Source: an uncultured Chlamydiales bacterium (lineage in GTDB: Bacteria > Chlamydiota > Chlamydiia > Chlamydiales > Rhabdochlamydiaceae). Taken from it: 64,000 bases of DNA. Below the pieces are notes generated by a model. That model was not told where the DNA came from and did not search any database. It worked only from the letters and a program-made list of their open reading frames with translations. Made by a program: the position numbers and the translations under genes. Positions 1-64,000 of this stretch are shown in pieces. Position 1 is the stretch's first letter; each line of letters starts with the position of its first letter. The stretch spans positions 1,664,001 to 1,728,000 of the forward strand of contig OY969554.1 of the NCBI GenBank assembly GCA_963700985.1, read 5' to 3'.

Positions 1-1
1 T

Positions 2-544
2 AGAGACAAAAGTGGAGCGACCGCACTTCATTTAGCATGTAAAGCAGGGAATTTAAAAGTCGCAATGATCCTCATGACAGACCATCAAGCAAAGCCTAAC
101 GTGGCGGATAAGAAAGGCAGAACTCCTTTTCATTATGCTGTTATCGATGGGAAAATGGAGATGATAAGAGCATTGTATGTAGCTGACGCAGATATCAATG
201 CACGTGATAAACAAGGCTGCACCCCATTCTTCTTACTCGAGCGCAATGGGAAACCATTAGATCCAAAAATTCGCAAAGAGGTTGGGCAGCTACTCTTAGT
301 AGACTTAGGTGCAAATCCTGAAATTGGAAATAATAAAGGAGAAAAAGCGCCTGTGCGCTTTGCTTATGAGCTTGACGCCGCTGAAGCAGCTGCAATTATA
401 GCAGAAGCTGTGGCTGAAGTTGCTCCAGTAGAAATTCCAGCTCCCGAAGCACTCGATGTAGCATCGCTTGTGCACCAAGCTTCAAGAAAGAGCGTGATTG
501 AATCAGCTATCTTTATTGATTTATCGGATGATGAAAGCGAATAA
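2..544 (+). CDS. Ankyrin-repeat protein, 3' part (5' end outside window); candidate effector
   Basis: Frame is open from position 2 (RDKSGATALHLACKAG...). Repeated G-x-T-P/A-L/F-H-x-A ankyrin motifs; Ala/acidic low-complexity tail. Confidence 0.9.
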   Translation, partial: RDKSGATALHLACKAGNLKVAMILMTDHQAKPNVADKKGRTPFHYAVIDGKMEMIRALYVADADINARDKQGCTPFFLLERNGKPLDPKIRKEVGQLLLVDLGANPEIGNNKGEKAPVRFAYELDAAEAAAIIAEAVAEVAPVEIPAPEALDVASLVHQASRKSVIESAIFIDLSDDESE

Positions 545-562
545 TTCGATACTCGCATAATT

Positions 563-592
563 TTGACAACAAAGTCTGGTTCACACCATACT
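563..592 (+). promoter_or_regulatory. Putative sigma66/sigma70-type promoter
   Basis: TTGACA (563-568), 18-bp spacer, CATACT (587-592). Confidence 0.5.
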
Positions 593-599
593 CGTGCGC

Positions 600-971
600 A
601 TGAGAATTCTATTTTTGATCACCCTTTTAGGCATCTCTTCTCTCCCAGCGGACACACCGCTGGAAGAGAAAGTGCATGCGCTAAGCGAGGAAGAGTCTAA
701 AGTTGTAGATCATCTCATTGAGGCTACACTGCAAAAGCTCGATCAGCAGAAAGATCTGAAAAATCTCATGCTTCTGTTTCGTGCACAAGAAGAGCGCTTT
801 TTCCGTGGAGATCAATCTAAAGAGCACGCCGCCAAAATGGTCAATAGCGCCCGGCAGATCTTAGATATCATCAGAAAAACGCATCTTGAGCATCTGTTCT
901 CTTCCGAATATTTAGAAGAGTTGGCATTGTTTTCTTCAATTGCGGGCAAAACAGCTCCTGCGCGTCCCTAA
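600..971 (+). CDS. Hypothetical exported helical protein
   Basis: ATG at 600 (track starts at GTG 594). N-terminal signal-peptide-like MRILFLITLLGISSLPA; probably co-transcribed with psd. Confidence 0.7.
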   Translation: MRILFLITLLGISSLPADTPLEEKVHALSEEESKVVDHLIEATLQKLDQQKDLKNLMLLFRAQEERFFRGDQSKEHAAKMVNSARQILDIIRKTHLEHLFSSEYLEELALFSSIAGKTAPARP

Positions 972-977
972 TTCTCT

Positions 978-1889
978 ATGCCTGATATCCATTACATCGA
1001 TCGTTTAACCAAAAAAGAAGAGCGCGAAGAAGTCTATGGAAAACTCTTTATCGAGCTCATGTATGGCGATGGCTGGAAAGCGCGCCTTTTCTCTTTTCTT
1101 TGCTTAGGTCCAACCGCCCGCTGCGCTTTTTTTTCACGTCTTTACGGCTGGCTGCAGAAAAGTCCTCTGAGCCGTGGTAAAGTTTTGCCCTTCATTCGCA
1201 CCTACAAAGTTGATGAACGCGAATTTCTCCAACCTGCTTCTTCCTTTACTTCTTTTAATGATTTTTTCATCCGCAAACTCAAGCCCGAAGCGCGTCCAAT
1301 GACAGGCGGTAGCGAGGTGGCCGTATTGCCGGCAGATGCACGCTATCTCGTTTATTCTAATATTTCTGAGGTAGATGGCTTTCTGGTAAAAAACCAGAAG
1401 TTTTCGTTAGAGACACTTTTGCGCAGCTCAGAATTAGCTAAGAAATATGCTCAAGGCTCGATGGTAATTGCTCGGCTTTGCCCTACGGACTATCACCGCT
1501 TCCATTTCCCCACGGATGGAGTGCCAGAAGCTGCACAAGAAATTAACGGCCCGCTCTATTCAGTGAATCCCATGGCGCTAAAGAAGAATATCAATATTCT
1601 GGCTGAAAACAAGCGCACGATTACACCTTTTCACACCAAGCAGTTCGGCACGATCCAATACATTGAGGTGGGTGCCACCTACGTCGGAACTATCCACCAG
1701 ACTTTTACTCCCAATGAAGCCCAAGCCAAAGGCGCCGAGAAGGGCTTCTTTTCTTTCGGGGGCTCTTCTCTCATTCTTCTCTTTGAACCCTCTTGTATCC
1801 AGTTCGATCAAGATCTAATCGATGCGTCTCAGCGCAAAATCGAAGTCCGTGGCCTCCTCGGCCAATCCCTCGGCCACTACCTGAATTAA
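978..1889 (+). CDS. psd: Phosphatidylserine decarboxylase proenzyme
   Basis: FNDFFIRKLK, PAD, RLCPTDYHRFHFP motifs; FGGSS self-cleavage motif. Confidence 0.95.
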   Translation: MPDIHYIDRLTKKEEREEVYGKLFIELMYGDGWKARLFSFLCLGPTARCAFFSRLYGWLQKSPLSRGKVLPFIRTYKVDEREFLQPASSFTSFNDFFIRKLKPEARPMTGGSEVAVLPADARYLVYSNISEVDGFLVKNQKFSLETLLRSSELAKKYAQGSMVIARLCPTDYHRFHFPTDGVPEAAQEINGPLYSVNPMALKKNINILAENKRTITPFHTKQFGTIQYIEVGATYVGTIHQTFTPNEAQAKGAEKGFFSFGGSSLILLFEPSCIQFDQDLIDASQRKIEVRGLLGQSLGHYLN

Positions 1890-1998
1890 TTAAGATGCTT
1901 CGGTTTGGTTCTATCCAAATTTATGCGGCTTGCTCTTGTATGGAGTGTATCAATTTTGATACACTCCCAAAAATAAAAAAGAAAAGGTTTCCTTTGCA

Positions 1999-2330
1999 AT
2001 GATTCCTGATCCTATCCCGATAGTTTTTTATAAAGAGGAAGGCAGTGGTAATGAACCAGTTAAAGAATGGCTGCTCTCCTTAGGACAAAGCTTCTAGAAA
2101 GGAAATTGGGAATGATTTAAGAACGATTCAAATTGGCTGGCCGTTGGGTATGCCTTTAGACAGAAGTTTAGGCGGAGGCTCGTTGTCATATTTTAAATGG
2201 AATAGCCCAGGTCCTTTTTAAAATGTCGAAAGGTGAGATGGTTTTGCTTCATGGATTTGTTAAGAAAAGTCAAAAGACTCCAAAAGATGACTTAGATCTA
2301 GCAAGAAAACGAGCTAAAAAGTATGGCTAA
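1999..2330 (+). pseudogene. Frameshifted RelE/ParE-superfamily (Gp49-like) toxin
   Basis: Segments in different frames: FYKEEGSGNEPVKEWLLSL / DKASRKEIGNDLRTIQIGWPLGMP / IAQVLF...MVLLHGFVKKSQKTPKDDLDLARKR. The usual LWEVRS segment is missing. Confidence 0.85.
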
Positions 2331-2345
2331 TAATAAAGAGGGTTT

Positions 2346-2624
2346 ATGAAAAATAAGCATAGAGGCTCAAATTTTGATGACTTCTTGAAAGAAGAAGGTT
2401 TATTCGAAGAATGCAATGCCGAAGCAGTTAAAAGAGTCATCGCATTTCAACTAGAAAAAGAGCTGAAAAAACAAAAACTGACAAAATCTCAATTTGCAAA
2501 AAAAATGAAAACTAGCCGGGCTGCTGTTAATAGATTGCTCGATCCTAAAAAAACTTGCACTTTGAAATCCCTTATTATGGCTGTTAGCGCTTTGGGTAAG
2601 CACCTAGAGATAAGAATTGCCTAG
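2346..2624 (+). CDS. XRE-family HTH antitoxin
   Basis: N-terminal HRGSNFDDFLKEEG and HTH (KSQFAKKMKTSRAAVNRLLDP); directly downstream of the toxin remnant; GAGG RBS. Confidence 0.88.
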   Translation: MKNKHRGSNFDDFLKEEGLFEECNAEAVKRVIAFQLEKELKKQKLTKSQFAKKMKTSRAAVNRLLDPKKTCTLKSLIMAVSALGKHLEIRIA

Positions 2625-3009
2625 AGACTCTATTCTAATGTTCTCAGATGATCTAACATAAACAGCCGTATATAAGCGTCAGTCGCTAAGTTGGCGCGTG
2701 TCTTTCTATTTTCCCATTTAACCACAGCAACATGAGAGACGCCAAAAATTTTTCCGAATTCTGTCGTGGACATATTGAGAAATTTTCTGATGAATTTCAA
2801 CTCACTTCCTTTTAGTGAAGATGGCTTTCTAAGGAGAACATCTAGAACAGCTAACTGGAGTTTGTTAAAATTAATGTCCAGAACCTACTCTCCTGCCATT
2901 TCTCTCATGGGGATATTAATGAGTTTGATTGGAAATCCGAGGCCTTTGAAAATGAATGTTACTCTCTTTCCATTGGTCACTATCTTATCCTGGTTTTCAC
3001 AGGCTAAGA

Positions 3010-3645
3010 TTAAATGTTTTTGGGTGATTTTGCCAAGAGTTGGCAGATCGGGCAGTTTTCGAGTTTGTGGCCACGCGCAGGACAGTAGGTGCGGGCGTAG
3101 TAGATGATTTGCAGATGCAGCCGGATCCAATCTTTTTCGGGAAATAGGCTTTTTAAGTCGCGCTCGGTTTGCACGACGTTTTTGGCTTGGCTGAGGCGCC
3201 AGCGCTTGGCGCAGCGGTGGATGTGAGTATCAACCGGGAAGGCGGGCACGTTAAAAGCTTGGGCCATCACGACCGAGGCGGTTTTGTGGCCGACGCCCGG
3301 CAGATCTTCGAGCGCTTCAAAGCTTTTAGGCACTTGGCCTTGATGATGTTTGATCAGATCGTTGGAAAGTTTCCAGATGGCTTTAGACTTGGTGTTGCTA
3401 AGACCGCAGGGGCGAATGATCTTTTCTATCTCTTCGACTTTCAATTTAACCATCTCTTGAGGAGTCGATGCTTTGGCAAAGAGCTTAGGCGTGATCAGAT
3501 TGACGCGTGCGTCGGTGCTTTGAGCGGAGAGCAGCACAGCAATGAGTAATGTGTAAGGGTCTTGATGTTTCAGGGGGATTTTCGGCTCTGGAAAGAGTCG
3601 ATTTAGAATTTTTTGAACCTGTTTGGCGCGTTCTTTTTTAGTCAT
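3010..3645 (-). CDS. nth: Endonuclease III
   Basis: LLSAQSTD, HhH LPGVGHKTA, VDTH, C-terminal Cys cluster. Confidence 0.95.
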   Translation of the reverse strand: MTKKERAKQVQKILNRLFPEPKIPLKHQDPYTLLIAVLLSAQSTDARVNLITPKLFAKASTPQEMVKLKVEEIEKIIRPCGLSNTKSKAIWKLSNDLIKHHQGQVPKSFEALEDLPGVGHKTASVVMAQAFNVPAFPVDTHIHRCAKRWRLSQAKNVVQTERDLKSLFPEKDWIRLHLQIIYYARTYCPARGHKLENCPICQLLAKSPKNI

Positions 3646-5018
3646 TTTCCTACGCAGAATTTAGAGAAGATTGCGCTTAAGATATCTTCGGTAATGTTTG
3701 TGCCGATAATTGTGCCAAGCTCATTTAATGTTTTACGCATGTCAGAGGATAGAAATTCGGGCGAGGTGCCAGTGCGTAGGCCGTGAATGAGTGTTTCCAG
3801 CGCCTCAATAGCTTGTGAGAGCGCCTGTTTGTGCCGCAGTGAAGTGATGAGCACCTCTTCTTTTTGCGGAAGGCCATGCTGCCAAATTAGTTGGTCGATT
3901 TTCTCGCGCAGCTCTTCCAAGCCCTGTCTCTGTTTGGCTGAGACGCACACGGAGGGCAGGCTTGCATGCACGGGCGCGTTGGAAGTCATCAGATCGCTTT
4001 TATTCCAAATGATCAGGGCTTTTTTGCCTTCGGCTTCACGAATGAGCGCTTCTTGCTCGCTTCCGCCGCTTTGGCTTCCGTCAAACACGAGCAGCACGAG
4101 ATCGGCTTCGCTGATTGCGGTGCGTGTGCGAGCAATGCCTTCACGTTCGATTTTTTCTTCGGTCTGGCGAATTCCAGCCGTGTCGATCAAGCGGAAATTG
4201 AGGTGGCCTAGCGAGAGATCTGCTTCTAGAAGATCGCGCGTTGTGCCAGGAATATCGGTCACAATGGCGCGTTCTTTTCCAAGCAGGGCATTCATGAGCG
4301 AGGATTTCCCTGCATTAGGCGGCCCAGCTAGGCAGAGAGTTAGGCCCTCATGCAGTTTTTTCCCATCATGGAAGCTAAGCGCCAGCTTAACCATTTTTTC
4401 TTTGATCTGAGTAAGGATGTTAAGCACCTCTTCCATGGAGGCAAATTCGAGTCCCTCTTCAGGAAAATCGACCCAGGCTTCTAAAATTGCGGCAATATCT
4501 GTCAGCTCTTTTTGAAAAAAGGAGATCTGCTTGGAGAGCGCGCCTTGAAGCTGCTGCTCTGCGAAATGGAGCGCTAGATCACTGCGTGCTGAGATGAGTG
4601 TTTGCACAGCCTCTGCTTGCGCGAGATCGAGCTTGCCGTGCATGAAAGCTTTAAAAGTAAATTCTCCGGGTTCTGCAGGTCTGGCTCCAGCTTGCAATAC
4701 CACTTCTAAAACTTTGCGTGTGATAAGGCTACCACCATGGCAGTGAATCTCGACAATGTCTTCTCCCGTATAAGAACGCGGCGCGCGCATGGGGAGTAGC
4801 AGCACCTCATCTACAATCCGCCCATTTGCATCGAGAATTTTCCCAAAATGCGCCGTGTGACTTTGATAGGAATGCACGGGCCCAGAAAAAACTTTTCCAG
4901 CAACAGATAGCGCATCTTTTCCAGAAATACGGATGATCGCTACCCCGCCTTCACCTGGGGGTGTGGCCACGGCCGCAATGGTATCGTCGAGCTGATTGTA
5001 TCGGTGGACAAATTGCAT
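3642..5018 (-). CDS. mnmE: tRNA modification GTPase MnmE
   Basis: DTIAAVATPPGEGG, GPPNAGKSS, GTTRD, DTAG, NKSD, terminal FCVGK. Confidence 0.97.
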   Translation of the reverse strand: MQFVHRYNQLDDTIAAVATPPGEGGVAIIRISGKDALSVAGKVFSGPVHSYQSHTAHFGKILDANGRIVDEVLLLPMRAPRSYTGEDIVEIHCHGGSLITRKVLEVVLQAGARPAEPGEFTFKAFMHGKLDLAQAEAVQTLISARSDLALHFAEQQLQGALSKQISFFQKELTDIAAILEAWVDFPEEGLEFASMEEVLNILTQIKEKMVKLALSFHDGKKLHEGLTLCLAGPPNAGKSSLMNALLGKERAIVTDIPGTTRDLLEADLSLGHLNFRLIDTAGIRQTEEKIEREGIARTRTAISEADLVLLVFDGSQSGGSEQEALIREAEGKKALIIWNKSDLMTSNAPVHASLPSVCVSAKQRQGLEELREKIDQLIWQHGLPQKEEVLITSLRHKQALSQAIEALETLIHGLRTGTSPEFLSSDMRKTLNELGTIIGTNITEDILSAIFSKFCVGK

Positions 5019-5070
5019 AATAATTTTTCACAAAATATCCAACCATCATACTCTAAATGATCAAATAGCT

Positions 5071-5664
5071 CTAGACGTGCCTGAGGGCGAGCGTGATCAA
5101 TTTTGAGAGCTCAGGCTCTGCAGGGCTGCTATCAACAACAATTTTGATTGCTCGTTGTGCACGTGGGAGCGGGTAGCCTAAATGGATCAGGGCTGCAATC
5201 GCATCCTCGATGGTACTGGTTTTGCCAGGTTTAGTCGGGATAATTGCATCGATCAGGCCGAGTTTTTTCATACGGTCTTTGAGTTCAACCACTAGGCGTT
5301 CGGCGGTTTTTTTGCCGATGCCTGGGATGCGGCAAAGAGCGTTAACATTTTTTTCAGAGATCGCTTGTTGAAGGTCGGCAAGTTCCATGTGGCCGATGAG
5401 CGCCAGAGCGGTCTTGGGTCCAACTCCTGAAATCTGAATGAATTCTTCGAAGAGGTCGCGTTCATTTCTAGAGATAAAGCCAAACCGTCTATGATTATCT
5501 TCGCGAATAAGCGTGGAGATGTGCAGAAGAAGTTCTTGGCCGATTTGTGGCAGTTTGGTGTATGTGCTGAAGGGGATATAAAGGCGATAACCCAGGCCGT
5601 TTATTTCGATCGTAGCCTTTTCTGGAGTGGCTTCGGTGAGTTTACCGCGGATGTATTCTAACAT
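5071..5664 (-). CDS. ruvA: Holliday junction branch migration protein RuvA
   Basis: ISGVGPKTAL and IPGIGKKTAERLVVELKD HhH motifs. Confidence 0.96.
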   Translation of the reverse strand: MLEYIRGKLTEATPEKATIEINGLGYRLYIPFSTYTKLPQIGQELLLHISTLIREDNHRRFGFISRNERDLFEEFIQISGVGPKTALALIGHMELADLQQAISEKNVNALCRIPGIGKKTAERLVVELKDRMKKLGLIDAIIPTKPGKTSTIEDAIAALIHLGYPLPRAQRAIKIVVDSSPAEPELSKLITLALRHV

Positions 5665-6161
5665 ATAATAGACCTTAGGTTGTGAGCGTGACAGATCGCA
5701 AGCGCAAGCGCATCGGCCGCGTCTTCCGGTTCCGGTACAGAAGAGAGGCTCAGCAGCACTTGCATCATTTTTTGTACCTGCATCTTACTCGCAGAGCCAT
5801 TTCCAACGACAGCGAGTTTTGCTTTTTTGGGCGTATATTCATGAACGCTGCATCCCATTTTGGCGCCGGCGAGCATTACAGCACCTCTTGCCATACCTAA
5901 TTTGATGGCGCTTTGCACATTTTTATGCACGAATTGAGTCTCCACAGATACGGCTTGCGGTTTATACTTCTCAATCAGTGCTACCACTCCTTCAAAAATG
6001 ATTAAATAACGCTGGGCAAGCGGGAGTTTTGTAGAGGGACGGATTGTGCCGAAGTCGAGTGGTTCATAGGTATGCGAATGGGCTTTAATTACCCCATAGC
6101 CCGTGACACATGTGCCTGGGTCCACGCCTAAAATGATCGGGCTTTCCTCTCGAGGTTTCAT
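5658..6161 (-). CDS. ruvC: Holliday junction resolvase RuvC
   Basis: ILGVDPG, VETQF, DAADALALAICH. Confidence 0.96.
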   Translation of the reverse strand: MKPREESPIILGVDPGTCVTGYGVIKAHSHTYEPLDFGTIRPSTKLPLAQRYLIIFEGVVALIEKYKPQAVSVETQFVHKNVQSAIKLGMARGAVMLAGAKMGCSVHEYTPKKAKLAVVGNGSASKMQVQKMMQVLLSLSSVPEPEDAADALALAICHAHNLRSIIC

Positions 6162-6165
6162 GCGT

Positions 6166-6939
6166 TTATTTGAGGTAAATTTTTCGGTATTTCTCTAAGA
6201 GTTTTTGGTAGGCTCCTTCTTTTAGAACAGCATCGACAGCAGCTTGTGAAAAGGGGCCTGTCTGATATTCAAAAAGAGGCGCAGGATCATTTAGGATCTT
6301 AAACACGAGTGTGCAGACATCCTCAATTTCTTCCCAGAGAAGTTCAGTGCAAAAAGTCGTATCGTATGCATTTGCAGCTGGATTTGCCGCACTTAAAATC
6401 TGCATATCTGTTTTTAAAGGGTTGGGACGAATCACAGAGACATCGATATTCCATTTCTTAAGCAGCACAGCCCATTCGAAAGCGACGTTTTCAAGCGCGG
6501 CTTTCGAGGCGCTGTATACGCCTAGAAAAGGCCAATGGTCGATACTTACCACGCTGCTGATGAAAATGAGTTTTCCCTTTTGAGCTTTGCGCATGTAAGG
6601 CAGAATTTTTTCTGTGAGGTAAACGGGTCCGAAGAAATTCACATCGAATGTGTGGCGCCTCTCTTCGTCGCTAAGCGCGTCAGCAGCATCTTTATAAGCC
6701 AGCCCGGCATTATGAATGATTGCATCGAGGGAGTCTGTTTTCTGGAAAATTTCAGCCACAGCTTTATCGATCGATGCAGTGCTTTGCAAATCTAGCTCGA
6801 TATATTTGATGTTTGCGGTATCTTTGTAGCCAGCTAAGCTACGGACTGTGCCGTAGACGATACAATTTTGCTGCGCGATAAACTCTATTAGAGCTTTTCC
6901 GAGACCGCGCGACGCGCCTGTGAGTAGAATTTTTTTCAT
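6166..6939 (-). CDS. Short-chain dehydrogenase/reductase
   Basis: TGASRGLG, HNAG, YSASK. Confidence 0.92.
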   Translation of the reverse strand: MKKILLTGASRGLGKALIEFIAQQNCIVYGTVRSLAGYKDTANIKYIELDLQSTASIDKAVAEIFQKTDSLDAIIHNAGLAYKDAADALSDEERRHTFDVNFFGPVYLTEKILPYMRKAQKGKLIFISSVVSIDHWPFLGVYSASKAALENVAFEWAVLLKKWNIDVSVIRPNPLKTDMQILSAANPAANAYDTTFCTELLWEEIEDVCTLVFKILNDPAPLFEYQTGPFSQAAVDAVLKEGAYQKLLEKYRKIYLK

Positions 6940-7056
6940 ATGTATTGATATTTTAACTTATACTGGATCCGAAGGTAAGTTTATGCAAAGTTTAAATTTT
7001 CGATGCAAGAAATACGGTGGATGCGCAAAATCCCGAACAATTGCTATTTTTCAAAC

Positions 7057-8115
7057 ATGGAATCTTTAAAAAATTTTCAGCCTAAAAATATTATCGTGCG
7101 CATGCCCAACTGGGTAGGCGACTTGGTAATGGCTACGCCTATTCTCAGTGACCTGCGCCGCGCATACCCTGATGCTTACATCACGGCTATGGCGCGTTCT
7201 CCTGTATGTGAACTTTTACAAGAAGATCCCGAAATCAATGAACTCTTCTGCTTCAGCAAGGGCAATACTTTCGGCCGCCGTGTGGGTAAACGCAATGTAA
7301 TTGAAAAATTACGCAGGGGCAAATATGACCTTGGGATTTTGCTGCCGCACTCTTTTTCGGCTGCTTGGTGGTTTTGGCAAGCTAAAGTACGCTATCGAAT
7401 TGGCTATGCTGGCAATGGTAGAAGTCTTCTTCTCACTCACAGCCTGCCACTTCCTGAAACCATCGAAAAACAGCACTTAGTCGTCACCTACAAAATGCTG
7501 CTTGCTCCTTTAGGTGTGCCTATTTCTGATTCTCCACCGCGTCTTTACCTTTCTGAGAAAGAAATTTTTCAAGCTAGAGAACTTTTAAGACAACATGGTG
7601 TTTCAGACAGCAGTCGCTTAGTTGGGATCAACCCTGGCGCGACTTACGGCTCTGCCAAATGTTGGCTGCCTGAGAGATTCCGCGAAGTAACAGAGCGCCT
7701 TTTGCAAGATCCAGAGCTTTTTATCATCTACTTTGGAGATCAGGCCAATGCTTCTCTAGTTAAAGAGATCTGCCAGGGTCTACCTCCACGTATCCTCAAT
7801 CTGGCTGGCTTAACTTCTCTGCGCGAGCTTGCTGCACTTATTAGCATTTGCGATGTCCTGCTCACTAATGATAGCGGTCCGATGCACATTGCAGATGCTT
7901 TACAAACACCGGTGGTCGCACTATTTGGATCTACCAGCGAGGTTGTAACGGGACCTTATCGCAATGGCGTGGTGATTCATAAGCACGTCGACTGCTCTCC
8001 TTGCTATCAACGCAAGTGTCCAATAGACTTTCGTTGCATGAAAAAGATCGAGGCTGATGAAGTGACGGAGCATATTATGCGTCTTCTTCAGACCACGAAA
8101 TTATTAGTTAGATGA
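7057..8115 (+). CDS. waaF: LPS heptosyltransferase II-like glycosyltransferase (GT9)
   Basis: RMPNWVGDLVMATP, NPGATYGSAKCW, TNDSGPMHIA, ALFG. Start taken at ATG 7057. Confidence 0.85.
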   Translation: MESLKNFQPKNIIVRMPNWVGDLVMATPILSDLRRAYPDAYITAMARSPVCELLQEDPEINELFCFSKGNTFGRRVGKRNVIEKLRRGKYDLGILLPHSFSAAWWFWQAKVRYRIGYAGNGRSLLLTHSLPLPETIEKQHLVVTYKMLLAPLGVPISDSPPRLYLSEKEIFQARELLRQHGVSDSSRLVGINPGATYGSAKCWLPERFREVTERLLQDPELFIIYFGDQANASLVKEICQGLPPRILNLAGLTSLRELAALISICDVLLTNDSGPMHIADALQTPVVALFGSTSEVVTGPYRNGVVIHKHVDCSPCYQRKCPIDFRCMKKIEADEVTEHIMRLLQTTKLLVR

Positions 8116-9026
8116 TTAAACGAGCATGGCGCAAATGGGGTCCTAACCCTTTTGAGCGCATTCTAAAACACGCCTCAAAGACACAGCAGCGGCGAATTCT
8201 CATCGCCTGGAATCGCGGTTTAGGGGATGTAGCCCTTGGCCTTTATGCCTTAGTTTTTCGCATCCGCGAACTCATCGCCGATGCTGAAATTACCTTTATC
8301 ACGCGCGAAGATCTAAAAGAAGGCTTTGCTCTTTTAGAAAACATTGAAGTTCTTATCGCGCCTAAATGGAAGCGCGGCATTGAAATAAATATGCAGGCCG
8401 CACTTGCAGATTTGAGAAAAGATCTTTCTTCTTACGATCTTATTTTCGAAAAACCCGATCCCACTCACTGGGTACGCTGGCAGCTTGGAAAGTTAACGCC
8501 TCAGCTGAAGTGGCAAGAGGAATGGGATGCGCTTTGGCGCGCCTTTCCTTTGCAAGATGAAGCCACGTATATCGCTCTTCAGCCTCAAACGGAAACGGGC
8601 AGTAATTATGGTTATGAAAAAAATTGGCCTTTATCCTCTTGGAAGGAATTGATCGAACGCCTTAGTTTGAAAGAAGGCGTAAGGGTTATTCTATTCGGGA
8701 GGGAGGGCACCATGGATTTTGCGGGTAATAATCTAATCGATTTAAGAGGCAAAACCTCTTTGTTAGATATGTTATCGATTATAAAAAATCGTTGCCAACA
8801 CTTGATTGTTCCCGATTCGGGAGTGCTTTCACTCGCTTACTTTATCAATGCCGATTTTCCTTTGCAGATCACATCGCTCTGGTCAGATCCAAAGCAGGGC
8901 GTATTAAAACAGAACGTTGCATCACCTAATGCTAGGCTGGTTCATCGTGCTTTGATTGCAAATGAAGGTGATCTCAGGCAGCTTGCGGTGCAAGAAGTAT
9001 GGGAGGCAGCATGCTCAAAGATCTAA
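8112..9026 (+). CDS. Divergent GT9-family glycosyltransferase
   Basis: RGLGDV, KNWP..W, IDLRGKTSL, PDSGVLSLA; ATGA overlap with the upstream gene. Confidence 0.8.
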   Translation: MIKRAWRKWGPNPFERILKHASKTQQRRILIAWNRGLGDVALGLYALVFRIRELIADAEITFITREDLKEGFALLENIEVLIAPKWKRGIEINMQAALADLRKDLSSYDLIFEKPDPTHWVRWQLGKLTPQLKWQEEWDALWRAFPLQDEATYIALQPQTETGSNYGYEKNWPLSSWKELIERLSLKEGVRVILFGREGTMDFAGNNLIDLRGKTSLLDMLSIIKNRCQHLIVPDSGVLSLAYFINADFPLQITSLWSDPKQGVLKQNVASPNARLVHRALIANEGDLRQLAVQEVWEAACSKI

Positions 9027-10384
9027 TCTTAGAACATCTAACAGCTCTTGGCCAAAAACAGCTTTTTGTTGGGGTCGAGACACTTTCTCCCTCGCAACAA
9101 GAGATTTTCTATGCGCAACTTAAGAAGTACGATAGCCTTTTACTAAAAAGGCAAAAAGAGGCGCTCTTTCGCTCTTCCTCTTTTCCCCAACTTGAACCTC
9201 TTAGAGTTTTCGATCAGGCTGGTGATAAGGAAAATGCACAATATGGAAAAGAGCTTCTCTCCCAAGGCAAAGTGGGGTGTCTCATCTTAGCTGGGGGGCA
9301 AGGCTCGCGTCTTGGAGCAAGCCAACCCAAAGGGCTTTTACCTCTCACACCTGTACGCCATAAAAGCTTGCTGCAACTTTTTCTTGAAAAGGCCAAAGCT
9401 GCATCTATTCAAGCCGGATGCGTGCTTCCTGTGGCGATCATGACTTCGCCACTCAATCACATAGAAACGCTCTCGTTTTTGGAAAAACATCGCTGGTTTG
9501 GAGTTAAAGAGCCGAATTGTCGTCTTTTTTTACAAGCCGCTCTTCCTTATTTAGATGAAAGTGGAAATTGGCTTCTCGAAGCACCAGGCGTGCTCGCGGA
9601 AGGCGCTGATGGCAATGGCAACTCACTGATTAATTTCTTCAATTCAGGAATCTGGACTCAGTGGAAAGAGCGTGGCATTGAGCATGTTAATCTGATTCTT
9701 ATCGATAACCCACTTGCAGATCCGTTTGACGCGGAGCTAATTGGTTATCATGCCAAGGCCAAAGCCGATGTGACAATTAAGGGGATTTTACGCCGCGACC
9801 AAGATGAGAATGTCGGGGTTGTTGGCATAGGCAGAGGTCAGCTACGCGTGGTGGAATATAGCGAACTTCCTGCAAACGAGCGCGCAGCAGTTGATGCTGA
9901 CGGCTTTCTTCAATGGAGAGTAGCCAACATCAGCCTTTTCTGTTTCAGTATGCATTTCATCGAAGGATTAGCCAGAAACCCGCACGTTTTCATGCCTTGG
10001 CATATGGCTAAAAAAAGCACAAAAGCTTTAGCCAGCGGAGTTTTAGGAGAGAGGCAAGAGATGGTTAAAGCTTGGAAGTGCGAGACCTTTATCTTTGATG
10101 TCTTGAATTTCACTACCAAAGCTAAGGTAATTGTCTATCCGCGCGAAGAGACCTTTGCTCCTTTAAAAGACGCAAACAGTTTGGAAATGGTACAAAAGGC
10201 GCTTCAAGATTCGGATAGACGTGTTTTTGAGCGAATTACAGGCAAAGAGGCCCCTAAACGCGTATTCGAACTAGATCAGGCATTTTACTATCCCACGGCC
10301 GAGCTCATTCAGAAATGGAGAGGAAAAGAGCTTCCTTCGGATCAAGATTACATCGAAGCTTATACGTCAGAGATAGTCCCATAA
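9011..10384 (+). CDS. UDPGP-type (UAP-like) UTP--sugar-1-phosphate uridylyltransferase
   Basis: LAGGQGSRLG..PKG, DGNG, IDNPLA, VEYSE, KCETFIFD. ATG 9011 follows a GGAGG RBS. Confidence 0.9.
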   Translation: MLKDLILEHLTALGQKQLFVGVETLSPSQQEIFYAQLKKYDSLLLKRQKEALFRSSSFPQLEPLRVFDQAGDKENAQYGKELLSQGKVGCLILAGGQGSRLGASQPKGLLPLTPVRHKSLLQLFLEKAKAASIQAGCVLPVAIMTSPLNHIETLSFLEKHRWFGVKEPNCRLFLQAALPYLDESGNWLLEAPGVLAEGADGNGNSLINFFNSGIWTQWKERGIEHVNLILIDNPLADPFDAELIGYHAKAKADVTIKGILRRDQDENVGVVGIGRGQLRVVEYSELPANERAAVDADGFLQWRVANISLFCFSMHFIEGLARNPHVFMPWHMAKKSTKALASGVLGERQEMVKAWKCETFIFDVLNFTTKAKVIVYPREETFAPLKDANSLEMVQKALQDSDRRVFERITGKEAPKRVFELDQAFYYPTAELIQKWRGKELPSDQDYIEAYTSEIVP

Positions 10385-11064
10385 CCCGAAATATGGACCC
10401 CATGGCGATTAGTTTGAGGCACCTCCATTCCTGGATTTTCGCCATGCGTATCATCTGGTATGTCAGAGAAAGATATAAAATCTGCGCTTGGGGGCGCGAC
10501 GCGACCTCTACCATTTTCAGGCGCCTCTTCTCTTACTCTAAATGTGTAGTATGCATTCCCAGGACTAGGTAGAGGGGTATTTTCAGCAGAGCCCGTTGTC
10601 ACAAGAATACTTACATGAGAGCCCGTTGGTACAAAAGATATTCTTTTCTGTTCCGATGGATATTGAAATCGATGCTCATCAGATCTTGTGCATAATTGGA
10701 AGATTTCAGCTGTGCCTCTCATGATGTTGGCCAAGCCATGAACCATATATGTGCTAGCGCGCATCGTTTCTGCGCAAGCTAGAAGAGCTTCTCCTCTTCC
10801 AGATTTACATAGGCAGATAGGGGTGCTGAGGCCTCGGATTATGGTGAAGGCAAGAGCTCCTACGATTTCAAAAGCACCAAATACATCGCGAGCCGCACCT
10901 GACAAGATGGATACCACCCAGAGCTTTCCTGCTTTATTAAGCGCAAGCTCAATCTGAATCAAGGGTGCTTCTATTGAGTCATTAACGAGGGGGGAAGTTT
11001 CGCAACAACTGGTTGGGGATCCTGAGGAAAAGCAGCTTGTTGGATCCAGATTGATACTTGTCAT
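10360..11064 (-). CDS. Hypothetical membrane protein, candidate effector
   Basis: 234-aa ORF; Ser/Thr/Pro/Cys-rich N-terminus, central hydrophobic segment, disordered tail. Confidence 0.6.
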   Translation of the reverse strand: MTSINLDPTSCFSSGSPTSCCETSPLVNDSIEAPLIQIELALNKAGKLWVVSILSGAARDVFGAFEIVGALAFTIIRGLSTPICLCKSGRGEALLACAETMRASTYMVHGLANIMRGTAEIFQLCTRSDEHRFQYPSEQKRISFVPTGSHVSILVTTGSAENTPLPSPGNAYYTFRVREEAPENGRGRVAPPSADFISFSDIPDDTHGENPGMEVPQTNRHGVHISGYGTISDV

Positions 11065-11205
11065 AAGAAACGGAGCCTTTGTGATTTAAAAAGGATACAT
11101 TTTATCTTAAAAAAATTATTCATCAACTAAGAATAACGCTTTGGATTTGACGGTCGCGAAAAACTATGATAACGTGGCGCTTTTTGATTTAGGTAGAAAT
11201 TTCGT

Positions 11206-12204
11206 ATGAAAATTGGCTTTTTGGGTGCTGGAACTTGGGGTTTTTGTTTAGCCTCTCTGCTCGCTTCAAATGGACATGAGGTAGTGCTTTGGACTTCCAA
11301 CCCCGAATTTGCCAAGCTTTTAAACAAAAAACGCGCGCATCCTAAGCTTCCAAATCATAAAGCAGACGTCAAAGTTGAAATCACCAGCGACTTAAAACAA
11401 GCCATTACAGACATAGATCTACTTGCAGAATCTGTGACCTCTATGGGCGTGCGGCCGGTTTTTGAACAGGTGCTCGCTTTGGGAGGCGTCAAATGCCCAA
11501 TCGTGGTTACCTCCAAGGGTATCGAGCAGAATAGCTGCTTACTTCTGCCTGAAGTTATTAAGCAGGTGATGGGCGAGGGGCATAAAAACTTGATCGGGTG
11601 CCTAAGTGGACCGAGCTTAGCGGAAGAGGTGATCGAAAACCTTCCCACGTCTGTAGTGTCTTCCTCGTTCGATTCTGAACTCATGGTTTCCATCAGGGAT
11701 ATTTTCTCTACTCCATTTTTTCGTATTTATCCAAACAGTGATATTGCTGGCGTAGCCTTTGGCGGTGCGATGAAAAACATCATCGCCATCGCTTGTGGGA
11801 TTTCAGACGGCCTAGGGTTTGGCGACAATACTAAAGCCGCGCTAATGACACGCGGTTTGCATGAGATGCGTAAATTGGCAGTTGCCAAAGGCTGTAGACC
11901 TGAAACACTGAATGGTCTCTCAGGCATGGGTGATCTCTGTGTCACCTGTTTATCTAAACTCAGCCGCAATTACACGTTCGGACGTCTTATAGCCGAAGGA
12001 CTAGGCACACAAGCTGCCAAAGAGAAAATCGGTATGGTGGTCGAAGGCACCTATACGTGTGTATCGGCGCTGCAGCTTGGACGCAAAGCTAAGATCGAAG
12101 TGCCCATCACTGCGGCAGTTAACTCAATCCTCTATGAAGATCTCAATCCACGCGATGCCGTTAGAGCTCTTTTACAACGAGCCATTAAGGAGGAGCACCT
12201 TTGA
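11206..12204 (+). CDS. gpsA: NAD(P)H-dependent glycerol-3-phosphate dehydrogenase
   Basis: GAGTWG, SKGIE, LSGPS, KNIIAIACG, GDLCVTC, SRN. Confidence 0.96.
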   Translation: MKIGFLGAGTWGFCLASLLASNGHEVVLWTSNPEFAKLLNKKRAHPKLPNHKADVKVEITSDLKQAITDIDLLAESVTSMGVRPVFEQVLALGGVKCPIVVTSKGIEQNSCLLLPEVIKQVMGEGHKNLIGCLSGPSLAEEVIENLPTSVVSSSFDSELMVSIRDIFSTPFFRIYPNSDIAGVAFGGAMKNIIAIACGISDGLGFGDNTKAALMTRGLHEMRKLAVAKGCRPETLNGLSGMGDLCVTCLSKLSRNYTFGRLIAEGLGTQAAKEKIGMVVEGTYTCVSALQLGRKAKIEVPITAAVNSILYEDLNPRDAVRALLQRAIKEEHL

Positions 12205-13718
12205 TCTACGGACAGAAGGTTATCACTGCAGAAGAGATGGCGCGCATCGAAAAACTGGCTTATTCAAACGGTGTCTCAGAGCTCGAATTCATGGAGAATG
12301 CCGGTAAAGGCATAGCCGATGCGGTTGAAGAGTATATTTCTACTCAGGGCCTCGATAAAACTCTCACACTCCTCATTGGTAAAGGCAACAATGGCGGCGA
12401 TGCCTTTGCTGCCGGAAAGCATCTTCTTACCTCTGGGTATAAAATTACTGCCATCCAGTTTTATCCCTACTCTACCTGCAGCCCTCTTTGCCAAAAGCAG
12501 TGCGATGTATTCAAAGCTGCCGGCGGAATGATCCTTTCCTTCGAACAGGGAAGTACAAGAGCTATTGAACTTGAAGGTGTGTTATTAGATGGTCTGGTAG
12601 GCACCGGCTTTCATGGTAAAGCCGAAAATGAACTAGCTGAGGCCATTGAACTGGCTAACAATTCGAAGTTGCCGATTTTAGCTATCGATATCCCATCTGG
12701 TTTAAATGGGAATACTGGGGAAGTCGCTTCTGTCGCCATCAATGCCACACAGACGATCTACCTCGGGTTGCCAAAATTAGGATTTTTTATAGGTCAAGGC
12801 TGGAACCATGTGGGCGAGCTGCAGCATGTAGATTTTGGTCTGGATGCGAAGTTTTTAGAAGCTGCGCAGGCGCAAGCTTTTTTGATCGATGAGAGAGAAA
12901 TTACTAGCGCACTACCAACTCTCACGCGCAATCGACACAAGTATCAAGCGGGGTATGTGGTAGCCGTTGCCGGCTCACCTGGTTTTGCAGGCGCGGCTTT
13001 CCTTTCGACAAAAGCGGCACTGCGCGCCGGCGCTGGTATTGTGCGTCTATTTCATGCCTGGGGCATGGATGGAGAGCTTGCCGCCGCGCCTCTTGAAGTA
13101 GTTAAGGAAGAGCTCGGAGAAGACAGCCTACAAAGAATTTATGCCGAAAGCCAGCGTGCTAAATGTTTACTAATCGGGCCTGGGATGGGCAGAAATAAAG
13201 AGAGTAAAAAACTTCTAAAAAATCTTCTCCCACGCATAGAACTGCCTTCCGTTATGGATGCCGATGCGCTCTATTTTCTAGCTGAAAATCCCTCTTGGAA
13301 AATCCCTTCAAATGCGGTTTTAACGCCTCATCGCGGGGAAACCGAACGTCTTCTAAATGCCCACAAGTGCGATGAGCAGAAGCTGCATGCTCTATGTCAG
13401 AATTATGTAGATGAGAAAAAGGTTACTCTGCTCTTGAAAGGCGGCCCTTCATTTATCTTCCATCCAAATGCGGCACCTCTTATTTGCCTTCGCGGAGATC
13501 CTGGCATGGCCACCGCTGGCACAGGTGATGTCCTCACGGGAATCATCGCAGCTCTTCTAGCCCAAGGTTTAAATCCGCAAACAGCAGCAGCAGTTGGGGC
13601 AACTCTGCATGGCGCTGCAGGCGAAATCGCTGCTTTTCAAAAGAGCTCTTATGGGCTTATCGCTTCTGATTTAATCGACTTTCTTCCAGATGCGTTTTTA
13701 GAATTCTTAGGTCAATAA
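12201..13718 (+). CDS. nnr: Bifunctional NAD(P)HX epimerase/dehydratase
   Basis: GKGNNGGD, DIPSG, GPGMG, DADAL, TPHRGE, ATAGTGDVLTG. Confidence 0.95.
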   Translation: MIYGQKVITAEEMARIEKLAYSNGVSELEFMENAGKGIADAVEEYISTQGLDKTLTLLIGKGNNGGDAFAAGKHLLTSGYKITAIQFYPYSTCSPLCQKQCDVFKAAGGMILSFEQGSTRAIELEGVLLDGLVGTGFHGKAENELAEAIELANNSKLPILAIDIPSGLNGNTGEVASVAINATQTIYLGLPKLGFFIGQGWNHVGELQHVDFGLDAKFLEAAQAQAFLIDEREITSALPTLTRNRHKYQAGYVVAVAGSPGFAGAAFLSTKAALRAGAGIVRLFHAWGMDGELAAAPLEVVKEELGEDSLQRIYAESQRAKCLLIGPGMGRNKESKKLLKNLLPRIELPSVMDADALYFLAENPSWKIPSNAVLTPHRGETERLLNAHKCDEQKLHALCQNYVDEKKVTLLLKGGPSFIFHPNAAPLICLRGDPGMATAGTGDVLTGIIAALLAQGLNPQTAAAVGATLHGAAGEIAAFQKSSYGLIASDLIDFLPDAFLEFLGQ

Positions 13719-14671
13719 TACTTCAGATACCAATCGATGAAATGGCTCATGCCCTCTTCAAGAGAGGTTTGCGGCTTAAACCCAAGCATCTTTTGGCTTT
13801 TGGATATGTCTGCATAGGTGCTGAGCACTTCGCCGGGTTGTAGGGGAAGCATTTCGATTTTGGCGCGCTTATTTGTCTTTTTTTCAATCAGCGAGATCAG
13901 TGTGAGCAGCTCTTCCGGATGGTTGTTGCCAAGATTAAAGATCTCGCAGGCAGATCCGAGATCGAGAGCGGCAGCTGTGCCTTTAACAATATCATCGATG
14001 TAGGTGAAGTCGCGCTGCATCTTTCCATGATTATAAACTTGGATGGGTTCGCCATTTAGGATGGCGCGCGTGAATGAGAAGGTGGCCATGTCGGGTCTTC
14101 CCCATGGGCCATAAACTGTAAAAAAGCGCAGACCTGTGACTGACATGCCATATAGATGGTGATAGGCGTGTGCGATCAGCTCGTTGGATTTTTTGGTGGC
14201 ACCATAAAGATTAGCGGGCTGGTCGGTGGGATCTGTTTCAGAAAAAGGAATCTTTTTATTTAATCCATAGACGGAAGAAGAAGAGGCGAAGATGAACTTC
14301 ATCTTGGGGTGCTTGCGCACCTGCTCGATCACTTGCACAAACCCATCTAAATTGGAGTGAACATAAGCTTCTGGATGCTTGAGCGAGTAACGAACGCCGG
14401 CTTGTGCAGCCAAGTGCACGAAATGAGTGAACTCCTGTCCGCTCAGGGCTTTCTCCATGCTTGGGCCATCGCAAATGTCATTTTCAAAAACAGATATTCC
14501 AAGAGAATTAAGTTGTTTGGCTCTAGCTCGTTTTAATTCAGGATCGTAATAGTTATTGAAATTATCGCAGCCCGTGACAAGATCTCCTCGTTTTTTTAGA
14601 AAAATAGCTAGATGGAAGCCGATAAAGCCGGCAATCCCTGTAATGAAGATACGTTTTGAAGAGAGAGTCAT
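13712..14671 (-). CDS. UDP-glucuronate 4-epimerase-like NAD-dependent epimerase
   Basis: TGIAGFIG, HLAAQAGVRYS, YGATK, RFFTVYGPWGRPDMA. Confidence 0.9.
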   Translation of the reverse strand: MTLSSKRIFITGIAGFIGFHLAIFLKKRGDLVTGCDNFNNYYDPELKRARAKQLNSLGISVFENDICDGPSMEKALSGQEFTHFVHLAAQAGVRYSLKHPEAYVHSNLDGFVQVIEQVRKHPKMKFIFASSSSVYGLNKKIPFSETDPTDQPANLYGATKKSNELIAHAYHHLYGMSVTGLRFFTVYGPWGRPDMATFSFTRAILNGEPIQVYNHGKMQRDFTYIDDIVKGTAAALDLGSACEIFNLGNNHPEELLTLISLIEKKTNKRAKIEMLPLQPGEVLSTYADISKSQKMLGFKPQTSLEEGMSHFIDWYLKYY

Positions 14672-14738
14672 TGCTGAAAAAGTCCTAGATAGGCTACAGA
14701 TGTTCCTATTCTTTTATAGGAATTGCCAATTTTCTACT

Positions 14739-15794
14739 ATGCACACGGTTATTTTATTTCTTTCGCTTCTTATCTTGGCAACCTCTTGTTCTAATCGCCC
14801 TTATCGCGGACCAGATGTGTTGGGAGCGGATGAGTTTGTCATGGACTCATACAAGATTCGCGAAGGCAAATTCTCTATTTTGCAGATGCAGGGCAAGGAT
14901 CTAGGTTCCCTTTCAAGTACGCTTCTTGAAGATTACAAAGATGTAATTCAAGAGGGGGATCTTTTACAAATTGCGATCTACCATCCCACCCGCGCCGATA
15001 TTAGCGAAGCTGTGCAGCGAATAGGATCCACGGTAGGTTACCGCGTGGCGAGCGGAAAAGTGCTGCTACCCGACTTAGAAGCTGTTGAGGTCAAGGGTTT
15101 AACGCTTGAAGAGGCACGCGAGAAGTTAAAAGAGAAATACCTCGAGCAGATCAAAGATATCGAAGTCTTTATCTCTTACCGCGATCGCATTGAGCGTAAA
15201 GTGGAATTAGCAGGTCTGGTTCAGGTGCCAAATATTCCCGTAGATGGTCGCATTCGTTTATTTGAAGTGATGTCGATCGCTAAAGTTCCCACGCAGGCTA
15301 ACTTTTTTAAGAGTTATGTCATTCGTGATAATGACCTTCTGCCCGTCGATCTCTTCAAATTGATGAAAGAAGGGGACATGACTCAAAATATTGTCATGCG
15401 CGGTGGAGATAAAGTTTACATTGCGGATGCGGCGGCTTCATCTTTGATGGTGTTAGGGGAAGTGGGTAAAGAGCGTGTGGTCGACCTTCCCAATGGTTTT
15501 ATGACACTCAGGCAAGCTCTAGCAGAAGCAGGTGGCATTCCCTACACGGGTGATAAAGCGTATATCCAAGTGATTCGCGGTAACATTTTGCACCCGAAGA
15601 TTTATACGCTTAATTGGCGGCATGTGATCCATCTTCCCAGTGATAGCATGTTGCTAATCCCGGGCGATATCGTCTATGTAGCAGCTACGCCTCTAACCGA
15701 GTGGAACCGCTTTGTATCGCAGCTATTGCCTACCTTCATTGGTCTTGATCTCGTGACCAAAGGCATCAGAGGCGTAGGAGTGAACGTCCCATGA
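14739..15794 (+). CDS. wza: Polysaccharide export outer-membrane lipoprotein (Wza/OPX)
   Basis: Likely start MHTVILF at 14739 with lipobox LATSC. Poly_export motif (VKGLTLEEAR), SLBB repeats, C-terminal PLTEWNRFVSQLLPT. Confidence 0.88.
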   Translation: MHTVILFLSLLILATSCSNRPYRGPDVLGADEFVMDSYKIREGKFSILQMQGKDLGSLSSTLLEDYKDVIQEGDLLQIAIYHPTRADISEAVQRIGSTVGYRVASGKVLLPDLEAVEVKGLTLEEAREKLKEKYLEQIKDIEVFISYRDRIERKVELAGLVQVPNIPVDGRIRLFEVMSIAKVPTQANFFKSYVIRDNDLLPVDLFKLMKEGDMTQNIVMRGGDKVYIADAAASSLMVLGEVGKERVVDLPNGFMTLRQALAEAGGIPYTGDKAYIQVIRGNILHPKIYTLNWRHVIHLPSDSMLLIPGDIVYVAATPLTEWNRFVSQLLPTFIGLDLVTKGIRGVGVNVP

Positions 15795-18622
15795 GCACTC
15801 CAGAAGAAGAGATCCTAATCACATTTGAAGATATAAAATATCTCTTTATCAAATTTAGACCGCGCCTCAAGCAGGCTGCACTTTTTTGCGGACTTGTCAT
15901 GCTGGTTTTTTTCGGTTTCCAGCAGCCCGTTTATCGAGCCACAGCAACTTTTAAACAAGCAGCTACATCTCAGGTAGATCAATCTGCGAATTTAAAAAGT
16001 TTGATGCAGATTGCCAGTTTAAACGAGATGAATCGCGGCGCTTCTGCTCTGATGTGCTCACAAAGGCTCGGTCGAGTTGTGATCGAAAAACTCGGGCTTC
16101 AGATCAGTGTGCAAAATAAGGGACTCCTCACCAAGTTGCTTTGCAACTTCTGGGAGAATATTTGTGCAGAAGCGCGTCTGCCGAGAAAATCTGATGAGAC
16201 TTTTGTTTTCTGCGATGTCCACTATGAAGGCGAAGAACTACTCAATCTTTTTCTGCGCTTTAGCGAGGGAGAGATCTTTGAAATTTTAGATGCGAAGAAG
16301 AATGTGCTGGGAAGCGGGAAATTAGGCGAGCCATTTCAAAACAGTGCCTTTACATTCTGTTTGGAACAAATTCCTAAGCAGTTCGCCTTAAAAAAATTAT
16401 ATCCTCTGAAGATATGCCCTTGGGCTGATGCAGTTAAAAAACAGCTCAAACGCTTTGCGGTATTGCCTCAGAAGCAAGATAAAAACATTCTGAGTCTTTC
16501 TTATGCACATCCAGATCGGCACACCGCTGCTCGTTTTCTGAATGTGATGATGGCCTCCTATCACGACTACTTGAAGAAAGAAAATGATGAACTTGCTAGT
16601 GCGCAACTCGCCTACCTCGATAAACGGCAAGCCGAACTCACTTCTTCACTCGATCGCGTTCTGGATGAACAATCGAATTATATGAAGGAGAATTTAGGCC
16701 GCGATGGTTTTGTGGGTCTTAAAGAAGAAGTGGAGATGTTGGCAATTCCTAAGCAGGCGTACACCTCAAAACTTTTTGATTTAGAAGTCGAAGAGAAACG
16801 GCTTGAAAAAGAACGCGAAGAGTTGCCATTTGTGCTTTCGACCTTAGAAGAAAGGGAAAAGGACGATAAATCTAAAAAGAGCGCTCCTGCACTTTTAGAG
16901 AGCGACCAGCAGCGTTATCAAGAGCAGCTACTGCAGATTTCCCTTAAAGAAACAGAAATGAAAGCAGCGGCTCCCGGACAAAGTGAGCTCACACACGTCA
17001 TAGAAGAAATTAAAGAAACAGAGCTTTTCATCGACCGACTTGAAAAACGCCTCGAGCTTCCTACCAACTCGATTTTGCTAAAAGATGCCAAAAATTTAGT
17101 GCGCATTCGAGTGGATGAGATTCAAAAACTCAAAAGAGATCCTGCACACAAGGGAGCAGACGTTATTGCCAAAGAAAAAGAGCTGGTAAGCTATCTCCTT
17201 TTACATAAGCAATTGCTCACGGACAAAAAGCGCGCGCTCGAAGAGAACCTCTCTTTGCGCACATCATTTAACAAAGAGCTGCAGGGAATTAATCTTGCCA
17301 CTGCACAAAATTTATATGTCTCTTATCAAAATCAACTCGATGGCATTCAAAGCACCATCCGTCAGCTGCTCTATCTGCGCGATCAGATTTTGGCTCCTGA
17401 CTTTGAAATGAGTTCGCTTGGCGCGCTTTTAAAAGACGCCGTAGGTCAGGGTCTCGTACAAAAGGCCGCAGATATTGCCCTGCAGCTGCGCGATCAGAAA
17501 AACCGTAGTATCAAAGAGATTTTTCGTCTGAAAGAAGCCTTAGAAACAGAAAAAACATTTCTGATTCATCATATCGACCAGACAATCGAGCTTGAGAAAC
17601 TGCGCACTAAACTCGTTGAAGAGCGCATCGTCTCCTTACAGAGAATCTGTTTAGATCTAATCAAAAAAGAGAAGACGTTGATTGAAGATAAGCTGGGCGA
17701 GATCAGCGTGAAAATGGAAGATCTGCCTGAGAAATGGAAGCTAGAAAACCATCTGCGCTTTAAAAAAGAACTCGGCATGGGCGTCATCGATGGCATCAGC
17801 AAAATTGTCGAGACGAAAAACTTGCATTACAATCTTTTTTATGTCGATTCAAAGCCGATCGATCTTGCCTTTGCGCCTAAAAAGCTACAGCCACCACAGC
17901 TCTTTATTTTCATTTTTGGGGGAGCGCTGCTCGGCGCTGCAGCAAGCTTTATGTTTTATCTCGTGCGCGGCATTGCGCGTGGTTTTGCAGTCTCTGCCGA
18001 AGCGCTGATGCACTACGGCTTAAATTTTTGTGGAAAACTCAGCCGATTTTCCGATGCAGCCTTTAAAGAGCTAGGCGATGGCGATTTGGAGACACTGCGC
18101 CGTTTAGCTTCTTTCATCTCGCAGCAAAAAAGAAGCAGCCAGCCAATCTGTGTCACCATTCTTGGAGGTGACTCTCCAAACTACGCCGCGAATTTAGCTG
18201 AGCTGCTGGCGCTTGAACAGAAACGTTCGCTGCTCATCCAATGTACCTTCGACAAAAAAGTGCGGCCTGAAGAGATTCCCGGCCTCTGGCATTTTTTAGA
18301 AGGCAAGATCGCTACTGTGCCTCTACAAAGAAAAAGAGATTTTGACTTTTTGCCAACGGGTGGAAATTCAAGACATGCCCCTGAGCTTTTGGCAAGAGCC
18401 ACCTTCCAAAGGCTTCTTGAAAACCTAAAGCCTAAGTATCAGTTCACGTTGATTTACTCGACAGCCAAACCCTCTTTAAGCGAAGCGCATGTCTTTTTAA
18501 AATACACGGATCTACTGATTGTGACGGCAAGCGAAGAGAAGATCGAAGAGCTCGCCCCCTATAAAAAATGGGGCGCTGAAAAAGGCCCACAAGCGCTGGC
18601 ATTTGTGTTAGGAGAAAAATGA
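15791..18622 (+). CDS. wzc: Wzc/GumC-like polysaccharide co-polymerase with degenerate kinase domain
   Basis: Two TM segments flanking a long coiled-coil periplasmic region; C-terminal P-loop-like domain; directly follows wza. Confidence 0.78.
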
Positions 18623-19557
18623 AGAAAAAAAGAATTTTAGTCACAGGTGGAGCAGGATTTTTAGGATCGCACTTATGCGAAAGACTTTTGCGCGAAGGAA
18701 ATGCTGTCATCTGCGTCGATAATTTTTTCACGGGCACAAAAGAAAATCTCGCCTCATTTCACGATCATCCCGATTTCACGCTGACGCAGCACGATGTCTG
18801 CACGCCACTTTCAGTAGAAGTCGATGAGATCTATAATTTAGCTTGTCCAGCATCTCCGATCCATTATCAGCATGATCCGGTGCAAACCACCAAGACGAAT
18901 GTGCTTGGAGCGATCAATGTGCTTGCGCTGGCTCATCGCCTAAAGGCTAAGATTTTCCAAGCCTCGACAAGCGAAGTCTATGGCGATCCGGTAGAGCATC
19001 CGCAACGTGAAACCTATTGGGGAAACGTCAATCCCATCGGCATTCGTTCTTGCTACGACGAGGGCAAGCGTTGCGCCGAGACGCTATTTTTTGACTACTT
19101 TCGGCAACACGGCATTCCAATTAAAGTCGGACGCATTTTTAACACCTATGGCCCACGCATGCATCCCAACGACGGCCGTGTGGTTTCAAACTTCATTGTG
19201 CAAGCACTCAAAAACGAGCCCATCACTATCTATGGCGATGGCACGCAGACACGCTCTTTCTGTTATGTCGATGATCTCATTGAAGCCTTCATTAAATTCA
19301 TGCAGACAGGGCCTGCGATTACAGGGCCGATTAATTTAGGCAATCCCACTGAATTCTCGATGCTTGAGTTGGCTCAAGAAATCTTGGCACTAACAGGCTC
19401 AAGCTCCAAACTGATCTTCAAACCGTTGCCAAGCGACGATCCCAAGCAGCGGCGCCCCGACATCACGCTCGCCCGCAACCTGCTCGAATGGCAACCCAAA
19501 GTAGACCTCAAAGAAGGCCTGCTTTCGACCATCCGCTACTTCGAAAAAGTTCTCTAA
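18619..19557 (+). CDS. UDP-glucuronate decarboxylase (UDP-xylose synthase)
   Basis: [53 protein letters not shown]. Confidence 0.95.
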
Positions 19558-19566
19558 TTCAGCTAC

Positions 19567-19890
19567 TTATTTGGTTGCTTTCGCCCGTCTTCTTGCTCTA
19601 GAAATTCTGATGGGTGATATTTTTCTGCGTCTCTGGTTAGCCTCCCACAAGTGAACATCGGATTGAAGACCGATCCAAAATTCAGGGGATGTGCCTAAAG
19701 CATCAGCAAAATCTAAAGCAATTTCCTCAGTAATCGAACGCTTGCCATGAATAATGGCACTCAATTTAGGTTGTGTCCAAGTACCTCCTAAATGGAGCGC
19801 AAATTCAGACTGAGAAATGTCTAAAGGTATGAGGAACTCTTCTAATAAAATTTTCCCGGGAGGAGTTGGCTTTCTATGTGTTGGCAACAT
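19567..19890 (-). CDS. higA: HigA/VapI-family antitoxin
   Basis: PPGKILLEEFL, GKRSIT, GTSPEFWIGLQ. Confidence 0.92.
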   Translation of the reverse strand: MLPTHRKPTPPGKILLEEFLIPLDISQSEFALHLGGTWTQPKLSAIIHGKRSITEEIALDFADALGTSPEFWIGLQSDVHLWEANQRRRKISPIRISRARRRAKATK

Positions 19891-19897
19891 ATTTTTC

Positions 19898-20197
19898 CTA
19901 GTGATAATCAGTTATTTCTGTTTCGGATGTTCCATGCTTATCGGGATCCCACTTAAAAATGATTCTGTACTGATCATTAATTCTGATGCTATATTTTCCA
20001 GTAAGATTTCCAACAAGTTTTTCTAATCTGTTATTTGGAGGGATCCTCAAATCTTCTAATCGATAGGCCTTGTTGATCATATCAAGCTTAGTCTGAGCTT
20101 TTTCCCATAGAGCTGGATTAAGCTTTTTTCTAGCTTCTTTCGAGTTGATCCCATTGTAAATATCGATTGTTCCCTGGTCGGCAAAAGAAATAATCAA
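19898..20197 (-). CDS. higB: HigB (RelE-like 'killer protein') toxin
   Basis: MIISF, DLRIPPNNRLEKLVG, YSIRINDQYRIIFKW; toxin-first gene order. Confidence 0.92.
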   Translation of the reverse strand: MIISFADQGTIDIYNGINSKEARKKLNPALWEKAQTKLDMINKAYRLEDLRIPPNNRLEKLVGNLTGKYSIRINDQYRIIFKWDPDKHGTSETEITDYH

Positions 20198-20483
20198 CTT
20201 GAGGATGTCCTTTTTATTATCAAGTTATCATAAGTCGATATATTACAACAAGGTGCTGCGTTTGTGCTATTTTTATGAAAGGCCATGAACTGATTAACGA
20301 TGCTAGTTTGAATACGATGTATCTAGAAATTATATCTCTGAGAATCATCAACTTAGAGTTGATCAATTTATTGTTTTCATAAGACTTTAAATTTCAGATG
20401 GCCTTTTTATGTAGTGCGAGCCTCAACTCCTGGTCTCGATTTAGTATATCCTGTGATAAAGCTAGGTGGATTAGCCTAAAAAC

Positions 20484-23400
20484 TTAATTTTGATGTTTGG
20501 CGCAGATGTCGCGCCATTTTTTGATCATTTGCATGGCGAGGAGGGCAGGTTCTCTACCTCCTCTTTCCCCGAAGCGTAGCATCACGACCACAACGAGTTC
20601 GGGCTCTTCCCATTTTTGATGTTGGGCATCTTCTTTGAAGGCAGCAGCAGAAAACCAGACATGGTCGACAATGTAAGCCGAAGATTCCGCATCGATCGTG
20701 TGTTTGTAGAGAATCTGAGGCGTTCCTGTTTTCCCTATGACGCTGTTCTTTGTATCGATATAGTCGCGCAGTGCTTGAGGGTTATTTTTCGTAAGAGGAG
20801 CAATTACTCCGGGCCTCGCGCTCCCTTTTTCGCCTGAAGTCACACGGCGCATGCCTTCGAGGACATAATTGCGCACCGGTTCTGGAAAAGGGACGGTATG
20901 TTTAACTTCGACTGGTGTGTGCGAGACAAAACTTTTCATCTCAGCTTTTTGCGTTTCTATAAAAAAGGGAAAAGAAATTCCCACGAGTCCTAGCTCATCT
21001 TTGTAAGGAAAAGATGTGCTTTCAAACGGATCGTTTTCTTCAAAGGTCGCTTCTTTGCCGGCCACTGCTTTTACAATTTGTGGCGTAAGCACATGTCCAC
21101 CATTGGCAAAAGCCGCTGTCATCACAGCGGTCTGAAGAGGCGTCACCACTAGAGTGTGATGGCCGATGGCAAAAGCATAGAGATTTGTGAGGTTATGCAG
21201 ATCATCGGGGACATTTCCCGCCACTTCCCCAGGGAGTTCAATGCCCGTGCGTCTTCCAAAACCAAACTGGCGCGCAGCATTTGCGAGATCTTCTGGATTT
21301 TGAAGATGTTCGGAGGCCAAAATTGAAAAATAGATGTTGCTTGATTGTTCTATTGCTCCCATGAGATCGATACGTCCGATGTTGGAGTGGCTACTACGCG
21401 CTAGCTGCCCACCTTTATGAAGACGACGGATGGCTTCACCATCCACAGTATAGCCAAGGATCTGCTTGGAGGTATTCTTGTCATTCCATTTCAAATCATC
21501 GATCAGCGTAAGCGGGCTTAGATCGCGTACGCGTTCAGAGAGCTTCTGATGGCGCTGCCTTAAAACTTCATAGGTGGTCACAATTTTGAAGACAGAACCG
21601 AGAGGGATAGGATGTCGATAGGCTTGTGATCTCCCGTAAGAAAAGCCATAAAGCGGATAGAAGGCCATGGCCAAGTGCTTTTCGAGCTGTTTGCCAGATG
21701 CATTGCGCAAGTGCCGATAGCTTCCATATAATGGGCGCGATAACTCTTGGAAGGAGTGCATAGTCTGCAAATAGGAAAGAGAAGTGGTTGCAGGCAAAGA
21801 AGCGATGAGGGCCTTTAATTTTTCTACGCCTGAATGCAATTTAAGCGGTTGTTTGCGCAGTTCGAGGATTTGAGCGATGTAAGGTTGAAGCTCTGGAGAG
21901 ACTTCCGCTGGTTTTCCTAAGATGAATGTTTGCACAAAGAGCCAGCGATGCTTTTGCCAAAATTCTTTAAAGAGACTTTTTTCGATTTGCTGAAGATATT
22001 CGGTATAAGGGCGCGTGTAGCGTTTAGCCGCTTTCTCTTCTTGCCGTTTGGCTTTGAGAAAATCTTTAAAGTGCGCCTGTCTCCAAGCCGAAAAATCTAC
22101 ATCATGATGCAGCTCTTGGATGTAAGAGCGTAGTAGCGCTTGCGTGGAGATGGCTGCTTGGCACAAAGCCCGAGCTGCGGATAGATTTTGGTTTCCAATA
22201 GCTTCTAAAAGGCTCGGTGAAAAATCTTCTTTTTTAGCGATCAATGTCGCAAGGTCTAAGAGCAGCAGCTTGTCGTTGTTATGTGGAACAGAGGCGAGAT
22301 AGTAATCGATCCATTTCTTGTGTGCTTCATAGGCCGCCCCTTTTTCTCGACATCTGGCACGCACAGCCTCACGCGCTTCTTCAGCTGGGCGAGCGCGCGA
22401 AAGAATATGCCCCTCTTCATCGTAGAGCGCATCGATCAACAAAGACATATCATCTTGGGCAGAGTAGCTGAGAAGGCTATGCAGCTCTTGCTGCAGGTGC
22501 ACGCAGGTTTTAAGATCGCCGATTTTTTCTAGAGCTCTGCGCGCGTTTGCATCAGAAGGAAGAGTGAGCTCTAAATAGCGCTCCCAATCCAAGGCAAGCG
22601 TCTCTTCTTGAAATGCAGAGGTGCTTGCGGCGAAAGATTCGCGTTCCATGGGCCGCTTACCATCCCAGATTTCACCGGCATAGCTTTCGCTTTCTAGCCA
22701 GCGCACCAGCTGCGCATCTTTTTTCTGTTTTTTTTCAGCCTGCTGGGAAGGGATAAAGTCATTTGGGTCAAAACGAGGGTAGGAGGCGAGAGCTAAAACT
22801 TCCCCAGTTTTTGGATGGAGCGCCACAATTGCGCCGCCTTTAATCCAAGGATATTCAAGACGCAGTTGCCCATCTTTATTTTTTTTATCGCGGATAGGCT
22901 CATGTTGAGTAAGCAGCGTTTCAGCATATTCTTGAAGCTCAGCTGAAATGGTGAGTAGCACACGCTCGCCTGGTTTGGCTTTACGTGCACCTGGAAGTTC
23001 GCGCATAAAATTTCCTTTTATGTCGACTTCAACTGTTTTTTTGCCACAAGCGCCGCGTAGATGCTGATCAAAAACTCCTTCAATACCGCCCTTGCCGACC
23101 AGATCGTTAATCGTGTAGGCCATTTCTTGCAGCCCTTTCAGCCGTTTGCGGACTTCAAGGGGAGATTGATAGCCCTGCGGTAAGGGAATAAGCTCACCTT
23201 CCTCACGCTTTGCTAAATAGCTCTGAAGCTCTTCCATCTCGTGTGCAATGGAGACATATTCTTTTTGACTGATAGGCCCTAAATAGCCCAAGACGTCGCA
23301 AGCGACTTTCCCCAATGGATAAAAACGTTTTGAAGCGCGCTGTGCAAAAGCACCCGGCCACTCTTTTTCGAGCATGCGCAGGCGATAGAACTCATTTTCA

Positions 23401-23852
23401 GAGAGATCTTCTTTGATGATGAAGGGGGTATGAGGAAAGAGGGAGGCTCTGCCATTGATGGCATCTTCAACAGACTGAGGATCTAACGCCAGCTCTTTTC
23501 CTAAAATTTTTGCTAGATCTTCAATGTAGGCTTTGCGAGCCTGGATCCGCATCCATTTACCCTTATCATCTTTTTTCCAAACGATACTGGGAATCTGGCG
23601 AATCTGGGCAAAAGTAACCGCCGCGTTATATTGAACCCGATTGACGGCCAAGGGCACATTAAAGCGATCTCGAATGCTCGCGCGCTCGACATGTTCGATC
23701 ACTACCCGCCGCTGAGGCTTGCGCGCCATCTCTAGGTGATGGTCATGTTGCACAACTCCCAAGTACCAGACGCGGACGAGGATTAACACCAATCCGACAA
23801 GGATCAAATTGAGGACGCGGTTGGCTTTAATCGGGATGTTGTGGTCGATCAT
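20484..23852 (-). CDS. mrdA: Chlamydial-type penicillin-binding protein 2
   Basis: N-terminal TM anchor, PBP dimerisation motifs, SxxK (GSVFK), SSN, KTG; large insertions typical of chlamydial PBP2. Confidence 0.9.
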   Translation of the reverse strand: MIDHNIPIKANRVLNLILVGLVLILVRVWYLGVVQHDHHLEMARKPQRRVVIEHVERASIRDRFNVPLAVNRVQYNAAVTFAQIRQIPSIVWKKDDKGKWMRIQARKAYIEDLAKILGKELALDPQSVEDAINGRASLFPHTPFIIKEDLSENEFYRLRMLEKEWPGAFAQRASKRFYPLGKVACDVLGYLGPISQKEYVSIAHEMEELQSYLAKREEGELIPLPQGYQSPLEVRKRLKGLQEMAYTINDLVGKGGIEGVFDQHLRGACGKKTVEVDIKGNFMRELPGARKAKPGERVLLTISAELQEYAETLLTQHEPIRDKKNKDGQLRLEYPWIKGGAIVALHPKTGEVLALASYPRFDPNDFIPSQQAEKKQKKDAQLVRWLESESYAGEIWDGKRPMERESFAASTSAFQEETLALDWERYLELTLPSDANARRALEKIGDLKTCVHLQQELHSLLSYSAQDDMSLLIDALYDEEGHILSRARPAEEAREAVRARCREKGAAYEAHKKWIDYYLASVPHNNDKLLLLDLATLIAKKEDFSPSLLEAIGNQNLSAARALCQAAISTQALLRSYIQELHHDVDFSAWRQAHFKDFLKAKRQEEKAAKRYTRPYTEYLQQIEKSLFKEFWQKHRWLFVQTFILGKPAEVSPELQPYIAQILELRKQPLKLHSGVEKLKALIASLPATTSLSYLQTMHSFQELSRPLYGSYRHLRNASGKQLEKHLAMAFYPLYGFSYGRSQAYRHPIPLGSVFKIVTTYEVLRQRHQKLSERVRDLSPLTLIDDLKWNDKNTSKQILGYTVDGEAIRRLHKGGQLARSSHSNIGRIDLMGAIEQSSNIYFSILASEHLQNPEDLANAARQFGFGRRTGIELPGEVAGNVPDDLHNLTNLYAFAIGHHTLVVTPLQTAVMTAAFANGGHVLTPQIVKAVAGKEATFEENDPFESTSFPYKDELGLVGISFPFFIETQKAEMKSFVSHTPVEVKHTVPFPEPVRNYVLEGMRRVTSGEKGSARPGVIAPLTKNNPQALRDYIDTKNSVIGKTGTPQILYKHTIDAESSAYIVDHVWFSAAAFKEDAQHQKWEEPELVVVVMLRFGERGGREPALLAMQMIKKWRDICAKHQN

Positions 23853-24037
23853 GCGCTTATGAGTAGGCCCTTAAGGTTCAACTTTTGATTCTACTCTATG
23901 AAGCAAATTTTCCAAGGAGGATTGTTTGATCGCTCAAGATTATAAGTTTTTTAAAAGAATTCGCATACGATCTTGGATTTAGACATTTTACTGGGAAAAA
24001 ATGGCTCTATTGAGGTAAAAGGTTTTGATGAACGGAT

Positions 24038-24108
24038 GCGCCTGTAGTTCAATGGTAGAACCGTAGCCTTCCAAGCTACTTGTGTCAGTTCGATTCTGAT
24101 CAGGCGCT
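24038..24108 (+). tRNA. tRNA-Gly(TCC)
   Basis: Acceptor GCGCCTG/CAGGCGC, anticodon stem GTAGC/GCTAC with loop CTTCCAA, T-loop TTCGATT; CCA not encoded. Confidence 0.95.
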
Positions 24109-24217
24109 TTCTTTTAGATGAAGAAACCACAGGGGTTTCTTTAAAGTTAAATTTTTAACCAAGACCGAAATCCTTACTTAGGTAAGGATGCCGTCGTCAA
24201 AATTATAGGGACAAGGC

Positions 24218-25003
24218 TTGGCAACTGCAAAAAACGAAGTCACGATTAAGGACCTCTTAGAAAGTGGAGCCCATTTCGGGCACCAGAAACACCGTTGGAA
24301 CCCGAAAATGAAACGTTTCATTTTCGAGGAACGCAATGGCATTTACATCATCGACCTGGCAAAAACACTGCAGCAGATCCGTAATGCTCAGCAAGCCGTT
24401 CGAGAAATGATCGCAAAGCGTAAATCGATTCTCTTTGTGGGCACAAAAAAACAAGCGAAAGCTGTTTTACGCGAATGTGCTGAAGAGTCTGGAGAATTCT
24501 ACATCTGCGAGCGTTGGCTCGGTGGTACACTCACAAACCTTACTACCATTCGTCAGTCTGTGAAAACGCTGGAACGCATTGAAAAGCGCATTGCGACAGG
24601 TGGAGATGGCTTTACCAAAAAAGAGCTCTCTCTCTTGAGCAAAGATCAGATCAAATTGAACCGAAACCTTTCTGGCATCCGCGCTATGCGCAAGCCACCT
24701 GGCATGTTGATTGTCGTCGATCCAGGTCGCGAGCATATCGCTGTAGCTGAAGCTAACAAGCTCGGTATTCCAGTATTAGCTCTTGTCGATACAAACTGCG
24801 ATCCAGATCCTATCGACTTTGTAATCGCTTGTAACGATGATGCTCTGAAAAGCATTAAAATTATCCTCCAAGCGTTGACACAAGCGATCATCGATCAGAA
24901 AAATGATATGCAGCTCACTGTTGCAAAAGAAGATCGCGTGAAAGTGCTCGCGGCTTCAGGCAAGAAAGATGCAGATGATGCGGCTGATGGAGAAGAGTCA
25001 TGA
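24218..25003 (+). CDS. rpsB: 30S ribosomal protein S2
   Basis: GAHFGH, WNPKM, RWLGGTLTN, DTNCDP, NDD; TTG start. Confidence 0.98.
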   Translation: MATAKNEVTIKDLLESGAHFGHQKHRWNPKMKRFIFEERNGIYIIDLAKTLQQIRNAQQAVREMIAKRKSILFVGTKKQAKAVLRECAEESGEFYICERWLGGTLTNLTTIRQSVKTLERIEKRIATGGDGFTKKELSLLSKDQIKLNRNLSGIRAMRKPPGMLIVVDPGREHIAVAEANKLGIPVLALVDTNCDPDPIDFVIACNDDALKSIKIILQALTQAIIDQKNDMQLTVAKEDRVKVLAASGKKDADDAADGEES

Positions 25004-25851
25004 GCGAAAAAGTCACTGCTGAAAAAGTAAAAGAATTAAGAGAGCGCACAGGCGTTGGCATGGGCAAGTGCAAAGAAGCGCTTGAACAAGTTGGCGGCGA
25101 TATGGAACGCGCTATTGATTTTTTGCGTAAAGCTGGTATGGCTGGCGCTGTGAAAAAAGAAGGCAGAGAGACGAAAGAAGGCCTCATCGGTTATGGCGAG
25201 AGCAACAACGCAATTGCCCTGATCGAAGCGAATGCAGAAACCGACTTTGTCACTAAAAATGAGAAGTTTAGAGAGTTTGTGCAAGACTTGTGTAACGATG
25301 CTGCGCAAAGCAGACCTGCTTCATTAGAAGCCTTCTTAAGTCAAAAAAACCTCAAAGATTCGAAAGTTACAAACGACGAGATGCGTGCGCTTGTGATGCA
25401 AAGCCTTGGCGAGAACATCAAAGTTAAACGCCTGAGCATTATCCCTAAATCTTCTGATATCTCATTAGGCGTTTATTCGCACATGGGCGGCAAGATTGTT
25501 TGTGTGGTTGAGCTCACAGGCGGAGCTGGTCAAGAGGCCTTAGCCCGCGACATCGCAATGCATGTTGCTGCTGAGTCTCCGGACTATCTCGATCCACAAG
25601 ATGTGCCTCAAGACGTCAAATCGCGTGAAGAAGAAATCGCTCGCGATCAAGTTAAAGGCAAACCTGCTAACATCGTCGACAAGATTGTCGAAGGCAAAAT
25701 CAAAGCCTTTTACGATCAGGCCTGCCTCATTTGTCAGAAGTATGTGAAGGACAATTCCATCACAGTGACTCAATTGCTTGAGAATGAATCTAAGCGTCTA
25801 AATAAGAAGCTCAGCATTCGGCAATTTATCCGCTGGAAGGTGGGAGCATAG
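25000..25851 (+). CDS. tsf: Elongation factor Ts
   Basis: VKELRERTGVGMGKCKEAL, ETDFV. Confidence 0.98.
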   Translation: MSEKVTAEKVKELRERTGVGMGKCKEALEQVGGDMERAIDFLRKAGMAGAVKKEGRETKEGLIGYGESNNAIALIEANAETDFVTKNEKFREFVQDLCNDAAQSRPASLEAFLSQKNLKDSKVTNDEMRALVMQSLGENIKVKRLSIIPKSSDISLGVYSHMGGKIVCVVELTGGAGQEALARDIAMHVAAESPDYLDPQDVPQDVKSREEEIARDQVKGKPANIVDKIVEGKIKAFYDQACLICQKYVKDNSITVTQLLENESKRLNKKLSIRQFIRWKVGA

Positions 25852-25857
25852 CCCTCG

Positions 25858-26580
25858 ATGGCCTCAAGCGTGAAGTATAAACGCATCCTACTCAAGCTCT
25901 CCGGAGAAGCTCTTATGGGTGAGAGCAAATTTGGAGTGGACCGCGACGCGTGCGATCATATCGCACGCTCAATCAAAGAAGTTCATGCAACCGGAGTAGA
26001 GATTGGCATTGTAGTCGGCGGCGGAAATGTCTTCCGCGGATCTCAAGCTTCTCAATTTGGCTTCGCACGCACCCCAGCTGATCATATCGGCATGCTCGCT
26101 ACAATCATCAATGGTCTTGTTTTGCAGCAATCACTCGCTGCCGTAGGTGTTGAAAGCCGCGTGATGAGCGCGCTTACTACCGAGTCTGTGGTTGAAAAAT
26201 ATGTTTGGGCTCAAGCCCAGCAGTGTTTGCAACGCAAGATCCCTGTAATTTTTGTCGGCGGCACAGGAAATCCTTATTTTACAACTGATACAGCCGGCGC
26301 CCTCAGAGCAAGTGAGATGGGCGCAGAGATCCTGCTTAAAGCTACCACCGTAAATGGTGTTTATGACGCAGATCCCAAAAGCAACCCCAAAGCTGTTAAG
26401 TTTTCGAACCTCACTTTTTCAGAAGTGCTTTCAAAAAATCTTAAAGTGATGGATGCTACAGCAGTGGCTCTATGTCGTGAAAATAATATCCCTATCTATG
26501 TCTTTAACCTCTTCGAACAAGGCTCTTTATTAAAAGCCGTAAGCGAAGGGAAAGGCGGAACCATTGTGGAAGGAGGATAG
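25858..26580 (+). CDS. pyrH: UMP kinase
   Basis: KLSGEAL, GGGN, GNPYFTTDT. Confidence 0.98.
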   Translation: MASSVKYKRILLKLSGEALMGESKFGVDRDACDHIARSIKEVHATGVEIGIVVGGGNVFRGSQASQFGFARTPADHIGMLATIINGLVLQQSLAAVGVESRVMSALTTESVVEKYVWAQAQQCLQRKIPVIFVGGTGNPYFTTDTAGALRASEMGAEILLKATTVNGVYDADPKSNPKAVKFSNLTFSEVLSKNLKVMDATAVALCRENNIPIYVFNLFEQGSLLKAVSEGKGGTIVEGG

Positions 26581-26583
26581 AAA

Positions 26584-27135
26584 ATGAGCGTACCAGATCA
26601 AATTAAAGCGAAAATGCAAGCTGGCGTAGATCACTTTAAGCAAGATCTTAAAGGCCTGCGCAGCAATCGTGCCAATCCAGCGATCTTAGAGAATGTGATG
26701 GTCGAGGTTTATGGTGAGCATATGCGCATCAAAGAACTCGCCTCTATTTCTGTACCTGAAGCGCGTCAGCTGATGATCACTGCCTTTGATCCACAGACCA
26801 CAGGCGCCATTTCAAAAGGCATTGAAAAGGCCAATCTCAACCTCCAACCGATCGCAGAAGGACAAGTTATCCGCATTATGATTCCTCCGATGGATGAGAA
26901 TATGCGCAAAGAGATCGTTAAACAAGCTAAGAAGAAGGCCGAAGACTCGAAAATCTCCATCCGCGAAATACGCCGCAAAGGTAACGAGCAGGTCCGCAAA
27001 CAGAAAGCAGACGGTGAAATCGCTGAAGATGTAATGAAAAAAGCTGAAAAGGCCATTCAAGACTATACTGATCAGTTCTGCAAAGAGATCGATAACCTCT
27101 TTGCCGCTAAAGAAAAAGAGATCATGACTGTCTAA
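26584..27135 (+). CDS. frr: Ribosome recycling factor
   Basis: RSNRANP, IREIRR; follows pyrH. Confidence 0.97.
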   Translation: MSVPDQIKAKMQAGVDHFKQDLKGLRSNRANPAILENVMVEVYGEHMRIKELASISVPEARQLMITAFDPQTTGAISKGIEKANLNLQPIAEGQVIRIMIPPMDENMRKEIVKQAKKKAEDSKISIREIRRKGNEQVRKQKADGEIAEDVMKKAEKAIQDYTDQFCKEIDNLFAAKEKEIMTV

Positions 27136-27219
27136 TTGGAGGGTTAACCTCTAAAAAGTCAGTACAGTAGCTTGCATTTAATAATGGGAATGCTTTAAAT
27201 TATTGCCAATTTTTCGACT

Positions 27220-27294
27220 GGCCCCATCGTCTAGTTAGGCCTAGGACACCAGATTTTCATTCTGATAACAGGGGTTCGAATCCCCTTGGGGTCA
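27220..27294 (+). tRNA. tRNA-Glu(TTC)
   Basis: Acceptor GGCCCCA/TGGGGTC, anticodon loop TTTTCAT, T-arm AGGGG-TTCGAAT-CCCCT. Confidence 0.94.
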
Positions 27295-27303
27295 TTCTTT
27301 AAT

Positions 27304-27376
27304 GAGACTTTAGCTCAGTCGGTAGAGCACCTCACTTTTAATGAGGGGGTCGATGGTTCGAGTCCATCAAGTCTCA
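27304..27376 (+). tRNA. tRNA-Lys(TTT)
   Basis: Acceptor GAGACTT/AAGTCTC, anticodon arm CCTCA-CTTTTAA-TGAGG, T-arm GATGG-TTCGAGT-CCATC. Confidence 0.96.
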
Positions 27377-27377
27377 A

Positions 27378-27608
27378 ATTTTTTCTCCAAAAAAATTGGA
27401 GAATTGAGCATGTCCGGTGGACATGCGTATGTGACTCGAAGTGAGCGTCGCTTGCGACCGAACCGGGCCCCGAAGGGGGAGTCCATCAACAAGTGATTTT
27501 TCTCCAAAAAAATTGGAGAATTGAACAAGCCATAGACGTGGCTTGTGTATGGACCTCGAAGTGAGCGTCTCCTGCGGCCGAACCGGACCCCGAAGAGCGA
27601 GTCCATCA
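27378..27608 (+). repeat. Two tandem ~120-bp structured repeats linked to the tRNA-Lys 3' end
   Basis: Units at ~27378-27488 and ~27496-27608. GAGTCCATCA occurs at 27360 (in the tRNA), 27479 and 27599. Both units carry the hairpin TTCTCCAA-AAAAA-TTGGAGAA. Confidence 0.92.
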
Positions 27609-27684
27609 TCCCATCTCAATCTTTCCCTAAGCTTTACGTCGAAAAAACTCCAAGAGGGCTAACCCTCTCAATCTCCAATTCCTC

Positions 27685-27828
27685 AGTCCAAAGATAGTGG
27701 ACTACATGGGCAAAGAATAGACATTAATAGACGAGATGGCCGGCCGGCTAGAAAGAAATCTTCCGCAAAAGCTTGAGTGTTAACCGCCCACTAAGCAACT
27801 CTTAGCCTGCGTCCACGTCGTCCATTTT
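27685..27828 (+). repeat. Degenerate dispersed repeat, left copy (GTGGAC...GTCCAC/TCCATTTT)
   Basis: Aligns by eye with 33329-33415 (AGTGGAC, AGAAAGAA, AAAAGCT, CTTA..C.GCGT, TCCATTTT). Confidence 0.55.
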
Positions 27829-27852
27829 CCCACAGACAGAATATAAATAAGT

Positions 27853-28665
27853 TCACCAGATGAGCTTTGGAGTATAATACTCAGGTATTAAAGCTTGGTT
27901 TGAATAAGGGCCTTGGGTCTGTCCAGTGATTCCGCTTAAGACTAAAAGAGAATCAATCCCTGCTCTTTTGGCGAAAAGAACATCGGTTTCCAATGTATCT
28001 CCTATCATAAGCCCTTTTTTGCCTTTTAACGTCGGTTGTAGTTGTAAAAGATACTCATAGATGTTTCTTTCTGGCTTGCCCATATATTGCACATTCACAC
28101 CCCTCTCCTCCAATAATAAGGCAAAAGTTCCAGCGCAGATTCTATTTATGCCACCATGGGGCGCAATTTTATCCGGATTAGCACATAGGACTACAAGGCC
28201 AGATTTGGCAACGCAATCTATCTCATTAAGGTAGCTGTCCATTTCAACTTTGTCCTTCACATTTAGCGTAAGAACTATCAGTTCTGCCTCTTCCAGTCTG
28301 TCCACGGTTTTTACAGATAATCCACTGCCCATGAAAAGCTCTGTATTTCCTTTAGATCCAAGATGGAAAATATTTTTTATAGAAGGATAGTTGTTTTGAA
28401 GGTCGTCTAAGACAAGCTCTCCCGACGTGATTACCTGAATGTTAGGATCGATACCGAAGGCTTGAATTTTTTGCTGAATGATCCAATTTCTTCTGGGATT
28501 GTTGCTAAGAAAATAAATAGGTTTTTTCAGACTTAGACGATTGACGCAGTCGATCGCTTCTGGGAAGCCTGCTACTCCATCGTGGATAACTCCATGGATA
28601 TCCACGAGAAAAAAGTCGTATTTAGCAATAAGAGAAGAAGCTTTCTCCACGTATTGCGAAATCAT
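27853..28665 (-). CDS. HAD-superfamily subfamily IIA hydrolase/phosphatase
   Basis: Motif I DIHGV, LSNN, ANPD, GKP, MIGDTLETDV..A..AG. Confidence 0.9.
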   Translation of the reverse strand: MISQYVEKASSLIAKYDFFLVDIHGVIHDGVAGFPEAIDCVNRLSLKKPIYFLSNNPRRNWIIQQKIQAFGIDPNIQVITSGELVLDDLQNNYPSIKNIFHLGSKGNTELFMGSGLSVKTVDRLEEAELIVLTLNVKDKVEMDSYLNEIDCVAKSGLVVLCANPDKIAPHGGINRICAGTFALLLEERGVNVQYMGKPERNIYEYLLQLQPTLKGKKGLMIGDTLETDVLFAKRAGIDSLLVLSGITGQTQGPYSNQALIPEYYTPKLIW

Positions 28666-29492
28666 TTACGAAAGAGAATAGATGTAAGTGTCTGATTCGT
28701 AGTCGCTATAACACGTTGGATTGCTCGAAGAGAGAGGCAATCTTCTTCATTCAGGGGCGCACAAAGGGCGCTGCGTACACCGATAGTTGTTCTACATATG
28801 ATGCGCACATCTTCTTTAGCTGTTTCAATGATCTGTCGAACAATTTCTCGCTTTGGGATGGCTAAGACTCCTACTACAATCGCATCATATTCCGAACAGT
28901 CCACTTTTTGCCCTTCGGCCACTAGTATTTTGATTTGCGCTTCCATTTTCATAGTTGACAGGACCTGCCTGGCAATTTGTGCGCGTTCAGGAAGTTTTTC
29001 AACACAGTGCAGATGACATCCTGTCTTTTTGACATAATGAATGGCCGTAATTGGAAAAGCTCCACCTCCAATAAATAACACCTTATCCTTAGATGAAACT
29101 TTTAAAAGAGCTGTCTCATCTCGCGCAAGAGCATTAAACCTCTCGAGATAGGGATGGAATAGGGGATTGTTTGATCGCATAAAATGATTATTTAATCCTT
29201 CATGAATCATTGCATGAGAAAAGGTTCTTTCAATGCAACTATCTACAAATGCATTGAGTTTTCGTGAACGTTCGATAAGGGGCTGATTTTCTGGGGAATT
29301 CATGAACGCTTTTTGATCCTCAAAACTAAGCATGTCACTCAGGATGAGATGTTCAAGAGAATTAAGAGTTGTGAAGCTCTCTTCTTCATCTGCATCGTTT
29401 TGTAAAGAATTCAAAATTGATGCAAAGTTTGTTTGAAAGCGTTGCAAGGGTGTTCCGTGAACTGTTGGATATTGATCTAAAACTGCAGACAT
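28662..29492 (-). CDS. Nicotianamine-synthase-like SAM-dependent aminocarboxypropyl transferase (CntL-like)
   Basis: VLFIGGGAFPITAI (cf. FIGSGPLPLT), YDAIVVGVLAIPK, RTTIGVRSAL. Start MSAVLD at 29492 follows an AAGGAG RBS. Confidence 0.8.
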   Translation of the reverse strand: MSAVLDQYPTVHGTPLQRFQTNFASILNSLQNDADEEESFTTLNSLEHLILSDMLSFEDQKAFMNSPENQPLIERSRKLNAFVDSCIERTFSHAMIHEGLNNHFMRSNNPLFHPYLERFNALARDETALLKVSSKDKVLFIGGGAFPITAIHYVKKTGCHLHCVEKLPERAQIARQVLSTMKMEAQIKILVAEGQKVDCSEYDAIVVGVLAIPKREIVRQIIETAKEDVRIICRTTIGVRSALCAPLNEEDCLSLRAIQRVIATTNQTLTSILFRK

Positions 29493-29493
29493 T

Positions 29494-30222
29494 TTATTTC
29501 TCCTTAGTGCCAATAAGTATAACGTTTTCTCGGCCATCAAGTTTTATATATTCCGGAATACCTCTTCTATTAAAGAGACAGCACTCTTCAATATGAAAAC
29601 CCGCTTTCGCAAAGGTTCTTCGCAACACTACTTCATCTAGAGCATGAAAAAATGAAGGAAGTTCCTGAACAGTTGGATCGTCGGTCAAACTTTGTAAATT
29701 GTGAAATTCGCCAGGCCACCTAGCATTCTGACTTTTTCTCTCTTCATAGAGGGTAATTAGTTTTTTAAGATTATTTGTATAAACAGTGCCAGAAATCGTG
29801 AAAATTTTTCCTCCCGGAGCAAGCCAGGAAAAAAACAGCTCGGCGGCAAGTTCCAACTGATCGCCTGAAAGAAAATGGAGAACCTGTGATGCTAAAATAG
29901 CCGAAAGAGAGCCTTTGGCTATTTTAAGGTCTCGCAAAAAATGCCCTTCTCTTAGCTCTAAATTTTCACGAAATTCAGCAGGACAGGCAGCAGCAATTTT
30001 TTCCAAATGCCGCGCATCTATGTCATTTGCGATAACGCGTGCTCTATTGCAAAGAGCTGGAAGAGTGGCCACACCGAATGCAGCTCCAATGTCGAGAACA
30101 GGCTTTTTTGCCTCTGCTGCAAACTCAATAAATTGTTCCATGATTTCATTCGGGGCAAGAGCAGTACGGCCCTGTTGGTTACAGGTGATTGTCGATGAAT
30201 TTTTTCCTAATTCTTTTAACAT
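29494..30222 (-). CDS. Class I SAM-dependent methyltransferase
   Basis: VLDIGAAFG, VIANDID, SQVLHFL, LAPGG. Confidence 0.9.
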   Translation of the reverse strand: MLKELGKNSSTITCNQQGRTALAPNEIMEQFIEFAAEAKKPVLDIGAAFGVATLPALCNRARVIANDIDARHLEKIAAACPAEFRENLELREGHFLRDLKIAKGSLSAILASQVLHFLSGDQLELAAELFFSWLAPGGKIFTISGTVYTNNLKKLITLYEERKSQNARWPGEFHNLQSLTDDPTVQELPSFFHALDEVVLRRTFAKAGFHIEECCLFNRRGIPEYIKLDGRENVILIGTKEK

Positions 30223-31382
30223 GCACCCACCAGTTCAGAATAATTATGAGAGTGTTCGGCGAAAGCTACATACTTTGCGCGAAGTTCCAGAGCACATTGA
30301 TAACTCTCTTCAACGGTCATTCTATGACATTCATAGCCCAGCACTTCTTTCATTATCTGCATATTTTCAGGGCTAAAATGCACAGTTCCATCATCTTCAA
30401 TGTGTGAGACACCTTCAAGATATTGTGCCTTTTTATTAATCTGAACAGCCTCATCCAAAGTAAGATTAGCCGAAAGATCAACCCTTAGGCTTTTTCCATC
30501 CATCCACAGCGGATATCCTCCCGGAAGTCCTTGGGGTCCTGGGGCATGAAGAAGGGTGCTCTTATTATGTAAAGCTGCCATGACGACCTTGATTGCTGAG
30601 GTTGCCGTCATCGGTTGTCCCTCGAGACCTACCAGTCTTCTATACTGTACAGGAACAGCAGAGAAAACTGTTTTTTGATCAATGCTTTCCGTAATGTCTC
30701 TTCCTTCAAGTAGAGCAGTGTAATGAAATAGCTCAGGATCGGGATATCCGTGACGGGAGATATAGTGAGAGATGTAATGATGGGCCACAAGTCGAACCAC
30801 TACATCTTTCGGATGTTTTTGCAAGTAGGCAGCAGTAGAATATTGCAATGCCGGGATGACATTTGCGACATTGCCAATTCCCGTATTGGGTGTAAGTCCG
30901 ATTTTGCCCAGTACTGGATTGACAATGTCCGGAAAGGCCGCATTGATAAAAAAAGAATCTATGCCACTTTTTTTGATTCCCCTAGCGATGTTATATGCGA
31001 GGGGTAGATGCATGGGAAGCCATGGCCCCAAATATGCAGCATTGATCTTTTGATAAGCTATCTTAGGAAGCTCTGTGACGATTCGCCAAGATTGAATGCT
31101 TGCAGCATTGAAAATCACTTCTGGCTTGTGCTTAGTGATTAATTCAGCGATCTGATCCACTCGAGTCAGCTCGACGTTTTCAAAAGCCACATGAGGATAG
31201 AGTCCAAATTGAGAAGCAGTAAGCATCGCCATGTTACTTTTGCGCAGCAACAAATCAGAATTTCGGCCCACCACTACAAATTTGACGGTCTGATTCTCTG
31301 GCATTTTGGTCATTATATCGAGAACATGTGTTCCGATATTTCCCAATCCAAAAATCATTAAAACTGGCATACGACCTCTCAA
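30216..31382 (-). CDS. NAD(P)-binding Rossmann-fold oxidoreductase of unknown specificity
   Basis: N-terminal GLGNIG; INAAFPDIVNP, GIGNVAN, PGPQGLPGGYP. Alternative ATG start at 31370. Confidence 0.7.
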   Translation of the reverse strand: MRGRMPVLMIFGLGNIGTHVLDIMTKMPENQTVKFVVVGRNSDLLLRKSNMAMLTASQFGLYPHVAFENVELTRVDQIAELITKHKPEVIFNAASIQSWRIVTELPKIAYQKINAAYLGPWLPMHLPLAYNIARGIKKSGIDSFFINAAFPDIVNPVLGKIGLTPNTGIGNVANVIPALQYSTAAYLQKHPKDVVVRLVAHHYISHYISRHGYPDPELFHYTALLEGRDITESIDQKTVFSAVPVQYRRLVGLEGQPMTATSAIKVVMAALHNKSTLLHAPGPQGLPGGYPLWMDGKSLRVDLSANLTLDEAVQINKKAQYLEGVSHIEDDGTVHFSPENMQIMKEVLGYECHRMTVEESYQCALELRAKYVAFAEHSHNYSELVGAC

Positions 31383-32734
31383 TCTACATAAAAGAAAGCA
31401 GGAAATATTTCGTTAGCGTCGGTCTCGACCCGAATCTGCCTGACTTCTCGGACAACTTGTTCTGGATCACCCGCCATTACAGCAATCCAGGCATAATCAC
31501 TATTTCCTATCGCGGATACATGAGCATGATCTTTAGCTACCATTGTGTGAGTGCATTGCATGCCTTCGGGAAGATAAACTTTCTTAAAATTACTTTCTTG
31601 GGGCAACCCATAACCGATACAAATACTTGGTTTTGGATCCGGTCTATAAGAAAAGAAAGGCAAGTGTTTTCCGCCAAAAATACCCACGTCGATGATATGT
31701 TGTGCAATTTCTACGGGAGTTTTCCCAAATGAGTAAGCGAGTTGTTCTATCATGGCAGCTCCCCCCATTCTTCCGAAATTGGCATCGATCAAATACGCCC
31801 CTGAATCATTGACTAAAAATTCGCAGTGGAAGTAACCATTTTTAAACGTCGATCTTTCGATCAAAGTATTGATCTCTTTGAACATGAGAGATGCGTTTTT
31901 TTGAATAAGAGGATCATTGTTACGCGGGAAATGACATGCCGTTTCTGTCATGGCAATGCGCGATCTTCCTGTAAATCCTAAAAAGGCTGGTTTCCCTTCA
32001 ATACAATACCCTTCTAAACTGTAGAGCTCTCCAGTAATGTACGCTTGTACTAGCCATTCAAAATCACCTAAATTGTTTAACCCAGCTCTTACTAATAGGG
32101 TGCAAATCTCCGTTTCACTCAATTTTTCTTGAAGCTTAATTGTACCCAGCGCGCCTGAGCCACGAGAAGGTTTGACAACTACAGCGCCATGCAAGTCTAT
32201 CATGTGATGGATCTCTTTGAGAGGTATCGCGTTCATTGAAAAGTAGAGGGTTTTGGGGCTGTATTCTGGAATGAGCTGCGAGACTAGTTTTTTATCCGTC
32301 AGCCTTAAAATGGCTTGATCAGGACCGGGTACATTGAATTTCTCCGCTAAGCGACGTGCGATTGGCAATCTCATATCTGTAAGAGATGTAATACCGGCCA
32401 CTTCTCCAAATTGTTCCCAGTGCTCTTCTAAAAATTTTTCCGCATTTTCATATGAACTTACATCTACATCATACCATTCGCACTGGCGGACATCATTTGC
32501 AACCTGCGGAGAGTAGCCTTTCATGTCTGCAAGTATTACGGGCTCATAACCTAAGCCATTCACGGCGCTTTTTATATATTTTGCAATAGCCCATGCTGTC
32601 GCTACTATAATGATCTTTTTCGGTTTCTGTTCCTCATGTGAACTAGTTGCGAGCGATTCTTCCTGAGCGGAGATTGATACAGAAGCATTAAGGGTCAATA
32701 AAAACAGAAAAGTTACAAGAAATTTATACTTCAT
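31379..32734 (-). CDS. ATP-grasp amino-acid ligase-like protein with N-terminal signal-peptide-like segment
   Basis: LTDK, VVKPSRGSGALG, QAYITGELYSLEG, GYFHCEF, LIDANFGRMGG. Confidence 0.85.
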   Translation of the reverse strand: MKYKFLVTFLFLLTLNASVSISAQEESLATSSHEEQKPKKIIIVATAWAIAKYIKSAVNGLGYEPVILADMKGYSPQVANDVRQCEWYDVDVSSYENAEKFLEEHWEQFGEVAGITSLTDMRLPIARRLAEKFNVPGPDQAILRLTDKKLVSQLIPEYSPKTLYFSMNAIPLKEIHHMIDLHGAVVVKPSRGSGALGTIKLQEKLSETEICTLLVRAGLNNLGDFEWLVQAYITGELYSLEGYCIEGKPAFLGFTGRSRIAMTETACHFPRNNDPLIQKNASLMFKEINTLIERSTFKNGYFHCEFLVNDSGAYLIDANFGRMGGAAMIEQLAYSFGKTPVEIAQHIIDVGIFGGKHLPFFSYRPDPKPSICIGYGLPQESNFKKVYLPEGMQCTHTMVAKDHAHVSAIGNSDYAWIAVMAGDPEQVVREVRQIRVETDANEIFPAFFYVD

Positions 32735-32997
32735 TTTTGCCTCACTAAATTTTACAGTGTTTTAAAAGAAAAGCATACATTTTAAAAAAAAATTATGGAA
32801 TTGTCAATTTTAAATTTTGCACGTGCTTTTAGATTTCAAGCCTTTATTCATTCCGATCCATAGCATTCATTTTCTACTGTCTTACGAAGACTTCGCTTTC
32901 AAAAAAACATTTAGTTTATATTCTTTTTCGCATCATTTTTTCTGTTAGCGATGAGAAAAATAACTGATCTAAAAACCACTCTTTAGAGAGGAAATAT

Positions 32998-33304
32998 ATG
33001 AGCGCAAGCTTCAGTATCAGCAAGTCATGCATCTCAGCAAGTGCAGCCAACAGTGCTTCAAACTTCGCAGGAGCCAGTTTATGTTCCGCAAGATCAAAAA
33101 TCTCAAGGCGCAGACTTGGGTGCAAGTTCTATCGCAGCTGCAAAACTTTCTGCGGTTTTCTCTGACCCTGTTGCATTAAGTCAGCTTGGCGCGTTGCTTG
33201 CACTAGGATTGGGCCCCAAAAGTCAGACTTTATCTCTTCCAGAGGGCAATTATGTTGGCGAAGTTGTCGATGGTAAGCAGCAAGCTTTCTGCGTCATACT
33301 CTGA
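32998..33304 (+). pseudogene. Remnant of a MORN-repeat effector-like gene
   Basis: RBS plus ATG at 32998 is out of frame with the Ser/Ala/Gln-rich frame that starts immediately after it. One MORN-like unit (GNYVGEVVDGK) precedes the stop. Confidence 0.6.
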
Positions 33305-33328
33305 AAACTCTGCGATGTCATCATAGCC

Positions 33329-33415
33329 GGCCCATATAAAGTGGACGAAATCGACAGTCGGAAGAAAGAAGTTTTGCGTAAAAAGCTCTTATCCCGCGTT
33401 TCTATCATCCATTTT
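33329..33415 (+). repeat. Degenerate dispersed repeat, right copy
   Basis: Direct-orientation similarity to 27685-27828. Confidence 0.55.
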
Positions 33416-33483
33416 TTGCGGGGGGTTCCTCTTGTTTGTAACGGAGAAGCTCATTATGCTTTTCGGGTAAATATGAGGTTTTT

Positions 33484-34941
33484 ATGTCAGCAATACAATT
33501 AACAGATCCGAGTGCAAGATGAGCCATCTTAGCGAATATTCATGCGTTGAGTGATGGGATCGCTGCCAAAAGCAGATTCGAAGAGCGTGTTCCGGAAGAT
33601 ATGATGCATTCTATTTTTGATGTTTTTCTCACTCTCAGAGAAAGCGCTCAAGCATTGCCATGTAGCCGTAACATGTATAAGGTGGTCTCTAAGACGCTAG
33701 GTCTTCAAAACATCCTTCCTCTGCTTTCACAAGGATTTACGAAGATCTCCATTGTAAATCCTCCTGCTCCTGACGGCACTCCTTTTTCAAAATATAGCCC
33801 GCCCTTGCGCTTTTCCTGTTTTAATTATGATCCAAGTTCTACGCACTTAATAACAGGGGACAATGGATCTGGGAAACGTACCAAGGTGAGGGTATGGGAT
33901 CGAGTTGGCAAGCTTGTATCTGAGTTACAAGGCGACTTTTTGCATAGCGTGAGATCAGTGCAGCTTGATATGCAAAGCAAACGTGCACTAGCTTCTGCTA
34001 GTAGTAATGATGATTCTTCTGTGAAGCTATGGGATCTTACGACAGGGAATCTGCTCTATGGGAAACGTCCCTTTTCGGTAAGTAACCCATCCGCTGTTTG
34101 TACTGGCTTAAATATGGGTAGTATTCTTTGTGGTGCGTCTAACGGTCGCATTCAATCGATCAACCCTGCTTTTCCCGGGGATCGTATAAAGTCCCCTTTT
34201 TTTGGTGAAGAAGACGGGAGCCGTGTAACATGGATTTGCGATGCTGCGCAAAGCGATAGGGTCTTTAGTTGTAATACAGAAAATGTGCTGAAAATTTGGG
34301 ATCGAAACACGAGAACTTGTCTTTCTACAAGGAAAGAGGTCGCAAGCGAATCAGAGAAACTTTTCTACGCTGCTTCAGAAAATCGACTCTTTGTAGGGGC
34401 TAGCAAAAGATATGTGCACGAATTCAATGCTTCCACTGGAGTGCTTTGCAAGGTTTATGAGGTGTCTGATGAGACAGCCACGCTTTTCACTTGGCACTAT
34501 GATTCTGTAAAAAAATGGATCTTTGCTGGTTTTTATTGCAAAGTTGCAGAGGCAACAAAAACCAAGATTGTAGTTTGGGAGCAAAAAACAAGTAAGGTTC
34601 TTTACACATTTATAATTTCAGTTGCTAAGGGAAATCGCTATCCTCTTAAGCAGATCGACTTTGATCCAATTTCAAATACGCTACTTACCGCTGGCCGTGG
34701 AGTGCAACTATGGAGGCTATCCAATGCAACTGGCAAATTATTAGCAGTAATCTCTAAAGACGGTGACGCGCGGGTCAAGTGGGACCGCAACAATGCTTTG
34801 CTTGCTATATTCAAAAAATATCGAGATGAATCTGATCCAGAATCTGGAACATTAACGCTTTTGGACTACTCTAACCCCTCATTGCAGAAGCCAAAAGCCC
34901 GAGAAGAATCCAAGGAATTTAAAGAAGGAAAAGGAGAATAG
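33484..34941 (+). CDS. F-box-like/WD40-repeat protein; in-frame TGA at 33520-33522 (possible pseudogene, or TTG start at 33547)
   Basis: VPEDMMHSIFDVFL...CSRNMY F-box-like motif; WD40 ends (VRVWD, SVKLWD, LKIWD, IVVWE, VQLW). Upstream in-frame ATG has a GAGG RBS. Confidence 0.75.
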
Positions 34942-35075
34942 TTCCTTTAATAGGCATTGGTTAGGTTTTTCAAATATTCTCTTGGCATTTAGTGTTTAAA
35001 TATTTTTTTAGAGCTCCCGTTCTATTGTTTAAATCTTTATAATTTTAACAATTTTATAATGAAGGAGCTTTAACT

Positions 35076-35489
35076 ATGTGTGTAGCAATAAGTGAAAGAG
35101 AATTCGCAAATTCTAATTATAGCATGGCTTCATTTTCAGGGTATCTGGCTAATCGCGTTGTGGGCTTTGCCAATGGGCCTGACGATCGCGAGATGTCTTG
35201 TATGGAAATGCTCGGCCGTCGAGTCGCAGCAGAGCTTTGCTATGCGCTTCTATGCGTTACGGCATTGATTGAAACGGTTGTGCGCCTGGCGATGACTTTG
35301 ATTGCGGTTTTACTTGTTTCCCTTTTTGTCGATGATGGTGCAAAATCTTTGAAAATATTTGCACTTACCAGTTTGCAATACGGAATCGACGCGGCTTTAC
35401 GTTGTTTTATGGCCCTTGGGCACAATCTCAAGTGCAATAAAGTAGACTACAAAGATCTTGGCCTCTGTCAAATGTCATTATGGGTCTAA
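35076..35489 (+). CDS. Small membrane protein, Inc-like paralog 1
   Basis: AAGGAG RBS; long bilobed hydrophobic segment; similar to the next two ORFs. Confidence 0.75.
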   Translation: MCVAISEREFANSNYSMASFSGYLANRVVGFANGPDDREMSCMEMLGRRVAAELCYALLCVTALIETVVRLAMTLIAVLLVSLFVDDGAKSLKIFALTSLQYGIDAALRCFMALGHNLKCNKVDYKDLGLCQMSLWV

Positions 35490-35490
35490 C

Positions 35491-35892
35491 ATGTGCGTTA
35501 ATATAAGCAATCAGAGCGTGGCTAATTATGATGTGATAGATCTATCTGCCACCGCCTATCTCATCAACTTAATTACAGAATTTCGTAACGATCAAGACTC
35601 ATCAGAGGTTATAAAGGTTGGCAAAAAAGTGATCGGAGCACTCTGCTTTGCAGGCTTGCTGATCGCTGCCGCTCTCGAGCATCTCATGCGTATGGTATTT
35701 GCCGCTCTGGCCGCTTTACCTGCGGCTTTATGCTTTTCTGATGGCGCAAGCTGGGCGGGCAGAATGGCCGGGATGTCTTGGGTCTTTCTAGGCGACCATG
35801 TGGCGCGCTGTGTAGTAGCGCAGGTGAAGAATATTGCAGAGAGTAAATTTTCTTTTGAAGATCTTGCTCCTTGTCCGATTTTTGCCCTTTAA
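35491..35892 (+). CDS. Small membrane protein, Inc-like paralog 2
   Basis: Start MCVNIS at 35491, 1 nt after the previous stop; shared hydrophobic and D..RC..N motifs. Confidence 0.75.
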   Translation: MCVNISNQSVANYDVIDLSATAYLINLITEFRNDQDSSEVIKVGKKVIGALCFAGLLIAAALEHLMRMVFAALAALPAALCFSDGASWAGRMAGMSWVFLGDHVARCVVAQVKNIAESKFSFEDLAPCPIFAL

Positions 35893-35927
35893 AGAAGCGT
35901 AAGTTTAACAAAAAGAGAGGAGGTTTT

Positions 35928-36566
35928 ATGTGTTATGGTCTAACAAACAATAATATGCGTTCTTACGAGCAGTCCGATAACTGCTTAGCACCAGTAGCTG
36001 GTTTTGCTCTTTATGAAGTAAATTATTTTGTTCTCAATTTGAATTATTGTGAGTGGACGGCGCAGTATGCTGCTGGAAAGATCCTAGGCTCTCTAGGTTA
36101 TATGGCTGTTATGGTAGCTGCTGTAGTTGAAGCGGTGGTTCTTTTGGCTTTAAGCGTAATTGCACTTTTACCTTCTGTGCTGTTTAAAAATGGCCTTGGC
36201 CACGTTGCGATAGTTGCTTACACGGCGATGATATCGCTTATAGACACACCTGTACGTTGTGTTTCTGGGTTTGTTCAAAACGTATTGTTAAATCAAGAAA
36301 AAAGCTTCGAAAGGCTCAATCTTTTAACGTGCTTGGGTTCTTTTTCCTCTTCTTGTGCACGCTCTGAAGCTGTACCTGTGCCTGATGCTGAAGATGACGT
36401 GGCGGATGAAGAACTTTTTGCGCAAGTTCAAGAGATTGTGGCGAAGGGATCCAAGTTGGCCAATGAGGACAAAGAGAAAAAAGGATTACTCCGCAAGTTA
36501 GCTGATAGGTTCAATCTTTTTCAAAAACAGAAATCAGAAAGAGATCTGTCCGGGAAAAAAACCTAA
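35928..36566 (+). CDS. Membrane protein, Inc-like paralog 3 with charged C-terminal tail
   Basis: GGAGG RBS, start MCYGLT at 35928; same motifs as paralogs 1 and 2. Confidence 0.75.
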   Translation: MCYGLTNNNMRSYEQSDNCLAPVAGFALYEVNYFVLNLNYCEWTAQYAAGKILGSLGYMAVMVAAVVEAVVLLALSVIALLPSVLFKNGLGHVAIVAYTAMISLIDTPVRCVSGFVQNVLLNQEKSFERLNLLTCLGSFSSSCARSEAVPVPDAEDDVADEELFAQVQEIVAKGSKLANEDKEKKGLLRKLADRFNLFQKQKSERDLSGKKT

Positions 36567-36573
36567 AAACCTC

Positions 36574-38010
36574 TTAGCAATTGATCTTTTCGGGCGCCCT
36601 TTTGGCGCCCTTTTTTTTATCTACTTCTGCTGCATGCAAACGCACTTCAATCGCCATACCTGTAACAGGCCTTTCTTTAAGCAGGTTGAGTGCCGCTTCG
36701 GCTACTTGAGAGGGAGTGAGAAGCTTATTTAGATCCTCTTCGGGGAAATAAGCGCTGCGCATGCGCGAATGCGTGCGTTGTGGAATAAGCGTGTTTACAT
36801 TTAGCTCAGGTCTCTCTTCGGCCAGGGCTTGTGTGAAATTCACCACGGCCGCTTTGGCCGCGGAGTAGATTGCATACGTTTTTCTGCCGCGTGAATAGGC
36901 AGAGGAGGCGATGTTTATCATGTCGCCCCCTTCTTTGATCTCTGCAAATTTGCATGCAAAAATCACGCTGGTGAGATTAGCGGCAATCAGTTCTTCGATC
37001 TCTTGAGTCGTAAGCTCTTCCACGGCTTTTAACTTAAATAATCCGACGCAATTGATTAGTCCATCAATCGGACCATGTTCTTGCGCGAGCTTCGCAAAAA
37101 TCTTTTGTGTTTGTTCAGGCGAGGTGAGATCCGCGGCATACTCTGGGGCACTGCGCGAAAGCAATAGTGGCGTTGCCCCTTCCAGACGCAGAAGTTTTGC
37201 AATGGCCTGTCCAATATCGCCGGTGCCTCCAGTAATCGCATAGCATTTACCCTGAATAGAGCGGCTTTCGGCGTGAAGGTTGGGTTTTGGGCGCGTACGC
37301 CGAAAAAGCTGTTCGGCCAGATAGAGGTCGAGATCTGTAGTGATCTTAATGTTCGACTCTTCTCCTTTGGCAACATGAATGGGGTGGCCTAAAGCCAAGA
37401 CAAGCGCGCAATCATCGGTTGCAGTGAGGTTTTTGGTGCGTGCCTCTTCGTGCGCCTTCAGAATAAGGGGATAGGAGAAGCTTTGAGGAGTCTGGCCTCG
37501 CAGATACTCGTGCCGTGGTGGAATCGTATCAATGGTTTCAGAATTGCCTGAATGTACAATCGTATCTGCCGAGGGGATGCACGTATCTGCTGCGCCATGC
37601 AGCTTTGCGATTCGTATGTTTTCCTGTAAAATTTCTTCCGAGACAAAAGGCCGAACGGCATCGTGGATGACCACGTGGCTGGTCTCTTTGGGGCAGGCTA
37701 AAAGTCCAAGATAAGAGGAGTCTTGGCGTGTCTCTCCACCGGCAACGATACGGATTTTATCTCGGCTCAATTCTGGCAGAAGAGTTTTAAGCTCCTTTTC
37801 TACTTCTTCGCTCCATTCCATCGGACAGACTAAAATAATCTGTGCAAATAGCTCGCAAGCGAGAAAACTCTCAAGCGTGTGTATATAGATTTTTTTGCCC
37901 GCTAGCGTATGGAACTGCTTGGGCAGAGAGCTCTTAAACCGGGCGCCTCTTCCCCCCATGAGGAGGATGGCATTGATCAAAACTTGTGTGTGCATTAGAG
38001 TTTTCAGCAT
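36574..38010 (-). CDS. IspD/TarI cytidylyltransferase fused to SDR reductase (Bcs1-like CDP-ribitol synthase)
   Basis: GGRGARF..PKQF, GGETRQDS, HDAVRPF, GQTPQ, NIKITT; then TGGTGDIG, SSAYSRGR..YAIYSAAKAAVVNFTQALAEE. Start at 38010 or 37995. Confidence 0.82.
   Translation of the reverse strand: MLKTLMHTQVLINAILLMGGRGARFKSSLPKQFHTLAGKKIYIHTLESFLACELFAQIILVCPMEWSEEVEKELKTLLPELSRDKIRIVAGGETRQDSSYLGLLACPKETSHVVIHDAVRPFVSEEILQENIRIAKLHGAADTCIPSADTIVHSGNSETIDTIPPRHEYLRGQTPQSFSYPLILKAHEEARTKNLTATDDCALVLALGHPIHVAKGEESNIKITTDLDLYLAEQLFRRTRPKPNLHAESRSIQGKCYAITGGTGDIGQAIAKLLRLEGATPLLLSRSAPEYAADLTSPEQTQKIFAKLAQEHGPIDGLINCVGLFKLKAVEELTTQEIEELIAANLTSVIFACKFAEIKEGGDMINIASSAYSRGRKTYAIYSAAKAAVVNFTQALAEERPELNVNTLIPQRTHSRMRSAYFPEEDLNKLLTPSQVAEAALNLLKERPVTGMAIEVRLHAAEVDKKKGAKRAPEKINC
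36592..36618 (+). terminator. Intrinsic terminator of the Inc-like cluster
   Basis: GGGCGCC-CTTTT-GGCGCCC followed by T8; overlaps the last codons of the convergent gene. Confidence 0.75.
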
Positions 38011-38019
38011 ATCAGATAA

Positions 38020-38092
38020 GCCTAAGTAGCTCAACTGGCAGAGCAGCGCATTCGTAATGCGAAGGTTGTCGGTTCAATTCCGGTCTTAGGCA
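38020..38092 (+). tRNA. tRNA-Thr(CGT)
   Basis: Acceptor GCCTAAG/CTTAGGC, anticodon loop TTCGTAA, T-loop TTCAATT. Confidence 0.93.
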
Positions 38093-38095
38093 GTT

Positions 38096-64000: not shown

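What the first reader, a model, noticed from the sequence alone, without database searches (positions are those of the whole stretch)
27853..32734. Candidate undescribed biosynthetic system: ATP-grasp + oxidoreductase + methyltransferase + nicotianamine-synthase-like + HAD
Seen: five minus-strand genes with overlapping or abutting stop/start codons next to tRNA-Lys, AT-richer by eye than the flanking core genes. Known: NAS/CntL enzymes transfer aminocarboxypropyl from SAM (nicotianamine, staphylopine, pseudopaline), and the characterised bacterial clusters pair CntL with a CntM opine dehydrogenase and transporters. Here the partners are an amide-forming ligase, a different Rossmann enzyme, a methyltransferase and a phosphatase, with no transporter. 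Inference: a new methylated aminocarboxypropyl-amide metallophore or host-modulating small molecule, unexpected in a lineage of host-dependent bacteria.
Basis: partly seen in the sequence, partly recalled or inferred. Interest (0 to 1): 0.88.

Follow-up and report, generated by a model that had tools for sequence, protein, structure and literature searches.

The report
Rare nicotianamine-synthase-like biosynthetic operon
An intracellular bacterium that cannot make its own S-adenosylmethionine has acquired a very rare five-gene operon, built around a nicotianamine-synthase-like enzyme and an amide-forming ligase, that probably makes an undescribed small molecule.

Summary
Five intact minus-strand genes (27853-32734) overlap or abut. 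A strong promoter-like site and a terminator-like hairpin bracket them, and tRNA-Lys lies beside them.

Family calls:
- A NAS-family aminocarboxypropyl transferase, closer to archaeal thermonicotianamine synthase than to CntL.
- An L-amino-acid-ligase-type ATP-grasp with a signal-peptide-like leader.
- An NAD(P)-binding enzyme with a lactate/malate-dehydrogenase fold, from an unnamed family.
- A class I methyltransferase.
- A TIGR01459 HAD hydrolase that lacks the usual second catalytic Asp, so "phosphatase" is not secure.

The block is missing from the same tRNA-Lys to tRNA-Thr interval in three same-genus genomes. The NAS-like gene was not found in about 800 genome searches of the order and phylum. 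Only two of 1.84 billion representatives fall in this NAS subfamily.

The genes do co-occur elsewhere. One metagenome contig has ATP-grasp, Rossmann, methyltransferase, NAS-like and an EamA transporter in that order. Other homologues share contig lengths. The Rossmann and HAD genes are neighbours on 11 rhizobial plasmids.

The genome has no CntM and no SAM synthetase. The product is unknown. The metallophore reading is plausible but unproven. Verdict: new variant of a known kind, moderately high interest.

The parts
32779..32807 (-). Promoter-like site, TTGACA-17-TAAAAT, about 45 nt upstream of the ATP-grasp start codon
   Evidence: It is the best of the 8 sites found (11 of 12 matches). The total number of sites is not above the shuffle expectation (12.0), so this is a positional hint only.
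31379..32734 (-). ATP-grasp ligase of the L-amino-acid-ligase/PurT type (451 aa). It has an N-terminal hydrophobic, signal-peptide-like leader (residues 1 to about 37).
   Evidence: Pfam ATP-grasp_4, 33.2 bits. AF2 model pLDDT 90.3: helix at 4-23, residues 22-33 below pLDDT 50, and structural matches begin near residue 37. Best structural matches: BL00235 L-amino-acid ligase 3vot Z 29.6 (rmsd 3.2, 367 aligned), PurT 28.7, RizA 27.2, BacD 25.6. A leader is present in the window protein and in 6 of its 9 homologues with at least 41% identity.
30216..31382 (-). NAD(P)-binding oxidoreductase (388 aa) with a lactate/malate-dehydrogenase-type two-domain fold, from an unnamed family
   Evidence: No Pfam or NCBIfam family reaches its cut-off. 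At least 379 homologous clusters, mostly unnamed. AF2 pLDDT 95.3. Malate dehydrogenase 6qss Z 23.6 (rmsd 3.3, 279 aligned); saccharopine-DH-type chains only Z 10-12. GLGNIG motif and Arg-Asn after strand 2 (sequence).
29494..30222 (-). Class I SAM-dependent methyltransferase (242 aa)
   Evidence: Methyltransf_25, 35.9 bits. Best solved relatives are plant phosphoethanolamine N-methyltransferases, E 7.3e-8, over the SAM-binding core only. 48% identical to the gene in the same position in L051.
28662..29492 (-). NAS-family (nicotianamine-synthase-like) aminocarboxypropyl transferase, 276 aa from the ATG at 29490-29492. The ORF is open from the TTG at 29540.
   Evidence: PF03059, 35.4 bits against 27.1. 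Profile against PDB: MtNAS 3fpe E 2.3e-24 over residues 57-291; CntL 7c7m E 1.6e-9. Invariant Glu aligned with MtNAS Glu81 and a conserved LFIGGGAFP SAM motif.
27853..28665 (-). HAD-IIA hydrolase of the TIGR01459 family (270 aa). Motif I reads D-I-H-G-V, so Asp+2 is missing.
   Evidence: TIGR01459, 162.7 bits against 103.75. Alignment with relatives and with PDB 6nq4 shows D-x-[H/W/F/Y]-G-V. A gene of this family lies 1.8-2.4 kb from the Rossmann-family gene on 11 plasmids.
27650..27671 (-). Terminator-like hairpin (9 pairs) followed by a T-run, about 180 nt after the HAD stop
   Evidence: The number of such sites (6) equals the shuffle mean, so this is a positional hint only.
27303..27377 (+). 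tRNA-Lys(UUU), the landmark beside which the block is inserted
   Evidence: Same-genus genomes have the same frr, tRNA-Glu, tRNA-Lys arrangement but no cluster after it.
27380..27637 (.). Two tandem units of about 117-120 nt between tRNA-Lys and the cluster. Each carries a hairpin and a copy of the tRNA-Lys 3' end (GAGTCCATCA). They may be remnants of integration events.

Best explanation
The five genes form one horizontally acquired operon that builds a small nicotianamine-like molecule.

Proposed steps, all inferred unless marked:
1. The NAS-like enzyme takes S-adenosylmethionine, which this bacterium must import because it has no SAM synthetase. It transfers the 3-amino-3-carboxypropyl group to the amino group of an amino-acid-like acceptor and releases methylthioadenosine. 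Thermonicotianamine synthase and CntL work this way.
2. The L-amino-acid-ligase-type ATP-grasp activates a carboxylate as an acyl phosphate and joins it to an amine, forming an amide. That carboxylate or amine is either the NAS product or its acceptor.
3. The lactate/malate-dehydrogenase-fold enzyme is probably NADPH-dependent. Together with the TIGR01459 hydrolase it supplies or tailors a 2-oxo/2-hydroxy-acid unit, or it takes the place of the opine dehydrogenase CntM.
4. The methyltransferase methylates the product.

The most likely role is metal chelation or transport, as for every characterised NAS-family product.

Shown here: the gene structure, the family and fold assignments, the conserved catalytic Glu, the insertion, the rarity, and the co-occurrence. 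Inferred: the substrates, the order of the steps, the product and its role.
For: Operon:
- Five co-directional ORFs with junctions ranging from a 47-nt overlap to a 1-nt gap.
- The best promoter-like site lies just upstream and a terminator-like site just downstream.

NAS-like enzyme:
- PF03059 above its cut-off.
- Near full-length profile match to MtNAS, E 2.3e-24, with MtNAS Glu81 aligned to an invariant Glu and a conserved Gly-rich SAM motif.
- The roles of Glu81 and Tyr107 are taken from passages of PMC10491745.

Ligase and dehydrogenase:
- The ATP-grasp is structurally nearest to L-amino-acid ligases: 3vot Z 29.6, RizA 27.2, BacD 25.6. Lys, Glu, Asp and Asn positions typical of ATP-grasp enzymes are conserved.
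- The Rossmann protein has an LDH/MDH fold, Z 23.6.

Co-occurrence:
- L051 carries ATP-grasp, Rossmann (49% identity), MTase (48%), NAS-like (42%) and EamA in the same order.
- NAS-like and Rossmann homologues share contig lengths of 3960 and 4653 bp.
- NAS-like and ATP-grasp homologues share contig lengths of 1,744,624 and 2,608 bp.
- Rossmann and TIGR01459 HAD genes lie 1.8-2.4 kb apart on 11 of the 23 plasmids that hold a Rossmann homologue. These 11 are 11 of the 12 best hits (contexts).

Acquisition:
- The block is absent from the syntenic tRNA-Lys to tRNA-Thr interval of 3 same-genus genomes, which is 5.3-5.9 kb in the two that hold both tRNAs against 10.6 kb here.
- NAS-like gene: 1 of 41 relatives, 2 of 401 phylum genomes (the window's own plus one marginal hit) and 1 of 401 order genomes.
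- GC at the 6th percentile.

Metal role:
- EamA exporters are the commonest exporters of opine-zincophore clusters (passages of PMC7438024).
Against: - There is no chemical or expression evidence. No RNA run was listed.
- The window has no importer, no exporter and no metal regulator, and the genome has no CntM.
- Methylation would usually weaken a carboxylate/amine chelator.
- The ATP-grasp in L051 is only 17% identical to the window's. The 'same' slot is therefore filled by a different ligase.
- The ATP-grasp leader predicts export away from cytoplasmic SAM and ATP, which fits poorly with a purely cytoplasmic pathway.
- The HAD protein lacks Asp+2, so its chemistry is unknown.
- HMMER places MtNAS Tyr107 opposite an invariant Phe. 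An invariant Y-L-E four residues away matches MtNAS Y107-L-E by eye, but this is unresolved.
- Sharing of contigs was inferred from equal contig lengths. The contigs themselves could not be read.
Confidence: 0.45

Rival explanations
1. The chemistry is the same (aminocarboxypropyl transfer plus ATP-dependent amide ligation), but the product is not a metallophore. It would be a dipeptide-like antimetabolite, a host-modulating compound, or a methylated betaine-type solute.
For: - The nearest structural relatives of the ligase (RizA, BacD) make dipeptide antibiotics (their products are recalled).
- Related ATP-grasp genes sit in small clusters with MFS or EamA exporters, racemases and TauD in Pantoea and in small gammaproteobacterial genomes.
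- The best solved relatives of the methyltransferase are N-methyltransferases that make phosphocholine.
- Aminocarboxypropyl transfer followed by N-methylation is how betaine lipids are made. BtaA is named in PMC10491745; BtaB is recalled.
- There is no importer, no CntM and no metal regulator here.
Against: - All characterised NAS-family products bind metals (PMC10491745 and PMC7438024, passages).
- The methyltransferase match covers only the generic SAM-binding core.
- No resistance or immunity gene is evident.
Confidence: 0.25
2. The ligase is exported and works outside the cytoplasm, in the periplasm, the vacuole lumen or the host. There it attaches an amino-acid-like unit to the cell envelope or to a protein, so the system modifies a macromolecule rather than making a free metabolite.
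For: - A variable hydrophobic N-terminal leader followed by a polar linker is present in the window protein and in 6 of its 9 homologues with at least 41% identity. The unrelated ATP-grasp of L051 has one too.
- The leader lies outside the folded domain.
- The bacterium imports host nucleotides through TLC translocases, so ATP must cross its periplasm (plus inference).
Against: - The ligase fold is that of small-molecule L-amino-acid ligases, not of protein- or peptidoglycan-modifying ATP-grasp enzymes. Ddl-type chains reach Z about 18 and RimK- and TTL-type chains about 14-16.
- The NAS-like, methyltransferase and Rossmann proteins have no leader and need cytoplasmic SAM and NAD(P)H.
- The leader may be a membrane anchor only.
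- One homologue at 50% identity has no leader (P0136).
Confidence: 0.1
3. The block is for uptake and breakdown, or salvage, of an opine-like compound rather than for its synthesis.
For: In rhizobial and Martelella plasmids the Rossmann family sits in catabolic-looking neighbourhoods. These hold FAD oxidoreductases with a 2Fe-2S protein, IclR or GntR regulators, ABC or TRAP transporters, and a C45 peptidase.
Against: - NAS-family enzymes and ATP-grasp ligases are biosynthetic and consume SAM and ATP.
- The window cluster has no oxidase, no importer and no regulator.
Confidence: 0.07
4. The genes are not a working unit. They are a chance neighbourhood or a decaying relic of a transfer.
For: - Only one genome in its order carries the block.
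- No expression data exist.
- Another assembly of a near-identical strain has a frameshifted MTase-NAS fusion.
Against: - All five frames are intact and full-length against their homologues.
- Stop and start codons are coupled.
- Gene order is conserved at 42-49% protein identity in L051.
- Catalytic motifs are conserved.
Confidence: 0.05

Closest known systems
Thermonicotianamine synthase MtNAS of Methanothermobacter (PDB 3FPE/3FPF/3O31)
   Same: It is the best solved relative of the NAS-like protein. The two-domain match is nearly full-length (E 2.3e-24). The Gly-rich SAM motif is shared, and the catalytic Glu81 position is conserved.
   Different: Sequence identity is low. Equivalence of Tyr107 is unresolved. 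As far as recalled, MtNAS is not reported with a ligase, dehydrogenase or methyltransferase partner. The acceptor here is unknown.
Opine-type metallophore systems (staphylopine, pseudopaline, yersinopine, bacillopaline): CntL + CntM + exporter + importer
   Same: Both have a NAS-family aminocarboxypropyl transferase in a small operon with an NAD(P)H enzyme. An EamA exporter is present in the related locus L051, as in most zincophore clusters (PMC7438024 passages).
   Different: - The CntL equivalog model scores 45 bits against a cut-off of 350.
- No CntM (PF10100) is in the genome, with positive controls. The dehydrogenase has an LDH/MDH fold instead.
- There are an added ATP-grasp ligase, methyltransferase and HAD hydrolase, and no importer.
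- Published CntM-based surveys found such clusters in only four phyla (PMC7438024 passages).
L-amino-acid ligases (BL00235, RizA, BacD/YwfE)
   Same: They are the top structural matches over about 365-390 residues (Z 25.6-29.6), with a three-domain ATP-grasp and conserved ATP/Mg positions.
   Different: - No sequence-level PDB hit at E 0.1 or better.
- PurT and PurD-type enzymes score nearly as high (Z 28.6-28.7).
- No known L-amino-acid ligase has a signal-peptide-like leader (recalled) or a NAS-like partner. Searches found no such report.
Plant nicotianamine to deoxymugineic acid pathway (NAS, NAAT, DMAS); recalled, not tested
   Same: Both have a NAS product tailored at a terminal 2-amino/2-oxo/2-hydroxy-acid position by an NAD(P)H reductase.
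   Different: There is no aminotransferase here. DMAS is an aldo-keto reductase, not an LDH-fold enzyme. The plant pathway has no ligase or methyltransferase.
Betaine-lipid synthesis BtaA/BtaB (BtaA named in PMC10491745; BtaB recalled)
   Same: Aminocarboxypropyl transfer from SAM is followed by SAM-dependent methylation of the transferred group.
   Different: BtaA is unrelated to NAS (stated in PMC10491745). Its acceptor is a lipid hydroxyl, and no ligase or dehydrogenase is involved.

Membership tests
NAS family (PF03059; nicotianamine synthase / NAS-like aminocarboxypropyl transferases) | Pfam NAS model above its gathering score | tested here: met
   35.4 bits against 27.1, residues 80-289. 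The L051 homologue scores 39.1 bits.
NAS family (PF03059; nicotianamine synthase / NAS-like aminocarboxypropyl transferases) | Two-domain architecture (N-terminal helical domain plus C-terminal Rossmann SAM domain) like solved NAS enzymes | tested here: met
   The profile of 7 homologues aligns positions 57-291 with MtNAS residues 32-260, E 2.3e-24. No structure was predicted for this protein.
NAS family (PF03059; nicotianamine synthase / NAS-like aminocarboxypropyl transferases) | Catalytic Glu81 and Tyr107 of MtNAS, which deprotonate the acceptor amine (PMC10491745 passages) | tested here: inconclusive
   Glu81 aligns with the invariant E104. HMMER puts Tyr107 opposite the invariant F135, next to a 4-residue gap. 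The invariant Y131-L-E matches MtNAS Y107-L-E by eye.
NAS family (PF03059; nicotianamine synthase / NAS-like aminocarboxypropyl transferases) | Transfers the 3-amino-3-carboxypropyl group of SAM and releases MTA | not testable with these tools
   This needs an enzyme assay.
CntL (staphylopine-type) equivalog and Cnt opine-metallophore system | NCBIfam NF033601 CntL above its cut-off | tested here: not met
   45.2 bits against a cut-off of 350.
CntL (staphylopine-type) equivalog and Cnt opine-metallophore system | CntM opine dehydrogenase (PF10100) directly downstream of the NAS-like gene | tested here: not met
   PF10100 gives 0 matches in G000. Two Bacillota genomes with CntL-like genes each give one match (E 6.9e-150 and 1.6e-133), beside the CntL-like gene.
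CntL (staphylopine-type) equivalog and Cnt opine-metallophore system | Co-located exporter and importer | tested here: not met
   The window has none. An EamA exporter is present only in the related locus L051.
L-amino-acid ligase type ATP-grasp enzymes | ATP-grasp domain and an overall fold nearest to solved L-amino-acid ligases | tested here: met
   ATP-grasp_4, 33.2 bits. 3vot Z 29.6, 4wd3 Z 27.2, 3vmm Z 25.6. PurT (28.7) and 4dim (28.6) are nearly tied.
L-amino-acid ligase type ATP-grasp enzymes | Ligates two free amino acids | not testable with these tools
   This needs an enzyme assay. There is no sequence-level PDB hit at E 0.1 or better.
Lactate/malate dehydrogenase superfamily | Two-domain LDH/MDH fold | tested here: met
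   6qss Z 23.6 (rmsd 3.3, 279 aligned), and nine further LDH/MDH-type entries at Z 19.7-23.5. Foldseek TM about 0.5-0.56.
Lactate/malate dehydrogenase superfamily | Pfam Ldh_1_N / Ldh_1_C sequence membership and the catalytic His/Asp/Arg set | tested here: inconclusive
   No Ldh_1 hit at E 0.01 or better.
HAD-IIA, TIGR01459 family | NCBIfam TIGR01459 above its cut-off | tested here: met
   162.7 bits against 103.75.
HAD phosphatases (functional class) | Motif I D-x-D: nucleophile Asp plus Asp+2 general acid/base | tested here: not met
   The motif is D22-I-H24-G-V. Relatives and PDB 6nq4 have W, F or Y at +2. Canonical NagD/PNPPase chains have D-I-D-G-V.
Class I SAM-dependent methyltransferases | Methyltransf_25 / Methyltransf_11 domain above cut-off | tested here: met
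   35.9 bits against 27, and 28.4 against 21.2.

The most novel reading that the evidence does not exclude
The pathway runs on host supplies. An obligate intracellular bacterium without SAM synthetase spends imported host SAM on a nicotianamine-like aminocarboxypropyl compound. A ligase exported by a Sec-type leader completes the compound outside the cytoplasm, using host-derived ATP. The result would be a new class of amide-linked, methylated chelator or host-directed metabolite. In this scheme an LDH-fold reductase and an Asp+2-less HAD hydrolase replace the opine dehydrogenase of known systems.
Probability: 0.12. Interest if true: 0.85.

Novelty: new variant of a known kind. Interest (0 to 1): 0.62.

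Why it matters
NAS-family enzymes are known from plant and fungal nicotianamine, one archaeal product, and the CntL/CntM zincophores of a few bacterial phyla.

This locus would add a different architecture: a NAS-like enzyme with an amide ligase, an LDH-fold reductase, a methyltransferase and an unusual HAD hydrolase. It would therefore add a new product. It sits in a host-dependent bacterium, a kind of organism that is usually losing biosynthetic capacity rather than gaining it.

The locus also raises three testable questions:
- What acceptor does a thermonicotianamine-synthase-like enzyme use in bacteria?
- What does the widespread unnamed LDH-fold family do, which is paired with TIGR01459 hydrolases in rhizobia?
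- Can an ATP-grasp ligase work outside the cytoplasm of an energy parasite?

Tried and rejected
- **Single-protein scan of genome contigs with the NAS-like protein.** 102 pattern matches, none a relative. The alignment-based scan gave only distant CntL-like genes (20-36% identity) in Bacillota and a few others, 49 loci.
- **The genome holding the closer homologue P0004 (1.74-Mb contig).** It could not be reached. It did not appear in genome contigs, in the phylum or order samples, or in the cluster look-up, which returned no names. The tool for fetching encoding contigs is closed, so the contigs of P0002-P0007, P0008-P0011 and P0130-P0137 were not read. Adjacency there rests on equal contig lengths.
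- **Gammaproteobacterial ATP-grasp homologues.** 3 of 350 genomes matched, at about 35% identity. None of the other four genes lies within the fetched flanks. One locus has PadR, ATP-grasp, an unknown 372-aa protein, EamA, PTPS and an SDR.
- **Att-site search.** Beyond the tandem units next to tRNA-Lys, only an A-rich 18-mer (15 of 18 matching) recurs at 32786-32803. It overlaps the promoter-like site and was judged chance. No integrase or transposase was seen.
- **Expression.** No RNA holder was listed. One soil-metagenome DNA run holds identical short contigs over the cluster and its flanks, and may be the source sample.
- **Phylum marker and first CntM model.** PF03504 gave no hit, but nothing rang in the controls either. 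PF02317 was the wrong model for CntM: it rang nowhere, not even in the control genomes. It was replaced by PF10100.
- **Saccharopine or carboxyspermidine dehydrogenase reading of the Rossmann protein.** Only weak N-terminal sequence hits (E 0.04-0.08) and Z 10-12, so it was rejected in favour of the LDH/MDH fold.
- **Protein Atlas.** It gave only unnamed or 'Sacchrp_dh_NADP' clusters.
- **Earlier findings of this scan.** Nothing relevant.
- **The only paper that mentions TIGR01459.** It gives no function.
- **Not used.** Complex prediction was not run, because no binding claim is made. Paper supplements were not consulted and may hold NAS phylogeny tables (PMC10248798) or lists of cluster members (PMC7438024).

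Full report
**What is there.**
- HAD, 27853-28665
- NAS-like, 28662-29540
- methyltransferase, 29494-30222
- Rossmann protein, 30216-31382
- ATP-grasp, 31379-32734

The junctions are overlaps of 4, 7 and 4 nt. The MTase/NAS junction is a 47-nt overlap from the TTG start. Alignment with six homologues favours the ATG at 29490-29492 instead, which gives a 276-aa protein and a 1-nt spacer. The best sigma-70-like site in the region (TTGACA-17-TAAAAT, 11 of 12) lies at 32807-32779 on the minus strand, about 45 nt before the first gene. A 9-pair hairpin with a T-run lies at 27671-27650, about 180 nt after the last gene. Neither class of site is enriched over shuffles, so only their positions count. 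tRNA-Glu and tRNA-Lys sit at 27219-27377.

The cluster is 41.7% GC against 44.8% for the genome. That is the 6th percentile of 4125 equal-length windows, and codon usage is ordinary. "AT-richer" is therefore true but mild.

**What the proteins are.**

*NAS-like.* Pfam NAS scores 35.4 bits against a cut-off of 27.1. The CntL equivalog model reaches only 45 of 350 bits. A profile of seven homologues matches archaeal thermonicotianamine synthase almost end to end (3fpe, E 2.3e-24, positions 57-291 against 32-260). It matches CntL only in the C-terminal domain (E 1.6e-9). MtNAS Glu81, one of the two residues that deprotonate the acceptor amine (PMC10491745, passages), aligns with an invariant Glu. 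The SAM motif LFIGGGAFP is conserved. HMMER places Tyr107 opposite an invariant Phe beside a gap, but an invariant Y-L-E four residues away equals MtNAS Y107-L-E. I leave this open.

*ATP-grasp.* ATP-grasp_4 scores 33.2 bits, and there is no sequence-level PDB hit. A confident model (pLDDT 90.3) is closest to L-amino-acid ligase BL00235 (Z 29.6, rmsd 3.2, 367 aligned). PurT (28.7), a PurD-type chain (28.6), RizA (27.2) and BacD (25.6) follow. Residues 1 to about 37 lie outside the fold. They form a hydrophobic helix and then a disordered polar linker.

*Rossmann protein.* No family reaches its cut-off. At least 379 homologous clusters exist, nearly all unnamed (Atlas). A model with pLDDT 95.3 has the lactate/malate-dehydrogenase two-domain fold. 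Malate dehydrogenase 6qss gives Z 23.6 (279 aligned, rmsd 3.3), and GH4 enzymes give Z 16-20. Saccharopine-dehydrogenase-type chains reach only Z 10-12. The GLGNIG motif, followed by Arg-Asn after the second strand, suggests NADP(H). This is inference.

*Methyltransferase.* It is class I (Methyltransf_25, 35.9 bits). Its best solved relatives are plant phosphoethanolamine N-methyltransferases, over the SAM core only (E 7.3e-8).

*HAD.* It belongs to the TIGR01459 family (162.7 bits against 103.75). Motif I is D-I-H-G-V, where canonical relatives have D-I-D-G-V. Its relatives and PDB 6nq4 carry W, F or Y at that position. The general acid/base of HAD phosphatases is therefore missing, and "phosphatase" is an assumption.

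**Is it an insertion?** The flanking DNA (pyrH 3' end, frr, tRNA-Glu, tRNA-Lys) is present in all 5 other genomes of the genus. Three of them were read. They continue from tRNA-Lys into a run of small paralogous membrane proteins and then the IspD-SDR fusion gene. Two of them (G003, G004) also show tRNA-Thr after it, 5.3-5.9 kb from tRNA-Lys against 10.6 kb here. None of the five cluster proteins or the neighbouring WD40 protein has a match in those intervals.

Counts for the cluster genes in other genomes:
- NAS-like: 1 of 41 relatives (the genome itself). 2 of 401 phylum genomes, namely itself plus one marginal 18.7-bit hit. 1 of 401 order genomes.
- ATP-grasp: 1 of 41 relatives.
- HAD: 5 of 41 relatives, none in the genus, the other four at 28-33% identity.

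Between tRNA-Lys and the cluster lie two tandem units of about 117-120 nt. Each ends in a copy of the tRNA 3' end. This looks like debris of integration events. I found no matching repeat at the far side and no integrase.

**How rare is it, and do the genes travel together?** The word-indexed search of 5.8 billion clusters found 7 NAS-like relatives at 50-100% identity. An exhaustive profile search of 1.84 billion representatives found only two in the subfamily (515 and 264 bits). Scores then fall to 204 bits and below. In total 34 reached E 1e-30 or better and 1247 reached E 1e-3 or better.

One metagenome contig, L051 (5.9 kb, 31% GC), could be read. It carries, in the same order:
- an ATP-grasp
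- a Rossmann gene (49% identity)
- a methyltransferase (48%)
- a NAS-like gene (42%)
- an EamA transporter in place of the HAD gene

. Its ATP-grasp is only 17% identical to the window's, but it also starts with a hydrophobic leader.

Homologue tables share contig lengths. NAS-like and Rossmann share 3960 and 4653 bp. NAS-like and ATP-grasp share 1,744,624 and 2,608 bp. The 2.6-kb contig has room for only those two genes. So 6 of the 8 known loci show at least one partner, and the other two contigs are 2.1 kb or shorter. This rests on equal lengths, because the contigs could not be fetched. The constant pair seems to be an ATP-grasp ligase plus the NAS-like enzyme.

The HAD gene looked optional until the plasmid searches. 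23 plasmids hold a Rossmann homologue. On 11 of them, which are 11 of the 12 best hits and all rhizobial, a TIGR01459 HAD gene lies 1.8-2.4 kb away. Usually a DMT transporter and an alanine racemase lie between them. Those HADs also head the HAD hit list. The twelfth plasmid, from a Bacillus, has MFS, ATP-grasp, Rossmann, ATP-grasp, ATP-grasp, aminotransferase and HAD. Rossmann plus HAD is therefore an old pairing, and the HAD gene belongs to the unit.

**The host.** The genome is one 2.07-Mb contig, 99% complete. Three places match the TLC nucleotide-translocase family, against 0 of 14 control genomes. It has no bacterial or archaeal SAM synthetase: PF02773, PF00438 and PF01941 all gave 0 hits, while the controls rang in 10, 10 and 4 genomes. 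It has no TIGR01704 MTA/SAH nucleosidase, though one PNP_UDP_1 protein exists. It has three two-domain EamA transporters elsewhere in the genome. No tool named the phylum. Both SAM-using enzymes of the operon must run on imported SAM.

**Comparison with known systems.** In the characterised opine metallophore clusters, cntL is followed directly by cntM and is accompanied by exporters (MFS, EamA or MatE) and importers. CntM homologues were found in four phyla (PMC7438024, passages). Here PF10100 (CntM) has no match in the genome. It does find one gene beside the CntL-like gene in each of two Bacillota control genomes.

Full-text searches found no paper describing a NAS-like enzyme with an ATP-grasp partner, or a NAS-like enzyme in chlamydiae:
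- 2 papers hold 'nicotianamine synthase' and 'ATP-grasp'. I read passages of one, where the two terms are unconnected, and saw only the listing of the other, a wheat phytic-acid study.
- 1 paper, a review, holds 'nicotianamine synthase' and 'chlamydia'. I saw the listing only.
- 0 papers hold 'aminocarboxypropyl' and 'amino acid ligase'.
- 0 papers hold nicotianamine, Chlamydiae and 'biosynthetic gene cluster'.

. The supplements of the NAS phylogeny and zincophore papers were not available.

**Reading.** The most likely reading (0.45) is a biosynthetic operon for a nicotianamine-like compound. An aminocarboxypropyl group from SAM goes onto an amino-acid-type amine. An ATP-dependent step forms an amide. 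An LDH-fold reductase and its HAD partner tailor or supply a 2-oxo/2-hydroxy-acid unit. A methylation completes the product, and metal binding is the default role.

The main rival (0.25) keeps the chemistry but makes the product an antimetabolite, a host-directed compound or a betaine-like solute. Four observations favour it: the dipeptide-antibiotic relatives of the ligase, the methyltransferase, the lack of an importer, and the lack of CntM.

The leader on the ligase is unexplained. It occurs in the window protein and in 6 of its 9 homologues with at least 41% identity. If it directs export, part of the pathway works outside the cytoplasm (0.10). A catabolic reading (0.07) and a non-functional relic (0.05) are less likely.

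No expression or chemical evidence exists. No RNA run was listed.

**Verdict.** The locus is a new variant of a known kind (a NAS-based small-molecule pathway), with an unknown product. It is rare and acquired, and it sits in a bacterium that must import the SAM it spends.

Noticed in passing
window 27380-27637: Two tandem units of about 117-120 nt lie directly after tRNA-Lys. Each has a hairpin (TTCTCCA-A7-TTGGAGAA) and ends with a copy of the tRNA-Lys 3' end (GAGTCCATCA). They may be leftovers of repeated integration at this tRNA.
   Followed up: partly
window 31379-32734, residues 1 to about 37 of the ATP-grasp: The ATP-dependent ligase has a signal-peptide-like hydrophobic leader with a polar linker. 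It is conserved as a feature, not as a sequence, in 6 of 9 close homologues and in the unrelated ATP-grasp of L051.
   Followed up: partly
window 29494-29560, and protein P0128 from another assembly: In another assembly of a near-identical strain, the methyltransferase is fused in frame to the NAS-like ORF (492 aa). The cause is a one-base shift near the methyltransferase C-terminus. It may be an assembly error or a natural fusion.
   Followed up: partly
window 33547-34941 (+): A WD40 beta-propeller protein (464 aa) lies next to the cluster. It is also absent from the syntenic interval of three same-genus genomes, so it may have arrived with the cluster or separately.
   Followed up: partly
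window 35076-36566 (+): Three small paralogous proteins, each with a central hydrophobic segment and no family match. The same locus in relatives holds roughly three to eight paralogues. They resemble inclusion-membrane-type proteins of intracellular bacteria.
   Followed up: partly
window 36574-38034 (-): An IspD-type cytidylyltransferase is fused to a short-chain dehydrogenase. This is the architecture of bifunctional CDP-ribitol synthases (recalled). It is conserved at 61-74% identity in same-genus genomes.
   Followed up: no
G000 whole genome: No SAM synthetase of either type and no TIGR01704 MTA/SAH nucleosidase were detected in a 99%-complete single-contig genome. Three places match the TLC translocase family, and there are three two-domain EamA transporters. 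One of the EamA transporters could be a SAM carrier.
   Followed up: partly
L070, L071, L072 (rhizobial plasmids) and L082 (Martelella plasmid): The unnamed LDH-fold family recurs beside a TIGR01459 HAD, a DMT transporter and an alanine racemase. In two records it sits near FAD-oxidoreductase genes that resemble opine oxidases (with a 2Fe-2S protein in one of them). This may be an undescribed rhizobial module.
   Followed up: partly
L069 (Bacillus sp. ZJS3 plasmid, locus 4480-12761): A cluster of MFS, ATP-grasp, LDH-fold protein, two more ATP-grasp genes, an aminotransferase and a HAD hydrolase. This is another uncharacterised ligase-rich cluster that uses the same Rossmann family.
   Followed up: no
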